Origin: Clostridia bacterium
Lineage (GTDB): Bacteria; Bacillota; Clostridia; Peptostreptococcales; Acidaminobacteraceae
Assembly: GCA_018399635.1 (NCBI GenBank)
Contig: JAGYOH010000015.1
Location: 10,880 to 74,879, forward strand
DNA length: 64,000 nt
Direction of reading: 5' to 3'
Shown here: one piece after another, positions 1 through 64,000 of the stretch
How positions within the stretch are numbered: the first letter of the stretch is position 1
How the letters are laid out: each line of letters starts with the position of its first letter
Translations under genes and position numbers: made by a program
The notes under the pieces: model-generated
What the model was told of the DNA's origin: nothing
Seen by the model: the letters and a program-made list of their open reading frames with translations, nothing else
Databases searched by the model: none

Positions 1-1605
1 CCCGATGAGATCCACCAGCATGCCCCGCTTCAAGACTCCGACCCGGTCTCCCATATTGAAGCCGATGGCATCCAGGACTCTTTGTTCCAGAAGGAATTTG
101 ATTTTCAAGTGTTCCCCCCCCTGCCCCACCTGGCGCAGGCTTTCGATTCGAACCCCTTCAATCAGCACCCCCGGCCGGGGATTGGCGATGCCGAAGGGAG
201 CCAGCTTTTCAATCTGGTCGAGGAGTTCCCGGTGGATCTGACCTGACCCCAGGATGGCGATATAGCTGAATTTCCTGACCTGGTCCCGGGGAGCAAGATG
301 GTCCCGGGTGTACCGGGTCACTTGCTGCTTGAAGGCTTCAAAATCCTCTTTCCTGACCTTGAGGCCGGCGGCATGCTGGTGGCCGCCGTAGGATTCAATG
401 GTTTCCTTCGCGGCGTCGAGAGCCTTCAGCAGGTTGAAATCACCGAGGCTTCGGCCCGACCCCTTGAGGTGGTCCCCCTTGTCACTGAAAACCAGGGCCG
501 GCCTGTTCAAGGCTTCCACAAGCCTTGAAGCGACGATGCCCACGACCCCCTCATGAAAGGACCCATGGGAAACGATAATCATGGGCGCGTTGGAATCCGC
601 CAGTTTCAAGGCCCTGTCCTTCATGTCACCTTCGAGGCGCTTGCGGTCCTCGTTGATGGCATCGAGTTCCTTTGCAAGGGCCATGGCCTCCTCTGGCTCC
701 GTGGTTTGAAGCAGTCTGAGGGCCTTCATGGCTGAATCAAGCCGACCCGAGGCATTGAGGACCGGGGCGATGCGAAAGGCGATATCAGAAGCACTCACCC
801 TGGCCGGATCAATCCCCTTGACCTCGAGCAGGGCTCTGAGCCCCGGCTTTTTCACCTGGGGAACCGCCTTGAGGCCGCAGGAGACAATGATTCGGTTCAG
901 TCCCTCAAGGGGCATCAAGTCCGCCACGGTGCCGATGCAAGCCAGGGCGAGGGTGTCCGGCGGAATAATCCGGCCGGTGGCCTCTTCCAGTTTGATGATC
1001 ATGGCCAGGGCCACGCCGACCCCCGCCAATCCCTGGAAGGCACCGGGGTCGAGCTTGGGATTCACGATGATTCCCCCGGGCAGGACTTCCTTGGGCTCGT
1101 GGTGGTCGGTGATGATCACCCGCCTGCCCTCCGCCAGAAGAAAGGCCGCCTCCTTCACCGAGGTGATGCCGCAATCCACGGTGATCAGAATCTCAAAGGG
1201 ATCTTCAATGGCTTCAAGGGCCTCAAGACTCAGGCCGTATCCCTCATCCACCCGGTGGGGGATGAAGGTCTTCACCCCGGCCCCCAGGGCGGTCAGATAA
1301 TCCGACAGAATGGTGGTGGCGGTGATGCCGTCCACGTCATAATCCCCGTAAATCAAAAAACGGTCCCCTTGCCTGATACCCTGGAGAATCACTCCCACCG
1401 CCTCATCCATCATGGCAAAAGAGGACTGCGCCTTGACCTGATGAAAATCCGGTTCAAGAAATCTTGTCACCTCGGCCAGGTCCGGCAGGTTCTTGTAGGC
1501 GAGATAAGCGGCCACAGGCAAAAATAGGCCCCCTTCGAGGGCCAATTTTTCGGCGTGATTCCGGTCAAAATCGAGGGAATACCACCAGTGTTCGTGAATC
1601 TTCAT
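1..1605 (-). CDS. recJ: single-stranded-DNA-specific exonuclease RecJ (first 535 codons; 3' end runs off the left edge)
   Basis: Absent from the ORF track because no stop lies in the window. My translation from the ATG at 1605 gives MKIHEHWWYSLDFDR...FLIYGDYDVDGITATTIL...ILITVDCGITS...VIITDHHEP (DHH-family motifs). ATGA start/stop overlap with the upstream ORF; GAGG SD. Confidence 0.9.
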   Translation of the reverse strand, partial: MKIHEHWWYSLDFDRNHAEKLALEGGLFLPVAAYLAYKNLPDLAEVTRFLEPDFHQVKAQSSFAMMDEAVGVILQGIRQGDRFLIYGDYDVDGITATTILSDYLTALGAGVKTFIPHRVDEGYGLSLEALEAIEDPFEILITVDCGITSVKEAAFLLAEGRRVIITDHHEPKEVLPGGIIVNPKLDPGAFQGLAGVGVALAMIIKLEEATGRIIPPDTLALACIGTVADLMPLEGLNRIIVSCGLKAVPQVKKPGLRALLEVKGIDPARVSASDIAFRIAPVLNASGRLDSAMKALRLLQTTEPEEAMALAKELDAINEDRKRLEGDMKDRALKLADSNAPMIIVSHGSFHEGVVGIVASRLVEALNRPALVFSDKGDHLKGSGRSLGDFNLLKALDAAKETIESYGGHQHAAGLKVRKEDFEAFKQQVTRYTRDHLAPRDQVRKFSYIAILGSGQIHRELLDQIEKLAPFGIANPRPGVLIEGVRIESLRQVGQGGEHLKIKFLLEQRVLDAIGFNMGDRVGVLKRGMLVDLIG

Positions 1606-1934
1606 TCAACCGCCTCTGGATTCTCCGGTGGTGTCGGTGCTTCATTCGGGGTCATGGCCTTGGCCAGGGATTCATTGGATTTGAGGAGTTGGTTTTCCAG
1701 GTCCTTCACTTGCCGGTTCAAGGCTTTGATTTTCATGGCAGCCCTGGCCTTGGTCACCAGGTCCAGCAAGAACACCACGATCGCGCCGGTAACGGCGGAA
1801 ACCAGAATCACCACGGCCTGGGACAACTCGAAGGATTTGAAAACAAAACTGATGGTGACGGTTCCTGAATTGGCCAAGGCAAAAATGGTGATGATGATCG
1901 CGAAAATCATGGAGAAAATAAACGTTACCTGCAT
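1602..1934 (-). CDS. small LapA/DUF1049-domain membrane protein
   Basis: MQVTFIFSMIFAIIITIFALANSGTVTISFVFKSFELSQAVVILVSAV... has two TM helices and a coiled-coil tail, matching the LapA-domain pattern as I recall it. The ATG at 1934 has a GGTGGA SD; the track start at 1943 is GTG. Confidence 0.6.
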   Translation of the reverse strand: MQVTFIFSMIFAIIITIFALANSGTVTISFVFKSFELSQAVVILVSAVTGAIVVFLLDLVTKARAAMKIKALNRQVKDLENQLLKSNESLAKAMTPNEAPTPPENPEAVE

Positions 1935-1943
1935 TCTTTCCAC

Positions 1944-2819
1944 CTAACCTTTCCTTTTAGCCCCCCGCCTCATATCCTTGATGGTCGCCCAGAGCGGGCT
2001 GGCGATAAAGATTGAGGAGTATGTGCCCACCAGCACCCCTGTCATCAATGGCAGGGCGAATTCCTTGATGGCCTCCACCCCCAGCACGTAAAGACTGCCG
2101 ATGACCAGCAGAGTGGTCAGGGAGGTGTTGATACTGCGGGTCAGGGTCTGTTTGAGGCTGCGGTCGGCAACCTCCTTGTAGCTCTCCCTCCCCATGGTTT
2201 TCACATTTTCCCTCACCCGGTCGAAGACCACGATGGTGTCGTTGATGGAATACCCCACTATGGTGAGGACCGCCGCGATGAAGGAAGAATTGATGGGAAT
2301 CTGGAAGATGACGAAGACCGACAAGAGAATCAGCACGTCATGGATGAGGGCGATGATGGCGGTGACGCCGTAAATCAGTTCAAAACGGAAGGTGATATAG
2401 AGCAGCATGCCGATGGAAGCAAAGAGGATCGAACTCAAGGCCTTGCCCTGAAGCTCCTGGCCGATGGCGGGCCCGAATTGTTCCGCCTCGAGAAAATCCT
2501 CCGTTGTCAGGTCATAGGCCTCCGACAGGGTGTTGAAGACCGCCATTCTCTGGGTGTTGTCGAGGGAAGCCTTGGTTTTGATGATGACCTGGGTGTCATC
2601 GAATCCCGCATGGATGATATCCGGTTCTAGAGCGAAGGGCTCGACGAGGGCTCTGATTTCACTGACTTCGAAGGCTTCTCCGATATTGACGTGGATCATG
2701 GTCCCCCCGGTGAAGTCGATTCCCAGATTGACCCCGGTGACCATGGCCATGACGCCTCCGATGAGGATGACCGCAAGGGACAGGGCCCCCCATAGTTTCA
2801 AATGGTGTGCGAACCGCAT
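1944..2819 (-). CDS. secF: protein translocase subunit SecF
   Basis: 291 aa with a typical SecF 6-TM sequence (GIDFTGGT, INDTIVVFDRVRE). ATGA overlap with the secD stop. Confidence 0.95.
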   Translation of the reverse strand: MRFAHHLKLWGALSLAVILIGGVMAMVTGVNLGIDFTGGTMIHVNIGEAFEVSEIRALVEPFALEPDIIHAGFDDTQVIIKTKASLDNTQRMAVFNTLSEAYDLTTEDFLEAEQFGPAIGQELQGKALSSILFASIGMLLYITFRFELIYGVTAIIALIHDVLILLSVFVIFQIPINSSFIAAVLTIVGYSINDTIVVFDRVRENVKTMGRESYKEVADRSLKQTLTRSINTSLTTLLVIGSLYVLGVEAIKEFALPLMTGVLVGTYSSIFIASPLWATIKDMRRGAKRKG

Positions 2820-4159
2820 CAGTTAGCCCCCCTTACGCCGAAATATTTTTTATGGTTGAAGGTCTTGATCAGGGCCAGGTTCTTAAGCAGCAGACGGGTG
2901 AAGACCACCGCCGTGAACATGCTGGTCAGAATCCCCAGCATCAGGGTGATGGCGAATCCCTGGATCGGTCCCTCCCCGAAGTAGTAGAGCACCAGGGCCG
3001 CGATGAAGGTGGTGATGTTGGAATCCACGATGGTGCGGAGTCCTTGTCTGAAGCCGGCATCGATGGAGGCTCTCACGGTCTTGCCCACGGAAAGCTCTTC
3101 CTTGATGCGTTCGTAGATGATGACATTGGCATCCACCGCCATCCCGATGGAGAGGACGATACCCGCCATGCCCGGCAGGGTCAGGGTGGCCTTGAGACCG
3201 GTCAGTAAAAAGAGCAGGATCAGGGCGTAGAGGACCAGGGACAAACTGGCCACCACCCCGGGCAGCCGATAAAAGCCGATCATGAAGATCACCACCAGCA
3301 GGAATCCGATGCCTCCGGCATAAATACTGTATTTCAGTGCATCGATTCCCAGGGTCGGACCGATGAGATTGGTCTGCACCTCCACCAGGTCGATGGGCAG
3401 CGCCCCGCCCCGGATCAGGGAGGCCAGGGTCACGGCATAATCAAAGTTGAAGGAACCGGTGATGATGGCCTCGCCATTGGGAATGATGGTCGAGGTATAG
3501 GGTGCGGAAATAACGGCGTCATCAAGAAGAATGGCGATCTGTCCTTCCCCGGCCCCGTATTTCACCACGGTTTCCGTGGCCTCCCGGAACTTCCTGGTCC
3601 CCTCCGTGTCGAACTCCAGGAAAACCGCAGGATTGCCGTACTCGTCACTCGTGGTGTTGGCATCCTCCACCATGTCTCCTGAAAGAATCAGTTCTCCGTC
3701 AAATTCATCGATGGTCATCCCGGTGATGGCGTAGGAGTCCTCCGCCACCCGGACGAATTTCAACTGAGCCGTTTTACCGATGGTCTCAGCCGCCTCCTGG
3801 ACATTGGAAACCCCCGGCAGTTCGATCCGGATCCGGTCTGTCCCCTGAATTGAAATATTGGGCTCGGTCAGTCCCAGCTGGTCGACCCGGCGGGCAAGGA
3901 CCTCCTTGGTCCGGCTCATGATCTGGGCCAGTTCGTCTCCTGTGGCGTCGGTCTGGGCTTCATAGACCACCACGACCCCACCCTCGATATCGAGGCCGAG
4001 CTTCATGGCCTCCTTCACGGGTCGGATCGGACCCAGTCCGTACAAGGCGACAAACAGCATTGCGACCATCACCGCCAGCATGATGACCGTCATCCATTTT
4101 CTATTTCCCACGATTGGTTTGAACCCCCTCTTGTGCGTATTCTTTCGATACTCTGACAT
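2819..4159 (-). CDS. secD: protein translocase subunit SecD
   Basis: 446 aa with SecD motifs (LGLDIEGG, LGPTLG, AVDANVIIYERIKEE). The start at 4159 overlaps the upstream CDS by 59 nt and lacks an SD. An alternative ATG at 4093 (MTVIMLAV...) lies 8 nt after that gene's stop. Confidence 0.93.
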   Translation of the reverse strand: MSEYRKNTHKRGFKPIVGNRKWMTVIMLAVMVAMLFVALYGLGPIRPVKEAMKLGLDIEGGVVVVYEAQTDATGDELAQIMSRTKEVLARRVDQLGLTEPNISIQGTDRIRIELPGVSNVQEAAETIGKTAQLKFVRVAEDSYAITGMTIDEFDGELILSGDMVEDANTTSDEYGNPAVFLEFDTEGTRKFREATETVVKYGAGEGQIAILLDDAVISAPYTSTIIPNGEAIITGSFNFDYAVTLASLIRGGALPIDLVEVQTNLIGPTLGIDALKYSIYAGGIGFLLVVIFMIGFYRLPGVVASLSLVLYALILLFLLTGLKATLTLPGMAGIVLSIGMAVDANVIIYERIKEELSVGKTVRASIDAGFRQGLRTIVDSNITTFIAALVLYYFGEGPIQGFAITLMLGILTSMFTAVVFTRLLLKNLALIKTFNHKKYFGVRGAN

Positions 4160-4631
4160 ATTTGAGTGCTGAGTCGGTCAATTCTTTGATTTCTTCCTCA
4201 GTCAAGCTTCTCACTACCTTACCCGGTGAACCGAGGACCATGGAATTCCTTGGAATCCGTTTGCCCCCCGTAACCAGAGCACCTGCCCCTATTATAACAT
4301 TTTCTTCGATATGTGCACCATCCAAAATGATGGCCCCCATGCCGATCAGGCAATTGTTCTCTATGGTGCAGGCGTGGACGATGGCCCCATGGCCGATGGT
4401 CACATCACTGCCGATGTAGACGCCGTAATCGTCCGCCTCATGGATGACGGTGAGATCCTGGACATTGGTCCGCTCACCGATGACCACCTCGTTGACATCG
4501 CCCCGGATCACCGCCCCGTGCCACACGCTGGCATCCTTGTGAATCGTCACCCGGCCCACCACGTCGGCGGTGGGGGCGATGTAGGCCTCCTCGTGGATCC
4601 GGGGCCCGTGGTGCAGATAGTTACCGATCAT
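4101..4631 (-). CDS. gamma-class carbonic anhydrase-like / left-handed beta-helix (hexapeptide) protein
   Basis: 176 aa. Hexapeptide repeats and the YrdA/PaaY-like pattern ...VIGDVxIGxxxSVWxxAVIRGD...IGxxTNVQD. AAGGAGGAGGG SD. Confidence 0.85.
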   Translation of the reverse strand: MIGNYLHHGPRIHEEAYIAPTADVVGRVTIHKDASVWHGAVIRGDVNEVVIGERTNVQDLTVIHEADDYGVYIGSDVTIGHGAIVHACTIENNCLIGMGAIILDGAHIEENVIIGAGALVTGGKRIPRNSMVLGSPGKVVRSLTEEEIKELTDSALKYVRVSKEYAQEGVQTNRGK

Positions 4632-5991
4632 GGTCTCCCTCCTCCTTGGTCATGATCCTGGCTTGCACATAGATGGCCGTCTCAATGCGTTTTTTCTCCA
4701 TTTCACAGCCGATCTCGTAGGGGATCGTGATATCGCCGTTGAAATTGTAGGCATTGGCATGACAGCCGCCGCTGCAGTAGAATCTCGCCCAGCAGCTTCT
4801 GCAGCTGGGTTTGTTGTAGATATGGGCGTTCTTGAAGGTCAGACTGATGTCCGCATCCCAGGTTTCCTCCAGAATATTGCCCATTTTCATCTCATCATTG
4901 CCCACGAACTGATGACAGGGATAGATGTCCCCCTCGGGGGTGACGGCGATGTATTCCGTACCGGCCCCGCAGCCGCTGAGCCGTTTGATGATGCAGGGCC
5001 CCTGTTCCAGATCCAGATTGAAATGGAAAAAGCTGAAGGCCTCTGGGGTCCCGTGGGTGCGGATCATCTCCTCGGCCAGCCGTTCATATTCGGAGAAGAT
5101 TTTCGGCAGGTCCTCCTCCTGGATGGCGTACTTCATCTGAGGCTCCGTCACCACCGGCTCCAGGGAGGTGCTCTTGAAGCCCAGGTCCCGGTAATGGAAG
5201 GCGTCCTCGGCAAAGTCCAGATTGAAACGGGTGAAGGTGCCCCGGATGAAGTAATCCTTGCTGCCCCGTTTCGCCACCATCGCCTTGAATTTCGGCACGA
5301 TGGTGTCATAGCTGCCTTCGCCTCTCAGGCCGGGTCGCATCCGGTCGTTGACACTTTTCCGGCCGTCAAGGCTCATGACCACGTTGTCCATTTCTTCATT
5401 GAGATAATCCATGATTTCCTCGTCGAGGAGGACCCCGTTGGTGGTCATGGTATAGCGGAAACGCTTGTTGTACAACGGCTCCAGGCTTCTGCCGTAGGCG
5501 GCGATTTCCTTGACCGCTTCAAAATTCATCAGGGGCTCTCCCCCGAAAAAATCCACCTCGAGGTTGTAGTGATTCCCGCTGTTTCTGGCCAGATAAGCCA
5601 GGGCCTTCTTTCCCATCTCGGCGCTCATGAGAGACCTCGATCCCTGGTAGTCCCCCTGGGAAGCGAAGCAGTAGCCGCACCTGAGATTGCAATCATGGGC
5701 GACATGAAGACACATGGACTTGATCACCGGTTTGCGGTTCTTGAACTGGATATTGTTCTCATAGGTGTCCGGGGTGAAAAGCTGCCCCGCCTTTTTGAGC
5801 GCTTCGATTTCCTCCAGGGCCTCCAGCACCGTGGCCTCGTTATAGAGGGCGGCGTACTTTTCCAGAAGGGCCGCCTTTCCGGCGTCGTAATCCCCGATCA
5901 GGCCGTAGACCAGGGGATCCACCAGGTGGATGGCCCCGCTGCTGATATCGAGGACGATATTCAAATCGTCCTTTTGAAATTGATGTATCAT
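4621..5991 (-). CDS. scfB: radical SAM/SPASM thioether-forming maturase for the SCIFF peptide
   Basis: 456 aa. CNLRCGYC radical-SAM cluster motif near the N-terminus. C-terminal Cys-rich SPASM region (CGAG...YPCHQF...CRSCWARFYCSGGCHA). It lies directly downstream of the SCIFF precursor. Confidence 0.9.
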   Translation of the reverse strand: MIHQFQKDDLNIVLDISSGAIHLVDPLVYGLIGDYDAGKAALLEKYAALYNEATVLEALEEIEALKKAGQLFTPDTYENNIQFKNRKPVIKSMCLHVAHDCNLRCGYCFASQGDYQGSRSLMSAEMGKKALAYLARNSGNHYNLEVDFFGGEPLMNFEAVKEIAAYGRSLEPLYNKRFRYTMTTNGVLLDEEIMDYLNEEMDNVVMSLDGRKSVNDRMRPGLRGEGSYDTIVPKFKAMVAKRGSKDYFIRGTFTRFNLDFAEDAFHYRDLGFKSTSLEPVVTEPQMKYAIQEEDLPKIFSEYERLAEEMIRTHGTPEAFSFFHFNLDLEQGPCIIKRLSGCGAGTEYIAVTPEGDIYPCHQFVGNDEMKMGNILEETWDADISLTFKNAHIYNKPSCRSCWARFYCSGGCHANAYNFNGDITIPYEIGCEMEKKRIETAIYVQARIMTKEEGDHDR

Positions 5992-6020
5992 CGTGTTCTC
6001 CTTTGATCATGACATAGAAA

Positions 6021-6039
6021 AAGCAGCCTTAAGCTGCTT
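6021..6039 (-). terminator. intercistronic stem-loop (possible partial terminator) between the SCIFF precursor and its maturase
   Basis: Minus-strand RNA AAGCAGC-UUAAG-GCUGCUU forms a 7-bp stem followed by UUUCU. It sits 10 nt after the precursor stop and about 30 nt before the maturase SD. Confidence 0.45.
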
Positions 6040-6048
6040 GTCCCTGGA

Positions 6049-6189
6049 TTATTTATTTTCGCAAGCTTGATTTCCTACGGTGCAGGATGTTTTGCACGCT
6101 GACTGGCAAGACGTCTGACATTCACCGCACCCCATGGTCGACCCGACTCGGTTGTGAGAACCCTTGGACAGTGTTTTGATATGCTTCAT
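6049..6189 (-). CDS. scfA: SCIFF (six-cysteine) ranthipeptide precursor, 46 aa
   Basis: Below the ORF-track size floor and found by hand: MKHIKTLSKGSHNRVGSTMGCGECQTSCQSACKTSCTVGNQACENK. SD AAGGAGGG lies 6 nt upstream. The core GCGECQTSCQSACKTSCTVGNQ.CE is the SCIFF signature as I recall it. Confidence 0.9.
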   Translation of the reverse strand: MKHIKTLSKGSHNRVGSTMGCGECQTSCQSACKTSCTVGNQACENK

Positions 6190-6216
6190 GGCTATCCCTC
6201 CTTACTTGACAAAAGT

Positions 6217-6225
6217 ATTATATCA
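6217..6225 (-). promoter_or_regulatory. extended -10 element (TGaTATAAT) for the SCIFF operon
   Basis: The minus strand reads ...catatGaTATAATacttttgtcaagtAAGGAGGgatagccATG. No clear -35. Confidence 0.4.
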
Positions 6226-6280
6226 TATGTCATCCCGCAATAAAATAAATTATTTCTTGGAACTTTCGGGTTTTTTGTGT

Positions 6281-6296
6281 AGTCTAATATTAGACT
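6281..6296. promoter_or_regulatory. perfect 16-bp palindrome AGTCTAATATTAGACT (candidate operator)
   Basis: Read directly from the sequence. It lies in the divergent intergenic region between the SCIFF operon and the lipoprotein gene. Confidence 0.4.
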
Positions 6297-6318
6297 TCTA
6301 TTTAAGCAGGTGATACTA

Positions 6319-7116
6319 ATGAACTTCAAACCGACAGGCCTTGCGATTCTTTTCCTATCAGGCATCATGGCTTTGACCGCATGCGCCCATCCCTCACAGC
6401 CCTCAGAAACCGACCCCGCCGATCCCCAGATCACCGCCTACCGGGAGTATCTTCAAATGCTCACAGACGGTGCCTCCCCCGACGTCATCGAGGAGGAACT
6501 GTCTATCCTGCTCATAGACCTGAATTCAGGCTTTCACGAACCCATGATTCTGGCCTACGAGGCCTATCTGAAATCAAGCCTGGCCCCGCCGGAGGAACCG
6601 CTTGAGATCGCTCTCATCGACTACGCCAGAATCAATCGGTTCAAGGAATATCTGTCCCCGGAACAACAGAGTTATTACGCGATTCTTGAATCGGAATACC
6701 GGTCCATGGATCTCAACGCCCCGGTGCTTTCAGCCGCCATTCCGAATCTGCTGGAAAAGGCCGTCCAGGTGGAGACCCACCTTCTGACCTACAAAGAGGG
6801 GCAGACCATGAACAAGAGCTATGAATTCTACGCCAGGTACCTTTACAGGGCCCTGCTGGCCAACGGCCTCTTCACGGAACTCATGGCCCCGGATTCTTCA
6901 AAACTTCGAGAGGACATCACCCTGAGCTACCGCGATTTCATCGCGGCTCATCCCGCAAGCCGCACCGCCTCCCTGGTCGCCGCCTATCTCGACATCATCG
7001 AGGAGAACCAGGGGAATCTGACGGCCGAAGCCGTCCAGGATTTCTACTTCAACTTCTATTCCTATCTGCGCTCCTATCTCTGGGACAACAGATCCCCGGA
7101 AGAAATCATTACGTAG
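6319..7116 (+). CDS. hypothetical lipoprotein
   Basis: MNFKPTGLAILFLSGIMALTAC has a signal peptide with an LTAC lipobox. AGGTGA SD before the ATG at 6319 (the track start at 6310 is GTG). I recognise no family. Confidence 0.7.
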   Translation: MNFKPTGLAILFLSGIMALTACAHPSQPSETDPADPQITAYREYLQMLTDGASPDVIEEELSILLIDLNSGFHEPMILAYEAYLKSSLAPPEEPLEIALIDYARINRFKEYLSPEQQSYYAILESEYRSMDLNAPVLSAAIPNLLEKAVQVETHLLTYKEGQTMNKSYEFYARYLYRALLANGLFTELMAPDSSKLREDITLSYRDFIAAHPASRTASLVAAYLDIIEENQGNLTAEAVQDFYFNFYSYLRSYLWDNRSPEEIIT

Positions 7117-7136
7117 GGTGACAAACCTCACAATTG

Positions 7137-7189
7137 AAAGTGCACCTTCCGTCCTGAAGAACAACCAGGATCGGGAGGTGCACTTTTTT
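7137..7189. terminator. long imperfect hairpin with a T-run between convergent genes
   Basis: AAAGTGCACCTTCCGTCCTG...CAGGATCGGGAGGTGCACTTTTTT. The T-run abuts the sfsA stop codon. Confidence 0.6.
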
Positions 7190-7889
7190 ATTCCGGATTT
7201 TCTAGAAATACGGGAATCCGCTTCACGATGACGACCTCCCCGGGGGTCACCCTCGTGGCATAAGCCAGGACTTCGACCCCCCCCTGCGCCGCCTCATTCA
7301 AGGCCCTGGCGAAGGCTTCATCCTTGAAATTGGGGGTGAAAAACCGGGGCTCCTCGAATTGAATGACAAAAAGCACCACCGCCCGGTAGCCCTCTTCCCT
7401 GGCCTTGACCAGTTCCCCCAGATGCCGGATCCCCCTCAGGGTCGGAGCGTCGGGAAAAGAAGCGATGCCCCGGTCCTCCAGAGTGACCCCCTTGACCTCC
7501 ATGAGACAGGGGGGGTGCAGGGGATTTTCAAGACGAAAATCCAGTCGGCTCGCCCCGAAATCGTACTCCCGTTTCACCACCCCATAGCCCCCGAGTTCCT
7601 GGATAAGACCCTTGCCCACCGCCTCTTCGGCCAGCCGGTTGGGCAGCTGGGAATCGATGCTGAAGAGCCGGTCTTCCTTGTAGATCATTCTGAGGGAATA
7701 CCGGTACTTGCGCTCTCCCCCCTCATGGAAGCTGAGGAGGACCCTTGTCCCGGGCAGGAGGAGCTCCGCCAGTCTTCCGGTATTCGGAATATGACAGCGG
7801 AGGGGGACTCCCTCCAGGACCACCTCCCCGACAAAGCGGTTGATTTTTTCAATGAAGGTCGCTTCTACGATTCTCAGATCCAGCTGCAT
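7188..7889 (-). CDS. sfsA: DNA/RNA nuclease SfsA (sugar fermentation stimulation protein family)
   Basis: MQLDLRIVEATFIEKINRFVGEVVLEGVPLRCHIPNTGRLAELL... is the typical SfsA N-terminus. The ATG at 7889 follows a GGAGGTG SD; the track start at 7907 is TTG. Confidence 0.9.
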   Translation of the reverse strand: MQLDLRIVEATFIEKINRFVGEVVLEGVPLRCHIPNTGRLAELLLPGTRVLLSFHEGGERKYRYSLRMIYKEDRLFSIDSQLPNRLAEEAVGKGLIQELGGYGVVKREYDFGASRLDFRLENPLHPPCLMEVKGVTLEDRGIASFPDAPTLRGIRHLGELVKAREEGYRAVVLFVIQFEEPRFFTPNFKDEAFARALNEAAQGGVEVLAYATRVTPGEVVIVKRIPVFLENPE

Positions 7890-7934
7890 GGCACCTCCAA
7901 GGGACAAAAAGAAAAGAAGACAGATACTGCCTTC

Positions 7935-8234
7935 TTACTCGATTTCTTCTACGGGTGTGTCCACCGTCGCTACCGCCCACTTCTTGAAGACCATTCTGAG
8001 CTTGTCCGCGCCGGTTTCCAGGGTGATGTCATCTTCGGTCACTTTAATGATTTTTCCCACCAGTCCACCGATGGTGGTGATTTTATCTCCTACTTTAAGG
8101 CTTGCCCGCATTTCTTTCAACTGCTTGCTTTTCTTTTGCTGGGGTCTCAGAAGCAAGAAATAGAATATTGCAAAGAGAACCACCAAATAGGCTATTGATC
8201 CCAGGTTTCCAGTCAAGGGTATCCCTCCTTTCAT
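7935..8234 (-). CDS. yajC: preprotein translocase subunit YajC
   Basis: ...FAIFYFLLLRPQQKKSKQLKEMRASLKVGDKITTIGGLVGKI... is the YajC signature. AAAGGAGGG inside the first codons suggests the real start may be the TTG at 8216. Confidence 0.9.
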   Translation of the reverse strand: MKGGIPLTGNLGSIAYLVVLFAIFYFLLLRPQQKKSKQLKEMRASLKVGDKITTIGGLVGKIIKVTEDDITLETGADKLRMVFKKWAVATVDTPVEEIE

Positions 8235-8250
8235 ACGATATTATTGTACC

Positions 8251-9372
<1,122 letters not shown>

Positions 9373-10398
9373 CTAAATGATCAACATGGCATCGCCAAAG
9401 CTGAAGAATCGGTATTTTTCCTCCACGGCCTCCTGATATGCCGCCATGATCAGGTCCCGGTCAGCAAAAGCGCTGACCAGCATGATCAGGGTCGATTCCG
9501 GCAAATGGAAGTTGGTGATGAGGCCATCCACGATCTTGAAGGTGTAGCCGGGATAAATGAAGATATCCGTCGAGCCTGAGCAGGCCTCCAATACCCCGTG
9601 CCGGGTCATGATGGATTCCAGGGTCCTCGTGGAGGTGGTGCCCACGGCAAAGACCCTGCCGCCCCCTTCCCGGGCCTTTTGGATAATCCCGGCATTCTTT
9701 TCATCGATGGCATAAAATTCCTCGTGCATCTCATGGTCGGTGATGTTCTCCGCCTTCACCGGTCTGAAGGTTCCCAGGCCCACATGGAGGGTCACCCGAG
9801 CGATCCTGACCCCCTTTTTCTCCAGGGCCCCGAGGATTTCCTGCGTGAAATGCAGACCGGCGGTGGGGGCCGCCGCTGAACCCACGGCACTGGCATACAC
9901 CGTCTGATAGCGGTCCTTTTCCTCGAGTTTCTCCTTGATATAGGGAGGAAGGGGCATTTCACCGATTTCATCCAGGAGGGTCATGAAATCCCTCTTGGCG
10001 TCAAATCGGACCTTTCTGAGTCCACCGGGGAGAATCTCGAGGATGCTTGCCGAAAGTTCTCCGTCGGCAAAGGTGAAGGTCTCCCCGGGTCGGGCCTTTT
10101 TCCCGGGCTTGACCATGCAGGCGTAGGTATCGGGCTCCGCCGCCGCACTGAGTATCAAGAATTCCACCCTGGCTCCGGTGGCCCTGGTCCCGAAAATCCT
10201 TCCGGGGATGACCTTGGTGTCATTGATGACCAGGACATCCCCCTCCCTCAAATAGCTGACGATGTCCTTGAAGCCTTGATGGGCGATGGTCCCGGCCCCC
10301 CGGTCCACCACCAGGAGCCGGGATTCCGACCGGTTCCTGATGGGAAACTGAGCAATCAGCTCCTGGGGCAATTCGTAATAAAAGTCACTGGTTTTCAT
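9373..10398 (-). CDS. queA: S-adenosylmethionine:tRNA ribosyltransferase-isomerase
   Basis: 341 aa. MKTSDFYYELPQELIAQFP..., AAPTAGLHFT, VGTTSTRTLE. Confidence 0.97.
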   Translation of the reverse strand: MKTSDFYYELPQELIAQFPIRNRSESRLLVVDRGAGTIAHQGFKDIVSYLREGDVLVINDTKVIPGRIFGTRATGARVEFLILSAAAEPDTYACMVKPGKKARPGETFTFADGELSASILEILPGGLRKVRFDAKRDFMTLLDEIGEMPLPPYIKEKLEEKDRYQTVYASAVGSAAAPTAGLHFTQEILGALEKKGVRIARVTLHVGLGTFRPVKAENITDHEMHEEFYAIDEKNAGIIQKAREGGGRVFAVGTTSTRTLESIMTRHGVLEACSGSTDIFIYPGYTFKIVDGLITNFHLPESTLIMLVSAFADRDLIMAAYQEAVEEKYRFFSFGDAMLII

Positions 10399-10401
10399 GC
10401 T

Positions 10402-11838
10402 TTATTCCCTCACCTCGACTCCTGGATAATAAAAAGCAATGATCTGACGATAATCATATCCCAGATCGGCCATTTCCCTGGCCCCGTACTGACTCATTCC
10501 CACGCCGTGTCCCCAGCCCCTGCCGCTGATGGCGAGTCCTCCCTCGCCGCAATCAAGCATCCGGGAATAGCCCTCCCCCAGGACTCTCCAGTCCTTTGAG
10601 ACCCTGGTCAGGACACCCTCGCCGTTGATGGCCGAAATCTCCTCCGGCAGGCTCCTCACTTCACCGCCCGCCAGCAGCAGGTCCAGGGGGTCGGAGAAGC
10701 TGACCCGATAGTAGGTGGATTTGAGAATGTTGTAACCGAAAAATCTTCGGGCTTCTTCCCTGACCAGAGTGATGGCTTCACGATCCGTCGTGATGGTGAG
10801 GGATTGCACCCGGCCGTCGGTGGTGATTGCTCCAGTGTCCACGTCGAGGACAGCCTCCGCCTGATAGCCCCTTTCCCGAATCAGATCCAGAAGCTCCTCC
10901 CCGGTGAAATCAATCTGCCAGTCGCTGTAAACGGCCTCCTGTGAAAAGGGGTCCTCGCGACTCACGAGGTAGGGATATGACCCTCCCCAGACATTTTTGA
11001 CATCGGCGGTGATGCCGCCGCTGTTGGCATGATAGTAGGCGTAGATCGGCTCCCCTTCATAATAGGCCCTTTCCCCCGCCGTATCCTCCACCGCCGCCGA
11101 GGTGGCGGCCCTTTCTGCCGTGAAGCCGCCGTAGGCCTGGCAGTTGGCGGTCCCGCAGATATCAAAACCGTAGGCTTCATACTGTCCCATATGCCGGGTC
11201 AGATAGGTTCTGGCCAGTACCGCCTGGGCCTTCAGGGCCTCCCGGGGCCAGGTGTAGCCCATCTCCTTGGGCACCACGCCATACAGGTATTCCCTTTGAG
11301 TGAGCTCATTGATGACGCTGAGACTGCCTTCGTGGGATGAAAATCCCACAGCCCCCCGGTACCTGAGACCGTCAAAATAGAAGGAAGTGCTCTGGTTCCT
11401 GAGGAGGACCGACTCTGACAGAATAAGTATCCTGCCGAAATCTCCGGTGAGCTCCACCTTGAAATCCCCCGGGTCAAGGCCGCCCGCCTGGGTTTCAGAA
11501 AGTATGGCATAGTCGCCGTCAAAGCCCAGAAAAGCATCGGGAGTCCTCCCCTGAATCAGTTTCAGGGTCCTCAAGGCTTCTTCCTCCTGGCTGATATCCG
11601 CCACCAGGACCCGTGCCTTTCCCTCATAGAGGCTGTAGCCCACCTCGTTGACCCCGAGACTCAAGGACCTGCCCTCCGCCGAGAGGTAAAGGTCCTTGCC
11701 GAAAATACTCCCCTGATTGTAGGCGGGATTGCCGTAACTCAGGCCCACGGTGATCAGGGTGTCGTCCCCCTGGGCATGGACCGGGGCGGCAAAGACCAGC
11801 AGCAGCCAAAAAATGAGGCCGAATCGTATTTTAATCAT
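10402..11838 (-). CDS. SpoIID/LytB-domain protein (secreted)
   Basis: Signal peptide MIKIRFGLIFWLLLVFAAPVHA. SpoIID-type core ...CGTANCQAYGG...YHANSGGITADVKNVWG...GHGVGMSQYGA. Confidence 0.85.
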   Translation of the reverse strand: MIKIRFGLIFWLLLVFAAPVHAQGDDTLITVGLSYGNPAYNQGSIFGKDLYLSAEGRSLSLGVNEVGYSLYEGKARVLVADISQEEEALRTLKLIQGRTPDAFLGFDGDYAILSETQAGGLDPGDFKVELTGDFGRILILSESVLLRNQSTSFYFDGLRYRGAVGFSSHEGSLSVINELTQREYLYGVVPKEMGYTWPREALKAQAVLARTYLTRHMGQYEAYGFDICGTANCQAYGGFTAERAATSAAVEDTAGERAYYEGEPIYAYYHANSGGITADVKNVWGGSYPYLVSREDPFSQEAVYSDWQIDFTGEELLDLIRERGYQAEAVLDVDTGAITTDGRVQSLTITTDREAITLVREEARRFFGYNILKSTYYRVSFSDPLDLLLAGGEVRSLPEEISAINGEGVLTRVSKDWRVLGEGYSRMLDCGEGGLAISGRGWGHGVGMSQYGAREMADLGYDYRQIIAFYYPGVEVRE

Positions 11839-12867
11839 CTATTCCTCCAACCCGTCGAAGAGACTTGTTGCCACATAGGCCTTCCCCAGATGCTCATAGC
11901 CTCTTTGGGTGACCTGCCGCCCTCTGGGGGTCCGATTGAGAAATCCGATCTGAAGCAGGTAGGGTTCGTAGACGTCCTCGATGGTCACCCTTTCCTCTCC
12001 GGAGGAGGCCGCCAGGGCATCAAGACCCACCGGCCCGCCACCGTAGTTTTCGATGATGGTCCTCAGCAGTTTGCGGTCCACGGGGTCAAGGCCCAGGGCA
12101 TCTATTTCCAGCATTCCCAGGGCTTTTCTAGCCGATTCCAGGGTGATTTCTCCTTCACCAAAAACCTGGGCGTAGTCCCTCACCCGTTTCAGTATGCGAT
12201 TGACGATTCTCGGCGTCCCTCTGGAGCGTTTGGCGATCTCCTCGGCGGCGCTTTCGTGGATTTTGACCTTGAGAATGTCACTGGAGCGATGCAGGATCTC
12301 CTCCAGGGATTTCGCATCATAGAGCTCCAGCTTCAAGAGGACGCCGAACCGGTCCCTCAGGGGCGAGCTGAGACTTCCCGCCCGGGTGGTCGCTCCGATC
12401 AGGGTGAACTGGGGCAGGTCCAGACGGACGCTCCTCGCCCCGGGACCCTTGCCCACGATGATGTCGATGGCATAGTCCTCCATGGCGGGATAGAGGATCT
12501 CCTCCACGGCCCGGTTGAGGCGGTGAATCTCGTCTATAAAGAGAATGTCCTTTTCCTTGAGATTGGTCAGAATGGCGGCGAGATCTCCGGGGCGCTCGAT
12601 GGCCGGCCCCGAGGTGATCTTGATGCTCACCCCCATCTCATTGGCGATGATGTGGGAGAGGGTGGTTTTTCCCAGACCCGGAGGCCCGTAGAGCAGGACA
12701 TGGTCCAGGGGCTCTTCCCTCATGTTGGCGGCTTCAATAAAGATCTTCAGCTGGTCCACGCACTTTTCCTGTCCGATGTACTCCTGGAAAGAGCGGGGCC
12801 GCAGGCTTTTTTCAATGGTGCCCTCCTGGTCCTTGAAATCCGGTGTGACGATGCGATTCATCTGCAC
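11839..12867 (-). CDS. ruvB: Holliday junction branch-migration helicase RuvB
   Basis: 342 aa. Walker [16 protein letters not shown], and a typical RuvB C-terminus. The start is GTG at 12867 (an ATG at 12861 is also possible). Confidence 0.97.
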
Positions 12868-12881
12868 GGTGTGATGACCCC

Positions 12882-13499
12882 CTATCCTTTAAGCAATAAT
12901 TTGAGTCCCTCTTTGAGTATGGCATCGAATTCCATTTCACCGATATCGAGGGTCTGCAGGATCTGATTGATTTCTCTGGGGCTGTAGCCCAGGGAAGCAA
13001 AGGCCTCCTTGACCTCCTGGCGCCTGGTTCCCTGACCGCCCGCCTGGGACTGGGGCAACCCTTCCCCGCTCCCGGGAACCTCTCCCAGGGCGTAGCGCCT
13101 GGCAAATTGATCCTTGAGCTCGATGACCATCCGCTGGGCGGACTTCTTCCCCACTCCGGGGACCGTGGTCAACAACTGGTAATCCTCCGTCACTACGGCA
13201 TCGATCAAATGACTCAGACTCAAGGTGCTCAGCACCTTGAGGGCGGACTTGATGCCCACTCCGGAGACGGTTTTGAGGAGTTCGAAAATCTCGAGTTCAA
13301 GAGGGGTGGAAAAACCGATGAGGATCAATTCCTCCTCGCGGAGGATCATTTTGGTGAAGACCTTCACCTCGGAGCCCACCTCCAGCTCCTCCAGGGTCAG
13401 AAGAGAAGTCAGTATTTCATAACCGATGCCGCCGTTTTCAACGGTGATGGCCCCCTCGATGTCTTTACTTACCAGCAGCCCTTTCAGATAACGATACAT
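12882..13499 (-). CDS. ruvA: Holliday junction DNA helicase RuvA
   Basis: 205 aa. MYRYLKGLL..., two HhH motifs ([31 protein letters not shown]). Confidence 0.95.
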
Positions 13500-13783
13500 G
13501 GCAACACAACCTTGTCCATAGGATGATGTTTCTTGAAAAACCCAGGGCGGTCCGCCTCCCCCAGGTCAGATTTTGACCGGGTCACCCTCAAAAACCGATA
13601 GACCGGTGATGGGTTGAAACGTGATACGCCTTATCCAATTCTACCATACAATCCTTTAGTTTTTGAATAAAACCTCTCGCGGGTGCCAGGGATTCCTTCC
13701 AGCCTTCAAGAGGGGGCCAGTCCCCTTCCGGCCTCATTGAACCTCTCACGACTGAAGTCACGGGTGTCCTGGCAACAAAGCAT

Positions 13784-13813
13784 AAAAAAAAAGCTGATTG
13801 CTCAGCTTTTTTT
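13784..13813 (-). terminator. intrinsic terminator after nhaC (bidirectional form)
   Basis: A9-AAGCTGA-ttgc-TCAGCTT-T7: a 7-bp stem flanked by A and T runs. Confidence 0.65.
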
Positions 13814-13819
13814 CAGTCT

Positions 13820-15220
13820 TTATGCCGCTTCTTCTTTCTTGGGCTCCAGCTTGGTCATGGTAAGACCGGTGTAACCGTAGAAGATGGAAATCAGCGGATT
13901 GAGCAGATTCAGGAAGGCGTAGGGAGCATAGGCAACCGTTGCCACGCCCAGGGTGCCTGACATGAAGAGACCACAGGAGTTCCATGGCACAAGCGGCGAA
14001 GTCAGGGTTCCGGCATCCTCAAGAACACGGGAGAGGTTCTTTGGATCAAGTCCCATATCGTCATAGATGGGCTTGTACATTCTTCCCGGGATGACGATGG
14101 CCAGATACTGGTCACCGGCAATGAGGTTGAAGAGAATGACCGTCAAGACGGTTGAAAGTACGAGATTTCCTGTGTTGGTAGCGAATTTGAGAATCTGGGT
14201 GGCCAGGGCTTCCAGCATGCCGGACTTCTCCATGATGCCGCCGAAGACCATGGCGATGAGAATCAGGGAAATCGTCCACATCATGGAATCCAGTCCGCCT
14301 CGGGAAAGGAGACTGTCCAGTGCTTCAATGCCGGTTTCCGAATAGTATCCGTAATGGGCCGCGTCGATGATCGAGGACATCCCGGCACCTTGGAACATTG
14401 CAGCGAAGATTCCCCCCAGGATGACGCCGCCGATCAGGCCCGGCAAAGCGGGAACCTTGAGGACGACCATCACGATGACCAGCAGGGGCGCCACGAGGAG
14501 CAGCGGGCTGATGGTGAAGTTGGCCTGGAGTCCGCCGAGGATTTCATTGATGGCGCTCATATCCATGGTGCTGGCCGAGTAGCGGATGCCGATGATGCCG
14601 TAGAGCACCAGGGCGATGACATAACTCGGGCCGGTGGTCAGGATCATGTGACGGATGTGGTCGAAGAGATTGGAGCCGGCCACCGCAGGCGCCAGGTTCG
14701 TGGTGTCAGAAAGCGGTGACATCTTGTCGCCGAAGTAGGCGCCGGAAATGATGGCGCCTGCCACGATGGGCAGTGGAATGCCGAAACCGCCGCCGACACC
14801 GATCAGGGCGATACCGACGGTTCCTGCAGTGGTCCAGGAACTCCCGGTGGAGAGGGAGACCACGGAGGTCAGCAGCAGGGTGGCCATGAGGAAGACGCTC
14901 GGTGAAATCAGCTTCAAACCGTAGTAGATCATGGTGGGTACGACCCCTGAAAGGATCCAGGTGCCGATGATGCTGCCGATGATCATGAGAATCAGGATAG
15001 CCGCCATGGACATCTTGATGGTTTCAACGACCCCTTCTTCAAGTTCAGCCCAGGAGAATCCGAGTCCGAACATGGCAATGGCCCCTGCAAGCACTGCAGC
15101 GGAGAGAATCGGCATGTGCACGTCTGCTCCCCAGACCTGCAATCCGAAGTATAGGGCAGCGATTAAATAAAAAATAACAATAAGTGCGTGCCCCAAGGTT
15201 GCTTTTTTCTTTTCTTTCAT
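13820..15220 (-). CDS. nhaC: NhaC-family Na+/H+ (or substrate/H+) antiporter
   Basis: Polytopic protein. SGAYFGDKMSPLSDTTNLAP is characteristic of NhaC as I recall it. The ATG at 15220 (MKEKKK) follows AAAGGGGG; the track start is 15256. Confidence 0.88.
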   Translation of the reverse strand: MKEKKKATLGHALIVIFYLIAALYFGLQVWGADVHMPILSAAVLAGAIAMFGLGFSWAELEEGVVETIKMSMAAILILMIIGSIIGTWILSGVVPTMIYYGLKLISPSVFLMATLLLTSVVSLSTGSSWTTAGTVGIALIGVGGGFGIPLPIVAGAIISGAYFGDKMSPLSDTTNLAPAVAGSNLFDHIRHMILTTGPSYVIALVLYGIIGIRYSASTMDMSAINEILGGLQANFTISPLLLVAPLLVIVMVVLKVPALPGLIGGVILGGIFAAMFQGAGMSSIIDAAHYGYYSETGIEALDSLLSRGGLDSMMWTISLILIAMVFGGIMEKSGMLEALATQILKFATNTGNLVLSTVLTVILFNLIAGDQYLAIVIPGRMYKPIYDDMGLDPKNLSRVLEDAGTLTSPLVPWNSCGLFMSGTLGVATVAYAPYAFLNLLNPLISIFYGYTGLTMTKLEPKKEEAA

Positions 15221-15301
15221 AATAGTAAAACCCCCTTTGTCTAAAGAATAACCCATGGTTTCAAATTAAATCAAAATCTATCAATTTCATTTAAACCAAA
15301 A

Positions 15302-16123
15302 TTAAACACTTGTCAGATTTTCGATGAACTTCTTGATGTTGATCTTGCCTCCCCGGGAATGCCCCCCTCGTCTGGACTGCATTTCCTTCTGAATGGACTC
15401 GAAGTCGAAAAAAGAATTGGCATACTCCAAAAAAGTGGTGTTGAGATTGTCCTCGATGCCGATGGCCACAAGATTGGTGAATCCCTTGGTGATGGCCCTT
15501 CGGATTCTCTGCTCGAAATTGACCGGATCCCCACTGACGGTTTCCATCAGCTCCCTGAGGGAATAATCGTGGATGGGAATCTGATGGGTCTTGAGATGGC
15601 CGGCCAGGACAAGAATCTCCTGGGCCCCCTTTTCTCCCCAGATTCCCAGGTCCTTGAGCACCCTCACCGCTTTTTCTTCATAGGACATCTGAATGCCGGG
15701 GGTTGCCCCCATCACCCCTTCGAAAACCTCCGAGAGGACCTTGAATTTGTGTTTGAGTTCAATCAATTCCCCCAGGGTTTTGATCACGGCGGTGATTTCA
15801 ATCCGGTTGATGGGTTTGGTGACAAAAATTCTCACCCCGGCATCGTAGGCCTTGGCGATCATTTCCTTGTTGGAGACCTGGGAAACCATGATGACTTCAA
15901 TCTGGGGCGCCTTGGCCTTGATTTCCCTCACCAGGGCGATGCCGTCAACCCCTTCCATCAACAAGTCGACAATGATCAGGTCCAGATCAAAAAAACCGTA
16001 TTCCATCAGGCTTTTGACGGGATCCTGACTGGTGGTCACCACATTTCCCAGACCCTCTTTTTCGATGATCTGACTCAATTGCTTGGTGATGGTCTTGTCA
16101 TCATCCAGGATATAGATTTTCAC
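15302..16123 (-). CDS. response regulator (REC domain plus a GlnL/YcbB-like C-terminal domain; the latter assignment is tentative)
   Basis: MKIYILDDD...DLIIVDLLMEGVDGIAL...VTKP is a REC domain. The roughly 150-aa C-terminal domain is not an OmpR/NarL/LytTR type that I can recognise. 4-nt overlap with the kinase gene. Confidence 0.85.
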   Translation of the reverse strand: MKIYILDDDKTITKQLSQIIEKEGLGNVVTTSQDPVKSLMEYGFFDLDLIIVDLLMEGVDGIALVREIKAKAPQIEVIMVSQVSNKEMIAKAYDAGVRIFVTKPINRIEITAVIKTLGELIELKHKFKVLSEVFEGVMGATPGIQMSYEEKAVRVLKDLGIWGEKGAQEILVLAGHLKTHQIPIHDYSLRELMETVSGDPVNFEQRIRRAITKGFTNLVAIGIEDNLNTTFLEYANSFFDFESIQKEMQSRRGGHSRGGKINIKKFIENLTSV

Positions 16124-17400
16124 TCCATCACCTCCAATTGTGACTTGGGTATGCTGATCACGAATTCCGTCTTTTGGCCGGGAGTCGAAGTCACCGAGAC
16201 CTCGCCGAAGTAGATTTTATGCGTCAATTCCCTCACAATGAAAAGGCCCAGACCCCGGTTGGACTGGCCGCTGTCCTTATTGAATTTCGTCGAATAGCCG
16301 GGTATGAAGATATCACTGAGCTCCTCCTCGGGAATTCCGGATCCGTTGTCGCAGATTTTGTAAACATAATGGGTCTTATCCAGCTCCTCCACCAGTTCCA
16401 CCCTGGCTCCGGCGTCCCGGCCCGAGTCCTTGAGGACCTCGAGGCCGTTGACCACGAGATTCCTGACAATGGTGAGGAAGTAGTAGGAATCCCTCACCAC
16501 GAAATTATTTTTGAGTTGATACCTCAACTCGATTTTCTCATAGGCCTCGACCTTGGAAAGACTCTTGAAGAGCATGCTCATCATGTCCTGGATGCGGATT
16601 TCATGAATGATCTTGTCCTTCTCCGTAATCTCCTTGATTCCCCCGTAGATACTGATGTAGTTCTTTTTGATCTCATGGATCTCCGAGGCGATTTTCAGAC
16701 TCCGGGACCTGAGCTCGGACCGGTCGATGGTCTGGGAATTTTCGTAAAGCTCATAGGCTCCCGCCATGACCGTCTCCACCTGGGACATGTTCTTATGGAT
16801 GAAGAAGAGCTCGGATTCCAGATCCGAGATGCGCATCAGCAGCTTCTGATACCGCTCGTTGTGTTCGCTTTTGAGGAGAAACATGCGGTAGCTCTCCACT
16901 AGAAGCACCATCATCAGGGCAATCAGGGTCCGGAACATCGCCACGTAGAAGAGGGTGTAGAATTTGTCGGAGATCTCCAGGATGCTGCCCTCCCCGATGC
17001 GGAAAAAGATCTCGACCAGATTGGACCCCAGGTCTCCCCCGATCACCACGAGGAGCCAGGTGGTGATGAGGTAATCCTTTTTCTTGTACAAAAGCAGATA
17101 ATATATCAAGCCATAGCTCAGATCGAAGTAGATGATATGGTAGTCCGCCAGAAGCGACTCAAGAAAGCTGTCATAGGTCCCGAGCCCCACCAGGGTCCGA
17201 AAGAGGATGCCGCTCAGACCGATGAAAAGGGCTCCCACCAGGGGATTGAGGCGGCGGTTGAAATAATACACCACCGGCAGCAGCAGCACCGCCACGGATA
17301 TTCTGAAATTGTCGCTGAAGAGATCAATGTAGATCTGGGTGGCAAAGGCATCCATGACGGCCACGAGGACGTAGGGTTTGTAACGATGAAATGCATTCAC
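16120..17400 (-). CDS. membrane sensor histidine kinase (multi-TM N-terminus, GlnK/YcbA-like)
   Basis: About 6 TM segments, then an H-box region SEIHEIKKNY, then HATPase_c motifs (DNGSGIPEE, GLGLFIVRE). The GTG start is preceded by GGGGGAAG. Confidence 0.85.
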   Translation of the reverse strand: MNAFHRYKPYVLVAVMDAFATQIYIDLFSDNFRISVAVLLLPVVYYFNRRLNPLVGALFIGLSGILFRTLVGLGTYDSFLESLLADYHIIYFDLSYGLIYYLLLYKKKDYLITTWLLVVIGGDLGSNLVEIFFRIGEGSILEISDKFYTLFYVAMFRTLIALMMVLLVESYRMFLLKSEHNERYQKLLMRISDLESELFFIHKNMSQVETVMAGAYELYENSQTIDRSELRSRSLKIASEIHEIKKNYISIYGGIKEITEKDKIIHEIRIQDMMSMLFKSLSKVEAYEKIELRYQLKNNFVVRDSYYFLTIVRNLVVNGLEVLKDSGRDAGARVELVEELDKTHYVYKICDNGSGIPEEELSDIFIPGYSTKFNKDSGQSNRGLGLFIVRELTHKIYFGEVSVTSTPGQKTEFVISIPKSQLEVME

Positions 17401-17411
17401 AGGGCTTCCCC

Positions 17412-18278
17412 CTAAATTTGATTGAAGCGATACACGCTGAAAATCACGGCCAGGCCGCTAAAAAGACTCAGGAAGCTCAGACTTTCCTTGAGGATGAGTA
17501 CCGAAAGTGACACCGCCACCACCGGCACCAGGTTGAAGTAGATGTTGGTGCGGTCCGGCCCGATTTTTTTGATGTGGACCTGCTGGATCAGGTAGCCGAA
17601 GACCGTGGGGAAAACCCCCATATAGACCACGCTGGCCACCACCACGGCCTCGAGGGTGAAAAAGCTTGCAAGGAGCCCGTAATCCACAAAGGGCAACAGC
17701 AGCACCGCCGTGACGTTGAAGACCACGGCAATGAGGTCGATGGGCTCGTATTTTCCGATAAACCCCTTGAGAATGATTGAATAACTGGCCCAGAGAAAGA
17801 CCCCCAGAATCATGAAAAGATCTCCCGGGTTGATCCCCCCCTGGAAGACCACCCGAAAATCAAAATTGACGATGATCAGGCTCACGAAAAAAATCGCACT
17901 GAAAATATAGAGGAACTTTTCCCTCCTGAGGGCGGTCTTGAGAAACAGGATGGATAGAAAATAGGTGAAAAAGGGGTTCAATGCGGCAATCAGGGAGGCA
18001 TGGATTCCCGTGGTGGTTTCAAGCGCCAGATAAAACAGCACATGGTAGCCCACCATGCCCACCACGGCCAGAATGAGGGATTCCTTCAGGAGGGTCCCGC
18101 TCAGGACGATTTTTCTACCTCTTAAGAAAAAATAGACATCGAGGACCACTGCGGCAATGAAGAACCTGAGAAAGGTCATGGTGACGGGATCGATGACATT
18201 GGCGGTCATTTTCCCGGCGATGAAGGCCCCCGCCCAGAAAAAAACCGCCAGGAGCATCAGGGGAGATATCGCCTTCAT
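17412..18278 (-). CDS. EamA/DMT-family transporter
   Basis: 288 aa, 10 TM, two EamA-like halves. Confidence 0.85.
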   Translation of the reverse strand: MKAISPLMLLAVFFWAGAFIAGKMTANVIDPVTMTFLRFFIAAVVLDVYFFLRGRKIVLSGTLLKESLILAVVGMVGYHVLFYLALETTTGIHASLIAALNPFFTYFLSILFLKTALRREKFLYIFSAIFFVSLIIVNFDFRVVFQGGINPGDLFMILGVFLWASYSIILKGFIGKYEPIDLIAVVFNVTAVLLLPFVDYGLLASFFTLEAVVVASVVYMGVFPTVFGYLIQQVHIKKIGPDRTNIYFNLVPVVAVSLSVLILKESLSFLSLFSGLAVIFSVYRFNQI

Positions 18279-19447
18279 CGACCGGCCTCGAGACCCCGGG
18301 TCAGATCATCGATCAGGTCCGCCGGATCCTCCAGACCGATGGAAAGCCGGATCATCTTCAGACTCATTCCGAATTCTTCAAGGGTATCGGCGTCATAACC
18401 GAAATGGGTCATGGCCGAGGGCATCTCCACCAGGCTTTCAATATCTCCAAGGCTTACCGCCAGTCTGAAGAGTTTCAAGGATTCCACCAGGGCCACGCTC
18501 TCTTCAAGGGACCCCTTGATCTCAAAGGTGATCATGCCGCCGGTCCCCCTCATCTGACCGGCGATGACGGGTTCAGTCAGTCCGGGGTAATGGACCTTGT
18601 CCACCCCGGGATGAGCCTTGAGGAAGCCGGCCACCGCCAGGGCATTGGCCTGATGCCTTTCCATGCGGACATGAAGAGTCTTGAGGCCTCTGAGGATCAG
18701 CCAGGCATTGAAGGGACTCAGAACACCCCCCAGCTCCGTCATGAAATTGAATTTCAACCGATGGATATAGGCCTGATCCTTCGAGACGGCAAAACCCGCC
18801 ACCACGTCCCCGTGGCCGTTGAGGTATTTCGTTCCCGAATGAAGGACCACATAGGCCCCGAGTTCCAGGGGATTCTGAAAATAGGGGGTGAGGAAGGTGT
18901 TGTCCACCACCACCCTGGCCCCGATGATTTCACCGAGAGCCGCCATCTTCCGGATATCAATGAGCTCAAGATTGGGATTCACCGGCGTTTCAAAGTAAAT
19001 GACCTTGACCCTTTCATAGGCCGCCATGTCCTCGGCTCTGAGCCGGTTCAAATCCACAAAATGGGTTTTGACGCCATACCGGGGCAGCAGTTCCTTGCCC
19101 ACGGAATAGGTGGACCCATAGAGGGTCCGGTGAAAAAGCACCTCCTCCCCCGGCTTGACCAGGGACAGGAGGACACTGCTGATGGCAGCCATTCCCGAAG
19201 CGAAGGCGACCCCGTCCCTCCCCTTTTCCAGGGCGGTGATCTTCTCTTCCAGCAACCTCAGGGTGGGGTTGTTTCCCCGGGTATAGACATAATCCCCGGA
19301 TTCAAAGCTGAAAGCCTTCTGAACCTCGTCAATGGTGTTGAAATAGAAGGTTGCGGTCTGGTGAAGGGGAGGCACCAGGGACCTGGGTTTTTTTTCGTCA
19401 TCGTGGGTCTGGGCGATCAGGGTCGCCATGCCCTTGGCCGCTTTCAT
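18275..19447 (-). CDS. Cys/Met-metabolism PLP-dependent enzyme (methionine gamma-lyase / cystathionine gamma-synthase family)
   Basis: 390 aa. YTRGNNPT, SGMAAI and the PLP-lysine context HSGTKYLNGHGDVVAG. Confidence 0.88.
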   Translation of the reverse strand: MKAAKGMATLIAQTHDDEKKPRSLVPPLHQTATFYFNTIDEVQKAFSFESGDYVYTRGNNPTLRLLEEKITALEKGRDGVAFASGMAAISSVLLSLVKPGEEVLFHRTLYGSTYSVGKELLPRYGVKTHFVDLNRLRAEDMAAYERVKVIYFETPVNPNLELIDIRKMAALGEIIGARVVVDNTFLTPYFQNPLELGAYVVLHSGTKYLNGHGDVVAGFAVSKDQAYIHRLKFNFMTELGGVLSPFNAWLILRGLKTLHVRMERHQANALAVAGFLKAHPGVDKVHYPGLTEPVIAGQMRGTGGMITFEIKGSLEESVALVESLKLFRLAVSLGDIESLVEMPSAMTHFGYDADTLEEFGMSLKMIRLSIGLEDPADLIDDLTRGLEAGR

Positions 19448-20733
19448 GCCCTGTCCTCCGGTTCCCGGGTCATGGCCCGGGCCTGCTCATTGGCATTTTT
19501 GATCACCTTGTCGATATTCAGGGTCAGAAACTCCCCTTTTCGGTACAGCACCCTGCCCTCCACCATGGTCAGAACCACGTCGGCGCTGGACACCGAATAG
19601 ACCAGGGAAGACAAGAGATTGTTTCTGGGATTGAGATGCGGCGCCTTCAGATCGATCATGATGAGATCCGCCTTTTTTCCCACCTCGAGGGTCCCCACGG
19701 CCTCCTCGATTCCCAGGGCCTTCGCCCCGTTCACCGTGGCCATTTTCAGCACCTCGAAGGCCTTGAGCACGGTGGGATTTTCTTCGTATCCCTTGTTGAT
19801 CAGGGCAGCCAGATGCATTTCTTCAAAAAGATCCTGGTTGTTGTTGCTGGACGGACCATCAGTGCCGATGGCGACATTGATCCCCATTTTGAGCATCTTT
19901 GAAACCGGAGCGAATCCATTGGCCAGTTTCAGATTGCTCGAGGGATTGTTGACCACGCTGACCCCCTTCTCCTTGAGAATCTTCATGTCCTCCTCATCGA
20001 TGTGGACGCAATGAGCCGCCTGGGTGGGCAGATCAAAGAGACCGAGACTGCTCACGTACTGGATGGGACTCATGCCGTGTTTTTCGTAGGAGTCCTTCAC
20101 CTCCTTGCGGCTCTCGCTCAAATGGATGTGAATCCTGGTGTCCATCCCCCTGCCGGCCTCGAGAATCCTCTTGAGATATCGCTGGTCACAGGTGTAGGGC
20201 GCATGGGGACCCAGATCGATCTTGATCCGCCCATCCCCCTTGAGATGGTGTCGTTGGTGAAGCTCCAGGGCATTGTGGAGTTTGGCCTCTTCATCCTCAC
20301 CACTGGTCAGTCCCCGGTTGAGATTGGCTCTGATGCCGGTTTCATCCACGGCCCGGATGGTTTCCTCCGTGAAAAAATACATGTCGGAAAAGGTGGTGAT
20401 CCCCTTTGAAAGCATTTCAGCGATACTGAGCATGGATCCCCAATAGACCTTTTCAGCATCAAGCTTTGCCTCTGCCGGCCAGATTCTTTCAGTCAGCCAG
20501 GGCCAGAAATCCAGATCGTCGGCATAATTTCTCAATAGGCTCATGGCAATGTGGGTGTGGGCGTTGACAAGACCCGGCATCACCAGGGCGTCTTCACCGT
20601 CGATGACCACGTCGGCCTCGTAGGATTCATCTCCAAGGGCCTTGATTCTTCCGTCCTCCACCAGAATATTCATGGGGGCGATGTGTTCATCGACCATGGT
20701 CAGAACCATGGCGTTTTTGATCAGGGTTTTCAT
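19444..20733 (-). CDS. mtaD: amidohydrolase, 5-methylthioadenosine/S-adenosylhomocysteine deaminase-like
   Basis: MKTLIKNAMVLTM...PGLVNAHTHIAMSLLRNYADDL...HLSES...GTDG. The ATG at 20733 is preceded by GGAGG; the track start is 20775. Confidence 0.85.
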   Translation of the reverse strand: MKTLIKNAMVLTMVDEHIAPMNILVEDGRIKALGDESYEADVVIDGEDALVMPGLVNAHTHIAMSLLRNYADDLDFWPWLTERIWPAEAKLDAEKVYWGSMLSIAEMLSKGITTFSDMYFFTEETIRAVDETGIRANLNRGLTSGEDEEAKLHNALELHQRHHLKGDGRIKIDLGPHAPYTCDQRYLKRILEAGRGMDTRIHIHLSESRKEVKDSYEKHGMSPIQYVSSLGLFDLPTQAAHCVHIDEEDMKILKEKGVSVVNNPSSNLKLANGFAPVSKMLKMGINVAIGTDGPSSNNNQDLFEEMHLAALINKGYEENPTVLKAFEVLKMATVNGAKALGIEEAVGTLEVGKKADLIMIDLKAPHLNPRNNLLSSLVYSVSSADVVLTMVEGRVLYRKGEFLTLNIDKVIKNANEQARAMTREPEDRA

Positions 20734-20784
20734 AATTTCCTCCTCGGGGTTGCGTTTTTGAAAAAGAAACCTCATCGAGGCTTC

Positions 20785-22173
20785 TTATCGACTGATTTCC
20801 AAGGTCTTTTTATCCTTGGATGATTTTGTAATGAGGATGTTCTCATCCATGCGGTTCAAAAATGCCAGAATGTCCTCGTAGTTGTCGTAGACGAAGACCC
20901 CCAGGCTGGCCGTGACCTTGAAGGATTTGAAGGGGTAGTCCTCGATTCCAATCCGGATGAGTTCGGCGATGGTCTTGCCGTGCTCCAGGGATGTCCCCGG
21001 CATGACGATGACGAATTCCTCCCCCGACCAGCGGATGGGAATGTCCTGGGGTCTGATGCTGGCCTTGATGATGCCCCCGACGGTTTCCAGAACCCGGTCG
21101 CCCTCGTTCAAGCCATGAGCCTCATTGACTCTTTTGAGATTGTCGATGTCCAGAATGATTGCGGCGTTCTGCGCCTGGCCTTCAATCACCCGCCTGCCGA
21201 ATTTCTTGAAATAGCCCCGGGTGTACAGTCTGGTCAGCTTGTCCTCGTGAATGATCTTGTCCGTCTGCCGGTAGACAAAGAGACCTCCCAAGAGACTGAT
21301 GACCAGGATGCCTTCAAGCAGAAACAGGATTCTGGAATTGCGGTAACCCACACTGATTCCGTAGTGGAAAACGGGATTTTCCTCATGGAAAACCAGATAA
21401 CCCGCCTCAGCCTGATCGGCTCCTTGCAGGGGAAGGATCCTGGTGACAATCAACGTGTTTTCAAGCTGGTGGACATTGAGTTCATAAGCTTCGATTCTGC
21501 CTGAAAGGATGGCTTCATCAATCAGGGCGTTGGTCCGCCGGGCTTCACCGGCACTGAGACCGTAAAGCCGGTCAAAGGGGATGTGGTGGTCTATTCGGTC
21601 CACATGGAGAATTCCGTGCCCGTGATAGTCCTCCAGGGCACTGATGATGTGATCCATGGAAACCCACAGCACGACCTCTCCCAGGGCTTCCTCTCCTGCG
21701 GTTAAAGGATAGCTGAAGGCATAGCCGCCGGCAAGCTCTCCCTCAAAGGAGACCCCGGCAAGCCTGACTTCCTCGATGACGGCTTCTTCGTCACCCAGCA
21801 GGGCCAGGACCCTTCCCTCAGGATCACGGTAGAAGGCCTGGTCAAAGCCCCGGTCCGTCAGAAGCTCCACCATGCCGGGGAACAGGCTGCCCATCCTCTG
21901 ATCCGTGAGCCCTCCCCCTTCTCCGAGAACCAGGGAAGTCAGTCCTTCAAAACCCTCAGCGGCGACAAACCACTCATGGAAGAACTCTCCGTCGGAGGAA
22001 ATCCTTGAAAACAGACCCTCCGTATACTCAAGGGTCAACATCCTTTCCTGGTCATAACGGCTTTCGATGGACGTCAGACTGTCCCTGGTGAATTGCATCT
22101 CCTCCAGGAGAATCACCAAGGTCAGGACAGCCAGAATTGCAATTGCGATGATGATGCGTTTGAGATGTTTCAT
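20785..22173 (-). CDS. membrane-anchored diguanylate cyclase (GGDEF domain with an SGEEF variant motif)
   Basis: N-terminal TM (IIIAIAILAVLTLVILL), a large extracytoplasmic domain, a second TM, then a GGDEF domain (DIDNLKRVNEAHG...RWSGEEFVIVMPG). The ATG at 22173 follows GGAAAGAGGGG. Confidence 0.88.
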   Translation of the reverse strand: MKHLKRIIIAIAILAVLTLVILLEEMQFTRDSLTSIESRYDQERMLTLEYTEGLFSRISSDGEFFHEWFVAAEGFEGLTSLVLGEGGGLTDQRMGSLFPGMVELLTDRGFDQAFYRDPEGRVLALLGDEEAVIEEVRLAGVSFEGELAGGYAFSYPLTAGEEALGEVVLWVSMDHIISALEDYHGHGILHVDRIDHHIPFDRLYGLSAGEARRTNALIDEAILSGRIEAYELNVHQLENTLIVTRILPLQGADQAEAGYLVFHEENPVFHYGISVGYRNSRILFLLEGILVISLLGGLFVYRQTDKIIHEDKLTRLYTRGYFKKFGRRVIEGQAQNAAIILDIDNLKRVNEAHGLNEGDRVLETVGGIIKASIRPQDIPIRWSGEEFVIVMPGTSLEHGKTIAELIRIGIEDYPFKSFKVTASLGVFVYDNYEDILAFLNRMDENILITKSSKDKKTLEISR

Positions 22174-22204
22174 AGGCCCCTCTTTCCTACTGTTTGATTT
22201 CATT

Positions 22205-22236
22205 ATAAAAGAAAAGAGAGTTGACAACAACTCTCT
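22205..22236 (-). terminator. intrinsic terminator after the UPF0182 gene
   Basis: Minus strand: AGAGAGTTG-ttgt-CAACTCTCT followed by TTTCTTTTATAAT. The TATAAT may double as the -10 for the GGDEF gene. Confidence 0.6.
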
Positions 22237-22250
22237 TTTCCCTGACGCCC

Positions 22251-24956
22251 TTATTGGTGGGATTCCTCTAGAAGGTCCTCGATCAATTTTTCGATTTCCT
22301 CGATGTACTTCTTCAGCTCCTGGTATTTTTCCCCCAGTTCCTCGAGGGTATCCGGATCCCCCTGGACCCCCGGTACCGGGGTCTGCTCTCTCTCACCGAA
22401 GATGACCATCAGTGCATCCTGCAGATTGTTCTCCATGGCGATTTGATTGCCGTAGACCACGATGACCCGTTTCATCTCCGGGATGGCATTTTCATTGTCC
22501 GACTCGATGTAGATGGGCTCCACATAGAGGAGGGAGTCTTCGATGGGCACCACGATCACGTTCCCCCTCAGAACCTCGGAACCTTCCTGTCCCCAGAGGG
22601 AGAACTGGGGTGAAATGACGGAATCCTGGTCGATCCTCGACTCGATCATCATGGGGCCGTCAATGGTCCGGTCCTTGGGCAGCCGGTAGATGAAGAGTTT
22701 GCCGTACTCCTCATAGTCGCTCCGCCCCACCAGGAGGGAGGTCATGTTGGGCTTCTCCCTGGGGGTGTAGGGCAGGATCAGACTGAATTCCACCTGATCC
22801 TTTTCAGGCAGCTCGAACATCACGTAGTTGGATTCAATCTGTTGAAGACCCTCCATGAATTTCTCATTGGCGATGTCCCAGACGTCCTCCCCGTTGTAAA
22901 ACACATTGGGGTTGCTCACGTGGTATTCCTTGTAGACCTCCGCCTGCAGATTGAAAAAGTCCTGAGGGTATTTGACGTGGTTTTTCAGATCGTCGGGCAT
23001 TTCTTCCTTGTCCTTGAAAACCCCCGGGAAAATCCTGGCGTAGGTCTTGACCATGGGATCCTCACTGTCATAGACGTAGAAACTGATATCCCCGTTATAG
23101 GCATCCACGACGGTTTTGACGGAATTTCTGATGTAATTGATTCCCTGACCGTTGAAATTGTATACCTCCGAATAGGGGTACTTGTCGGTCACGGAGTAGC
23201 CGTCGATGATCCAGTAGAGGTTTCCCGAGTCCTTCTCCACCACCAGATAGGGGTTCTGGTCGAATTCGATGAAGGGGGCCAGGGTCTGGACCCGGTCCAT
23301 GATGTTGCGTTTGATCACGATTCTGGAATCCGTGTTGATATTGTTGGAAAACAGCATCTTCATGCTGGCTTCCCGAATGGCAAACAGAAAACGGTTGACA
23401 AGGTTCAGTTCGATGCCGGCAGTCCCTTCGTAAAGGGTTTCGCGGTTGTCACTGCCACTGGGGTAGTCGAATTCCTTTTCATCCGAATTGACGATGATAT
23501 AGTGGTCGGTCAGTTCTCCGAAGTAGATTTCCGGTCGGTTCACGACCAGGTCGGTGCTCGTCACCGGAGGCACGTTCTTGATGATCAGCTCCGGCTGCCC
23601 CTCCTCCGTCACCCGGTTCACCGGGGCCATGACGATGCCGTAGCCGTGGGTATATTTCAAATGTAGGTTGATCCAGGTCTGGGCCGACTCCGTCAGTTTG
23701 TTGACATTGAGCTCCCTTGGCGCGATGAAGACCTGGGTGTATTTGCCGTCCAAGATGTAGCGATCGATGTCGATATCATTGAATTCATAGTAGAGCCGGA
23801 TGACCTGGATCTGGTTGAAGGTCTGTTTCAGGGGTCGGGCATCGTTGATCCTGATATTATTGATGGTGGTTTCATTGTCAAAGATGTCCTGGGCGGTGAT
23901 ATTTTCCAGGGCCGGGTACTCCATTTCCTCGACATTGTTCAGATTGTAGCCCTCCTGGGTGTGCTTAATGGCATAGTCGAGATACTCCAGCTCCTTGGAA
24001 ATTTCATCAGGCTCCACCACCAGTTGCTGGACGACGGCGCCGATTCCCGTCATCCCGACAAGAACCACCACGATGAGCACCGGGGCGAAACCCATGAAAA
24101 GCCTTTTGTTCTTGAGAATCCCGTAGCCGAAGGCCGGTGCCCCGATCAGAGAAATCACGGCCAGGATCCTGTAACCCAGGAGAGAGACATTGATGTCCGT
24201 ATAGCTGGCTCCGAAGGCCACCCCCCTGGGGGAATACATCAGATAAAACCCTCTCAAAAAGAAGTAAAAGCTCAGCAGTATGAAGAAAATCGTACCGAAG
24301 GCGGCGATTTTCCTCAAGCCGTACATCACCAGTTCCTTCCTGAAAATGGACTTGAAATTGGGTCGTGCGGTGATTTCATTGTAATCGTACAGGCTTCCCT
24401 CAGCCGGAGGAACCAGTCGCATCATGAGGAAATAAAATCCTCCGGTGATGACGATGAATCCCACGACCAGACTGATCAGGGTGGTGAACACACTGTTGAA
24501 CAGGGGCATGGTGAAGACGTAAAAACTGATATCGTTGCCGAATATCGGATCAGTCGCGTCGAAACTGCTTTTGTTCAAGTACTGCAGCAGCAAAAACCAG
24601 AGATTCCGGGCCATGACAAAGGAAAAGTAGCCGCTGAAAACCAGGGCCGCCAAGCCCCTGATCCGCTTGTTGTTTTTCTCCTGCTCCGGACTGTAGATGA
24701 CCTTGCCGAGCTCCGCATAGTTCTTGAACAGCCTTTTGATGTAAAAGCCGATTCCCAGGAAAATCACCAGGAAGGACGGGATGAAAATCCCGAGTTTCGT
24801 GAAGATTTCAGTGGTGAACAGGCCGGCATATCCCACGCTGTCGAACCACAGATAATCCGTGATGAAATCCACGATGGACCGGGAGAATGCCAGAATAACT
24901 ATCAATAGGATTAGGATAAAATAGAGTCTCTTACTGACGCTTTCCATTTTATTCAT
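22251..24956 (-). CDS. UPF0182-family large membrane protein
   Basis: About 900 aa. The N-terminus ...IVDFITDYLWFDSVGY... and 7 TM plus a large C-terminal domain match the UPF0182 pattern as I recall it. The ATG at 24956 is 9 nt after GAGGAGG. Confidence 0.88.
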   Translation of the reverse strand: MNKMESVSKRLYFILILLIVILAFSRSIVDFITDYLWFDSVGYAGLFTTEIFTKLGIFIPSFLVIFLGIGFYIKRLFKNYAELGKVIYSPEQEKNNKRIRGLAALVFSGYFSFVMARNLWFLLLQYLNKSSFDATDPIFGNDISFYVFTMPLFNSVFTTLISLVVGFIVITGGFYFLMMRLVPPAEGSLYDYNEITARPNFKSIFRKELVMYGLRKIAAFGTIFFILLSFYFFLRGFYLMYSPRGVAFGASYTDINVSLLGYRILAVISLIGAPAFGYGILKNKRLFMGFAPVLIVVVLVGMTGIGAVVQQLVVEPDEISKELEYLDYAIKHTQEGYNLNNVEEMEYPALENITAQDIFDNETTINNIRINDARPLKQTFNQIQVIRLYYEFNDIDIDRYILDGKYTQVFIAPRELNVNKLTESAQTWINLHLKYTHGYGIVMAPVNRVTEEGQPELIIKNVPPVTSTDLVVNRPEIYFGELTDHYIIVNSDEKEFDYPSGSDNRETLYEGTAGIELNLVNRFLFAIREASMKMLFSNNINTDSRIVIKRNIMDRVQTLAPFIEFDQNPYLVVEKDSGNLYWIIDGYSVTDKYPYSEVYNFNGQGINYIRNSVKTVVDAYNGDISFYVYDSEDPMVKTYARIFPGVFKDKEEMPDDLKNHVKYPQDFFNLQAEVYKEYHVSNPNVFYNGEDVWDIANEKFMEGLQQIESNYVMFELPEKDQVEFSLILPYTPREKPNMTSLLVGRSDYEEYGKLFIYRLPKDRTIDGPMMIESRIDQDSVISPQFSLWGQEGSEVLRGNVIVVPIEDSLLYVEPIYIESDNENAIPEMKRVIVVYGNQIAMENNLQDALMVIFGEREQTPVPGVQGDPDTLEELGEKYQELKKYIEEIEKLIEDLLEESHQ

Positions 24957-25136
24957 AATCACTCACCTCCTCATTGTTTTATTGATACCCTTTAATCAAA
25001 AATCTCATTCAACAATTCTTCCAATCCTCTTGGCTAGAAGCCCTTCCCCCGCCCCCCTTGAAAAAACAGGGAAATTCTCTTATTCCATTTAGCCGACTTG
25101 AAAATGGATATATATCAACTGTAAGGATCTGGAGTG

Positions 25137-25673
25137 ATGACCATGACCCATCTGCCCAATCTCATCAGCCTCTCGAGAATTGTTCTGGCGGCCCTCTATC
25201 CCTTCTGTTATTGCCGCTTCTCCCCTGTCCACGGCCTGTTTCTCTTCCTTGCGGCCGGATTCAGCGATCTTCTTGACGGCTACACCGCCAGAAGATTTTA
25301 TCAAGTGACCCCCATGGGAACCGTGCTTGATCCCCTGGCGGACAAGCTGATGCTGTTGACGGTGATGGGAACCCTGGCAGCGGCGGGGAGGATATCCCGC
25401 GGTTTTTTCTGGCTTGTCGCAGGCCTGGAGGTCCCCATGATCCTGGTCGGACTGGTCCTCTATTTCAGAAAAAACCCCCTGGTCATTCCGGCGAATCTGC
25501 TGGGCAAGGGAGCCACCCTGCTTTTCTTCATCGCCGTCATCTTCACCACCTTCGACACCACCCTTCTCTTGGGCGCCAGAGTCTTCATGGGAGCGATTTT
25601 TCTCAAAGTCCTGGCCATGGCAACCTATTATATTGACTTCAGGCATAAAAAAAAGCACATCACAAGTCCATGA
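25137..25673 (+). CDS. CDP-alcohol phosphatidyltransferase (PgsA-like)
   Basis: Motif DLLDGYTARRF...GTVLDPLADK = D(x)2DG(x)2AR...G(x)3D(x)3D. Start uncertain (25134 GTG, 25137 or 25143 ATG). Confidence 0.85.
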   Translation: MTMTHLPNLISLSRIVLAALYPFCYCRFSPVHGLFLFLAAGFSDLLDGYTARRFYQVTPMGTVLDPLADKLMLLTVMGTLAAAGRISRGFFWLVAGLEVPMILVGLVLYFRKNPLVIPANLLGKGATLLFFIAVIFTTFDTTLLLGARVFMGAIFLKVLAMATYYIDFRHKKKHITSP

Positions 25674-25828
25674 TGTGCAACAGCAATATATATACTAGGG
25701 GGATTCAAGATAAAGGATTATCTTTGTATACATTGTACAATAAGAAGTTTGTTTTGTATAATTGAATTAATCAAATATTTTCTTCAAATATTTCGATAAT
25801 ACTAATCATTGAAAACCGGGGGGTTACC

Positions 25829-26698
25829 ATGGAAATCAGAAATTTCGTCACCTTCAAGAAAATCTCGGAAACGAAAAGTTTTACCAAGGCCGCAGTTCTT
25901 TTGGGCTATGCCCAATCCACCCTGACCAACCACATCGATCAGATTGAATCCCATTACGGATCCCGGGTCTTCGAACGGCTGGGCCGTCAGCTCATTCTGA
26001 CCCCCCTGGGGGAACGGCTCTACGAGGAATCCACGGAACTGATCAAGATTTATGAGCGCATTCTGCATCTCAATGACGCCGTGAGTTTCCAGGGGCCCCT
26101 GAGAATCGGCGCCGAGGAATCCATCGCCCTGTACAAGCTCAAGGGACTTTTTTTGAATTACCGGGCCCTTTATCCTGATCTGGAAATCGTCCTGGTGAAC
26201 GAGCCCTACAGCGAACTGAAAAAAATGCTCCTCGACGGCGCCATAGACATCATTTACATCATCGACAAGATGGTGACGGACTCGAATCTCGTCAGCTATG
26301 TGATTTCTGATGAAAAGATGGTTTTCGTATATTCCCCCGAGTACCGCCTCAAGCGAAAGGAACAGGTCATTGAAAAACCCCGGGTTGTCCTCACCCGCAA
26401 GGGGGGGACCTACCGGGAGATTCTCCAGGCCTATCTGAGCCAAAAAAAAATCTCCCATGAAATCGTCATGGAAGCCGGCAGCGTCGAGCTGGTGAAGCAG
26501 AACCTGATTCTGGGCATGGGAGTGTCCTATCTTCCCCTGGTATCCGTCATCAAGGAGGTCGAGGAGGGGTCCCTGATCTACGAGGAGGTTCCCGTGGACC
26601 TTACCAACCGGGTTTATGCCCAGATGGTGATCCATCAGAACAAGATTATCACCGAACCCCTGGCCGCCCTGATGAATCTGACCAAAGCAACCATCTGA
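25829..26698 (+). CDS. LysR-family transcriptional regulator
   Basis: N-terminal HTH MEIRNFVTFKKISETKSFTKAAVLLGYAQSTLTNHI plus a LysR substrate-binding domain. Confidence 0.92.
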   Translation: MEIRNFVTFKKISETKSFTKAAVLLGYAQSTLTNHIDQIESHYGSRVFERLGRQLILTPLGERLYEESTELIKIYERILHLNDAVSFQGPLRIGAEESIALYKLKGLFLNYRALYPDLEIVLVNEPYSELKKMLLDGAIDIIYIIDKMVTDSNLVSYVISDEKMVFVYSPEYRLKRKEQVIEKPRVVLTRKGGTYREILQAYLSQKKISHEIVMEAGSVELVKQNLILGMGVSYLPLVSVIKEVEEGSLIYEEVPVDLTNRVYAQMVIHQNKIITEPLAALMNLTKATI

Positions 26699-26703
26699 CG
26701 TCG

Positions 26704-26997
26704 CTACTGGAGGATATCGAATTCATGGTGAACCAGGACGGTTTCCTCAAATTCCAGGATCATGCCCAGGCAGTTTTCATAGCTTGAGTCCAGAGCCCTC
26801 ATATCCCTATTGATCTGAACCAGGTGGAGGGTCAGTAGGTTGATGATTTTAGGGTCTTCCTCCACCACCAGGGAAACGTTGAACCGCTTTTTCAACCGGT
26901 CCCTGAGACTTCTCAAGACCCGGCGGCGGTCCTTGATGGAATACCCCTCTGCGATTTTCAGCTGGAAAATCATTTTTGCAATATGCATGGCCGTCAT
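26704..26997 (-). CDS. DUF503-family protein (YlxP-like)
   Basis: 97 aa. ...LKIAEGYSIKDRRRVLRSLRDRLKKRFNVS... fits the DUF503 pattern. ATGA overlap with the mgsA stop. Confidence 0.8.
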   Translation of the reverse strand: MTAMHIAKMIFQLKIAEGYSIKDRRRVLRSLRDRLKKRFNVSLVVEEDPKIINLLTLHLVQINRDMRALDSSYENCLGMILEFEETVLVHHEFDILQ

Positions 26998-27422
26998 CCC
27001 TTTTGCATGCGTTTCTGATAGTCGAAGACCACCGGTCTGTAGGGCTCCTCCATCAAGGGGGAACTCAGGAGAAAGTCCGCCGTGGCGATATTGGTGGCGG
27101 TGGGAATATCGTAGAGCACCGCAATTCTCAGCAGCGCCTTGACATCCGGGTCATGGGGGTGGGATTGAAGGGGATCCCAGATAAAGATCAGCATATCAAT
27201 GCCACCCTCGGCGATCTTCGACCCGATCTGCATGTCCCCCCCGAGGGGGCCGCTCATGAACCCCTTGACCTCGAGACTCGTGGCCTGAGTGATCAGCCCG
27301 GCGGTGGTGCCGGTCCCCACGAGATCGAATTTTTCAAGTTTGGCTTCATTTTTTCGAGCCCAGGCAATGAGGTCTTCCTTGCGGGCGTCATGGGCAATCA
27401 GGGCGATGGTTTTTTTATTCAT
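26994..27422 (-). CDS. mgsA: methylglyoxal synthase
   Basis: MNKKTIALIAHDARKEDL...LVGTGTTAGLI...GPLGGDMQIG...DPL..HPHDPDV. Confidence 0.95.
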   Translation of the reverse strand: MNKKTIALIAHDARKEDLIAWARKNEAKLEKFDLVGTGTTAGLITQATSLEVKGFMSGPLGGDMQIGSKIAEGGIDMLIFIWDPLQSHPHDPDVKALLRIAVLYDIPTATNIATADFLLSSPLMEEPYRPVVFDYQKRMQKG

Positions 27423-27753
27423 CCTCGCTTCTCCTTGACTTGTAGAAATTTTTCAGCGCCACTTCAATCAGGGCCACCACATCCTCAAGACGGGTGCCGC
27501 GATATTCCCAGACCTTGAGGTCATTCACCGAAATCTCCCGGGTGCATTGATGAAAGTCCGGTACCGGCACAAAAAAACGGACCACCAGGGCCTGGGCATC
27601 ATCCACGAGGCTCAGGAAAGGCTGCCTGCCTTGCGCGTCAAAAAAATCAACCCCGGAAGCATGCTCCTCCCTGGAGAAGTCCGGCCCCAGAAGCCGCGCC
27701 ACGATTCGAATGAAGTTTGATCCGTTGTTGTAAAACGCATAGTTGCTTTTCAT
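27415..27753 (-). CDS. hypothetical protein, 112 aa
   Basis: This is the C-terminal part of track ORF 27415..28239. The ATG at 27753 (MKSNYAFYNNG...) is preceded by AAAGGGG, and there is an 8-nt overlap with mgsA. The longer N-terminal extension is antisense to the NRDE gene. No family recognised. Confidence 0.5.
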   Translation of the reverse strand: MKSNYAFYNNGSNFIRIVARLLGPDFSREEHASGVDFFDAQGRQPFLSLVDDAQALVVRFFVPVPDFHQCTREISVNDLKVWEYRGTRLEDVVALIEVALKNFYKSRRSEDE

Positions 27754-27810
27754 GCTTGAGTCGCCCCTTTCCTTGATTGGAAAATCCATTCCACACCAGG
27801 AGGTATGCCC

Positions 27811-28569
27811 ATGTGCACCATCCTTTTCGCCTACAAGGTTCACCCGTCTTATCCCCTGGTCGTCATCGGCAACCGCGATGAGTTCTACAGCCGGCCGGCT
27901 TCGGGGGCCACCCTCTGGCCGGAGAGTCCTGTCATAGCCGGCCGGGACCTCTCCCAGGGGGGGACCTGGATGGGGGTGTCGAAGACCGGCCGCATCGGTT
28001 TCATCACCAACTTCAGGGATTTCAAACTGATCCGGGACAACCGTCCCTCCCGGGGGCTGCTGCTGAAGGACTTTCTCTTTGGATCCGGACAGATGGAGGC
28101 ACGCCTGATGGCCTCCATCGAGGACCACAACCCCTACAACATGGTCTACGGTAGTCTTGCCGGCCTTCGATACTTCTCTTCGGTGAAGGGGACCCTCGAA
28201 ACCCTCGAACCGGGTCTCTACGGCCTCAGCAACCGTCATCTGGACACTCCCTGGGAAAAAGTCACCAAGGCCAAGGCCTCCTTCGCCAAAGCCCTGGAAA
28301 GAGAATCCCTCGTGATTTCCGAACTCTTCGCCATTCTTTCGGACCGGGAAAAGACCCTTCTCAACCTGCCCCGGAACACGGGTCTTACTGAAGAAAGGGA
28401 ATACGATTTATCCTCGATTTTCGTTGAACTCGATGGTTACGGCACCCGGCAGCAGACCGTGATCCTGTTTCACGAGGATGCCACGGTGAGTCTGTATGAA
28501 AGATACCGGTCCCGGGACGCCTGGAAGAACAAGCTGGTGGTCTTCTCTCTTGACTTCCAGGGAGCCTAA
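27811..28569 (+). CDS. NRDE-family protein (DUF833 / TANGO2-like)
   Basis: MCTILFAYKVHPSYPLVVIGNRDEFYSRPA has the NRDE motif and an N-terminal Met-Cys. The ATG at 27811 is 7 nt after AGGAGG; the track start at 27805 is too close to the SD. Confidence 0.88.
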   Translation: MCTILFAYKVHPSYPLVVIGNRDEFYSRPASGATLWPESPVIAGRDLSQGGTWMGVSKTGRIGFITNFRDFKLIRDNRPSRGLLLKDFLFGSGQMEARLMASIEDHNPYNMVYGSLAGLRYFSSVKGTLETLEPGLYGLSNRHLDTPWEKVTKAKASFAKALERESLVISELFAILSDREKTLLNLPRNTGLTEEREYDLSSIFVELDGYGTRQQTVILFHEDATVSLYERYRSRDAWKNKLVVFSLDFQGA

Positions 28570-28853
28570 TCCTCATCCTCATCGATTTCTTCAAACTCGA
28601 TATCGATGACATCGCTTTTATCGAATCCCTTCTCCTGTGTGGAGGCCGCCGGCTCTTCATGGACTGGATTCTTTGCCGTGGTGTCGGGCCGGTTCATTTC
28701 CCTAGGTCTGTGGGTGATCCAACGGATCACCACATAGGCAATGATCAGCCATCCGATGGGGGTGGTGAAAAGCACCCGGGTGAAGGAAAAAAACAGGACC
28801 AGGAGGACAACGGTCCCCAGCAGGCACCCCAGATTGTTGTTGTAATAGTACAT
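28566..28853 (-). CDS. small membrane protein with an acidic C-terminal tail
   Basis: MYYYNNNLGCLLGTVVLLVLFF...IGWLIIAYVVIRW has two TM helices and ends ...DIEFEEIDEDED. GAGGT SD before the ATG at 28853. No family recognised. Confidence 0.5.
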   Translation of the reverse strand: MYYYNNNLGCLLGTVVLLVLFFSFTRVLFTTPIGWLIIAYVVIRWITHRPREMNRPDTTAKNPVHEEPAASTQEKGFDKSDVIDIEFEEIDEDED

Positions 28854-28902
28854 GTCATTACCTCGCATTCTGTATTTACTTAATTATACATGATTGAAGG
28901 AT

Positions 28903-28928
28903 AAAAAAAAGAGCCCAAGGGCTCTTTT
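28903..28928 (-). terminator. intrinsic terminator after deoC
   Basis: Minus strand: GAGCCC-tt-GGGCTC followed by T8. Confidence 0.65.
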
Positions 28929-29592
28929 AATAGCTTGCAGTGCTTTTTGTTCCCTTGACGATGGCCACGGAAGCACTGGCTCCGATGCGGGAGGCACCGG
29001 CCTCGATCATGGCCAGGGCGGTCGCCTGATCCCGGACGCCGCCGGAGGCCTTGACCCGTACCGTCTCACCCACCGTGGTCTTCATGAGTCTGACATCCTC
29101 CACGGTCGCCCCTCCTGAACTGAAACCCGTTGAGGTTTTCACAAAGTGGGCTCCTGCCGCCTTGGCGATTTCACAGGCCTTCACCTTTTCCTCATCGGTC
29201 AGCAGACAGGTCTCGATGATGACCTTGAGGACATGGGACTCGCCGAGGACGCTTCTAACCCCTTGAATGTCCCTTTGAACCAGGTCGAAATCCCCCTCCT
29301 TGAGGGCTCCGATATTGATCACCATGTCAATCTCGTCGGCCCCCTCTTCCAGGGCGGTCCGGGTCTCAAAAACCTTGACAGCCGTTCGATTCGCCCCCAG
29401 AGGAAATCCAATCACCGCGGTCACTTTGACCCCGGTATCCTTGAGCGCTTCACTGACCAGGGGCACATGGGCGGGATTGATGCACACCGAATAGAATTCG
29501 TATTCCCTGGCTTCCCGGCAGACCTCAAGCACCTGGTCCCGGGTGGTTTCCGGTTTCAAAATCGTGTGATCGATATACTGGGATAGATTCAT
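28927..29592 (-). CDS. deoC: deoxyribose-phosphate aldolase
   Basis: 221 aa. IDHTILKPE..., [13 protein letters not shown] (Schiff-base Lys context). Confidence 0.95.
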
Positions 29593-29601
29593 GGCTTCCT
29601 C

Positions 29602-30171
29602 CTATAGAACCTGGACAAGATCTCCGTTCTTCAGTCCCGCCGCATTGGCTTCATCCAGATCGATATGGAAATCCAAGGCATAGTTTTCATTGACTCTCAC
29701 CAGGACATTGCTGAAAATCAAGCCTCTTTCACCAGGCACCTTGACATCGACGCGGCTCTTGTCCTTGAGTTTGAATTTTTCCGCATCCGCGGTCTGCATA
29801 TGGATGTGTCGGGAAGCCACGATGACGCCCTTTTCAAGGATTACCTCACCGGCAGGACCCTTGAGGGTGATTCCGGGACTGCCGTCGAGATCTCCGGAAT
29901 CCCTCACCGGTGCCTTGACACCCAGGACGAAGGAGTCCGAGTTGGAAATCTCCACCTGGGTACTTTTTCTGGCGGGTCCGAGAATCCTGGCAATCAGGCT
30001 GCCCTTGGCTCCCACGAGCTCGACTCTTTCCTCGGCGGCGTACTGGTCGGGCTGGGACAAATCCTTCATCACTTTCAGTTGGTAGCCTTTACCAAAAAGA
30101 ACCTCGATGTGTTCTTGACTTAAATGGACATGACGGTTGGAAAGTCCAACGGGTACTAATCTGTTTTCCAT
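29602..30171 (-). CDS. pduL: phosphate propanoyltransferase / phosphotransacylase PduL
   Basis: 189 aa. Duplicated PduL motif (VGLSNRHVHLSQEHIEVLFG ... VIVASRHIHM). Confidence 0.9.
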   Translation of the reverse strand: MENRLVPVGLSNRHVHLSQEHIEVLFGKGYQLKVMKDLSQPDQYAAEERVELVGAKGSLIARILGPARKSTQVEISNSDSFVLGVKAPVRDSGDLDGSPGITLKGPAGEVILEKGVIVASRHIHMQTADAEKFKLKDKSRVDVKVPGERGLIFSNVLVRVNENYALDFHIDLDEANAAGLKNGDLVQVL

Positions 30172-30239
30172 CTTAAAAAAACCTCCTAAAATTGTATACA
30201 GTCACTTCATTATACCCATGATTTTTCCGTTATGCAATA

Positions 30240-30779
30240 TTATGTATACAACTTTTTCTGGGAAGTCATCCTTTCCTCAAGTCTGCCCTCGTCCACATCA
30301 TCGAGGAGGATGACGCGATAATCCCTGATGCCCTGGGACTTGAACATGAGGTCCGCAGGAAAGCGAAGCCCGTCGAACTCATGATGCCTTTCCACGGAGC
30401 CCGCCGTCGCCAGCAGGATGCCGCTTTTGCCGGCCTCCACCTTGGGTTCGAGCTTGAGGATGAACCGCCGGGCATAGTCTCGTTGAAAGCGGTCCATCAT
30501 CAGCTTCATGTAACTGCTGACGGTATTGAAATACACCGGGGTGGTGAAAATGATCTGGTCCGCCCATCGGGTCTCTTCATAGATCCGGACCATATCGTCC
30601 TGGAAAATGCATTCCCCCTTCTCAAAACAGGCCAGACATCCCGTACAGGGATGGATGTCGAGGTCGACCAGGGAGAAACTGCGCACCTCGTCCCCGCTTC
30701 CGGGATTGAAAATCTTTTGAAAAAATTTCATGGTGTTGCCCTTTTTTCGAGGACTGCCGTGAATCACCAGGATCTTCAT
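30240..30779 (-). CDS. iron-sulfur flavoprotein (Isf-like, NADPH-dependent FMN reductase fold)
   Basis: MKILVIHGSPRKKGNT... plus the compact Cys motif CTGCLACFEKGEC (CX2CX2CX5C). Confidence 0.8.
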   Translation of the reverse strand: MKILVIHGSPRKKGNTMKFFQKIFNPGSGDEVRSFSLVDLDIHPCTGCLACFEKGECIFQDDMVRIYEETRWADQIIFTTPVYFNTVSSYMKLMMDRFQRDYARRFILKLEPKVEAGKSGILLATAGSVERHHEFDGLRFPADLMFKSQGIRDYRVILLDDVDEGRLEERMTSQKKLYT

Positions 30780-31316
30780 TCAACTGTACACTTCCCTTTT
30801 CAGAGCGGCGACATAGGGCAGATTCCTGTACTTCTCAGCGTAGTCGATGCCGTAACCCACGATGAATTCATCCGGGATGACAAAGCCGACATAGTCGATA
30901 TCGATCTCGGCTTTCCTTCTTTCCGGCTTGTCCAGCAGGGTGCAGATTTTTACCGATGCGGCCTTCCTGTCCTTGAAGTTCTTCAGCAGATAGTTCAGGG
31001 TCAGGCCGGTATCCACGATATCCTCCACAAGGATCACATCCTTGCCGTCAATGGCCATGTCGAGGTCCTTGAGGATGCGGACCACCCCGCTGCTCTCGGC
31101 CGAATCGCCATAGCTCGATACGGCGATGAAATCGATTTCCAGGGGAATCCGGATTTCTCTCATCAAATCGCTCAAAAAGACGCTCGCCCCCTTCAGGACG
31201 CCGATGAGCACCAGGTCCCTGCCCTCGTAGTCCTTGTCGATTCTTGCCGCCAGTTCCTTCACCTTTTGATGCAGGGCCTCCCGGGTCACCAGAATTTCCT
31301 TGATATCTCGTTCCAT
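30780..31316 (-). CDS. hpt: hypoxanthine phosphoribosyltransferase
   Basis: 178 aa. PRPP-binding loop VILVEDIVDTGLTL; typical Hpt N-terminus. Confidence 0.95.
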   Translation of the reverse strand: MERDIKEILVTREALHQKVKELAARIDKDYEGRDLVLIGVLKGASVFLSDLMREIRIPLEIDFIAVSSYGDSAESSGVVRILKDLDMAIDGKDVILVEDIVDTGLTLNYLLKNFKDRKAASVKICTLLDKPERRKAEIDIDYVGFVIPDEFIVGYGIDYAEKYRNLPYVAALKREVYS

Positions 31317-31334
31317 AGTACCTCCTTTGATGCC

Positions 31335-34300
31335 TCATGCCCTTCCTCGGGCCGGGTCCTTTTCCTCAAACAACACCGTAAAAATAACAGGAATCACGAT
31401 CAAAGTCAACAGGGTGGAAACACTCAAGCCGAAAATCAGGGCGATGGCCATGGGAACAAAGAGAGTGCTGCCGGAAACCGCCAGGGGAATCAGTCCGAAA
31501 ACCGTGGTGATGGTGGTGAGCATGATGGGCCGGAATCGTTTGGCAACGGCATTTTCAACCGCAACGTGCAAGTCGTCCCCCGCCTTGATTTCCTTGTTGA
31601 TGTAATCCAGCAGCACAATGGCGTTGTTCACCACGATTCCAAAGAGACTGACCATGCCGAAGAGGGCCATGAAGGAGATGTTGAGCCCGAAAATCCACAA
31701 CCCCCAGATTGAACCGATGCTGGCCAGGGGGATGGTGAGGAGGATCAGCAAGACTTTTTTGAAGGAATTGAATTGAAAAATCAGGATGATCAGGATCAGC
31801 ATCAGGGAATAGATGGCCAGAATTCCGATGGAACCGAAATACTGGAGGATTTTTGCCGTTTCCCCGTCGAAGTCCACCGCCACGGGATATTCCCTTTGGG
31901 TGAAGATCTCCCTCAACCGGCTCTCCACGGCCAGGGGATTGGCGTGATCCGCCAGATCGGCGCTGATGGTGATGGCCATGAGACGCTCGTATTGATTGAT
32001 CTGGGGAATCTGACTCTTGATGGTGATGTCCACGAGATTTCTCAGGGGCACCTTGACCCCGCTCGGACTGAAGAGGGCGATGGCCTCAAGGGATTCCACC
32101 GAATCGATTCGACCCTTCAAGACCAGGGATCTTAGGACACCGTCCACCTCGACATCATCGAAGGTCATGCTGCCCACGGCCAGGGCGATTTCCCGCCGAA
32201 TCTGCCCCTCCGTGATGCCGTAGACCTCCATTTTTTCCCAGGAGGGGGCGATATCATAGACCAGGGACTCCCGGGCGGCGTCATCACTGACGTTTTTCAC
32301 CCCCGGGACGGTTTTGAGATCTTCCTTGATGAGCTCGGCATAATGATGGAGCTCCTCCGGGTCATGGGAGGTGACGATGAGTCGGATGGGATTGCCGATG
32401 GGCTCTCCCTGCTCCAGGCGGTTGACGGTGATTTCAGAACCCGGCACGGCGGCGTCCAGTCGTTCCTTGAGTTGTTCAAGATAGTCTCCCAGGGAATCCT
32501 CCTGGGCCTCGATCCTCTCGAGGTCGAGATCCACATAGAACTGGGCCACATCCACCGAGTCCGTGATGGGAATCAGGGTGTTGTAGAACTTGGGCAAGCC
32601 CCTTCCCACGGTGGCCAGGACTTGATCCACCCCCTCCTCCCCATTGATGACATCGAGCAGGATCCTGCCCTCCTCGAGGGTCTTCTCAAAATCTCCGTGA
32701 TTGTTGGTCCTGAGATTGACGTAGACGATATCGCTGTCGGCATAGGGAAAGAACTGGAGTCCCAGACTCATCCCCATCCACACCGTCAGGGCCAGGGTGA
32801 TGAAGATGACAAGGGCCAGGCTTTTTCGGCGATGGAGAAAAAATTTCAGCAGGTTGAGGGAGAGATTCTTGAAACGGTCATGGGCGACCCGGGCTCTGGT
32901 GGGCACGAGGAAGCCGCGGCTCAGAACCGGTGTGAAGACGACTGAAACCCCGTAGGAGGTCAGCAGGGTGATCATGATGATCAGAGGCAGTGAATGGATG
33001 TATTCTCCCGCCACGCCGCTTAGAACCAGCAGGGGAAGGAAGGCAAACACCGTGGTCAAAGTCGAAGTGAGCACCGGCATGGAAACGTCCCCCACCCCCT
33101 CTGAAACCGCCACGGCCTTCGATTGTCCTTCATCAATCCTCACCTGGACCGAGTCGATGATGACGATGGCATTGTCCACCAGCATTCCCAGTGAGATGAT
33201 CAAGGCGGCTATGGAAATCTGATGAATCTTCATGCCCATGAAATTCATGAGGGTGAAGGAGATCATCAGGGTCATGGGGATCGCCGCGGAAACCACCGCC
33301 GCATTCCTGAGCCCCATGCCGAAAAACACCGTCAGCATCACCAGCACAATGCCGACGATGAAGCTTGTTGAAAAATCCCAAAGGGAATCCTTGATGATGT
33401 CCGCTGAAAAATGAGGCGTGATCAAGGTGTATTCCGGTGGCAGAGCCAGACCGGACAGGGCTTCCTCCATGGTCTCGGAAGCCGCCAGCACATTGATTTC
33501 CTCGTTGAAATAGACGGAAAACAGGACCCCCGTCCCTTCTGAATGGATGACCTGGGGACCATAGGGCTCGGGATCGATGAGAACCTCGGCGATTTCCTTG
33601 AGTTGAACCGTTGAAAGACTGGCCGGATTGTTGAAAATCACGATGTTTTCGATTTTTTCTCTGGAAACCGCCTGATCCATGCTCAGATCGATGTAACTGT
33701 CCTCCACCTGGATGTTCCTGATGGGGGTGGATCTCAAATTGCCCTCGATGATTGCGTAAATCCTTTCCAGAGACAGTCCCATGGCATTGGCCTTCATCAG
33801 GTCCACCTCGATGAGCAGGCGATGGGGCTCGTCTCCGAGGACATCGACCCGGGTCGTTCCCTCGACTGAGGTGAGAATGTACTCCAGGCGGTCCACGAGA
33901 ACCGGATCCACCGGGGCGTCAAAATGATTGATCAGCAGATAATAAGCGTCCGCCGTGTCCACCAGATCGGTTTTGACAAGGACCTCCCTGACTCCTGAAG
34001 GCAGCTCTGATCTGATCTTGTCCACCAGCTCTGAAAGACTGGCGTAGGCCTTGTCGACATCCGCGTCCACGTCAAGACGCAGGACCACGTTGGACACGGA
34101 ATCCCTCGACGTGGAACTTGAGTAATCATAGTCCTCCACCTTGATGATCTGGTTCTCGATGACATCCGTGACTTCACGTTTCACCATCTGGGCCGTAGCC
34201 CCGGGATAAATGGTGGTGATCACCGCCGCCGGGGCTTCGATTTCAGGGAATTCCTGCTTGGGCATTTCATAAAAGGAATACAGTCCCGTCAAAAGAAAGA

Positions 34301-34358
34301 TTCCGGCGATGAAATAGATGATCTTCGAGGCTCCGAGAATCTTCTCGTAAATCTTCAT
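31335..34358 (-). CDS. RND efflux transporter permease (AcrB/AcrD/AcrF family)
   Basis: 1007 aa, 12-TM two-lobed architecture, typical N-terminus ...FPEIEAPAAVITTIYPGA. 4-nt overlap with the adaptor gene. Confidence 0.93.
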   Translation of the reverse strand: MKIYEKILGASKIIYFIAGIFLLTGLYSFYEMPKQEFPEIEAPAAVITTIYPGATAQMVKREVTDVIENQIIKVEDYDYSSSTSRDSVSNVVLRLDVDADVDKAYASLSELVDKIRSELPSGVREVLVKTDLVDTADAYYLLINHFDAPVDPVLVDRLEYILTSVEGTTRVDVLGDEPHRLLIEVDLMKANAMGLSLERIYAIIEGNLRSTPIRNIQVEDSYIDLSMDQAVSREKIENIVIFNNPASLSTVQLKEIAEVLIDPEPYGPQVIHSEGTGVLFSVYFNEEINVLAASETMEEALSGLALPPEYTLITPHFSADIIKDSLWDFSTSFIVGIVLVMLTVFFGMGLRNAAVVSAAIPMTLMISFTLMNFMGMKIHQISIAALIISLGMLVDNAIVIIDSVQVRIDEGQSKAVAVSEGVGDVSMPVLTSTLTTVFAFLPLLVLSGVAGEYIHSLPLIIMITLLTSYGVSVVFTPVLSRGFLVPTRARVAHDRFKNLSLNLLKFFLHRRKSLALVIFITLALTVWMGMSLGLQFFPYADSDIVYVNLRTNNHGDFEKTLEEGRILLDVINGEEGVDQVLATVGRGLPKFYNTLIPITDSVDVAQFYVDLDLERIEAQEDSLGDYLEQLKERLDAAVPGSEITVNRLEQGEPIGNPIRLIVTSHDPEELHHYAELIKEDLKTVPGVKNVSDDAARESLVYDIAPSWEKMEVYGITEGQIRREIALAVGSMTFDDVEVDGVLRSLVLKGRIDSVESLEAIALFSPSGVKVPLRNLVDITIKSQIPQINQYERLMAITISADLADHANPLAVESRLREIFTQREYPVAVDFDGETAKILQYFGSIGILAIYSLMLILIILIFQFNSFKKVLLILLTIPLASIGSIWGLWIFGLNISFMALFGMVSLFGIVVNNAIVLLDYINKEIKAGDDLHVAVENAVAKRFRPIMLTTITTVFGLIPLAVSGSTLFVPMAIALIFGLSVSTLLTLIVIPVIFTVLFEEKDPARGRA

Positions 34359-35452
34359 GGGGCCACATCCCGCTCTTCGTAGACCACGATTTCCTGATCC
34401 TTGACGAGATGGTTGCCCTCGAGCACGACCCGTTCACCGGCTTCGATCCCCGACACCACCACCCGGTCGTCCACAAGGTAGAGCACCTCGACGGCTCTTG
34501 AATGGGCCCTGTCCTCCTCGTCCACCGTCAGGACATAAAACCCCTCCCCCTCACCGAGGATGGCGTAAATCGGCAGTACCACCCCGGTATGGGCCTCATG
34601 GATTTTTTCCACCCTGACCACCTGTCCCATGGGAATCCGGGCCTCCACCAGGATTGTCAACTCGTATTCCAGGGTCACGGGGTCCGGCGATTTCCCGATT
34701 TCCATGACCCGTCCCCCGATGACCGTTTCTCCGTAACGGATCTTGACCAGGTCATCGATTTCAAACTCATAAAGCTCTTCACTGCTGACATGGATCATGA
34801 CATGGGTCCCCGCCTGGGCGAAGGCCACCACGGGAGTGCCTGCCGGCACCACCTCGCCGGGTTCGAAAAACCGTCTGGCAAGCATCCCGTCCCTCGGGGC
34901 GATGAGCTCGAAATTTCCCTCGGCCCCGGCGATTTCTTCGTAATAGGTTCTGGCCTTGTTCATCTGACTGAGGGCGCTGGCATAGGCCTCCACGGCATTT
35001 TCATACGTCAGCCTCACCTCGTCAAGGGCGCTCTTTGAAACGCTTCCCGTTTCATAGAGTGCGCTGAAGTCTTCATACCGGTTCAAGAGAAAATCCCTTT
35101 GATCCAGGGCCTGGTTCACCTGGTTCAAGGCCGAATCGTAGTCTCTTCGTGCCCCCTCCACCTGGCTTTCATAACCCAGGGGATCAAGGCGCACCAGGAG
35201 TTCCCCCGCTTCAACAAACTCATTCTCATCAAAGAAGAAGGTCTCGATCTCTCCCGAAAGACGAAAGGAAAGCAGGGTCTCCCGGGCATATCCCACGACG
35301 CCGGCATAACTTTTTTTGATTTCCAGAGTTTCAATCTGCGCGTTGACTGTCCCTACCCGCGTTTTCAGATCCGTGGTCTCGAGGGACTCCTGCTGACAAC
35401 CCAGGAGCAATCCTCCAAGAATCAATACCGCAATCCAACCTTTGACTTTCAA
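34355..35452 (-). CDS. RND efflux periplasmic adaptor subunit (HlyD/MFP family), lipoprotein
   Basis: Lipoyl, hairpin and beta-barrel pattern. A TTG start at 35452 is 8 nt after GGAGG and gives MKVKGWIAVLILGGLLLGC (lipobox). The track start at 35512 lacks an SD. Confidence 0.85.
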   Translation of the reverse strand: MKVKGWIAVLILGGLLLGCQQESLETTDLKTRVGTVNAQIETLEIKKSYAGVVGYARETLLSFRLSGEIETFFFDENEFVEAGELLVRLDPLGYESQVEGARRDYDSALNQVNQALDQRDFLLNRYEDFSALYETGSVSKSALDEVRLTYENAVEAYASALSQMNKARTYYEEIAGAEGNFELIAPRDGMLARRFFEPGEVVPAGTPVVAFAQAGTHVMIHVSSEELYEFEIDDLVKIRYGETVIGGRVMEIGKSPDPVTLEYELTILVEARIPMGQVVRVEKIHEAHTGVVLPIYAILGEGEGFYVLTVDEEDRAHSRAVEVLYLVDDRVVVSGIEAGERVVLEGNHLVKDQEIVVYEERDVAP

Positions 35453-35468
35453 TTTCCCTACCTCCAAG

Positions 35469-35711
35469 CTAAGTGACCGGAATTTCCAAAACAATCGGGT
35501 TTTTGAGTTCATCTTCCATAAGAATCTCTTCCTTGACCAGCCCGATAATCCTGTAACCAGTAATATTATACCTCAATACCACTTGATTATAAACGAAATG
35601 CCGTTGGTAGGGAATAGTCGGCTTGAGGACTTTCCTCAGGGAAAGGCGGTTCACGGGAATCAGGACCGAAAGATACCTCCGGTCCTGATAATACAGGACT
35701 GCGACCTTCAC
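35469..35711 (-). CDS. hypothetical soluble protein, 80 aa
   Basis: GTGA start/stop overlap with the pilin gene; it ends 16 nt before the adaptor start. No TM, no recognisable family. Coding status rests on position only. Confidence 0.4.
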   Translation of the reverse strand: MKVAVLYYQDRRYLSVLIPVNRLSLRKVLKPTIPYQRHFVYNQVVLRYNITGYRIIGLVKEEILMEDELKNPIVLEIPVT

Positions 35712-35890
35712 TTGTCCAGGTCCTGGATGTTGATCTCTACGGTCTTGATGTCATCGATCAGTCCCAGGGTGTATTCCAGGACAAAGGTCTTGAAAATCAG
35801 GGCAAGACCCACCAGGATGGCAATCAGAATGACCAGTTCGATGGTCCCGAACCCCTGGTTGCTTCTGCTTTCTTTCAGGTTGGACCCCAC
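35708..35890 (-). CDS. Flp/type IVb pilin-like protein, 60 aa
   Basis: A GTG at 35890, 9 nt after GGAAAGGAG, gives MGSNLKESRSNQG|FGTIELVILIAILVGLALIF...: a short polar leader ending in Gly, Glu at +5, and a hydrophobic helix. Confidence 0.6.
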   Translation of the reverse strand: MGSNLKESRSNQGFGTIELVILIAILVGLALIFKTFVLEYTLGLIDDIKTVEINIQDLDK

Positions 35891-35979
35891 AAGACGACAC
35901 TCCTTTCCTATCAATTTTTTTGCGGCGGTTTCCTTGGCCAGGCTTTCCTTGTCCCTTAGAAGGCGTTCCGGGACCCTCC

Positions 35980-36660
35980 CTAGAGCAGCTGCTCCAGATG
36001 GGGCAGCAGAATCAGAACAATCAGGTTGACCAGATAAAGGGCCATGGGGATCATGAGGCCCTCGGAGAGCTTCTCGGTAGCCATCCTTTTGGATTCAAAG
36101 AAAGCCTTGATGGCTTCCTCGTGGATGAAGGCCATTTCATCGAGAATCTGCTCTGAATCATAGAAGCGGGTTTTTTTCAGGGTCAGGATCAGCTGGTTCA
36201 AATGGGTCTGGCTCACCTCCTGGGCAAAGGCCTCCAGCCCTTCAAAGTCACCCCGGCCGTTTCTGATGAGATGCCACAGGACAAGATCGGACCCCGGCTT
36301 CTTGAAAACCCCTTCCAGGACACCCCCCTCCAGCAGGTGGTGGTAAAAGGACCCCATCAGGTCAATGACGGCTTCGAGGCTTTTCATGCGGCTCCTGGCC
36401 AGTGACTCCTTGACATAGGAGGCGTAGATTCCCGACAAGAGCCCCAGGGCCGCCAGCAGGGTCAGGGGTTTGCCTGAGAAAAGATAAAAGAGGGTCCCCA
36501 GGGCGAAGAAGCCGTCGAGGGTGTTTCTGGCCTGGACAAAGAGTTCCTCTCTGAAAAGAGGTTCCGACTTGAAGAATTCATCCGCCAGAATCAGCACCAG
36601 GGGCTTGATTCCCCAGGTGTACAGCAGAAACAGGGCCGGGAGCCACAGCAGTCGGATCAT
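35980..36660 (-). CDS. TadC-like (T2SS-F-domain) pilus assembly membrane protein
   Basis: ATGA overlap with the upstream ORF. MIRLLWLPALFLLYTW... has TM helices at both ends and a cytoplasmic helical middle. The 62-aa N-terminal extension in the track is implausible. Confidence 0.68.
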   Translation of the reverse strand: MIRLLWLPALFLLYTWGIKPLVLILADEFFKSEPLFREELFVQARNTLDGFFALGTLFYLFSGKPLTLLAALGLLSGIYASYVKESLARSRMKSLEAVIDLMGSFYHHLLEGGVLEGVFKKPGSDLVLWHLIRNGRGDFEGLEAFAQEVSQTHLNQLILTLKKTRFYDSEQILDEMAFIHEEAIKAFFESKRMATEKLSEGLMIPMALYLVNLIVLILLPHLEQLL

Positions 36661-37235
36661 TGCTGATAGATGATGTAAAGACTCATCCCCTGGGCCAGAA
36701 AAATCATGAACAGGGAAAGCCCTTTGACCAGAGGGTCCAGGGCATGGACCTCGGTGATCGTTCCCAGGATGATCAGGGGCAGATAACGCATCAACTCCAC
36801 CTCCCACATATTTTTGCGATGAATGCCCCAGATTTCCTCCCGCCACCTGATCCGCCTCAGAATCATGGCAAGCTCCCGCTGAAGACTCTCATGATTGTAC
36901 TCTCTGGTCCCCTGGATCACTTCATAGACGTGGCTTCTCTGGTCCAGGACCCGGTCCAGACTTTCCTTGAATTGCTGGTGGTTTGAAGGAATCTCCTCCA
37001 GGGCCTTTTCATAGGCCCTCACGGGGGAATACCCCACCCTCAGATACTGGGAGAAGGAGATGAGTCCCTTTTTCACCCCCTCCTTGAGATGCCAGACGGG
37101 CTTGAGCCTCCACTCGATGACAAACAGGGCCATGAGAAGCACGAGAATCTCCAGTTGGATCCAGGGCCGCCAACCGTAGACCCAGGACAGCAGCAGGTAG
37201 TAGAAGCCGTAATTGATGCCCACCTGCCACCTCAT
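36657..37235 (-). CDS. TadB-like pilus assembly membrane protein
   Basis: 192 aa with the same TM-helical-TM layout. 4-nt overlap with the ATPase gene. Assigned by position and topology rather than by strong motifs. Confidence 0.62.
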   Translation of the reverse strand: MRWQVGINYGFYYLLLSWVYGWRPWIQLEILVLLMALFVIEWRLKPVWHLKEGVKKGLISFSQYLRVGYSPVRAYEKALEEIPSNHQQFKESLDRVLDQRSHVYEVIQGTREYNHESLQRELAMILRRIRWREEIWGIHRKNMWEVELMRYLPLIILGTITEVHALDPLVKGLSLFMIFLAQGMSLYIIYQQ

Positions 37236-38224
37236 CCGAGGGCCTCGAGTTCCAGGGCCTCAAGATGAAGTTGCCGCCCCTTGAGGGAAACCGCGTCGAT
37301 GGCCTTCAGCCGACGAACCCCCCCCTCCCGGCTCAGATGGACAAAATAGTCGATGCTGCGAGCCAGATTCAAATCAATCGCTTCCTTGGGAATCCCCATT
37401 TCCAGGAGCAGCATGGTGAGTCTGAGGACCATGTCCCGGTTGGAATCGCTGTGGCCGGTACAGACACTCCCCTTGTGGCCGGAGTTGAGGACGTGGATAT
37501 ACTGCAGCACCTCCTCTCTTCTGATCTCCCCCAGTATCAGCCGGTCCGGCCTGAGTCTGAGAGAGGTCTTGATCAGGTCTGAAATACTCACCTCCCGGGC
37601 ATCGTACAACCCCTTTCTCGCCACGAGGTAGACCGCATTGTGGTCCGGGGGCAGTTGGATTTCCCGGGTATCCTCGATGATGATCAAACGTTCCCTGGCC
37701 GGCAGACTCATCAGCAGGGCGTTCAGCAGGGTGGTCTTGCCCGCCGAGGTTTCACCGCTGATGAAGATGTTCTTCTTGTCCTTCATGAGACTCAGCAGAA
37801 AATCACCGGCGTCCCGGCTCATCATCCCCTTGTCGATCAGAGCCTCAAGACCCAGGGGTTCTTGATTCAAGGTCCTCACTGACAGAATGGTCTGACCTGA
37901 CGCCACGGAACCGATGACGGCACTTCCCCGGTAGCGGCCCCTGAGGTTGAAGTTCACCACGGGGGTCGCTTCGTTGAGGTTGATGTTGTGCTTGGAGAAC
38001 AGCCGGTACATGAAGGCGTCATAGCTCTTGCGGGTTTCAAAAAGTTGCGGCACGGTCTCGATCCGGCCTCCTTTTTCGATGTAGATGTTCTCGTAGCCGT
38101 TGAACATCAGTTCCGTCACCCCTTCTTTTTCGAGGAGTTCGAAGATGATTTCATCCTCGGGAATCTTGACCTCCCGGCGTCCCGGCGCGTTCTGGAGCAG
38201 CTCCACGACAAAAGCCTTTTTCAT
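37232..38224 (-). CDS. CpaF/TadA-type secretion ATPase (VirB11-like, short form)
   Basis: 330 aa. Walker A GETSAGKTTLLNAL, Asp box LIIIEDTREI, Walker B/His box RPDRLILGEIR...GHKGSVCTGHS. Confidence 0.9.
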   Translation of the reverse strand: MKKAFVVELLQNAPGRREVKIPEDEIIFELLEKEGVTELMFNGYENIYIEKGGRIETVPQLFETRKSYDAFMYRLFSKHNINLNEATPVVNFNLRGRYRGSAVIGSVASGQTILSVRTLNQEPLGLEALIDKGMMSRDAGDFLLSLMKDKKNIFISGETSAGKTTLLNALLMSLPARERLIIIEDTREIQLPPDHNAVYLVARKGLYDAREVSISDLIKTSLRLRPDRLILGEIRREEVLQYIHVLNSGHKGSVCTGHSDSNRDMVLRLTMLLLEMGIPKEAIDLNLARSIDYFVHLSREGGVRRLKAIDAVSLKGRQLHLEALELEALG

Positions 38225-38505
38225 GGCCCATCACCACCTCCATCAAAAAAATACCACATCAATCTCCCCGAACCCGGTCTGTTCCTGAAAAATTCCAAAA
38301 AAAAGTTCTTGATGGGTTTGTGTGGCCGTTGAAAATCGGTTTTTCATGGCAATCACTTCGATTTGATATTGAAGCATTACTGCCGTGCCGACAGCAGCCT
38401 GGTTGATTTGCATGGCATGTTGTACCCGGCCAGGATCGTATGATGGCGGGGAATCTTTTCCACTCAAACTGATGAAGTTTCTTTTTTTTTCGACAGATAT
38501 GAATT

Positions 38506-38835
38506 ATGATGACAGATAAGAGAGCCCTTCGAACAAGTGGCAATGACAGGCGAAAAACAAGACCGGGCAAGACAGGATTGATGGTCATCAAGACAGCCTT
38601 CGGGGCGATACCCATCCAAAGGGTCTCCATTGATGAGGCCAGGGCCTTGATGATCACGGCTTTTGAATGTGGCGCGATTTTTTTGACACCGCCGGTATGT
38701 ACGCAGACTCTGTAAAGAAGACTGGCCGCTCACTCTCAAGATATGAGAGCACCTGTCGTGCTTGAAACAAAAAGTCATGTCAGGGACAAAGAAGCGTTGG
38801 TTGAGCATGAATCCGATTAAAACAAAATAAGGTAT
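38506..38835 (+). pseudogene. aldo/keto reductase pseudogene, 5' portion (frameshifted)
   Basis: ...PGKTGLMVIKTAFGAIPIQRVSIDEARALMITAFECGAIF matches the AKR N-terminus. The frame breaks in a T7 run (38678-38684). Adding one T gives FFDTAGMYADSVKKTGRSL. A second shift gives VVLETKSHVRDKEALVEHE. Confidence 0.6.
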
Positions 38836-38850
38836 CACAGGAGGCGTCAA

Positions 38851-40053
38851 ATGAGCAGCAAGAGATATATAGGCATAGATTTTCTCAGAGGGGTATGTAT
38901 ATTCGTTGTACTGATACTGCATATGGCCTTCTATTCCTTTGATGGGATATTTGATGTCGATTTCACAAATCCACCCCCTGTCATCACGGTCATAGGGCTC
39001 CTGCTCATGTTTGCGGGCATCTTTGCCATGATCAGCGGCTTTTCACATGCGACGCAGATCCTTTCAAGACTGGACAAGGGTAGAAACATGAAGGACATAC
39101 TGAAGCACTTGACCCTGGTGGCCCTCTATCTGCTGATCATCGGATTCTTGCAGAAGACAGTCATCGGATCCGGCCATATCCAGTTTGATACCAGAAGCTT
39201 CGACAACACCCTGTTGGTGGAGCTGATCAAGACAGGCGGCTTCAAGTTGCCGGATGTGCATCGTCTGCTCTACATCAACAGTTTGACCATGATGGGCTTG
39301 AATGTCATTTTGCTGGGTCTCGTGTTCAAGATCCTGATTGCCTTGAAAGACAGAATCAATATCAGCAGAACCCTGTATGTTTTATCACTGGTCTATTTCT
39401 TCATTTCCCTGGCCAGGATACCACTTTATGAGGTGTTCATGAATGCGCAGGACGCGGGGAACTACGCCCTGGTCCTTATGCTCAACGTACTCGTCAACAA
39501 GAACAACCCCATTCTGCCCTACTTCGCCTTTGCGCTTTTCGGGGCATGGATCGCCGCCCTCCGGCATGATGAAATCAAAAGGGGGAATCTCTACATTCTC
39601 TTGAATGGATTGGTTTTTCTATTGGTTGGCGCTTATCTCTATGTGAATCTGCCGGACACCATGCTGGAGCGGGCAATCGACACCAAGTGGTTTGCAATCA
39701 TGGGCGCACAGATCGGCCTCTTCCAGTTGATGATCCTGAGTGTGCTTTCCATGAAGACAGCCGACCGGGGCATCAGGCGGTTCATCACGCGCTTCGGCAT
39801 CGCTGGATTCACAATCTATCTATTGGAGCCTGTGGTGACTTCGGTCCTCATCAAGGGAATCAAGGCAGTGCTGCCGGATTTTGAATTCACCATCAACATC
39901 TCCCTGGCCTATGCCGTCTTGATGGCGACAGCCTATGGAATCTTTCTTGCCTGGTGGGAAAGATCAGGTTACAGATATGGGATGGACCATCTCTATACCC
40001 GTCTGTTCAAGGACGTGAAGAGTGCCAAAGAAGAAAAAATGAAGGTGGCGTGA
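38851..40053 (+). CDS. membrane acyltransferase (acyltransferase-3 / DUF1624-like), 400 aa
   Basis: N-terminal RYIGIDFLRGVCIFVVLILHM motif and about 10 TM. AGGAGG SD. Confidence 0.8.
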   Translation: MSSKRYIGIDFLRGVCIFVVLILHMAFYSFDGIFDVDFTNPPPVITVIGLLLMFAGIFAMISGFSHATQILSRLDKGRNMKDILKHLTLVALYLLIIGFLQKTVIGSGHIQFDTRSFDNTLLVELIKTGGFKLPDVHRLLYINSLTMMGLNVILLGLVFKILIALKDRINISRTLYVLSLVYFFISLARIPLYEVFMNAQDAGNYALVLMLNVLVNKNNPILPYFAFALFGAWIAALRHDEIKRGNLYILLNGLVFLLVGAYLYVNLPDTMLERAIDTKWFAIMGAQIGLFQLMILSVLSMKTADRGIRRFITRFGIAGFTIYLLEPVVTSVLIKGIKAVLPDFEFTINISLAYAVLMATAYGIFLAWWERSGYRYGMDHLYTRLFKDVKSAKEEKMKVA

Positions 40054-40057
40054 ATCT

Positions 40058-41392
40058 GTGAGAATCCTCCAAGGCATGATCGACTACATGCAACTGAATC
40101 GACACCGCCGGTATTCCAAGGACCAGTTGAGGAATTACCAGCTGAAGCAACTGAAAAAGTTATATCATCACGCAACGGCAAACAGTCCCTTCTATCGAAA
40201 ACTCTACGGTGGGAGGTCATTCGAGACCCTGGAGGATTTCTATAAGCTGCCCCTCATCAACAAGCAGCTCATGATGGACAATTTCACAGACTTGAACACC
40301 TGTGGCATCGTCAAGGAAGCGGTGTCGGAATATGCTCTCAGGAGAGAGAGGGACCAAGACCATCTCCACTACTATCAGGACCAGTATGTCATCGGCCTGT
40401 CCAGTGGTACCAGTGGCAATAAGGGAATCTACATTACAGACCGCAGTCTCACTGAGCGGCTTCCTTTTGTATTCCTGGCCAGATCGGGCATTCCACTCAG
40501 ACTGCTGCCTTTCAGAATCCTCTTCATGCTCAGAGTCTTCTCCCAGGGATTTGACGATATCAATTCCCGCTTCATCAGTCTGTCCTATCTCTCTACGATG
40601 ACGCCTGTGGACGCGGTCATTGAACAGATCAACACCCTGAAGATCAACGTTCTCATGGCGCCGCCAAGCATGATCAACCGGCTGCTGCCGGGAATCAGTG
40701 AGATCACTTCGGATATCCGCCTGGTCGTCACCTATGCCGAGGTTCTGAGTTTGGAGGAAAAGGAGAAATTCAAGCGCACCTTTCAGGCAGAGGTGATTGA
40801 AATCTATCAAGCATCAGAAGGACAAATGGCCTCGGCCTGCAAGTATGGCCACTTGCATGTCAACGAAGATCTGGTCTTTGTTGAACTCTACGATGAGAGG
40901 AACCAACTGATCAAAGAGCCTGATGTGGTGGGCCATCGAATGGTCATCACCAATCTGGTCAATCATGCCCAGCCCTTGATCCGATATGAGATGAACGACA
41001 TGATCGTCCTTGACACCCCCTGCCGATGCGGGTCGAATTTCAGACGCATCAAGAAAGTGCTGGGGCGTCACGACGATCTGCTTTACTTCTACAGGGACGG
41101 GCAAGAACAATACGTCTTCCCGGATCTTTTCGTCAGATGGATAATCGTCACCAGTGAAAAGATCCGTGAGTTCAAGGTCATTCAGTATCGCATCAACGCA
41201 ATCACGGTCAAACTGGATTTGATTGACTCTGATTCAACGATTGAGGAGGCATTGACTGAGAAACTCACCAGGGAGCTCAGTCACTTTGGCATTCTTGAGC
41301 CTGAGATTTCCATTGAAATGGAAAGGATTGAGTTGCCGAAAGAAAGGAATAAGTTCAAGCGGTTTGAGAATCACAGCGGCCGGAACAGGTGA
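40058..41392 (+). CDS. adenylate-forming enzyme, coenzyme F390 synthetase / phenylacetate-CoA ligase (PaaK)-related
   Basis: 444 aa. N-terminus ...QLRNYQLKQLKKLYHHATANSPFYRKLYGG...LEDFYKLPLINKQ and nucleotide loop LSSGTSGNKG. Confidence 0.8.
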   Translation: MRILQGMIDYMQLNRHRRYSKDQLRNYQLKQLKKLYHHATANSPFYRKLYGGRSFETLEDFYKLPLINKQLMMDNFTDLNTCGIVKEAVSEYALRRERDQDHLHYYQDQYVIGLSSGTSGNKGIYITDRSLTERLPFVFLARSGIPLRLLPFRILFMLRVFSQGFDDINSRFISLSYLSTMTPVDAVIEQINTLKINVLMAPPSMINRLLPGISEITSDIRLVVTYAEVLSLEEKEKFKRTFQAEVIEIYQASEGQMASACKYGHLHVNEDLVFVELYDERNQLIKEPDVVGHRMVITNLVNHAQPLIRYEMNDMIVLDTPCRCGSNFRRIKKVLGRHDDLLYFYRDGQEQYVFPDLFVRWIIVTSEKIREFKVIQYRINAITVKLDLIDSDSTIEEALTEKLTRELSHFGILEPEISIEMERIELPKERNKFKRFENHSGRNR

Positions 41393-41397
41393 GGCGC

Positions 41398-42117
41398 ATG
41401 AGAAGCAGGATCAAAACAAGGGAATTGACGCATATCGCTTTGCTGGTTGCGATTGCCGTGATCGCAAGCCGCCTGAATGTGGACAATCCCCTGCTGGGAT
41501 CCTCATCCAGATTCGGCTTTTCCTTTGTCATCTTCTTGAGCGGGCTCTGGTTTGGACCCTGGAAAGGGGGGATGACCGGTGTGGTCTCCAACCTCCTGGC
41601 ATTCATACTCTTTGACGTAGCGACAGGACCCTTCCATATGGGTTTTGTGCTCAACGCCTTCCTGGCCGGCTTCATTCCAGGACTTTACTTCGAGTGGCTC
41701 CGGAAGCGCTCTGTCAAAACAGATTTCACGGTTTTTTCAATGGGCCTTCTGCTGCTCATCAGTACAGTCTCTGCCGGCTATGTATGGAATCAAGCCTACA
41801 AGGCCGTCATGAAACTCACCGTTATCGTGGGAATCGCGGTCCTGTCACTGGCTATGATCGTCCTACTCTGGAACAACCGCAAGAGACAGGACAAAGCCAG
41901 TGGGACAGTGGTCTCCATTGACAAGTTCCTCTTTATCAGTTTCATCTACAAACTCGTCAATTCTGTGCTCCTTGCACCCCTGTGGCTCTCACAGCTTTAT
42001 GGCAGAAGCTATGCCTTCTACTTTCCAATCCGCCTTGCAAAATTCCCGATAGAAGTCCTCTTGGTGGCCCTTGTGACCTATCTGGTCAGCCGCAAGATTC
42101 CGAGAGTGATGGATTGA
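41398..42117 (+). CDS. ECF-transporter S-component-like membrane protein (folate/FolT family-like) with a C-terminal extension
   Basis: TRELTHIALLVAIAVIASRL...RFGFSFVIFLSGLWFGPWKGGMTGVVSNLLAFILF...GPFHMGFVLNAFLAGFIPGLYF follows the FolT-family pattern as I recall it. No ECF A/T genes are nearby. The ATG at 41398 is preferred to the GTG at 41389. Confidence 0.7.
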   Translation: MRSRIKTRELTHIALLVAIAVIASRLNVDNPLLGSSSRFGFSFVIFLSGLWFGPWKGGMTGVVSNLLAFILFDVATGPFHMGFVLNAFLAGFIPGLYFEWLRKRSVKTDFTVFSMGLLLLISTVSAGYVWNQAYKAVMKLTVIVGIAVLSLAMIVLLWNNRKRQDKASGTVVSIDKFLFISFIYKLVNSVLLAPLWLSQLYGRSYAFYFPIRLAKFPIEVLLVALVTYLVSRKIPRVMD

Positions 42118-42124
42118 TACGCCT

Positions 42125-42400
42125 GCCTCAAAGAAAAAGGAGAGATGGCGGATTTCATGGAAGCCTCATTTCCATAGACGGATTCTCTCGAATTTTCGGC
42201 GTGGATCAAGGCCTGATCGAGTCCGACACCCCAGAGCCGGAAGACGCCCGTCAGTTCCAGTCCTTGACAGAGGGGGAAGCACACCACCAAGGCCGCCTAT
42301 CCTGAAATGAAACCGAAGGTCAAAGGAATGCTTTGGGCAGAGTTCCAGAGAATCTGACGAAGAACCGGAAGGCCAGAATCGCATGATGGCACGGAATCCT
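42125..42400 (+). pseudogene. probable decayed 3' portion of the same aldo/keto reductase
   Basis: Multi-frame fragments ...LKEKGE..., ...GLIESDTPEP..., ...PEMKPKVKGML... weakly resemble the AKR regions ALKEAKEEGKIR / FDTVQFP / MKPLAGGLL. Several stops and frameshifts. Confidence 0.3.
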
Positions 42401-42422
42401 TGCCGCACAAACTGATGAAGCC

Positions 42423-42450
42423 AAAAAAAAACCCGGGATTCCGGGTTTTT
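42423..42450. terminator. bidirectional intrinsic terminator
   Basis: A9-AACCCGG-gatt-CCGGGTT-T5. On the minus strand the hairpin is followed by U9, directly after the B3/4 gene stop. Confidence 0.75.
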
Positions 42451-43079
42451 CAAGTGGTCGCAATGCCGCATCGAAGGGCCTCGATCGCGATTTCATCCGC
42501 CATCATCGCCTTGAGCTCTTCAAGGTCCCTCCGGGCAAGGGGATCCGCAAAGGCGTAAATCACCAGGAGGATTTCCCGGGTCTCAAGACTCGTAGCGGTT
42601 CTTGCACTGTCACTCGTCGCACTGCCAAAGGCCCCCGCTTCATCTCTCAAGACCGGCAGATCCGCGATATTGAGGTCGCCCCTGCCCACCCCCTCATAGG
42701 AGTCCGTGGCCCTTCCCAGGGAAAAGACGATCTCACCCTGGATTTTTTCAAAATCATACAGACCCAGGGGACGGCCGGTGATGATGCTGTAGTGGTTCAT
42801 CAGGTCCACCAGCCGGTTGATCCGGTACAGGGGCTTGTCCCGCTGGATTCTCCGGATCAGCCCCTCGGAGCTGAGGCGGTAGCGGGTGGGATCCTTCCTG
42901 AAATGACGGTAGAGTCTTCTTCCCCCTTTGATGGCGGGCATTTCCTTGTAATCGAGTCCCTTGACGAAGGCGTAGTCCACCGGGTCATCCCCGGAAAAGG
43001 CCATCACCACCCTGCCCCTGATCCATCCCAGATGGATGGGCAGGTCAGGAATTCTCAGGACTTCATCGATGGCGATCAC
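42450..43079 (-). CDS. stand-alone B3/B4 (PheRS-beta editing-like) domain protein
   Basis: 209 aa. ...GRPLGLYDFEKIQGEIVFSLG...GDLNIADLPVLRDEAGAFGSATSDSARTATSLETREILLVIYAF fits the COG3382/B3_4 pattern as I recall it. GTGA overlap with the upstream stop. Confidence 0.8.
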   Translation of the reverse strand: MIAIDEVLRIPDLPIHLGWIRGRVVMAFSGDDPVDYAFVKGLDYKEMPAIKGGRRLYRHFRKDPTRYRLSSEGLIRRIQRDKPLYRINRLVDLMNHYSIITGRPLGLYDFEKIQGEIVFSLGRATDSYEGVGRGDLNIADLPVLRDEAGAFGSATSDSARTATSLETREILLVIYAFADPLARRDLEELKAMMADEIAIEALRCGIATT

Positions 43080-44014
43080 AGGACATCACCGCTTTGGTTG
43101 AGTCTCTTGATGAATTCTCTTTTGAAGGCGTCCCGGTCTATGGCGACGGGCACGTAGGCATTGGGGCGCCTCTGATACTGGCCGAGATAGTCACAGATGG
43201 TGTGGCCGTCGCTGAAAAGACTCTGGAACTCAACCGTCAGATAGTGCTTTTCCACCTTCAGGATTCCAGGATTCAAGAGGTAGAGAAGGGTCAAAGGATC
43301 GTGCATGGGCACGGCCCTGACCTGATTTTTCGTCTCATACCGGTCCATATACCGGTCCAGCAGCCGAAGCAGGAACTCCTTGAGTGCCGGATTCCTGATC
43401 TGGTCGAAATCCTCCTCCACGATAAGGGCCTTCAGGGTCACGTCCAGACTGATCAAGGTGAAATTCTCGATGCCGGCGTGAAGATTCTCATAAGCGGCCA
43501 TGGGATCCGTCATGATGTTGAACTCCCCCAGGGGGGTGTGATTTCCCGGCACCCGCAGGGCTCCCCCCATGGCAATGACCGCTTTGATCCTGGAAGCCGT
43601 CTCCGGGGCCTCCCTCAGCAGTCTGGCCAGGTTGGTCTGGGGCCCGGTCATCACCAGGGTCACCTCGCCGGGATACCGGTTGAAACTCTCCTTGTAGAAA
43701 TCGATGGCATCCCCCTGGACTCCGGGGTAGTCTTCAAGGTCCTCGAGCTGGCCGTTCAACCCGTTGCTGCCGTGGATTTGAGAAGCGTCCACCAGGGGCC
43801 GGTCCAGGGGACCGCTTGAACCCTTGTAGACCTTCACCTCCTCGCGACCCAGGAATTTCAACAGCCTGAGGGTGTTTCGAGTGGATTGCTCCACGTGGAC
43901 ATTGCCGCTGACGGTGGTGATCCCCAGCAATTCGATTTCCCCGGCCCCCAGGGCGATGATCAAAGCGATGGCGTCGTCTATCCCGGTATCGACATCTAGA
44001 ATGACTTTATGCAA
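43076..44014 (-). CDS. nucleoside hydrolase (IU-NH family)
   Basis: A TTG start at 44014, 6 nt after AGAGGAGGG, gives (M)HKVILDVDTGIDDAIALIIAL (the DxDxxxDD motif). The track start at 44131 would overlap the tRNA gene. Confidence 0.9.
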   Translation of the reverse strand: MHKVILDVDTGIDDAIALIIALGAGEIELLGITTVSGNVHVEQSTRNTLRLLKFLGREEVKVYKGSSGPLDRPLVDASQIHGSNGLNGQLEDLEDYPGVQGDAIDFYKESFNRYPGEVTLVMTGPQTNLARLLREAPETASRIKAVIAMGGALRVPGNHTPLGEFNIMTDPMAAYENLHAGIENFTLISLDVTLKALIVEEDFDQIRNPALKEFLLRLLDRYMDRYETKNQVRAVPMHDPLTLLYLLNPGILKVEKHYLTVEFQSLFSDGHTICDYLGQYQRRPNAYVPVAIDRDAFKREFIKRLNQSGDVL

Positions 44015-44103
44015 TGAATTCCCTCCTCTTTGAAAAAAATATGACGAATAACGAAAATAATGCTTGCCAAAGTCCATGAAAATATTATAGCATAGATGTG
44101 TAT

Positions 44104-44180
44104 CGGGGCGTGGCTCAGTTTGGTAGAGCATCAGGCTGGGGGTCTGAGGGTCGCAGGTTCAAATCCTGTCGCTCCGACCA
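44104..44180 (+). tRNA. tRNA-Pro (anticodon GGG), CCA encoded
   Basis: Hand-folded cloverleaf: acceptor CGGGGCG/CGCTCCG, D-arm GCTC-AGTTTGGT-AGAGC, anticodon arm TCAGG-CTGGGGG-TCTGA, T-arm GCAGG-TTCAAAT-CCTGT, then ACCA. Confidence 0.93.
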
Positions 44181-44184
44181 TAGA

Positions 44185-44226
44185 GGAATCCTGCAGATCA
44201 TAGATGTGCAGGATTCTTTGTTTTTT
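44185..44226 (+). terminator. intrinsic terminator after tRNA-Pro
   Basis: GGAATCCTGCA-(11 nt)-TGCAGGATTC followed by TTTGTTTTTT. Confidence 0.75.
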
Positions 44227-44278
44227 GGACTTCTCCGGTCCTGCAGAACCCTTCAAGCCGGTTGTTCTTCTATCCGGG

Positions 44279-45436
44279 TCAGGCTTCACCGTGGCCTGCA
44301 ATATCCACGATTCGAGCAATCTGTCGATCCAGGTCTTCACCCAGACCTGCCGCATCCACCCCCAGAAATCCGCGGATCAACATGGTGATCGCCTCTGCTT
44401 CCGCCATGCCACGGGACATCAGGTACTCCACCTGTTCCGGAGAAATTTTCCCGAGACTTGCTTCATGACTCATGCGGGCATCCGGATGACTGGCTTCCAG
44501 GCCGGGTACTGACACAATACTTCCAGCCCCTGACTCATCCAGCAACATCCCGGCACAATCCACATGGGCGCGACACCTTTCCTTGCCCACCAGCAGCCCC
44601 CCCTGCTTGAGGACCCCGCCGATGCAGACCCCTCTTTGCAAGAGTTCAGCCGAGGTATCCTTTCCAATCAGGGTGATCACACCACCTGTATCCACGGTGG
44701 TGCCTTCAGTAGACAGGACAATGGTGAGATCCCTGGCAACAGCCCCTCTGCCGTTCAGGTAGACCATCGGATTGATGACGACTTCTTTAGCCGGTTTCAA
44801 TGAAATATATCGGCTTTCATATTCTCCGCCTTCCGCCACCAGTGTCCCGGTCCTGGGATGGACAATCACCTCGGGTCCCCAGGAATGCACCATGGTGGTG
44901 ACCAGTCTGGCTCCTTCGCCCACGTAGTGCTCCTCAACCGCCAGGTGGCTACCCCGGAGGATATCTTGGCGGGTAAGGCATCCCGTGATGATTTCCAGGG
45001 AAGCCCCCTTTTCGACCACCACGATATTATGGACGATCTGCTCCACATTCTCCTCCGTCATATACATGGCCGCCTGGAAAGGCAGGGTCACCCTGCCTCC
45101 TTCTCTGACGCGGAGGAAGAATCCCACGGGATTCTCCTGCCGGGCGCAGCGGAGGGTCATCTCGTCCATGTCCTCCTCTACGGCATAAAAATAGTACTTT
45201 TCTCTGACCCAGTCATAACGCTTCAGGGCTTCGGTAACCGGCAACAGTTCAAAATCCCCGTTACCGGCATCAAAGCAGACCGGTGTGTGATTTCGGAAAA
45301 CCACTGTACCGGAACGCTCTTCACTGTCCATCAGGACACCGCTCCGGGCCAGTTCTGTCACATCCTCCCTCTCGAGGATAGAAGACCCCTCTGTTTTTTC
45401 TCCCCCGGTCTCACGAAAACCATTGTCCTTAAGCAC
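44279..45436 (-). CDS. SufB/SufD-family Fe-S cluster assembly scaffold protein
   Basis: 385 aa. The C-terminal beta-helix region ...RAHVDCAGMLLDE...ASHPDARMSHEASLGKISPEQVEYLMSRGM.EAEA..MLI.GF is typical of SufB/D. GTG start 3 nt after the sufC stop. Confidence 0.85.
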   Translation of the reverse strand: MLKDNGFRETGGEKTEGSSILEREDVTELARSGVLMDSEERSGTVVFRNHTPVCFDAGNGDFELLPVTEALKRYDWVREKYYFYAVEEDMDEMTLRCARQENPVGFFLRVREGGRVTLPFQAAMYMTEENVEQIVHNIVVVEKGASLEIITGCLTRQDILRGSHLAVEEHYVGEGARLVTTMVHSWGPEVIVHPRTGTLVAEGGEYESRYISLKPAKEVVINPMVYLNGRGAVARDLTIVLSTEGTTVDTGGVITLIGKDTSAELLQRGVCIGGVLKQGGLLVGKERCRAHVDCAGMLLDESGAGSIVSVPGLEASHPDARMSHEASLGKISPEQVEYLMSRGMAEAEAITMLIRGFLGVDAAGLGEDLDRQIARIVDIAGHGEA

Positions 45437-45439
45437 GGT

Positions 45440-46204
45440 TCATTCCACCTCCCCCAGGCATCGGTCACAGCCTTCATAACCAAACCGACTGATTCTATCC
45501 ATCATCAGGTTCGGATGCCCGGAACAGCCGATGCGACCCCGGTGCATGATATGGGCCTTGTCAAGACTCATGTGATCAATGATATGGCCGGAATGAGTGA
45601 TAATCAGTCCCGCCTTCCGCTTTGCCGGATGATTGTCATCCAGTGTGAACAGGCTATTGATGAGTTCCCTGACGTCACGCAGCGCCCCGGAATCCACACC
45701 TGAATCCGGTTCATCCAACATTGAAAATTCCGGTGACATCATCAATAGTTGCAAGAGTTCAGAACGCTTGATTTCGCCACCGGACAGCCCGGCGTTTACA
45801 GACCGGTCAAGGAATTCCTCCATTCCCGCTTTCTTCACATATGCAGCGATACGCTCAGCGTCCCCGATTCCTCTGTCGATCTGGTATGCCATGATGTTTC
45901 TGAGTCTCACGCCATCAATAGTGGGGGGACGCTGCCGGGCGATGGCGATGCCCATCCGCGCCCGTTCGTTAATCTCAAGATTCGTTATATCCCTCCCCTT
46001 GAAAACAATCCGGCCCCCAATAATCTTGTAGTTGGAAAAACCCATGATGGTCATCATCAGAGTGGTCTTGCCGCTGCCGTTCGGTCCGAGTAAAGCGTGG
46101 ACCTCTCCACAGGGAATCGTCAGATTCAATCCATCGATGATTCTTTTATCTCCGGCCTGGACGACCAGCTCCCTGATCTCCAGAATATTTCGATTTCCTG
46201 CCAT
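45440..46204 (-). CDS. sufC: Fe-S cluster assembly ATPase SufC
   Basis: LEIRELVVQAGDKRIIDGLNLTIPCGEVHALLGPNGSGKTTL, LSGGEIKRSELLQ, LDEPDSGVD. The ATG at 46204 follows AAGGAGG; the 33-aa track extension is spurious. The C-terminus carries CSGH...GCDRC. Confidence 0.92.
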   Translation of the reverse strand: MAGNRNILEIRELVVQAGDKRIIDGLNLTIPCGEVHALLGPNGSGKTTLMMTIMGFSNYKIIGGRIVFKGRDITNLEINERARMGIAIARQRPPTIDGVRLRNIMAYQIDRGIGDAERIAAYVKKAGMEEFLDRSVNAGLSGGEIKRSELLQLLMMSPEFSMLDEPDSGVDSGALRDVRELINSLFTLDDNHPAKRKAGLIITHSGHIIDHMSLDKAHIMHRGRIGCSGHPNLMMDRISRFGYEGCDRCLGEVE

Positions 46205-46286
46205 TCTTATGATTTCCTCCTTTGGATGAAATCCCGGGATTCTGCGGCATATCCTCACAACAGCCCCCTTGAAACCACTTTGTTTA

Positions 46287-46303
46287 ATGAGAAATATTCT
46301 CAT
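46287..46303. promoter_or_regulatory. 17-bp palindrome ATGAGAA-ATA-TTCTCAT (Fur-family-like box) just downstream of the suf -10
   Basis: Perfect 7-bp arms. The inner 15-mer TGAGAAATATTCTCA matches 11/14 defined positions of the 7-1-7 box TGATAATNATTATCA. Confidence 0.4.
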
Positions 46304-46307
46304 TTAT

Positions 46308-46335
46308 ATTCTACTATAAATATAATCCTTGTCAA
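46308..46335 (-). promoter_or_regulatory. sigma-A-type promoter for sufC-sufB/D
   Basis: Minus strand TTGACA-16 nt-TAGAAT. Confidence 0.55.
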
Positions 46336-46395
46336 TATGGTCCTCTACAGAACCTGACTTCCGGTCCTTCAGATGTTCTGACCGGACCCGGACCG

Positions 46396-46424
46396 TTGAC
46401 AAGAGTCTTTGACTTTGTTATATT
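46396..46424 (+). promoter_or_regulatory. sigma-A-type promoter for the lysine riboswitch and lysC
   Basis: TTGACA-17 nt-TATATT with a TG extended -10 (tTGtTATATT). Confidence 0.65.
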
Positions 46425-46447
46425 GAGAAAAATTATATAGGTGCATT

Positions 46448-46652
46448 AATAGAGGTTGCATCCGACAAGAGTACCTGTTCAAGGGAAAGGGGAGGTTGCC
46501 GAAATGGCCGAATCGGGCTGTTGGGTCTGCATTTAAGAGATGCAGGACTTTGGAGTTTCTATCCCAAAAGAAGCTTCAAGCGCTATTTTTGCGCAGGGAA
46601 AGCATAGTGTTGACGCTATAGGTTTCCTTTTGCCTATGGTTTTTATTTTTTT
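46448..46652 (+). promoter_or_regulatory. lysine riboswitch (L-box) with a terminator expression platform
   Basis: AATAGAGGTTGCATCC...GAGTACC...GGGAAAGGGGAGGTTGCCGAAA...CTGTTGGGTCTGCAT...ATGCAGGACTTTGGAGTTTCTAT matches conserved L-box blocks (AGAGG.GC, AGTA, GAAAGGGGAG..GCCGAA). It is followed by the CTATAGG/CCTATGG stem and T5AT6 (46616-46652). Confidence 0.8.
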
Positions 46653-46671
46653 AAGGAGGCCATCATTCATT

Positions 46672-47877
46672 ATGCAGACATCCGTAGTCAAATTCGGCGG
46701 CACCTCGGTGGGCACCACTCAAAAGATTCAGGTCATCGCCGAGAAACTGGTCAAAAGAAAGCGCCAGGGAGAATCCCTGGTTGTCGTGGTTTCAGCGATG
46801 GGGAAAAAGACCGACGAACTGGTGGACATGGCCAAGGCCATCACCCCCAATCCCGACAAGCGGGAAATGGACATGCTCCTCAGCACCGGTGAGCAGGTCA
46901 CCATCGCCCTCATGACCATGGCGATAAAATCCCTGGGAGTCAAGGCCATTTCACTGACGGGGGGACAGGCCAGAATCCTCACAGACACCACCCATTCCAA
47001 AGCCCGCATCCACAACATCGACCGGGAGAATATCGAGTCCCATCTGAAGGAAGACCATATCGTCGTGGTAGCGGGCTTTCAGGGCATCACTGAAAACGGC
47101 GATATCACCACCCTCGGAAGAGGCGGCTCCGACACCACCGCCGTATCCCTCGCCGCTGTCCTTGGTGCCGGGTGTGAAATCTACACCGATGTCGACGGGG
47201 TCTATACCATCGACCCCAGGAAATATCCCAGGGCCAAAAAACTCAAAACCATCGGCTATGATGAAATGCTCGAAATGGCCTCCCTCGGTGCCGGAGTCAT
47301 CGATGCCAGGGCCATTGAAATGGGTCATAAATACAAGGTCCCCATCACCATCGCCCTCAACACCATGGCGGTGGAAGGCACCTTGATCAAGGAGGTCACC
47401 CCCGAAATGGAAAAGAAAGCCGTCACCGGAATGTCCCTCAATGAAAACATCATCATGGTTTCCGTCAGCCAGCTCCCCTTCAATTCAAAAACCGTGGCAG
47501 AGGTCTTCAAAGAGATTTCCAATCACCATATCATCGTCGACATGATCAGTCTCACGCCTCCCATCGCCGGCAATGTGAGCATCGCCTTCACCATCGACAG
47601 GGACGACCTCAGCGAACTCAAGACCGTCCTTGAAGCCCTTAAAGAAAAAAATCCCACCTGCCGGTTCTCCTTCAACGAGGAACTGGTGATGGTCTCTGTA
47701 GTGGGGGTGGGCATGGTTTCCCAGTCCGGAGTCGCCTCAAGAGTCTTCAATATTTTTGCCGATAACGACATTCACTTCTACCAGGTCACCACCTCGGAAA
47801 TCAGCATCTCCTATACGATCCACCGGGATGATTTTTCCCTGGCGATTGAAAAAATCGCCGACGCCTTCGACCTCTGA
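46672..47877 (+). CDS. lysC: aspartate kinase (lysine-sensitive type, two ACT domains)
   Basis: MQTSVVKFGGTSVG..., VVVVSAMGKKTDELV, GRGGSDTTA. AAGGAGG SD. The track start at 46540 runs through the riboswitch and is spurious. Confidence 0.93.
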   Translation: MQTSVVKFGGTSVGTTQKIQVIAEKLVKRKRQGESLVVVVSAMGKKTDELVDMAKAITPNPDKREMDMLLSTGEQVTIALMTMAIKSLGVKAISLTGGQARILTDTTHSKARIHNIDRENIESHLKEDHIVVVAGFQGITENGDITTLGRGGSDTTAVSLAAVLGAGCEIYTDVDGVYTIDPRKYPRAKKLKTIGYDEMLEMASLGAGVIDARAIEMGHKYKVPITIALNTMAVEGTLIKEVTPEMEKKAVTGMSLNENIIMVSVSQLPFNSKTVAEVFKEISNHHIIVDMISLTPPIAGNVSIAFTIDRDDLSELKTVLEALKEKNPTCRFSFNEELVMVSVVGVGMVSQSGVASRVFNIFADNDIHFYQVTTSEISISYTIHRDDFSLAIEKIADAFDL

Positions 47878-47950
47878 TTCCACCGTTAAAAGATGGTGAA
47901 TCCCCACCCTCTCCATGGTATACTGGAAATGATCCCGGGAGGTGTCGCTG

Positions 47951-48160
47951 ATGAAAAATTTCGGAGTAATCAGTCTTATTGCAGGAATTGCTTTTGTGGT
48001 CGCCTTCAGTGCCCATGCCATCCTCACCGAGGCGGGTCTGCCCCTCCTGTTCAAGCTGGGCTTCCTGCTGATCGGCGGTGGCGCTCTTTTGATCCTGATC
48101 CAACAGATCAGGGACCGCAAGAAGGAAAAGGAGGAAGAAAATGATTATCGTCAATACTGA
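47951..48160 (+). CDS. small two-TM membrane protein, 69 aa
   Basis: MKNFGVISLIAGIAFVVAF...LLFKLGFLLIGGGALLILI, then a KKEKEEEN tail. GGGAGGTG SD 6 nt before the ATG. It overlaps the ybjQ start by 20 nt. Confidence 0.45.
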   Translation: MKNFGVISLIAGIAFVVAFSAHAILTEAGLPLLFKLGFLLIGGGALLILIQQIRDRKKEKEEENDYRQY

Positions 48161-48455
48161 TACCGTGGCCGGTCGAAAAGTGGTGATCTCCCTGGGCCTT
48201 GTGCGGGGAAGCACCATCCAGGCCAAGCACATCGGAAAAGACCTCATGGCGGGTTTGAAGACCCTGGTGGGGGGAGAAATCAAGGAATACACTGAAATGC
48301 TTGAAAGTGCCAGGCAGATCGCCCTCGGCCGCATGGTCAAGTCCGCCGAAGCCATGGAGGCCGACGCCATCATCAATGTCCGCTTCGCCACCTCCAGCAT
48401 CATGCAGGGTGCCGCCGAACTGCTGGTCTACGGCACCGCCGTCAAACTCGATTAA
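48141..48455 (+). CDS. ybjQ: YbjQ/UPF0145-family protein
   Basis: 104 aa. ...GLVRGSTIQAKHIGKDLMAGLKTLVGGEIKEYTEML..AR..AL.RM...A..MEADAIINVRF. Confidence 0.88.
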   Translation: MIIVNTDTVAGRKVVISLGLVRGSTIQAKHIGKDLMAGLKTLVGGEIKEYTEMLESARQIALGRMVKSAEAMEADAIINVRFATSSIMQGAAELLVYGTAVKLD

Positions 48456-48458
48456 AGC

Positions 48459-48491
48459 ACAAAAATCTCGATGAGAACCATCGAGATTTTT
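48459..48491. terminator. bidirectional intrinsic terminator between ybjQ and capA
   Basis: AAATCTCGATG-agaac-CATCGAGATTT (11-bp stem), with a T-run downstream and an A-rich run upstream. Confidence 0.75.
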
Positions 48492-48515
48492 TTCGTTTTC
48501 GCCACTCTGAAAATC

Positions 48516-49598
48516 CTAGGGCATCAGGGACCGGAACTTTGTCAGAAGCTTTTCAATGTGGTCCATTTCCCCTTCATCGATGAATTCATGAGCCCTCAAA
48601 TCCCCCCTGAGAGCGATGACGCGGTAGTTGTACACCCCCGCGTCCCGCTGGTTGACCCAGGTGGGAATCAGGTCGACATTTCTGAAAACGATGCCATCAG
48701 GGGTTTTTTCAAGGGTGACGTCCACCATCATTCCCAGGTCCTTGAAGCCGTCCCGCTGGTTGGATACGAAATTCCCCAGCGAGTAGACGGTGAGGCTCTC
48801 TTCTTCCACCAGGACGGGTTGGACCACATGGGGGTGTGATCCGATGATCAGATCGTAGCCGATCTCCCTGGCCACCGCCTGCAGATGCCGCTGGGTACTG
48901 TCCGGCTCGAATTGATATTCACTGCCCCAGTGAAAAAATACCACTTCAACATCGCTGCCCCGGCTCACCATGGTCTCGTGGTCCCTTCTGAGCAGGTCCT
49001 CACTGATGAGATTCACCGCAGTCCGGTCCACCGGCCCCATACCGTTGATGCCATAGGTCATGTTGGTGATTCCCAGGCTGACACGGTTGATTCTGATCAT
49101 GAGGGGCTCTGACTCCTCCGGGCTCCTGAAGGTCCCGGTATGGACGAGTCCGGCCTCCTCAAGGGCATCGAGGGTGGCGACCACCCCTTCATCCCTGTCA
49201 TCGTAGGCGTGATTGTTGGCGGTCACCACTCCGTCAAAAAAAGAATCCTTGATCCCCCTTGCCAGAGCAACCGGCGACCTGAACCTCGGATAGCCCGAAT
49301 AGTCCCCTCCCCTGGTCAGGGTGGTTTCTAGATTGACCAAGGAAAAATCAGCCCCCCTGAGATAGGAGGTCACAGGCTGGAAAATCCGGCTGAAATCACC
49401 TCCCTCCTGATAAAGCACGCTGTTCACCGTGGGCATGTGCATCATGAGGTCCCCGGCAAAAATCAGCCGGGCACTGTTGTATTTTCGATTCATCAAAAGG
49501 ATATGCTCCCGGTTCATTCCCTCCCGGTCCGCCAGACCAAGGCTTCCCGGCATCGATATCCAAAGCATCAAGACAATCAGAACAATGACACGTTTCAT
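48516..49598 (-). CDS. CapA/PGA_cap-family metallophosphoesterase-like protein, secreted
   Basis: Signal peptide MKRVIVLIVLMLWISMPGSLGLA. ...FAGDLM...NLET...ANNHAYD...GSHPHVVQP. The ATG at 49598 follows GGGGGAAAGGGG. Confidence 0.85.
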   Translation of the reverse strand: MKRVIVLIVLMLWISMPGSLGLADREGMNREHILLMNRKYNSARLIFAGDLMMHMPTVNSVLYQEGGDFSRIFQPVTSYLRGADFSLVNLETTLTRGGDYSGYPRFRSPVALARGIKDSFFDGVVTANNHAYDDRDEGVVATLDALEEAGLVHTGTFRSPEESEPLMIRINRVSLGITNMTYGINGMGPVDRTAVNLISEDLLRRDHETMVSRGSDVEVVFFHWGSEYQFEPDSTQRHLQAVAREIGYDLIIGSHPHVVQPVLVEEESLTVYSLGNFVSNQRDGFKDLGMMVDVTLEKTPDGIVFRNVDLIPTWVNQRDAGVYNYRVIALRGDLRAHEFIDEGEMDHIEKLLTKFRSLMP

Positions 49599-49615
49599 AA
49601 AACCCCTTTCCCCCA

Positions 49616-51562
49616 TCAGTTGGAAACCCATCTTTTTTCACTGCGTTCTTTTTTAAGCCGCTTCATGAAGGCGGCCATGATTTTATGGTACAGTTCCTCC
49701 TTCAGCACCAGATCCTCGATTCCCGAATCAATGTTGGGATTGTCATTGATCTCAATCACATAGACCCTTGACCCGTATTCCTTGAAATCCACCCCGTACA
49801 GACCGTCGCCGATGAGACTGGCGGCAGCCACGGCGGTCTCCACCACCTTCCGGGGCACCTGGTCAAGGGGCAGGGTTTCTGTCCTCCCCCAAAGCTCAGT
49901 GTCCTTTTCAGCCTGATAGTTGACGATCTGCCAATGATCCTTGGCCATGTAGTAACGGCAGGCATAGAGGGGTTCCTTGTCGAGGACGCCGATGCGCCAG
50001 TCGTATTCAGAGGGAAGAAACTCCTGGCCGATGATCAGATCGGATTGTTCAAAGAGTCCGTCCAGAATCCCTTGCAGTTCCTCTTCATTCTTCACCTTGT
50101 GGACCCCCCTGGAAAAGGCGCTGTCCGGCTGCTTGACCACCATGGGGAACTGGCGGTCTCCCTGCCTCTCCATCCCCTTGAAGAAGACCCTTCCCCGGGG
50201 GGTGGGAATGCGTCCCCTGGCCATTCTTTCCTGAAGAAAGAGTTTGTTGGAGCACTGGGAAATGGACCAGGGATCATCAATGACCACCAGCCCCTGGGCA
50301 TAGGCGAATCTGGAAAACTGATAGGTATAGTCCTTCACGTTGGTGGTGGTGCGGATGAAAAGCGCGTCAAACTCCGGAATTCTGGAAAAGTCCTTTTTCG
50401 TGATGATCTCAGTATAGAATCCGATCCGATTAGCCGCCTTTTCAAATTTCGCCAGAGCCTGGGAATCGGAGGGGGGATTGATTTCTTCCGGGTCTACCAG
50501 GATGGCCAGATCATAGCGGTAGTTGGTCAACTGACCCTTCGAAAACCGCTTCTGCAAAAAATACGCCCTGGCAAAGCCCTCGATTCTACCGAGTTCTTCC
50601 TCTGTGAGATCGTGATAGGGCAGGGGCTTCGCCTGTTTCAACTGCCATTCACCCTCCTGTTTGATGAAATCCAGGACCAGCAGCGGCGATTCAAACAAGC
50701 GGTACATTTCCCTGGCCAGCCGGCCCATCCCCCGCTCTAGGGTATGCCCGAAGAAAATCTTCAAACGGTAGTTGTCATCCTCCAGAGCATTCAAAGTCGT
50801 CTGAACCAGTTCCCACTCTTCATCCAGAAGGCTGTTGACAATTTCCTGGTGGGTGAAATCCTCCATGGTGATGACATTGGGGATGACCCGGAAATTCCTG
50901 GCCGAGGCCAGGAGTGACACGTAATAGCCCAGGGTCTGATACTCATAGGAACTGCAGAAATTGAAAATCCTCGCATTTTTCATCCTCTGGTAGCGGGGGT
51001 CCGTGATGAAATCCATGGCCGTAATCTTTTCAACCCCTTCAAGGCCTTCGAGCCATGAATCCATCTGGTCGGTCACCAGATAATTCTTGATTCTGGAGGG
51101 CTTGGTCCAGGGCACTTGGACCTGAATCTCCTGGAGCATTCTGTAGGCGTGAAGAGTCTTTCCATAGTAGTCCGGGAGTTTCTCTAAAACCGTGAATCCC
51201 AGGAATTCATACCAGTTGATCAGTTTGTCATTGGCGGCATCGGCTTCAAGGGTCATTCTCCTGCAACCGGCCTTGATAGCGATTTGACGCGCCTTGTCCA
51301 CCATGGCCCTCCCGAGGCCTCTCCCCTCATGGTTCTTCTCTACGGCGATGGAAAAAATCCTCAAGGTAGTCTTGTGTATCCTCAGAATCATCGCCCCGAG
51401 AGGGACTCCCTCAGAAAATGCCACATGGACCTGCTGGTGGGGACTCAGAATACTGTGCTTCAAAGAGCGCTTCGAGGACCTCAAGGGGGGGAGGAAATTC
51501 GAAACTTCCAGGGCTAGAATGAAGTCCAGATCCGCCAGGGTCGCTTTTCTGATTTCAACCAT
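49616..51562 (-). CDS. fusion protein: N-terminal GNAT acetyltransferase, RimK-like N-terminal (RLAN-type) region and RimK-type ATP-grasp ligase
   Basis: 648 aa. GNAT block ...IFSIAVEKNHEGRGLGRAMVDKA. Middle ...NFCSSYEYQTLGYYVSLLASARNFRVIPNV. ATP-grasp C-terminus ...PMVVKQPDSAFSRGV...IGQEFL...YDWRIGVL...YVIEINDNP. The ATG at 51562 follows GAGGG and overlaps the sulP stop by 8 nt. Confidence 0.85.
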   Translation of the reverse strand: MVEIRKATLADLDFILALEVSNFLPPLRSSKRSLKHSILSPHQQVHVAFSEGVPLGAMILRIHKTTLRIFSIAVEKNHEGRGLGRAMVDKARQIAIKAGCRRMTLEADAANDKLINWYEFLGFTVLEKLPDYYGKTLHAYRMLQEIQVQVPWTKPSRIKNYLVTDQMDSWLEGLEGVEKITAMDFITDPRYQRMKNARIFNFCSSYEYQTLGYYVSLLASARNFRVIPNVITMEDFTHQEIVNSLLDEEWELVQTTLNALEDDNYRLKIFFGHTLERGMGRLAREMYRLFESPLLVLDFIKQEGEWQLKQAKPLPYHDLTEEELGRIEGFARAYFLQKRFSKGQLTNYRYDLAILVDPEEINPPSDSQALAKFEKAANRIGFYTEIITKKDFSRIPEFDALFIRTTTNVKDYTYQFSRFAYAQGLVVIDDPWSISQCSNKLFLQERMARGRIPTPRGRVFFKGMERQGDRQFPMVVKQPDSAFSRGVHKVKNEEELQGILDGLFEQSDLIIGQEFLPSEYDWRIGVLDKEPLYACRYYMAKDHWQIVNYQAEKDTELWGRTETLPLDQVPRKVVETAVAAASLIGDGLYGVDFKEYGSRVYVIEINDNPNIDSGIEDLVLKEELYHKIMAAFMKRLKKERSEKRWVSN

Positions 51563-53222
51563 GGTGTTCCCTCTTGATGACCTCATTGGCATAGGCCAGG
51601 GCTTCCTCCATCTGAGAGAAAATCCTGTCCTCCCCGATCAATTCGATGAGCCGGGTTTTTTTGAGGACCTCCAGGGGCTGGGGCTGGATTCCGGAAATCA
51701 GCAGGATGATCCCCCGGTGCTCGCAGATCCCCACAAACCGCTTGAGGGCCAGGACCGCCGTGATGTCGAGATTGCTGACATACCGCATTCTAAGCAGTAT
51801 GACCCTGGCCTTCTGGTGGACCTTGCCCAGCACATCGATGAACCGGTCCGCCGCACCGAAAAACAAGGGGCCGTTGATCTGGTAGACTTGAATCTCCCTG
51901 GTGCTTGGAAAGCCATCCATGGCGTGGCGTTCCTCTTCGTCCTCCTCCCCCGCATCGGCGGTGATGAGCTTTATATCCGTGGTTGAGGCCATCCTTTTCA
52001 TGAAAAGAAGGGAGGAAAGAATCATCCCCACCTCGATGGCCTTGACCAGATCCACCACCACCGTGAGGACAAAGGTGACCCAAAGAATCAGAATATCCGA
52101 TTTCGGAGATTTGAAGAGTTCCACCATTTCACTGAGGGCGCTCATGTTGTAGGCGACCAAAAAGAGCACCGCCGCCAGGGCTGTCATGGGAATCAGCTTT
52201 GCCAGGGGCATGAAGAAGATGAGTATCACCAGCAGGGTCAGGGCGTGGACGATTCCTGCCACCGGGGTTCTGCCGCCGTTGTTGATGTTGGTCACGGTTC
52301 TGGCAATGGCACCGGTGGCGGGGATGCCTCCGAAAAGCCCTGAGGCGATGTTGGCAGTTCCCTGGGCGACAAGCTCCATGTTGGACCGGTGCCTGGTCCC
52401 GAGCATGCCGTCTGAAACCACCGCCGACAGGAGGGATTCGATCGCCCCCAGGATGGCGATGGTGAAGGCCGGCAACAGCAGCATCCGAACCGTGGTCAAG
52501 TCGGTTTTCGGAAAGCTGAAGGTGGGAAGGGCCGAAGAAATTTCACCAAAACGGTCGCCGATGGTCTCGACGGGCAGGCCAAGGACCTTGACCCCGATAG
52601 AGGTGATGACGATGGCGATCAGGGCTCCTGGAATTTTTGTGGATATCCTGGGCCAGAAAACCATGATTCCCAGGGACACCAGGCCGACCAGGACCGTGTT
52701 CCCATCCACGGCGTCGAAGTTCCGGACGATCAAAAGCCATTTCCCGATGAAATCCACCGGCATGTTCTTGAGATTCATGCCGAGAAAATCATTGATCTGG
52801 CTGGTGAAAATCACGAGCCCGATTCCCGTGGTAAAGCCCCGGGTGATGGGATAGGGAATGAATTTGATGATCCCCCCCATTTTGAACAGACCCATGAGAA
52901 TCAAGATGACGCCCGCCATGACGGTGGCGATCATCAGGCCTTCGATGCCGAACTCCAGGACGATGCCGTAGACGATTACCATGAAGGCGCCGGTGGGTCC
53001 GCCGATCTGCACCCGGCTTCCCCCCAGAAGAGAGATTAAAAATCCAGCGATGATGGCGGTATGGATCCCCTTTTCCGGGGTCACCCCGGAGGCGATCCCC
53101 AAAGCGATGGACAGAGGCAGGGCCACAATGGCGACAATGATGCCGGCGATGAAATCCTTGATGAACTGCTCACGGGTGTAGCCCTTCAGGGTGGTCATGA
53201 TTTTAGGTCGTAAAATGGACAA
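51555..53222 (-). CDS. SulP-family anion transporter with a C-terminal STAS domain
   Basis: 555 aa. ...DFIAGIIVAIVALPLSIALGIASG..., with a STAS region at the C-terminus. Start is the TTG at 53222 (GAAGG SD) or the ATG at 53198. Confidence 0.92.
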   Translation of the reverse strand: MSILRPKIMTTLKGYTREQFIKDFIAGIIVAIVALPLSIALGIASGVTPEKGIHTAIIAGFLISLLGGSRVQIGGPTGAFMVIVYGIVLEFGIEGLMIATVMAGVILILMGLFKMGGIIKFIPYPITRGFTTGIGLVIFTSQINDFLGMNLKNMPVDFIGKWLLIVRNFDAVDGNTVLVGLVSLGIMVFWPRISTKIPGALIAIVITSIGVKVLGLPVETIGDRFGEISSALPTFSFPKTDLTTVRMLLLPAFTIAILGAIESLLSAVVSDGMLGTRHRSNMELVAQGTANIASGLFGGIPATGAIARTVTNINNGGRTPVAGIVHALTLLVILIFFMPLAKLIPMTALAAVLFLVAYNMSALSEMVELFKSPKSDILILWVTFVLTVVVDLVKAIEVGMILSSLLFMKRMASTTDIKLITADAGEEDEEERHAMDGFPSTREIQVYQINGPLFFGAADRFIDVLGKVHQKARVILLRMRYVSNLDITAVLALKRFVGICEHRGIILLISGIQPQPLEVLKKTRLIELIGEDRIFSQMEEALAYANEVIKREHHG

Positions 53223-53298
53223 TTCGGCGCCTTCTTTCTAGAAATTTCAAATGCAACAAGTAGATTTTATGCTTTTTTTCCAAAAAATCAAGCCATTT

Positions 53299-54051
53299 TT
53301 ACAACCACCAGCCGAAGAGTTTCCCCGCCATGACGAACATGGCCAGGGCGATCACCAGACGAACGGCTTTTTCCCCCTTGGCCATGGCGAAATGGGATCC
53401 CAGGAAGGCCCCCAGGGAATTGCCCACGGCCAGAAACAGGCCAAGGAAGAGCTGCACGTGGCCACCCATGATGAAGACCACCAGGGCCACAGAGGTATAC
53501 ATGGCAATGATCCCCACCTTGATGCTGTTGACCTGGACCAGGGAGAGTCCCGTCAGCATGCTCAGGGCCAGGATCATGATGAAGCCGATTCCCGCCTGGA
53601 TGAAGCCGCCGTAGAGGCCCACGAAAAAAAACACGATCGGTCCGATGACCTTGGTTCTGCCCCCCAGTTCCTCCCTCACCGTGTTTTTCATCCAGCGCTT
53701 CTGGGGCTCGGTGACGATCAGAATGAGCACCACCACCATGATCACCCCGAGAATCCGGTTGAATACATCGTCGGAGAGGTTGATGGCCAGATTGGACCCC
53801 ACCACAGATCCGATGGTGGCGGGAATGCCTAGCCACAGCAGCAGTTTCGGATAAAAGATCCCCTTTTTTTTGAAGGTCATGGTCCCCATGATGTTTTGGG
53901 CCAGCAGGGCCACGCGATTGGTCCCGTTGGCCGTGGCAGAGGGCAGTCCCATGAAGATCAGAAGCGGCAGGGTGATCAGAGAGCCTCCCCCTGCCAGGGT
54001 GTTGATGAATCCAGCAAGGACCCCCGCCCCTAATACCAGTATGTATATCAT
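53299..54051 (-). CDS. TauE/SafE-family sulfite/anion exporter
   Basis: 250 aa, 7-8 TM, AGFINTLAGGGS motif. ATGA-type overlap with the tag stop. Confidence 0.88.
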   Translation of the reverse strand: MIYILVLGAGVLAGFINTLAGGGSLITLPLLIFMGLPSATANGTNRVALLAQNIMGTMTFKKKGIFYPKLLLWLGIPATIGSVVGSNLAINLSDDVFNRILGVIMVVVLILIVTEPQKRWMKNTVREELGGRTKVIGPIVFFFVGLYGGFIQAGIGFIMILALSMLTGLSLVQVNSIKVGIIAMYTSVALVVFIMGGHVQLFLGLFLAVGNSLGAFLGSHFAMAKGEKAVRLVIALAMFVMAGKLFGWWL

Positions 54052-54620
54052 TCTTGATTACTCTCCTTTCGATGTCTGAAGCAGTCGACGACATGGTCAT
54101 CGACGATACCGACGGCCTGAAGATAACTGTAGGCGATCACCGGACCAAAGAAACCGGCCCCTCTTTTTTTCATGTCCGCACTGAACCGCCGACTGATTTG
54201 AGTCTGGGGGGGAATTTCTTGAGTCTTCCGGGGATGGTTGCGGATGATTCGGCCCTCTGTAAAGGTCAGCAGATAGTTTCTGAACCCCCCGAACTCCTGC
54301 TGGATTGCCAGAAAAATCCCGGCCATGGCAATGGACGCCTCGATCTTTCTCAAATTCCTGACAATGCCGGCATCCGCCATCAACCGCCTGACATCCTCCT
54401 GGTCAAAGGCACTGACCTGGCCGGGGTCGAAGCCCCGGTAAGCCCTTCGGTAGTTTTCTCTTTTTTTCAGGATGGTGAGCCAGCTCAGGCCCGCCTGGGC
54501 GGATTCCAGCACTAAAAATTCAAAATACCGGTTCTCATCCACCGGTTCTGTGCCCCACTCCTCATCATGATAGGCCATGTAAAGGGGGTCCTTCAGGCAC
54601 CACTCACAGCGATTTATCAT
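54048..54620 (-). CDS. tag: DNA-3-methyladenine glycosylase I
   Basis: MINRCEWCLKDPLYMAYHDEEWG...FEFLVLESAQAGLSWLTILKKRENYR. The ATG at 54620 is 8 nt after AAGAGGTGG. Confidence 0.92.
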   Translation of the reverse strand: MINRCEWCLKDPLYMAYHDEEWGTEPVDENRYFEFLVLESAQAGLSWLTILKKRENYRRAYRGFDPGQVSAFDQEDVRRLMADAGIVRNLRKIEASIAMAGIFLAIQQEFGGFRNYLLTFTEGRIIRNHPRKTQEIPPQTQISRRFSADMKKRGAGFFGPVIAYSYLQAVGIVDDHVVDCFRHRKESNQE

Positions 54621-54660
54621 AGCATCTGCCACCTCTTTCCTATTTTAACAGTTACGTTGA

Positions 54661-54669
54661 TGATATAAT
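54661..54669 (+). promoter_or_regulatory. extended -10 element TGaTATAAT upstream of the HpcH-type aldolase gene
   Basis: Read directly from the sequence, about 30 nt upstream of the AGGAGG SD. No clear -35. Confidence 0.4.
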
Positions 54670-54697
54670 AGAAAAAACAGACTAATAGGAGGCTTTT

Positions 54698-55459
54698 ATG
54701 AAAAGCACACTGAAAAAACGTCTCATGGCCGGAGAAGTGGCCATCGGCACCTTTGTCACCAACCCCTCCCCCGATCTGATTGAAATCATCGCCCTGGGGG
54801 GCTTTGATTTCGTGGTCATCGACGCCGAGCACGGGGACCTGGCCATTCACCAGACCAAGGATCTGATACGGGCCGCCGAGCTCCACGGCATGGGGGCCAT
54901 CACCCGGGTCACCGAGAACAGTCCCCCCCTCGTCACCAGGGCCCTCGATGTCGGTGCCCACGGCGTCCAGGTCCCCCAGGTCAACACGGTGGAGGACGCC
55001 CTCAGAGCCCTCAAGGGGGCCAAGTACTTCCCCCTGGGAGAAAGGGGCATCGCCATGCCGAGAAGCGCCGCCTACGGTGACAAGGACCCCATGGCCTACT
55101 TCAAGGAGGCCAATCGGGACACCCTGGTCAGCATCCACATCGAAAACCTGACGGGTTATGACCATCTCGAGGAAATCATTCAAATCGAGGGAATCGACGT
55201 CATTTTCCTGGGTCCCTTCGACATGTCCCAGTCCCTGGGGACCCCGGGTGACATGACCAACCCCCGGCTGCAGGAAATCTCCGAAGGCATCGTGGCCCTC
55301 TGTCAGAAGTACGGCAAGATCGCCGGCACCTTCGTCACCTCGGCGGAGGCCGCCAACAAGAAAATCGACGAAGGCTACCGCTTCATCGGTCTTCACGTCT
55401 TTGACACCTTCATCCTGAAAGCCTCTCAAAGGGAAACAGCCCTCATCAAAAAAGTCTGA
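54698..55459 (+). CDS. HpcH/HpaI-family aldolase (2-keto-3-deoxy-acid aldolase)
   Basis: 253 aa. ...GTFVTNPSPDLIEIIALGGFDFVVIDAEHG...RV......V.RALDVGAHGVQVPQVNT.EDA. Confidence 0.9.
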   Translation: MKSTLKKRLMAGEVAIGTFVTNPSPDLIEIIALGGFDFVVIDAEHGDLAIHQTKDLIRAAELHGMGAITRVTENSPPLVTRALDVGAHGVQVPQVNTVEDALRALKGAKYFPLGERGIAMPRSAAYGDKDPMAYFKEANRDTLVSIHIENLTGYDHLEEIIQIEGIDVIFLGPFDMSQSLGTPGDMTNPRLQEISEGIVALCQKYGKIAGTFVTSAEAANKKIDEGYRFIGLHVFDTFILKASQRETALIKKV

Positions 55460-55484
55460 TTATCAAGGAAACCTCCTCCTAAAA

Positions 55485-55514
55485 AAGCCCTTCCGAGAAT
55501 TTTCGGAAGGGCTT
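55485..55514 (-). terminator. intrinsic terminator after the aldolase/dehydrogenase operon
   Basis: AAGCCCTTCCGA-(6 nt)-TCGGAAGGGCTT, a perfect 12-bp stem. The minus strand is followed by a T6 run. Confidence 0.7.
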
Positions 55515-55566
55515 GAACAGGTCTCCTCGAAAGTTGCAAAAGGAGATTCCTTATAGGGGGGACGCT

Positions 55567-56589
55567 TCAGATCTTGCCCTGGTCTCTGGCAAGGTTGTGG
55601 GCCACTTCAATGATCCAGTCTTCCTGGCCGCCTACGGCCTTTCTCTTGCCCAGTTCAATGATGATGTCCCGGGTATCCACGCCGAAGCGTTCAGAGGCCC
55701 TTTTGGCGTGGAGCATGAAACTGGAGTACACACCGGCATATCCGATGATGAGTGAGTCTGAGTTGAATCGCGGCAATTCGGAGCCTCTGGCCTCGACAAT
55801 GGGCTTGAGCACCTTGTCGCCGGCATCGATGATCTTGTACAAATCCACATTGGTGGGAACGCCGCTCTTGTCCAGGGCGGCGGCAAGCATTTCCGTGGGG
55901 GTGTTGCCCGCTCCCGCACCAAAGCCAATCAGAGACCCGTCCAGGTAGTCCGCACCCGCCTCATAGGCCTTCAAACTGTTGGCCACGGCCACCCCGAGAT
56001 TGTTGTGGGAGTGATGGCCGATGGGGATGTCCAGATTGGCCTTGAGGTAACTGATTTTTTCAAAAACTTCATTGGGCAGCATGGCTCCGGAAGAATCCGT
56101 CATATAGACCACGTCAGCCCCGTAGGAGGCCATTTTTTTCGCCTCTTCGAGGATGACCTCCTTCGAGGCCATATGGGCCATCATCAAGAAACCCACCGTA
56201 AACATCCCCATTGCTTTCGCCGCCTTGATATGCTGCTCCGCCACATCCGCTTCAGTGACATGGGTGGCCACCCGGACGATCTGCGCCCCGAGGGCCTGGG
56301 CCTTCTCTAAATGTTCAATGAGGCCGATTCCGGGAATCAGCAGCACCGCCAGCCTGGACTTCGTCAGCACCGAGGCCACGGCTTCGATGTATTCAAAGTC
56401 GGTATGAAGGCCGAAACCGTAATTGATGGAACTGCCGGTGAGTCCGTCTCCATGGCCGATTTCAATGATATCCACACCGGCATCCTCGAGGGCCCTGGCC
56501 ACGGACTTCATCTCCTCCAAGGTGAACTTATGGGAGACCGAATGGCTGCCGTCTCTCAAGGTGGTATCGGTCATGATCACCCTTCTCAT
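55567..56589 (-). CDS. mhpE: 4-hydroxy-2-oxovalerate aldolase (DmpG/MhpE/BphI type)
   Basis: 340 aa. [10 protein letters not shown]..., HSHNNLG. ATGA overlap with the dehydrogenase gene, as in dmpFG/mhpFE pairs. Confidence 0.93.
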
Positions 56590-57461
56590 GATTTCACCCC
56601 CAATAATTTTTTAGCATATTTTTCTGCGACGGCGACCGCCGCGCTGTTGATGATATCGAGATTTCCCGCATAAATCGGCAGATAATCCCCCAGGCCCTCC
56701 ACTTGGATCATCACGGTAACGATGTCGTCCTTGATGATGGGCTCCAGCAGATAGGTGTAGCCCGGCACATATTCCTTGATTTTTTCCAGCATGGCATCCA
56801 CAGAGGCGCGAATCTTTTCAATGTCCGGATTTTTGACCTTGGCATAAATGGTATTGCGCATGAAAATCGGAGGTTCGGCAGGGTTGAGCACGATGATGAC
56901 CTTGGCTTTGTCTGCTCCTCCCACCTTCTCCAGGGCCATTCTTGTGGTCTCGGTGAACTCATCAATGTTCTGGCGGGTTCCCGGACCGGCGCTTTTGGAA
57001 CTGACCGAGGAGATGACCTCGGCGTATGCCACGTCCGCCGCCTCGTTGATGGCGGCCACGATGGGAACCGTGGCCTGTCCGCCACAGGTGACCATGTTGA
57101 GGTTGTCCTCCTGGTCTATCAGCCTGTCGCTGAGATTGACAGCCGGTACCACATAGGGGCCGATGGCCGCCGGGGTCAGGTCCAGGGTGAAAATCCCCTT
57201 TTCCTTGAGCATGGGCGCATGGAGGGCGTGGGGTCTGGCCCCGGTGGAATCAAAACAGATCTGGATTCCCTCCCGCTTCATCAAGTCATCGATTCCGTTG
57301 ACCGTAGCCTCGATGCCCCGTTCTCTCGCAATGGCGATGCCCTTGGACTCCTGTCTTCCTACTACGTAATCGACTTCGATATAGTCACTTCTGCTCAGTT
57401 TGATGAGCAGGTCCGTCCCGATATTTCCGGGCCCGATGATTGCCGCTTTTATTTTTTCCAT
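56586..57461 (-). CDS. mhpF: acetaldehyde dehydrogenase (acetylating) (DmpF/MhpF/BphJ type)
   Basis: 291 aa. [18 protein letters not shown]..., [10 protein letters not shown] (catalytic Cys). Confidence 0.93.
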
Positions 57462-57497
57462 ATGTTTTCACCTTTTTCTCGTAATGATGGCTGCAGA

Positions 57498-58268
57498 TCA
57501 GATGAATTTCACCTCAACCGTGCCAAGTTCAGTAAAGTCAGCTCTGAAGCGGTCTCCCGCTTCAGCGGTGATGGCCGCAGAAAGCGCCCCGGACAGAATG
57601 ACCTCATCCTTTTTCAGGGCCACACCGAATTCACTCATCTTGTTGGCCAGCCAGGCCACACAATAAGCCGGATCTCCAAGAGCGGCATCGCCTCTGCCTG
57701 CATTGACGAATTCGCCATTTTTGTACAAGGACATCTCGATTTTCTTCAAATCGATATCCCCAGGCTTCACCTGCTTGTCGCCAAGCAGAAAAAGTCCCGA
57801 GGAGGCGTTGTCGGATACCGTATCGATGAGTCCGATTTTCCAGTCCCGAATCCGACTGTCAACGATTTCAAAAGAGGCCAGAACATGGTCAGTCGCCTTC
57901 ATCACGTCCGCCACCGTCACTCCGGGACCCATCAAATCCTCCTTCAAAACGAAGGCGATTTCCGCCTCCACCTTGGGCTGCAGCAGGGCACTGCGGCGGA
58001 TCACACCGCCTTCGATCCGCATGTCGTCGAACAGGTGGCCATAGTCAGGCTGGTCCACTCCGAGCATGGTCTGCATCGCCAGCGAAGTCAGTCCGATTTT
58101 TTTCCCGATGATGCGTTTTCCTTCCTCAAGCTGTCGATTGACATTGTTGAGTTGAATCCCGTAGGCATCCTCCAGGGTGAGGGATTCCCCCATGACGATT
58201 ACCGGTTCCACTGCCACCTTCGTGTGTTGCGCTTCATACAGTTTTTCGCTGATTGTTTTCAAATCCAT
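57498..58268 (-). CDS. 2-keto-4-pentenoate hydratase / 2-oxohept-3-enedioate hydratase family
   Basis: About 256 aa. ...IGKKIGLTS...MQ..LGVDQPDYG.LFD...EAEIAFVL..DL... The ATG at 58268 follows AAAAGGGGTG; the track start at 58286 is TTG. Confidence 0.9.
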   Translation of the reverse strand: MDLKTISEKLYEAQHTKVAVEPVIVMGESLTLEDAYGIQLNNVNRQLEEGKRIIGKKIGLTSLAMQTMLGVDQPDYGHLFDDMRIEGGVIRRSALLQPKVEAEIAFVLKEDLMGPGVTVADVMKATDHVLASFEIVDSRIRDWKIGLIDTVSDNASSGLFLLGDKQVKPGDIDLKKIEMSLYKNGEFVNAGRGDAALGDPAYCVAWLANKMSEFGVALKKDEVILSGALSAAITAEAGDRFRADFTELGTVEVKFI

Positions 58269-58325
58269 TGCGACACCCCTTTTCAAATTTCCTCTCCCCT
58301 GACCGGGTTCACCAATTTTTTCATC

Positions 58326-58343
58326 ATTGCCAAATATCGTTCT
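58326..58343. promoter_or_regulatory. recurrent 18-nt motif, copy A (ATTGCCAAATATCGTTCT)
   Basis: One of four near-identical copies (see 63142, 63187, 63267). It overlaps the spacer/-10 region downstream of a TTGACA (58343-58348, minus strand) upstream of the hydratase operon. Confidence 0.5.
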
Positions 58344-58360
58344 GTCAAATATCCCTCAAA

Positions 58361-58380
58361 TTGCAGACTATTGTCTGCAA
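58361..58380. promoter_or_regulatory. perfect 20-bp palindrome TTGCAGAC-TATT-GTCTGCAA
   Basis: Read directly from the sequence. It lies 3 nt after the IclR stop codon and about 90 nt upstream of the hydratase start. It could be a weak terminator or an operator. Confidence 0.45.
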
Positions 58381-58383
58381 TTT

Positions 58384-59148
58384 TTATCTTAGATAACCGA
58401 TGCGTTTTGATATTTCCAGAGCCGCATCCTTCATTTTCAGGCTCAGCATGGCCATGCGCTCATCGTCCATCCGATCCACGGGACCGGAAACACTGATGGA
58501 GTATTCCACCTTGTTTTCATGGTTGAAAATCGGCGCCCCCACGCAGTTGAGACCGATCACGTTTTCTTCAAGGTCCAGGGCGTAACCCCTTTCCCTGACC
58601 AGTCTGAGCTCCTCAAGGATTTCACGGGGATCGTTTTTCGTGTGTGCCGTATGTTTTTCAGGCGTCCGGGGAATGTGATTCTCCAGGACTTCAAGGGGTT
58701 TGTAGGCGAGAATCGACTTGCCGATCGCCGTACAATAGGCATGATATCTCGTGCCGATGGTGGTGAACATCCTCAGGGACTGGTTGGATTCAACCTTGTC
58801 GATATAGATGATTTCCTTGCCTTCCAGAACCCCCAGATGGATGGTCTCATTGACCTCCTCACAGAGTGCCAGGAGGACCGGTTTCGCCACTTCTCTGATG
58901 TCGATGTTCTTCAGCACCAGACTCCCCAGCTCCACCAGTTTGAGACCCAGCCGGTATTTCTGATTTTCCTTGTTTTGATCGATGAGACCCGCATCCTTCA
59001 TGGTGGTGATGATCCCGTGAAGGGTGCTCTTGTTGATGTCGAGATGCTCTGCGATTTCCGTGAGCTTGAGTTCGGAATTTCTGTCTGAAAAGCAGTTCAA
59101 AACCTTGACCGCACGCTCAATTGATTGGACTCTACCAAAATTTCCCAT
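58384..59148 (-). CDS. IclR-family transcriptional regulator
   Basis: 254 aa. N-terminal wHTH ...VQSIERAVKVLNCF......LKLTEIAEHLDINKSTLHGII.TM plus an IclR effector domain. Confidence 0.92.
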   Translation of the reverse strand: MGNFGRVQSIERAVKVLNCFSDRNSELKLTEIAEHLDINKSTLHGIITTMKDAGLIDQNKENQKYRLGLKLVELGSLVLKNIDIREVAKPVLLALCEEVNETIHLGVLEGKEIIYIDKVESNQSLRMFTTIGTRYHAYCTAIGKSILAYKPLEVLENHIPRTPEKHTAHTKNDPREILEELRLVRERGYALDLEENVIGLNCVGAPIFNHENKVEYSISVSGPVDRMDDERMAMLSLKMKDAALEISKRIGYLR

Positions 59149-59171
59149 TGAAGTACCTCTTTTTTATTTTA

Positions 59172-59199
59172 ATTCTATCACAAACAGAGCCAATCACAA
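59172..59199 (-). promoter_or_regulatory. promoter for the IclR gene
   Basis: Minus strand TTGTGA-16 nt-TAGAAT with an extended TG (TGaTAGAAT), about 24 nt upstream of the ATG. Confidence 0.5.
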
Positions 59200-59309
59200 G
59201 TTCATACTTCAACCGCCGGCAAAAGTCAGTGGACTCTCCTTGCCATCGTGACCTTCATTCCCCGGACTCCGAATGAGTGTCCGAAGAACCGCACCCGCCG
59301 ACGCTTCGG

Positions 59310-59341
59310 CCGGTGGCCAATGGCGGCACCGGTTTTTTTTT
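59310..59341 (+). terminator. strong plus-strand-oriented intrinsic terminator with no plus-strand gene
   Basis: CCGGTGGCC-aat-GGCggCACCGG followed by T9 on the plus strand only. Confidence 0.6.
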
Positions 59342-59370
59342 ACAGGGAAGTCCCCCCCGCTGCAGACAGG

Positions 59371-60189
59371 CTAGGCCAAGAACTCATCAACGATCTTGTT
59401 GAAGGGCTTGTTCTGCTCAATCTGGGTCCAGTGACCGCAGTGACCGAAGACGTGGAGTTGAGAATTGCTGATTTTAGATAACAGTTTGAGGGAGGTTTCC
59501 ATGGGAATGACCACATCATCCCGCCCGTGGATGATCAGGGTGTCATGGTCGATCCGCTCAAGGTCCTCGTCTTTTTGAGCCATGAAGGCCACCCACTGCT
59601 GACGGGGCGCCGGGAACATGGAAGAGAAGGATTCCTGGAATCCCGGTTCAACACTGGCATCGTATCGCATTTTTGCCAGATCGTCGGTGACGATGTCCTT
59701 GTTGGAGACAAAAAGACTCAGCATGCGTTTCATGTTCTCCACCGACGGCTCGTAACCCCAGACATCGTCGAGTCCCTGGGTGATTTCGAAATCAACTCCC
59801 ATGGAACCCATGAGAACCAGTTTTCTGACGCGCTCAGGATAGTTGATGGCCATGGCCAGGGCCAGGGCGCCACCAAAGGAATTGCCGACGATATCCGCTT
59901 TGTCAATCGCCATGGCGTCCATGAAATCCACGGTCTGCTTCACCCAGGTGTGCATGTCCAGGGTAAGCCCTTCGGGTCGGTCCGTATAACCGAAACCCAC
60001 CATGTCCGGGGCCAGCACTCTTCTTTTTTGAGCCAGTTCCGGAATCACCAGCCGCCAGTTGGCCCAGGCGGTGACACCGGGTCCCGAACCATGAATCAAG
60101 AGTACGGGAAAACCCTCTCCTTCGTCATGGTAGTTGGTGTGGTAATGACCGGTTTTGATGGTTTTTGCAATTTCTGGTTTTGTCGTCAT
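59371..60189 (-). CDS. alpha/beta hydrolase, meta-cleavage-product (C-C bond) hydrolase type (MhpC/BphD-like)
   Basis: ...LLIHGSGPGVTAWANWRLVIPELA...RVLAPDMVGFGYTD..., nucleophile elbow GNSFGG, C-terminal ...GHCGHWTQIEQ. The ATG at 60189 is 5 nt after AAGGAGG and 17 nt after the dctM stop. Confidence 0.88.
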   Translation of the reverse strand: MTTKPEIAKTIKTGHYHTNYHDEGEGFPVLLIHGSGPGVTAWANWRLVIPELAQKRRVLAPDMVGFGYTDRPEGLTLDMHTWVKQTVDFMDAMAIDKADIVGNSFGGALALAMAINYPERVRKLVLMGSMGVDFEITQGLDDVWGYEPSVENMKRMLSLFVSNKDIVTDDLAKMRYDASVEPGFQESFSSMFPAPRQQWVAFMAQKDEDLERIDHDTLIIHGRDDVVIPMETSLKLLSKISNSQLHVFGHCGHWTQIEQNKPFNKIVDEFLA

Positions 60190-60206
60190 ACTGTCCTCCT
60201 TAAATT

Positions 60207-61517
60207 CTAAACGATCCACATGACCGTCTGGGGTATGAAAGTGATAATCATCAAGGCAGCGATCAAGGCAATCAAAAAGGGAACGGTTTCCCTGGTGATG
60301 TCCTGGATTCCCACATCAAAGACCCTGGCGGAAGTGAAGAGGGTGATGCCGAAGGGAGGGGTCATCATGCCGATGGCCAGGTTGGTGGCCAGGATGATGC
60401 CGAAGTGGACCGGATCCACCCCCAGTGTCAAGGCGATGGGCAGGGCGATGGGTACCAGGATATACTGGATTGACGCGGATTCCATGAACATGCCGGCAAT
60501 CAACACCACGATATTCAAGGCCAGAAGGATGAGAATCCTGCTGTCGGTGAGGTCCAGTACTGAAGCCAGTATGGTCTGGGGAATCTTGACATAGACCATG
60601 ACCCAGGTGAAGAGAGCCGCCGACGCCATGATGATCATGATGGCCGCCGTTGATAAGGCCGAACCTAGAAAAATGCCAGGCAGGTCCCGCCATTTCATTT
60701 CCCTGTAGATATAGATGCCGATAAAAACCGAGTAGACCACTGCGATGACGGCAGATTCCGTCGGAGTAAAGATCCCGGCAAAGACACCCCCCACGATGAT
60801 GACCGGCGTACCCAGGGCCCACAGTGAATCGACCACATATTTGAGTCCCCTCAGCTTGCTTTCTTCCAGGGCTTCGACATTGCCCTCCAGCACGACTTGG
60901 CCGCTTTCAATCAAGGCCTGCTGTGCTTTGTAATTTCTTTTTTTGGCAATCAGAACCGTGGGAATCACCAGGGCGGCGCCGACGATGAATCCGGCCGGCA
61001 GGCCCACCTTGTAAAGATCCGCCACAGACACCTTGGCCAGGACGGCATAGATGATGAAGGCGATGCTTGGCGGAATGATGATGCCGATGGGACTTGAAGC
61101 GGCTATGACCGTCGCACTGAAACCTTTTGAATAGCCGGCTCTGAGCATCCCGGCCGTCATGACACTGCCGATGGCGGCGGCGGTGGCAATGGCGCTTCCT
61201 GATATGGCTGCAAAAAACATGCTGGCGATGATGGCCACCACCCCCATGCCTCCATGAATATTCCCCACCATGATCCTGGCCATGTTGACGATTCTCTTGG
61301 CGATTCCGCCCCGGTTCATCAAATCCCCGGCAAGGATGAAAAAGGGAACAGCCAGCAGGGCGGCTGAATCAATGCCGGCGAAAAGCTTCTGGATGACCAC
61401 GACGGTCTTGATGTCATTGGCGAACATGAAAATCAGAGAGGACAACCCCAGGGCCACGACGATGGGGGCCCCGATGACCAGCAGTCCCAAAGCGCTTGTG
61501 AATAGCAGAGCTCCCAT
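60207..61517 (-). CDS. dctM: TRAP transporter large permease subunit
   Basis: 436 aa, a polytopic DctM-type sequence. Confidence 0.93.
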   Translation of the reverse strand: MGALLFTSALGLLVIGAPIVVALGLSSLIFMFANDIKTVVVIQKLFAGIDSAALLAVPFFILAGDLMNRGGIAKRIVNMARIMVGNIHGGMGVVAIIASMFFAAISGSAIATAAAIGSVMTAGMLRAGYSKGFSATVIAASSPIGIIIPPSIAFIIYAVLAKVSVADLYKVGLPAGFIVGAALVIPTVLIAKKRNYKAQQALIESGQVVLEGNVEALEESKLRGLKYVVDSLWALGTPVIIVGGVFAGIFTPTESAVIAVVYSVFIGIYIYREMKWRDLPGIFLGSALSTAAIMIIMASAALFTWVMVYVKIPQTILASVLDLTDSRILILLALNIVVLIAGMFMESASIQYILVPIALPIALTLGVDPVHFGIILATNLAIGMMTPPFGITLFTSARVFDVGIQDITRETVPFLIALIAALMIITFIPQTVMWIV

Positions 61518-62000
61518 TTATACCGCCTCCCGATCGAAAATGACATTGAGAATGAAAACCAGGGTCTGAAACACCAGAATCGTAAAGGCCACGGGGAAAA
61601 TCCCGTAGACCAGGTACATGGGCATCCGCATGTTGGTGGAGACCTGGGTCCCCGCCAGGGCCATCATGTCAAAGCCGATGAAGATGGTGATTCCAAAAAA
61701 TGTCGCTGTGAGCAACTGCTGCAAAATGATGAGCCATTTTTTCAATTTCGGTGAAATCATCACCTCCATGGCGCTGACGTTGATATGCTTGTTCTTTCTG
61801 GCGAGCACCGCAGAGCCCACCATGACCAGGGCGATATTGGTATATCGTGTCAGTTCCTCGGTCCAGTGGATGCCTGACTGAAACACATACCTTAGAACCA
61901 CTTGGGCAAAATAGGTCACACTCATCAAGGCGAAGGCGAAGACTAGAAACCAACCGCTGACCTTGGTGACGCCATCACTGATTTTGTTCAAAGTGTCCAT
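61518..62000 (-). CDS. dctQ: TRAP transporter small permease subunit
   Basis: The ATG at 62000 gives MDTLNKISDGVTKVSGWFLVFAFALMSVTYFAQVVLRYVF...W.EEL.RY, a 4-TM DctQ pattern. The track's 56-aa extension overlaps dctP. Confidence 0.85.
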   Translation of the reverse strand: MDTLNKISDGVTKVSGWFLVFAFALMSVTYFAQVVLRYVFQSGIHWTEELTRYTNIALVMVGSAVLARKNKHINVSAMEVMISPKLKKWLIILQQLLTATFFGITIFIGFDMMALAGTQVSTNMRMPMYLVYGIFPVAFTILVFQTLVFILNVIFDREAV

Positions 62001-62067
62001 AAATAATCTCCTTTTACACATTATGAGATTAAAAGGGGTGAAATCACCCCTTTCATCTGTCTGCCCC

Positions 62068-63093
62068 TTAATATAGTGCTTTGATCGCTTCCAGGAAATA
62101 GCCGTCGTTGTCCTCAAGGAACTTGTCATAGACCGGGGTGACCAGGGCTTCGAATTCCTTTGGATCATTCACGGCATTGAATTCCATGCCCAGGGATTCC
62201 AGTTCGGCCTTGGCCTTGGCTTCATCATCCTTCTGAACCTTGCCCAAGGCCACGGCGGCATCCAGACCCGCCGTCCTGAACAAGTCCTGGTCCTCGGCGC
62301 TCATCCCCTCCAGCAGGTCCTTGTTCATCTGCAGGGCGGCAAAGGCAAAGAAATGACCTGTTTCCGAGACATACTTCTGGACTTCGTTGATCTTGTAGTC
62401 ACGGGTGGTGACGATGGTGTTTTCATGGGCGTCGATAGTCCCCTGCTGCAGGGCGGTGAACACCTCGCTCCATGCCATGGCCTGGGTGTTGGCTCCCAGG
62501 GCTTTGAAGGTGTCGATGTAGATTTCACTTTCAGCCACCCGGATTTTCAAGTTTTCCAGATCCGCCGGGCTGTAGACGGGCTTGACGTTGCTGGTGAGAT
62601 GTCTGAATCCCCGGGGCATGAAGGACAGCGTGGTCATGCCGACTTCATCTGACAGGGCGTAGAATTCCTTGGAAAGGTCCGAGGCCAGGAACTTTTCAAC
62701 ATGTTCCCAGTCCAGGAACAGGTAGGGAAGATCCTGTACTGCGGCGGCCGGTACGAACTGGTTGATGTCCGAGGCGGTGATGATGGTCAGTTCAACGTTG
62801 CCGACCTGCAGGGACTCCATGAGCTCTCGGTCAACCCCCAGTTGTCCGGCGGGATAGATGTCAATCTCGTATTTGCCGCCTGACCGCTCCTCCACCAGTC
62901 TCTTGAACTCATGAGCAAAATTGTCGTAGGCCGTATCGGGGGCCGCAATGTGACCGAGTTTCATCACGATGGGTTCCTGGGTGTCCGACCCGGCGCCGCC
63001 ATCTGATGCCGCAGGCTCAGGGGTGCTGGCACAGGCCGTGAAAAGCAGGACCATGACCAGCATCAGACCAACCACTCTTAAACTTTTTTTCAT
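62068..63093 (-). CDS. dctP: TRAP transporter substrate-binding protein (DctP family), lipoprotein
   Basis: The ATG at 63093, 8 nt after GAGGAGGG, gives MKKSLRVVGLMLVMVLLFTAC (lipobox), then a DctP-type domain. Confidence 0.9.
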   Translation of the reverse strand: MKKSLRVVGLMLVMVLLFTACASTPEPAASDGGAGSDTQEPIVMKLGHIAAPDTAYDNFAHEFKRLVEERSGGKYEIDIYPAGQLGVDRELMESLQVGNVELTIITASDINQFVPAAAVQDLPYLFLDWEHVEKFLASDLSKEFYALSDEVGMTTLSFMPRGFRHLTSNVKPVYSPADLENLKIRVAESEIYIDTFKALGANTQAMAWSEVFTALQQGTIDAHENTIVTTRDYKINEVQKYVSETGHFFAFAALQMNKDLLEGMSAEDQDLFRTAGLDAAVALGKVQKDDEAKAKAELESLGMEFNAVNDPKEFEALVTPVYDKFLEDNDGYFLEAIKALY

Positions 63094-63141
63094 TTTTTTA
63101 CCCTCCTCAGTGTTTTGCATCTCGACTCAACAGTTTTTCAG

Positions 63142-63159
63142 CATTGCCAAACTATGTTC
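63142..63159. promoter_or_regulatory. recurrent 18-nt motif, copy B (ATTGCCAAACTATGTTCT)
   Basis: Located in the dctP 5' UTR region. Confidence 0.5.
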
Positions 63160-63186
63160 TCTTGAAAGGTGAAAAAATAAGTTTTG

Positions 63187-63204
63187 TAATGCCGAATCGT
63201 ATTC
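63187..63204. promoter_or_regulatory. recurrent 18-nt motif, copy D (AATGCCGAATCGTATTCT, most divergent)
   Basis: It begins 11 nt downstream of the dctP -10 element. Confidence 0.4.
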
Positions 63205-63214
63205 TGTTATTTAA

Positions 63215-63243
63215 AATATTACAGGATAAGACGGCTTTTGTAA
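63215..63243 (-). promoter_or_regulatory. promoter for the dctPQM-hydrolase operon
   Basis: Minus strand TTTACA-17 nt-TAATAT. Confidence 0.55.
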
Positions 63244-63266
63244 AGGTTTTTTTGCATTTAATTTAT

Positions 63267-63284
63267 TATTGCCAAATCATGTTC
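63267..63284. promoter_or_regulatory. recurrent 18-nt motif, copy C (ATTGCCAAATCATGTTCT)
   Basis: Located 24 nt upstream of the dctP -35 element. Confidence 0.5.
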
Positions 63285-63303
63285 TTGTATATGGAAATAC
63301 CCA

Positions 63304-63337
63304 GAAAAAAAACCGGAAATCAACTCATCGATTTCCG
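63304..63337 (-). terminator. intrinsic terminator after the M23 peptidase gene
   Basis: Minus strand: CCGGAAATC-(8 nt)-GATTTCCGG, a perfect 9-bp stem followed by T8. Confidence 0.75.
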
Positions 63338-63363
63338 GCATGGGCCTGACCTGGGCTTCCTGC

Positions 63364-64000
63364 TCAGAAAACCGGCTTTTCTAAAAACAGGAAGGGGTCC
63401 AGATTCGTGGTATAGTGGGTGATCATCCAGTGGAGATGGGGCCCCGTTGAAAAACCGGTGGAGCCGACGGTGCCGATCATTTCACCCCTCAGCACCTTGT
63501 CCCCCTCCTCCACCATCAACTGGTCCAGGTGGTAGTAAACGCTGAAAATTCCCAGTCCATGATCCATGACAATGGTGTTTCCCGTAAGAATCAAGGATCT
63601 TGACAGGGTGACCCTGCCGGTATTGCCGGCCAGTATGGGGGTCCCCTGGCTGATGGCGATGTCGATACCGGAATGACGGTAGGAGGTCAGGGACCCGTTG
63701 ACGTAGCGGTAAACCCCGAACTCGGTGGATATCCTGCCCTCGACGGGCTGAAGGAAGACATCGCTGAAATAGGGGGTTTCACTGGAGACCTGCCGGGCAG
63801 GCTCCATGTACCGGTCAAATTCCTCATAGGCCTCGTCATTGCGGGTTTCCTCGGCCACCTCTTCGTCGATGGTCAGATATTGAACCCCGAACTCCCTGGC
63901 CTCCACCTCCAGTTCAAAAACAAAGGGCAGGCCCAGATGGTCGCTTTCCACTTCAAAGTCATAGGTTCCCGGCTGCGTCCAGTAACTGATGGGGACAATG
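63364..64000 (-). CDS. M23-family metallopeptidase (C-terminal part; 5' end beyond the right edge)
   Basis: ...HSGIDIAISQGTPILAGNTGRV...DHGLGIFSVYYHL...GSTGFSTGPHLHW (HxxxD and HxH motifs). The frame stays open upstream of the track's GTG at 63951 to the window edge. Confidence 0.88.
   Translation of the reverse strand, partial: IVPISYWTQPGTYDFEVESDHLGLPFVFELEVEAREFGVQYLTIDEEVAEETRNDEAYEEFDRYMEPARQVSSETPYFSDVFLQPVEGRISTEFGVYRYVNGSLTSYRHSGIDIAISQGTPILAGNTGRVTLSRSLILTGNTIVMDHGLGIFSVYYHLDQLMVEEGDKVLRGEMIGTVGSTGFSTGPHLHWMITHYTTNLDPFLFLEKPVF

Follow-up and report, generated by a model that had tools for sequence, protein, structure and literature searches.

A putative acyltransferase-ligase module of anaerobic and wall-less bacteria, joined in one lineage by a FolT-like gene

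The S components of group II ECF transporters are typically encoded by scattered single genes, apart from the shared EcfAA'T module. Membrane acyltransferases of the stand-alone AT3 type (PF01757), such as Oac, ExoH/ExoZ, OpgC/MdoC, IcaC and CarE, and of the TmAT superfamily, which includes human HGSNAT, are thought to use common acyl-CoA pools, e.g. acetyl- and succinyl-CoA. R14 and H25 are essential residues of OafB; in a model of this protein R14 binds the 3'-phosphate of CoA, and TmAT-fold proteins have a cavity or pore that spans the membrane (PMC9833829). Two reviews of AT3/TmAT proteins (PMC9558356, PMC12423673) do not mention a ligase or synthetase. At the locus described here, an AT3-like gene is directly followed by a gene for an adenylate-forming enzyme and then by a gene for a FolT-like S component. 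Judged from sequence, the probable role of the AT3-ligase pair is to modify a target outside the cell with an unusual acyl group. A literature search found no paper describing such a pair.

Three genes and their products

The window, i.e. the whole stretch of 64,000 nucleotides that was analysed, contains three tightly packed plus-strand genes, and the open reading frames and spacing given in the initial annotation were confirmed. Gene 1 (38851-40053, 400 aa, ATG start) encodes a predicted integral membrane acyltransferase of the AT3/TmAT fold, gene 2 (40058-41392, 444 aa, GTG start) a putatively cytoplasmic adenylate-forming enzyme of the TIGR02304 clade in the PaaK superfamily, and gene 3 (41389-42117, 242 aa, GTG start) a FolT-family ECF S component. 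Only 4 nt separate genes 1 and 2, the ribosome-binding site of gene 2 (AAGGTGG) lies within the 3' end of gene 1, and the stop of gene 2 and the start of gene 3 overlap in a shared GTGA. The GTG start of gene 2 is backed by the N-terminal alignment of homologues and by a 444-aa database entry (P0001) that is 100% identical. A second possible start of gene 3, an ATG at 41398, puts its product at 239-242 aa. Downstream, a terminator scan identified a G+C-rich stem-loop between an A-run and a T-run (42426-42451). The scan called it on the minus strand; the stem is palindromic and T-runs are legible on both strands, hence a possible bidirectional terminator, which may close both the operon and a convergent gene encoding a B3/4 domain.

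The product of gene 1 scored 32.8 bits against Acyl_transf_3 (PF01757, cut-off 31) and 25.6 bits against HGSNAT_cat (PF07786, cut-off 22). Among its orthologues 33/43 matched PF01757, 16/43 PF07786 and 8/43 DUF418; the clan of PF01757 takes in the latter two families. Since the thresholds are cleared by a small margin, the protein is placed in a divergent AT3 subfamily. Its AF2 model (pLDDT 87.1, pTM 0.88) has 10 transmembrane helices, and human HGSNAT structures were the only credible matches when the model was compared with the PDB using Foldseek (probability 1.0, TMq 0.49-0.56). When the positive-inside rule is applied to the helices of the model, both termini are predicted to be cytoplasmic. 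The motif RYIGIDFLRGVCIF occupies residues 5-18. D10, R13 and H24 are invariant in the family (43-46 homologues), as are R138, R189, N212, N218, R274, R314, E326 and K393, and the spacing of R13 and H24 (11 residues) is that of R14 and H25 in OafB. With the R13/H24 motif and an HGSNAT-like fold, the acyltransferase looks catalytically intact. The two Pfam matches, the ten-helix model and the motif all agree with its earlier description as an acyltransferase with about 10 transmembrane helices.

Gene 2 was identified as an adenylate-forming enzyme by NCBIfam model TIGR02304, "F390 synthetase-related protein" (266.9 bits, cut-off 251.9), and by its SSGTSGNKG loop, which the initial annotation had already quoted. 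The SSGTSG loop, YQASEG (YxxxEG), GRxDD and a C-terminal lysine (K432) are invariant in both the AT3-linked and the distant TIGR02304 clades. Having all adenylation motifs and this lysine, the ligase looks competent for adenylation. The best PDB matches to the family profile were PaaK-type ligases (9s3l, 1e-23; 4r1l, 6e-20), and the matches also include the CoA-independent PaaK-like ligases 6siw and 6wuq (NatL2/AjiA1-type). An assignment as PaaK itself was rejected, since the equivalog models TIGR02155 and NF041878 gave 54.1 bits against 646.3 and 58.6 against 700, respectively. The ligase is thus not a catabolic PaaK, an outcome that would have undone the original reading had it been otherwise, and no paa catabolic genes were found among the neighbours scanned with Pfam. 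The F390 synthetase FtsA was likewise rejected (TIGR03335, 47.4 bits, cut-off 458.7), and nothing in the Clostridia-like context of the window points to F420.

The product of gene 3 exceeded the cut-offs of TIGR04518, the folate-family ECF S component model (88.5 bits, cut-off 60), and of PF12822 (43.5 bits, cut-off 30.7). Using phmmer it was matched to the solved FolT chains 4z7f (4e-8) and 5d3m (1e-7), with only residues 3-101 and 184-238 alignable. Residues 102-183 have no counterpart in these chains and form an insertion of about 80 residues, in which a medium-confidence AF2 model (pLDDT 73.5) places additional helices at 113-134 and 139-167. Conservation is low within the insertion and high on either side of it. 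FolT chains were also the best Foldseek matches to the model (7nnt_C, 5d0y_A, 4huq_S and 4z7f; probability 1.0, TMt 0.46-0.54), and helix 1 has small-residue spacing of the AxxxA type (IALLVAIAVIA, read from the sequence). Gene 3 is therefore taken to be a FolT-family S component, as first proposed, and not an unrelated membrane protein. With 242 residues and eight helices, it departs from the compact six-helix architecture of S components (about 160-200 residues).

An ECF energising module was not found within the 64-kb window. Its sole ABC ATPase (45440-46303, minus strand) is most likely SufC, since the next gene downstream of it is a SufBD-core gene. In a Pfam scan of the surrounding genes no carrier protein was noticed. 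Both absences had been claimed in the initial annotation. Because the S components of group II normally lie apart from EcfAA'T, the "orphan" status of gene 3 is unremarkable. PADLOC, which searches for anti-phage defence systems, gave 0 matches for all three proteins.

Conservation of the pair and of the third position

Gene order was surveyed in 80 ligase-bearing GTDB species-level genomes, of which 78 were evaluable for the upstream gene (L054 and L067 were not). In 77/78 loci the ligase is immediately preceded by an AT3 gene of the same orientation, intact in 76 and reduced to a truncated remnant at a contig edge in one (L063); the sole true exception is L042. The distance from AT3 stop to ligase start is mostly -4 to +8 nt, and the codons usually overlap. 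When the search was started from AT3 homologues instead, the ligase gene followed immediately, its start overlapping the AT3 stop, in all three cases. Pairwise identities of the AT3 proteins and of the ligases in 60 loci gave a Pearson r of 0.81, which was reached by 0/2000 Mantel permutations. The two proteins co-diverge, and the arrangement of their genes is more than chance. No further recurring neighbour was found among 150 distinct flanking protein clusters, and glycosyltransferase, flippase or polysaccharide genes were not recurrent next to the pair in this survey. About 25/80 hosts of the ligase are labelled mollicutes, and Erysipelotrichaceae labels also occur. Judged by gene order and codon overlap, what is conserved is a module of two translationally coupled genes, AT3 and ligase, which many anaerobes and bacteria without a cell wall possess.

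Downstream of the pair, the FolT-like gene occurs at no more than 5 loci, all of them close relatives: the window, L001, L054, L088 and L089/L090. The ligases of these relatives are 69-76% identical to that of the window, and the gene keeps its place while all outer flanks differ. It is absent after the pair in 75/80 loci, including L002, whose ligase is 70% identical. The variant is rare, with 5 close protein clusters in an index of 5.8 billion proteins, 4/5 of which adjoin an AT3-ligase pair; at L087 a relative (P0245) stands alone in an unrelated context without the pair. The trio that was initially annotated as a unit therefore recurs in close relatives of the window and is not general. 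Its FolT-like third gene is an add-on restricted to a narrow lineage, and in that lineage, judging by the start overlap and the kept position, it belongs to the operon. In other lineages the pair is closely followed by a transporter gene of a different kind, encoding a DcuC-family carrier at 4 loci and an MFS protein at 1. In Erysipelotrichaceae a predicted cytoplasmic SGNH protein, which has neither a signal peptide nor a transmembrane helix, is coupled to the pair at this position; it is a poor fit to an extracytoplasmic finishing step.

A possible acylation route and its alternatives

The best explanation as a whole, to which we give about an even chance, is that the ligase makes an acyl-CoA, the AT3 protein uses it to acylate an acceptor outside the cytoplasm and, in the lineage of the window, the FolT-like protein serves import. 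The cytoplasmic ligase would adenylate a carboxylic acid that is not among the acyl donors of central metabolism and would most likely convert it to acyl-CoA. R13 and further invariant basic residues would then bind this acyl-CoA in the cytoplasmic cavity of the AT3 protein. With the thioester threaded through the pore, the outward-facing H24 could move the acyl group to the acceptor, for which a membrane glycolipid, a lipoglycan or a glycan of the cell surface is probable. In the lineage of the window, a specialised FolT-derived S component would most plausibly import the acid or a precursor together with the shared EcfAA'T module of the genome. We infer CoA as the second substrate, along with the direction of transfer, the nature of acid and acceptor and the role of the FolT-like protein. 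Since the PaaK superfamily also contains enzymes that form esters or amides from acyl-AMP without CoA, as well as F390 synthetase, which adenylylates a hydroxyl group, the part played by CoA is not certain. Mollicutes are wall-less; a cell-wall polymer therefore cannot be the general target, and a membrane glycolipid or surface glycan is the more probable acceptor. Gene context does not back the proposed acceptor, since genes for glycosyltransferases, flippases or polysaccharides are not recurrent beside the pair. The original suggestion of acid activation followed by trans-membrane acyl transfer gains strong support from gene-order conservation for its link between activation and transfer. 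The survey speaks against the FolT-like step, with the gene missing in more than 90% of loci and standing alone at L087.

One alternative, somewhat doubtful but serious, is that only the pair is a system and that the FolT-like protein is an ordinary folate-type S component, co-transcribed by accident and outside the acylation route. Its absence beside 75/80 pairs, the isolated relative P0245, the match to the folate-family model, the FolT-like fold and the usual scattering of group II S components all agree with such an accident. It is harder to reconcile with the start overlap, with an adjacency kept in 5 loci whose every outer flank is different, and with an eight-helix variant so rare that its few clusters nearly all adjoin the pair; the insertion is also atypical for a housekeeping folate transporter.

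Two further explanations dispense with acyl transfer from CoA across the membrane. In one, which we regard as improbable, the AT3-like protein lets an exogenous carboxylic acid in, as a channel or carrier, and the ligase traps it in the cytoplasm as a CoA thioester, in the manner of FadL/FadD or FATP, for catabolism or lipid synthesis. The HGSNAT fold of gene 1 would suit such a role, as the TmAT fold forms a membrane-spanning cavity or pore (PMC9833829). Acceptor-synthesis genes do not recur near the pair, and distant TIGR02304 ligases are found in lipid-type clusters (KASIII, desaturases, PAP2). Many hosts are labelled mollicute or Erysipelotrichaceae, groups with reduced genomes that depend on imported acids. 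Against this, a pure carrier would not need the AT3 signature R13, H24 and E326, which is invariant across the subfamily; a separate downstream transporter (FolT-like, DcuC or MFS) would be redundant in several lineages; and we know of no TmAT protein that has been demonstrated to act as a simple importer. Even less probable, in our judgement, is a CoA-independent route modelled on the ester- or amide-forming PaaK-like ligases or on F390 synthetase, with the ligase directly acylating or adenylylating a lipid or small molecule at the membrane and the AT3-like partner flipping, exporting or remodelling the product. Besides 6siw and 6wuq, a natural PAP2-ligase fusion in the sister clade (P0266) is in its favour, as it puts TIGR02304 chemistry at the membrane, beside lipid phosphates. 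The arginine that contacts the 3'-phosphate of CoA in the OafB model is nevertheless retained together with more invariant basic residues, and no AT3-ligase fusion was found among the best 150 representatives.

If the preferred acyl-CoA route holds, an AT3 subfamily invariably accompanied by a dedicated acid-activating enzyme points to a donor not otherwise made by the cell, and many uncultured anaerobes and bacteria without a wall would carry a modification of envelope or lipids that has yet to be described. A bolder version, which we think rather unlikely, is that the pair is an unrecognised, self-contained, horizontally mobile module with its own donor, by which wall-less mollicutes, Erysipelotrichia, Clostridia, Caldisericota and others decorate their membrane glycolipids or surface glycans with acyl groups other than acetyl and succinyl. 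In the lineage of the window, a FolT scaffold (eight helices) would have been captured and remodelled into a dedicated importer of the acyl precursor, which would give ECF S components a class of substrate new to them. The pair is small, self-contained and suited to heterologous expression, so donor and acceptor could be directly identified by LC-MS.

Comparison with known systems

The proposed route is analogous in its logic to the DltABCD system, where an adenylating enzyme in the cytoplasm supplies a polytopic membrane acyltransferase and a polymer outside the cytoplasm is modified. The membrane protein DltB is an MBOAT instead of an AT3/TmAT protein, the Dlt adenylating enzyme is only distantly related to the gene 2 ligase, and Dlt needs the carrier DltC as well as DltD, neither of which was seen in the operon or scanned flanks. 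On these grounds the pair was rejected as a Dlt system. Teichoic acids, the targets of Dlt, are absent from wall-less hosts. The initial comparison with DltA/DltB and OafA, which already allowed for different parts, thus survives only as an analogy of shared logic.

PaaK and FtsA share the superfamily fold and adenylation motifs with gene 2, and their equivalog models fail widely. The distant TIGR02304 proteins of Bacillus, Paenibacillus, Pontibacillus, E. coli and Fusobacterium belong to the same NCBIfam family and have the same core motifs at 27-36% identity. These are encoded in clusters with KASIII, in some cases ATP-grasp, oxidoreductase and MBL-fold genes, without AT3 in the six loci examined; in the window and 77 related loci an AT3 gene takes the place of this context. 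The AT3-linked clade also has insertions of its own, e.g. around residues 286-292. The large, unannotated TIGR02304 family therefore splits into at least two functional contexts, and no paper on either was found in a literature search.

Gene 3 resembles group II FolT (PDB 4z7f, 5d0y, 5d3m, 7nnt) in its TIGR04518 match, its N- and C-terminal alignment, its Foldseek matches and the lack of EcfAA'T nearby. It differs in its insertion of about 80 residues, in having eight helices instead of six, in belonging to a very rare subfamily and in being embedded in an acyltransferase-ligase operon instead of standing alone. As a rare, structurally expanded FolT derivative, it may bind a ligand other than folate.

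Gene 1 shares with the AT3 and TmAT acyltransferases ten helices, the Arg-x10-His of TM1 and an HGSNAT-like fold, and presumably also the use of cytoplasmic acyl-CoA for acylation at the opposite face of the membrane (PMC9558356, PMC12423673). Unlike the stand-alone AT3 proteins, it is divergent enough to be barely at the Pfam thresholds, has no fused or secreted SGNH domain and no glycan-synthesis genes nearby, and occurs in hosts that include genomes labelled mollicute. It is also obligately paired and translationally coupled with a dedicated adenylate-forming enzyme.

Organization of the cassette and its surroundings

The cassette consists of three plus-strand genes, exactly where the initial annotation put them: gene 1 (38851-40053, 400 aa, ATG start), gene 2 (40058-41392, 444 aa, GTG start) and gene 3 (41389-42117, 242 aa), which has a GTG start and, at 41398, an alternative ATG. 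The 3' end of gene 1 reads AAG GTG GCG TGA and thereby provides gene 2 with a ribosome-binding site, AAGGTGG, located 4 nt ahead of its GTG. Genes 2 and 3 overlap in GTGA, which combines the stop codon of the former with the GTG start of the latter. A palindromic GC stem (CCCGG/CCGGG) between an A-run and a T-run at 42426-42451 is likely a bidirectional terminator common to the cassette and a convergent B3/4-domain gene. The GC content of the cassette genes was 0.49-0.51 compared with a window mean of 0.54, and GC3 was within the range of the neighbors. Composition is therefore uninformative on horizontal transfer, and was rejected as a signal of it.

The flanking genes bear no relation to the cassette. 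Upstream and divergent is a T2SSE/Tad-type ATPase gene; its small operon adjoins an RND efflux pump with a HlyD-like adaptor, the whole region spanning 31335-38224 on the minus strand, and includes two membrane proteins (35980-36846 and 36657-37235) that matched no Pfam family. The 626-nt gap separating this ATPase gene from gene 1 contains a decayed aldo/keto-reductase-like N-terminal fragment (38506-38780, plus strand), which reads …AFECGAIF and then FDTAGMYADS… in another frame. An Rfam search of the gap returned no credible riboswitch or leader match, and a sigma-70 promoter scan detected none upstream of gene 1. Downstream, on the opposite strand, are the B3/4-domain gene, a nucleoside hydrolase gene and SufBD/SufC-like genes, with a tRNA-Pro (GGG; 44104-44180, plus strand) between the nucleoside hydrolase gene and the SufBD-like gene. 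Further downstream, a lysine riboswitch (46442-46593, plus strand, 75.6 bits) precedes an aspartokinase gene. Since it overlaps the ORF (46540-47877) at its mechanically assigned start, the true start must be downstream of the aptamer, near MQTSVVKFGGTS.

Identity of the three proteins

Gene 1 encodes a divergent AT3/TmAT membrane acyltransferase. Its product matched the Pfam family Acyl_transf_3 with 32.8 bits (cut-off 31) and HGSNAT_cat with 25.6 bits (cut-off 22). The AlphaFold2 model, generated with an alignment of 46 homologs drawn from database matches, was confident (pLDDT 87.1, pTM 0.88). A sequence search of the PDB produced no matches and only the fold search succeeded, with cryo-EM structures of human HGSNAT as the sole credible neighbors (probability 1.0, TMq 0.49-0.56). 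The TmAT superfamily has HGSNAT as its solved representative (PMC12423673). Residues D10, R13 and H24 did not vary across homologs. R13 and H24 are 11 residues apart, as are R14 and H25 of the characterized AT3 protein OafB, both of which are essential (PMC9833829). In the published OafB model R14 touches the CoA 3'-phosphate (PMC9833829). The positive-inside rule, applied to the model helices, would place both termini and R13 of the gene 1 protein in the cytoplasm and H24 near the outer face.

Gene 2 encodes an adenylate-forming enzyme of the PaaK superfamily. The protein passed the NCBIfam model TIGR02304, 'F390 synthetase-related protein', with 266.9 bits (cut-off 251.9) and was far below the PaaK models (54-59 bits vs cut-offs of 646-700) and the F390-synthetase model (47 bits vs 459). 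On these equivalog scores, catabolic PaaK and F390 synthetase were both rejected as its identity. PaaK-type ligases were the nearest solved structures in a family-profile search. Every adenylation motif and the invariant C-terminal lysine are present, and the ligase, a cytoplasmic enzyme, looks adenylation-competent.

Gene 3 encodes a FolT-family ECF S component carrying an insertion. It passed TIGR04518 with 88.5 bits (cut-off 60), and its alignment to solved FolT chains was limited to residues 3-101 and 184-238. The ~80 residues between these parts are hydrophobic and poorly conserved and were modeled as two extra helices; FolT chains still ranked first in Foldseek. The sole ABC ATPase within the 64-kb window is the gene adjoining SufBD, and the initial annotation was correct that no ECF energizing module is nearby.

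Conservation of the acyltransferase-ligase pair

Using one genome per GTDB species, 80 loci with ligase relatives (47-73% identity) were surveyed. An AT3 ortholog was found by tblastn directly upstream of the ligase on the same strand in 76/80 loci. One further locus (L063) retains the remnant of an AT3 end at a contig edge, and two contigs (L054, L067) begin too near the ligase to judge. The only true absence was L042, a WOR-3 MAG whose ligase (3691-4998) is 53% identical; it is the sole evaluable locus with no upstream AT3 gene. The distance from the AT3 stop to the ligase start was mostly -4 to +8 nt. Starting instead from AT3 homologs (n = 3), the ligase was directly downstream in 3/3. Pairwise identities of AT3 and ligase across 60 loci were correlated (r 0.81), and 0/2000 Mantel permutations gave a value as high. 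Both genes are translated and inherited together. The pair is widespread, its ligase forming more than 2,000 clusters at 90% identity.

Recurring partners were sought by neighbor clustering and a Pfam scan. None were found among 150 distinct flanking clusters, and glycosyltransferases, flippases and carrier proteins were absent as conserved partners; GNAT domains, present in 6/150 clusters, look like background. Because the neighborhood varies while the AT3-ligase pairing is near-universal, the conserved entity is a two-gene module. The initial annotation stressed all three genes as a unit; the 80-locus survey rejects the trio as a general system, since gene 3 follows the pair in a narrow lineage only. 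The trio is a local elaboration of the pair.

Gene 3 is directly after the pair only in the window and in L001, L054, L088 and L089/L090, loci whose ligases share 69-76% identity with the one in the window. The outer flanks of these loci all differ, and the trio therefore persists there as a unit. The gene 3 variant is rare: an index of 5.8 billion proteins contained 5 close clusters, of which 1/5 (L087) is away from the pair. A Vallitaleaceae MAG (L002) with a ligase 70% identical has the pair with no FolT-like gene after it. At 5798-6989 of this locus a frameshift, which may be an assembly error or mark a pseudogene, splits the AT3 gene.

The position of gene 3 is taken by other carriers elsewhere: a DcuC-family 12-TM carrier in four Acholeplasmataceae loci (L010, L018, L037, L048; about 8334-9767) and an MFS transporter in an Oscillospiraceae MAG (L073, 8485-9885). 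These genes start 17-25 nt past the ligase gene or overlap its stop. A 203-aa GDSL/SGNH protein lacking a signal peptide or TM helix is encoded in seven Erysipelotrichaceae loci (L068, L069, L071, L072, L074, L075, L077; ~8320-8930 in most) and in L091 (6534-7145), where its gene and the end of the ligase gene are coupled in translation. A cytoplasmic location is odd for this protein, given that the SGNH domains with which AT3 proteins often work are extracytoplasmic.

Distant TIGR02304 members (27-36% identity) belong to a different conserved cluster in which AT3 is absent. They were found in Bacillus mycoides p237 (L081), the narI-purU island of E. coli KE48 (L082), Fusobacterium vincentii (L084), Pontibacillus (L085) and Paenibacillus urinalis (L086). 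In gene order the cluster comprises KASIII, ATP-grasp (optional), NAD(P) oxidoreductase, MBL-fold and ligase genes. Companions are a GNAT gene, PAP2 with sterol and acyl-CoA desaturase genes, or a glycosyltransferase gene; their position varies by genome, the glycosyltransferase being upstream in Fusobacterium. The cluster resembles a lipid or small-molecule pathway. This difference in context sets the AT3-linked ligases apart as a clade of their own, with a partner of their own. All plasmid matches to the ligase were <37% identical and in the clade not linked to AT3, and plasmid carriage of the AT3-linked clade was rejected. Of 17,917 representatives, the best 150 included no AT3-ligase fusion; the long ones were an MFS-ligase fusion, probably a frameshift artifact, PAP2-ligase, and ligase with a C-terminal domain of no assignment. 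Protein entry P0266 is a natural PAP2-ligase fusion.

Proposed function and comparison with known systems

AT3 retains the residues linked to CoA binding and catalysis in characterized AT3 proteins. In the simplest reading, the ligase would supply a dedicated acyl-CoA not otherwise made by the cell, and AT3 would then move the acyl group onto an extracytoplasmic acceptor. In the lineage of the window, a shared ECF module may allow the FolT-derived S component to bring in the acid or a precursor; the carriers at its position in two further lineages are weakly consistent with such import. We infer the second substrate, acid and acceptor, as well as what gene 3 does. The rivals to this scheme are ligation at the membrane without CoA, vectorial uptake in which the AT3-like protein would be the conduit, and a FolT-like gene that is only a bystander vitamin transporter.

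Mollicute labels (Izemoplasma, Acholeplasma and relatives) were found on ~25/80 loci. Since mollicutes are wall-less, neither peptidoglycan nor teichoic acid can be the general acceptor; more plausible candidates are a membrane glycolipid, a lipoglycan or another surface glycan.

PADLOC returned no anti-phage defense matches, and a defense role was rejected. The likeness to Dlt D-alanylation drawn earlier had allowed for different parts. The parts do differ, with no MBOAT and neither a carrier nor a DltD gene seen among the neighboring genes, and a Dlt-like system was rejected. Full-text literature searches found no paper on TIGR02304 or on the pairing of AT3 with an adenylate-forming enzyme, and nothing for the KASIII/MBL cluster or for 9S3L and 9S45, the closest of the new PDB entries. 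The AT3 and TmAT reviews searched do not mention ligases or synthetases. The pair is not a categorically new mechanism; it represents AT3 acyltransferases with a built-in donor-supply enzyme.

Follow-up and report, generated by a model that had tools for sequence, protein, structure and literature searches.

Why should an anaerobe keep the later steps of a well-known oxygen-dependent route for breaking down aromatic rings, joined to an importer and without a ring-opening enzyme? The window analysed here (64,000 nt) raises this question through a minus-strand cluster at 55567-63093. Its first gene, dctP (62068..63093), codes for a TRAP solute-binding lipoprotein of 341 aa (PF03480, 255 bits; TIGR00787, 207 bits against a cut-off of 175) with a lipoprotein-type N-terminal signal (...LFTAC). 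The open reading frame spans 62068-63120, the likely start is the ATG at 63093, preceded by a GAGGAGG ribosome-binding site, and the gene call in the protein collection begins at M10 of the frame. The small membrane subunit gene dctQ follows (61518..62000; PF04290, 94.7 bits), its stop lying directly against the start of the large permease gene dctM (60207..61517; TIGR00786, 402 bits, cut-off 268; PF06808, 371 bits). Next come a cytoplasmic meta-cleavage-product (MCP) C-C hydrolase of the CumD/DmpD/XylF/TodF type (59371..60189, with the ATG at 60189 in a frame of 59371-60219; 367 bits to the CumD structures 2d0d and 1iun) and an iclR-family regulator (58384..59148; PF01614, 183 bits; PF09339). 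The remaining genes code for a 2-oxopent-4-enoate (2-hydroxypenta-2,4-dienoate) hydratase (57498..58286), the acetylating acetaldehyde dehydrogenase DmpF (56586..57461; TIGR03215, 410 bits, cut-off 282) and the 4-hydroxy-2-oxovalerate aldolase DmpG (55567..56589; TIGR03217, 473 bits, cut-off 286), the last with a DmpG_comm domain (PF07836). The hydratase scores 314 bits with TIGR03220 (dmpE), below the equivalog cut-off of 408.8, with HpaH and MhpD next best at about 242 bits. A convergent HpcH/HpaI-family class II aldolase gene lies on the plus strand (54698..55459; PF03328, 103 bits); its best NCBIfam match is HpaI, at 144 bits far under the cut-off of 369. Profile searches and reading-frame coordinates thus recover every gene listed by the initial annotation, together with the hydrolase start 17 nt past the dctM stop, the ATGA coupling of dmpF and dmpG (a 4-nt overlap) and the M23 peptidase gene beyond dctP, which ends in a strong terminator.

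The eight-gene unit (IclR, hydrolase, hydratase, dmpFG and dctPQM) is found in about 20 anaerobe genomes of the Bacillota, Spirochaetota and Actinomycetota (Propionibacteriaceae), several of them from strictly anoxic sites such as methanogenic alkane cultures, the deep subsurface and digesters. None of the eight reading frames is broken in these genomes, at 50-90% identity, an IclR gene is part of every full copy, and the TRAP genes and enzymes are co-inherited across the three phyla. Occurrence is scattered: the module is present in 4 of the 36 other genomes of the host family and in 1 of 301 sampled Spirochaetota. The flanks are unrelated and different in each lineage, with no common extra gene, and no dioxygenase lies within 10 kb of the module in any of the roughly 20 genomes. 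Synteny in about 20 other genomes suggests that this gene set is more than a chance association.

A putative IclR operator has only three matches (at most two mismatches) in the 2.36-Mb genome, all at the cluster's two promoters and all on the minus strand: GAACATGATTTGGCAATA (63267..63284) upstream of the dctP promoter, GAACATAGTTTGGCAATG (63142..63159) between that promoter (63244-63216) and the start codon, and GAACGATATTTGGCAATG (58325..58342) upstream of the hydratase-dmpFG operon. The first of these sites has counterparts in loci L005 and L006 and a variant form in L007 and L008, and the position of the third is kept in L005 and L006. The iclR gene has its own promoter (TTGTGA-16-TAGAAT, 59199-59172). 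No operator was found upstream of the HpcH/HpaI aldolase gene, which among the Bacillota lineages examined is a neighbour of the module in no more than two, L005 and L008, the L008 copy being 43% identical. Because it lacks an operator and is adjacent in just these two lineages, its membership is doubtful; the aldolase had been counted as part of the cluster, and we now place it probably outside the unit.

We propose that the unit would work as a self-contained, IclR-controlled catabolic package in which a high-affinity importer stands where the catechol meta-cleavage pathway has its oxygen-dependent first steps. The lipoprotein DctP would bind an extracellular 2-oxo/2-enol monocarboxylate, likely a 2-hydroxy-6-oxo-2,4-dienoate whose C6 substituent is small (2-hydroxymuconic semialdehyde or 2-hydroxy-6-oxohepta-2,4-dienoate, for example), and DctQM would import it. 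The hydrolase would then cleave the C5-C6 bond, giving formate or acetate and 2-hydroxypenta-2,4-dienoate; the hydratase would turn the latter into 4-hydroxy-2-oxovalerate, which DmpG would split into pyruvate and acetaldehyde, and DmpF would convert the acetaldehyde to acetyl-CoA and NADH. Since no step requires oxygen, a fermenter could draw ATP from the products. The ligand may leak out of oxygen-using neighbours where oxic and anoxic zones meet, or have an anoxic source of another kind. Ring-fission dienoates are chemically labile, and we know of no source of them in strictly anoxic habitats. Overall, we moderately favour a reading in which a 2-hydroxy-6-oxo-2,4-dienoate carrying a small group at C6 is taken up from outside and converted to pyruvate and acetyl-CoA; here we infer the ligand, the size of the C6 group and the origin.

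The class of the hydrolase is central to this proposal. Its best solved relative is CumD, the 2-hydroxy-6-oxo-7-methylocta-2,4-dienoate hydrolase of Pseudomonas fluorescens IP01 (1iun, 2d0d), at 367 bits compared with about 135-160 bits for CarC, BphD, MhpC and HsaD, and the two proteins align end to end without gaps. All catalytic and dienoate-binding residues are kept and shared with CumD, including the Ser-Asp-His triad (S114, D235 and H263); these three residues and N54, N113, F170, R185, C261 and W264 are invariant in 62 family members. Placed among characterised MCP hydrolases, as had been advised, the protein falls firmly inside the C-C (MCP) clade, so that this test does not refute the import reading. 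By sequence it belongs with the genuine MCP hydrolases of the CumD/DmpD type. The TRAP-linked hydrolases form one clade (SH-aLRT 98), whose sister group is the dioxygenase-linked proteobacterial DmpD/XylF enzymes (support 82). They carry a private signature, M140, V171, K174 and M184, seen again in three loci retrieved independently via DctP, where CumD has A129, A160, R163 and L173; position 129 of CumD is the site altered in the engineered variant 2d0d. The bulkier residues may point to a smaller C6 substituent.

These clade-specific changes could also mean a substrate other than the classical ring-fission products. Sugar acids or amino acids might give rise to it, as an aliphatic 2-oxo-enoate or as the ester or lactone of some 4-hydroxy-2-oxo acid, with the hydrolase recruited for another bond and the pocket signature reflecting that change. 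The four private substitutions fall beside the Phe and Arg that bind the dienoate and at A129, a specificity site of CumD, side esterase activity of MCP hydrolases is known, and the second-ranked distinct PDB protein, 4i3f (CCSP0084), was deposited as a 'serine hydrolase'. In two lineages an HpcH aldolase of the sugar-acid type is the module's neighbour, and in Treponemataceae a GntR-HpcH-TRAP-DapA unit adjoins it; both point the same way. However, all residues for dienoate C-C cleavage are kept across three phyla under evident purifying selection, the hydrolase is 58-64% identical to DmpD/XylF orthologues from working dmp operons, and the hydratase, which is strictly inherited along with the hydrolase, would be pointless unless the latter released 2-hydroxypenta-2,4-dienoate. 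We therefore consider a non-aromatic substrate unlikely.

If a ring-fission product is used, it might still be made by the host, with the importer taking up an intact aromatic or hydroaromatic acid and an unrecognised ring-opening enzyme elsewhere (LigB-family, small VOC or novel oxygen-independent) making the hydrolase substrate. The host is a strict anaerobe: its assembly shows neither cytochrome bd nor a haem-copper oxidase, and the SCIFF peptide gene noted as an anaerobe hallmark is present near 6129. The 2.36-Mb assembly is 95.5% complete, which leaves room for a gene in the missing part; it encodes neither a two-domain extradiol dioxygenase nor the alpha subunit of a Rieske oxygenase, and neither a genuine FAD aromatic hydroxylase nor a semialdehyde dehydrogenase, so that the initial annotation's observation of a window without dioxygenase, hydroxylase or dehydrogenase extends to the whole assembly, and the genome-wide search it called for returned no upper-pathway gene. 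Two catechol 2,3-dioxygenase queries gave nothing real in this genome by tblastn, and the same queries match 20 aerobic loci. This genome does have LigB-family domains, as do four of the five further module-bearing genomes examined, small VOC proteins occur in all of them, and Treponema primitia, a nominal anaerobe, offers a precedent: Lucey and Leadbetter reportedly described in 2014 its catechol meta-cleavage with a catechol 2,3-dioxygenase in micro-oxic conditions with trace oxygen. But the single LigB match here is a LigB-AMMECR1 fusion adjoining a radical-SAM gene, presumably the AmmeMemoRadiSam system common in anaerobes and not a catabolic context, and genome G066 bears the module without any LigB match. 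The VOC proteins are single-domain throughout, with only three in this genome (121-141 aa) and a range of 121-156 aa across this and the five others. The absence of operator copies outside the cluster, and of a common extra gene in the flanks, also argues against such an enzyme.

The transporter bears on the same point. DctP orthologues down to 53% identity always lie inside the module, and the closest paralogues outside it (42-44% identity) sit beside genes for 2-oxoacid:ferredoxin oxidoreductase or a ketopantoate reductase-family (ApbA) protein, not near aromatic-acid genes. Taken together, uptake of an intact ring acid seems quite improbable to us. The AF2 model of DctP (pLDDT 90) has its best PDB fold matches in 4nq8, 4p9k, 4pdh and 4xeq, and the nearest structures contain co-purified pantoate or erythronate, which are perhaps not native ligands (PMC11668362).

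The proteome of the spirochaete Rectinema cohabitans HM, grown anoxically on glucose, includes the orthologues of DctP, DmpF, the hydrolase and IclR (PMC6052044, Table S2), at low basal levels (PMC6052044), and no module protein appears in the list of spirochaete proteins for the naphthalene enrichment (PMC6052044, supplementary file 4, Table S3). That the cluster is a decaying, functionless relic of an aerobic meta pathway that arrived by horizontal transfer and then lost its dioxygenase would fit its patchy spread and its proteobacterial, dioxygenase-linked outgroup, but is already disfavoured, and indeed highly improbable, given the eight intact frames, the conserved operator, a TRAP set co-evolving with the enzymes and the proteins seen in R. 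cohabitans. In weighing the import of a ring-fission dienoate, we counted against it the lability of such compounds, the hydratase score under the dmpE cut-off, the low R. cohabitans levels and the absence from the naphthalene list, the pocket changes of the clade, the pantoate or erythronate in the structures nearest to DctP and the 95.5% completeness.

For the earlier suggestion that a preformed ring-fission carboxylate is imported, the hydrolase class, a genome without ring-opening enzymes, the co-inheritance of the TRAP genes and the contexts of their paralogues speak in favour, whereas the ligand's identity and the cross-feeding origin go beyond these observations. Since anaerobes from three phyla share this package, organisms with the module probably feed on ring-opened products made by others, with both maker and ligand presumed.

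Comparison with known systems places the module close to the hydrolytic branch of the dmp/xyl/tod pathways of aerobic Pseudomonadota. The same four enzyme families (DmpD/XylF/TodF, DmpE, DmpG and DmpF) act in the same reaction order, dmpF-dmpG translational coupling is common to both, and identity to the proteins of dmp-type operons is 45-54% over the module's hydratase, DmpF and DmpG (45-51% for the hydratase alone). Unlike those pathways, the module has no catechol 2,3-dioxygenase, phenol/toluene hydroxylase, semialdehyde dehydrogenase, tautomerase or decarboxylase, nearby or genome-wide; the TRAP importer and IclR regulator stand in for these front-end genes, and the hosts lack terminal oxidases. 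The nearest paralogous TRAP sets outside the module belong to IclR-TRAP-2-oxoacid:ferredoxin oxidoreductase-kinase-phosphotransacylase operons of Bacillota (L081 and L082), the former with an adjoining IclR gene as in the module. They follow the same logic, importing a 2-oxo acid for fermentation to acyl-CoA and ATP, but their downstream chemistry is oxidative decarboxylation in place of C-C hydrolysis, hydration and aldol cleavage. The T. primitia cassette likewise brings meta-pathway genes of apparent proteobacterial ancestry into fermentative, oxygen-sensitive lineages, spirochaetes included, yet it reportedly keeps the oxygen-requiring dioxygenase and acts on catechol, where the module has an importer instead.

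On the minus strand of the window, a TRAP importer and the lower half of a meta-cleavage pathway are encoded side by side (55567-63093), and every gene that the initial annotation had named here was recovered in the ORF table and by profile searches. The dctP (ORF 62068-63120), dctQ (61518-62000) and dctM (60207-61517) genes are contiguous and exceed the cut-offs of TIGR00787, PF04290 and TIGR00786, respectively. Translation of dctP almost certainly begins with the ATG at 63093, given the GAGGAGG upstream of it, the 341-aa public gene call and a lipoprotein-type signal ending in LFTAC. The ATG of the alpha/beta hydrolase gene (60189) follows the dctM stop by 17 nt, exactly as had been read from the sequence. 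Next come iclR (58384-59148; PF09339 and PF01614, i.e., an HTH plus an effector domain), a homologue of 2-oxopent-4-enoate hydratase (57498-58286), dmpF (56586-57461) and dmpG (55567-56589), the last two with an ATGA overlap and above the cut-offs of TIGR03215 and TIGR03217. The hydratase scored below the cut-off of the dmpE equivalog profile (314 vs. 408.8), which is still its top match. Beyond dctP, an M23 peptidase gene ends in a predicted terminator with a 12-bp stem, followed by a predicted TTTACA-17-TAATAT promoter. This layout of terminator and promoter implies three transcription units, namely dctPQM-hydrolase, iclR and hydratase-dmpFG. An HpcH/HpaI-family aldolase gene (54698-55459, plus strand) is convergent with them.

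The most economical model for this module, and in our assessment a probable one, is the uptake and breakdown of a pre-formed dienoate in five steps. A 2-hydroxy-6-oxo-2,4-dienoate would be taken up and hydrolyzed at a C-C bond to a short acid and 2-hydroxypenta-2,4-dienoate, which would be hydrated to 4-hydroxy-2-oxovalerate. Aldol cleavage would then yield pyruvate and acetaldehyde, and the acetaldehyde would be oxidized to acetyl-CoA.

The top PDB-sequence match of the hydrolase is CumD, a 2-hydroxy-6-oxo-7-methylocta-2,4-dienoate hydrolase (367 bits, gap-free across 266 residues), followed by CarC, BphD, MhpC and HsaD at 135-160 bits, while esterases and an epoxide hydrolase reach about 80 bits and PcaD, in NCBIfam, 82 bits. 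The triad S114 (in GNSFGG), D235 and H263 aligns to that of CumD and is invariant in 62 aligned family members. Equally invariant in this alignment are N54, N113, F170, R185, C261 and W264, which we take to be the dienoate-binding and ketonizing residues of the BphD and MhpC literature (presumably Asn51, Asn111, Phe175, Arg190, Cys263 and Trp266 in BphD numbering), and the spacing of 15 between the Phe and the Arg is that of BphD and MhpC. By family, the enzyme is thus classified as a true C-C hydrolase of meta-cleavage products, in the CumD/DmpD/XylF/TodF subgroup. The initial annotation had allowed for an esterase or lactonase instead, an outcome that would have refuted its reading; the match scores and the invariant residues speak against it, and in our tree the enzyme falls among CumD-family sequences.

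This tree was computed by maximum likelihood from 67 hydrolases and unites all 18 TRAP-linked sequences of anaerobes in a single clade (SH-aLRT 98), which divides into Bacillota and Spirochaetota sub-clades. Its sister group, with moderate support (82), consists of beta- and gammaproteobacterial enzymes encoded next to catechol 2,3-dioxygenase. Four positions set the TRAP-linked clade apart from all other members of the 62-sequence alignment: M140, V171, K174 and M184 in the window enzyme, corresponding to A129, A160, R163 and L173 in CumD. The same four residues recur in three loci found independently via DctP, an actinobacterial one included, which amounts to an out-of-sample confirmation. 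Position 129 of CumD is the altered site in the engineered variant 2d0d, as judged from the two PDB sequences, and V171 and M184 directly flank the dienoate-binding Phe and Arg, respectively. The bulkier side chains of the signature suggest a narrower pocket in this clade, and hence a substrate with a small C6 substituent. That the signature instead reflects a hydrolase retuned to a non-aromatic substrate is a minor possibility; the clade does differ from its relatives at these four positions, and the dienoate-binding set is the same in all 62 members. Uptake of a pre-formed dienoate remains our preferred reading.

The absence of an extradiol dioxygenase from the window was upheld and extends to the genome-wide search of the assembly (2.36 Mb, 36 contigs, 95.55% complete). 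With PF00903 (VOC), the genome yielded just three proteins, all single-domain and of 121-141 aa; those of this and five other module-bearing genomes together were rejected as dioxygenases, being single-domain throughout and 121-156 aa long. PF02900 matched one protein, a 470-aa LigB-AMMECR1 fusion whose gene is directly followed by a radical-SAM gene (G000:C6:64991-66403, equal to 1486-2898 of locus L004). This arrangement is presumably the AmmeMemoRadiSam system of anaerobes, and its context is non-catabolic. The match was consequently rejected as a hidden dioxygenase, and one module-bearing genome has no LigB match at all. LigB-containing frames of similar type (447-468 aa) also occur in Tissierellaceae and Sedimentibacter genomes. 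A tblastn search of the genome with two catechol 2,3-dioxygenases from loci of aerobic relatives gave no real match, while the same queries matched 20 aerobic loci as a positive control. The genome encodes no detectable Rieske oxygenase alpha subunit and no cytochrome bd or haem-copper oxidase, and terminal oxidases were also missing from the four genomes tested among the five other module-bearing ones. Matches to PF01494 were discarded as FAD aromatic hydroxylases because they cover only profile positions 3-62, the dinucleotide-binding motif. The sole match to semialdehyde dehydrogenase is a generic aldehyde dehydrogenase, 35% identical and on a different contig. In line with an anaerobic lifestyle, for which SCIFF had been cited as a hallmark, a SCIFF peptide gene is present near position 6129.

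Relatives of the hydrolase were encountered at 69 loci in a scan of species-representative genomes, and all window proteins were mapped onto these loci. The complete module, with IclR, hydrolase, hydratase, DmpF, DmpG and DctPQM, was present in Bacillota, i.e., ML8_F1 of the same genus (87%), a Clostridiales MAG (80%), a Tissierellaceae MAG (72%) and Sedimentibacter hydroxybenzoicus DSM 7310 (73%), and in Spirochaetota (61-65%), i.e., Rectinema subterraneum, several Rectinemataceae and Treponemataceae, and Sphaerochaetaceae. A DctP-based search added three loci, from a Propionibacteriaceae member (Actinomycetota), from Clostridiales bacterium 38_11 and on contig L080, the hydrolase of which has its nearest relatives among those of spirochaetes (72% to Rectinema); in these, DctP orthologues of as little as 53-57% identity are still within the module. 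Hydrolase orthologues were found in 4 of 36 other genomes of the window organism's family, and in Spirochaetota in 1 of 301 sampled genomes, the seed genome alone, so that the unit is rare and lineage-restricted in this phylum. The patchy distribution is consistent with an accessory unit that spreads laterally. Proteobacterial homologues of the hydrolase (58-64% identity), on the other hand, lie mostly in dmp-type operons with catechol dioxygenase, semialdehyde dehydrogenase and phenol hydroxylase, none of which was found within 10 kb of any anaerobe copy; nor do the anaerobe loci hold a second hydratase/decarboxylase paralogue, unlike the aerobic loci.

Module flanks differ from lineage to lineage. 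Inspection of the translations of 13 anaerobe loci by eye found GntR, DapA-like, aminotransferase, glycosyltransferase, FAD oxidase, TetR and similar proteins, and no shared extra enzyme or oxygenase. This inspection bears on the proposal that an undiscovered ring-opening enzyme acts on an imported aromatic acid. Such an enzyme would supply the hydrolase where no dioxygenase was detected; with no companion gene shared by the 13 flanks, we consider it very unlikely, and continue with import of the ring-fission product itself.

Several loci carry irregularities of their own. A contig labelled Smithella sp. SCADC (L022, JQDQ01000088.1) has a hydrolase identical to that of Rectinema subterraneum (L021), and all module genes of the two are equally identical to those of the window; it is on these grounds almost certainly a mis-binned spirochaete contig. 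'Delta proteobacterium ML8_F1' (L005 in G006, LQBE01000016.1) shares M23, module, HpcH, Tag and TauE genes with the window at 74-93% identity. Its label looks wrong, since it is of the same genus as the window genome, which looks like Clostridia from its SCIFF peptide and Gram-positive-type lipoprotein SBP. One genome of the window organism's family (G035) has two hydrolases of the clade (C33:66037-66843 and C11:291336-292151; 67% and 60% identity), which points to a unit that was duplicated or acquired more than once. On a 3.6-kb contig of an uncultured Tissierella (L009, 1694-3576), a DctP-family gene whose product is only 28% identical to the window's precedes the gene of the clade's hydrolase in place of dctM, possibly as a variant of the module that employs another binding protein. 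Finally, in Treponemataceae and Rectinemataceae (L020 3425-8884, also L023 and L037) a divergent unit abuts the module iclR; by eye it seems to encode a GntR regulator and a DapA-like lyase, next to which are an HpcH-family aldolase and another TRAP set, and it may be a separate keto-deoxy-acid route.

Two copies of the 18-nt motif GAACRTNNTTTGGCAATR flank the dctP promoter and a third precedes the hydratase gene; with up to two mismatches allowed, there is no other match in the entire genome. Equivalent operator-like sites are in the same places in L005 and in another module locus (L006), and a variant in two more (L007 and L008). Such repeated sites at target promoters would fit an IclR-regulated catabolic operon. 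Should GAACRTNNTTTGGCAATR be the operator of IclR, then upper-pathway genes under the same regulator, a possibility that had been raised against the salvage idea, are missing from the rest of the assembled 95.5% of the genome; the candidate operator is confined to the module. No copy precedes the HpcH gene, and the aldolase, previously counted with the cluster, is not supported as a member. A degenerate copy with one extra base, GAACTTGTGATTGGCTCT (59186-59203), shares bases with the -35 element of the iclR promoter, a hint that IclR may control its own gene. Just upstream of the hydratase operator, and 3 nt past the iclR stop, is a perfect palindrome, AAATTGCAGAC-TATT-GTCTGCAATTT (58358-58383); it has a terminator score on the plus strand only, and may act as a leaky terminator of iclR or as a further site for protein binding.

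The predicted model of DctP (pLDDT 90) has its best sequence and fold matches in 4nq8, 4p9k/4pak, 4pdh/4pdd and 4xeq. A 2024 paper on a set of IseP homologues to which 4XEQ belongs describes pantoate or erythronate in the closed structures of the set, and its authors warn that these are co-purified ligands (PMC11668362). R164 and R185 (341-aa numbering), candidates for the carboxylate-clamping arginines of a TRAP binding protein, are invariant in 32 homologues and 21 residues apart, a spacing equal to that of Arg152 and Arg173 (PMC11668362). More telling, in our assessment, are the contexts of the paralogues. The nearest DctP proteins outside the module (42-44% identity) are encoded in operons that combine TRAP genes with those for a four-subunit 2-oxoacid:ferredoxin oxidoreductase, an acyl kinase and a phosphotransacylase, and another paralogue adjoins a ketopantoate reductase-family gene. 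In two such loci of Bacillota MAGs (L081 8001-15664 and L082 8001-15805), the TRAP set is followed by 2-oxoacid:ferredoxin oxidoreductase, acetate/butyrate-kinase-family and PTA/PTB-family genes, with a divergent IclR gene alongside in L081 alone; this looks like a compact operon for 2-oxo acid import and fermentation to ATP. From these contexts, the DctP branch appears to handle 2-oxo or 2-hydroxy monocarboxylates, a class to which 2-hydroxy-6-oxo-2,4-dienoate and its keto tautomer belong.

A published proteome of R. cohabitans HM from anoxic cultures with glucose and yeast extract (Dong et al. 2018, PMC6052044, Table S2) lists four proteins of the module, which the study does not discuss: DctP (SPBIB_v1_200016, 7 peptides), DmpF (200018, 4), the hydrolase (200020, annotated todF, 5) and IclR (200021, 14). 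The genes are therefore translated at a basal level in a cultured strict anaerobe, and the view that the module is a functionless remnant, for which its patchy occurrence might speak, is extremely improbable. In supplementary files 5 and 7 of PMC6052044, SPBIB_v1_200020 (todF), the orthologue of this cytoplasmic C-C hydrolase, appears to be counted both among S33 peptidases and among CE1 carbohydrate esterases, in tallies seemingly intended to back extracellular necromass hydrolysis. Module proteins are absent from the list for the naphthalene enrichment (PMC6052044, supplementary file 4, Table S3), which argues mildly against the substrate having been produced in this strictly anoxic culture. 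As for its origin, leakage of the imported compound from oxygen-using neighbours is a plausible source, if somewhat short of a probable one. Quite unlikely as a whole is the broader proposal that strictly anoxic habitats contain a steady O2-independent source of 2-hydroxy-6-oxo-2,4-dienoate-type acids, for which the module would be a dedicated salvage route in fermenters of at least three phyla, with a pocket (M140, V171, K174, M184) tuned to the compound; that source could be a novel anaerobic ring-opening reaction or a non-aromatic route.

Textbooks treat meta-cleavage as a private, intracellular, oxygen-dependent pathway. Conservation of its oxygen-free half together with a high-affinity importer implies that organisms share ring-fission products or their close analogues as circulating metabolites, to the gain of strict fermenters, including the satellite spirochaetes and Clostridia that are common in hydrocarbon-degrading consortia, digesters and sediments. 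This would add a link in carbon flow at oxic-anoxic boundaries, and would account for some of the meta-pathway genes in anaerobe metagenomes that are often taken as aerobic aromatic degradation. The availability of three cultured hosts, namely Rectinema cohabitans HM, R. subterraneum SURF-ANA1 and Sedimentibacter hydroxybenzoicus DSM 7310, makes the idea open to direct testing.

A literature search found no published description of the module. Like the dmp/xyl catechol meta pathway, it has the trio of hydratase, aldolase and acetylating dehydrogenase, with coupled DmpF-DmpG. It differs in that no extradiol dioxygenase feeds the hydrolase, and in that the module loci are without the semialdehyde dehydrogenase and second hydratase/decarboxylase paralogue of the dehydrogenative branch. 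Among the nearest precedents is Treponema primitia, whose meta-pathway cassette reportedly retains the dioxygenase. The enzymes are those already known from the meta-cleavage lower pathway. The novelty lies in the architecture, with an importer and an IclR regulator where the oxygenases stood, as a mobile package fixed in strict anaerobes of three phyla and with a hydrolase bearing a private signature.
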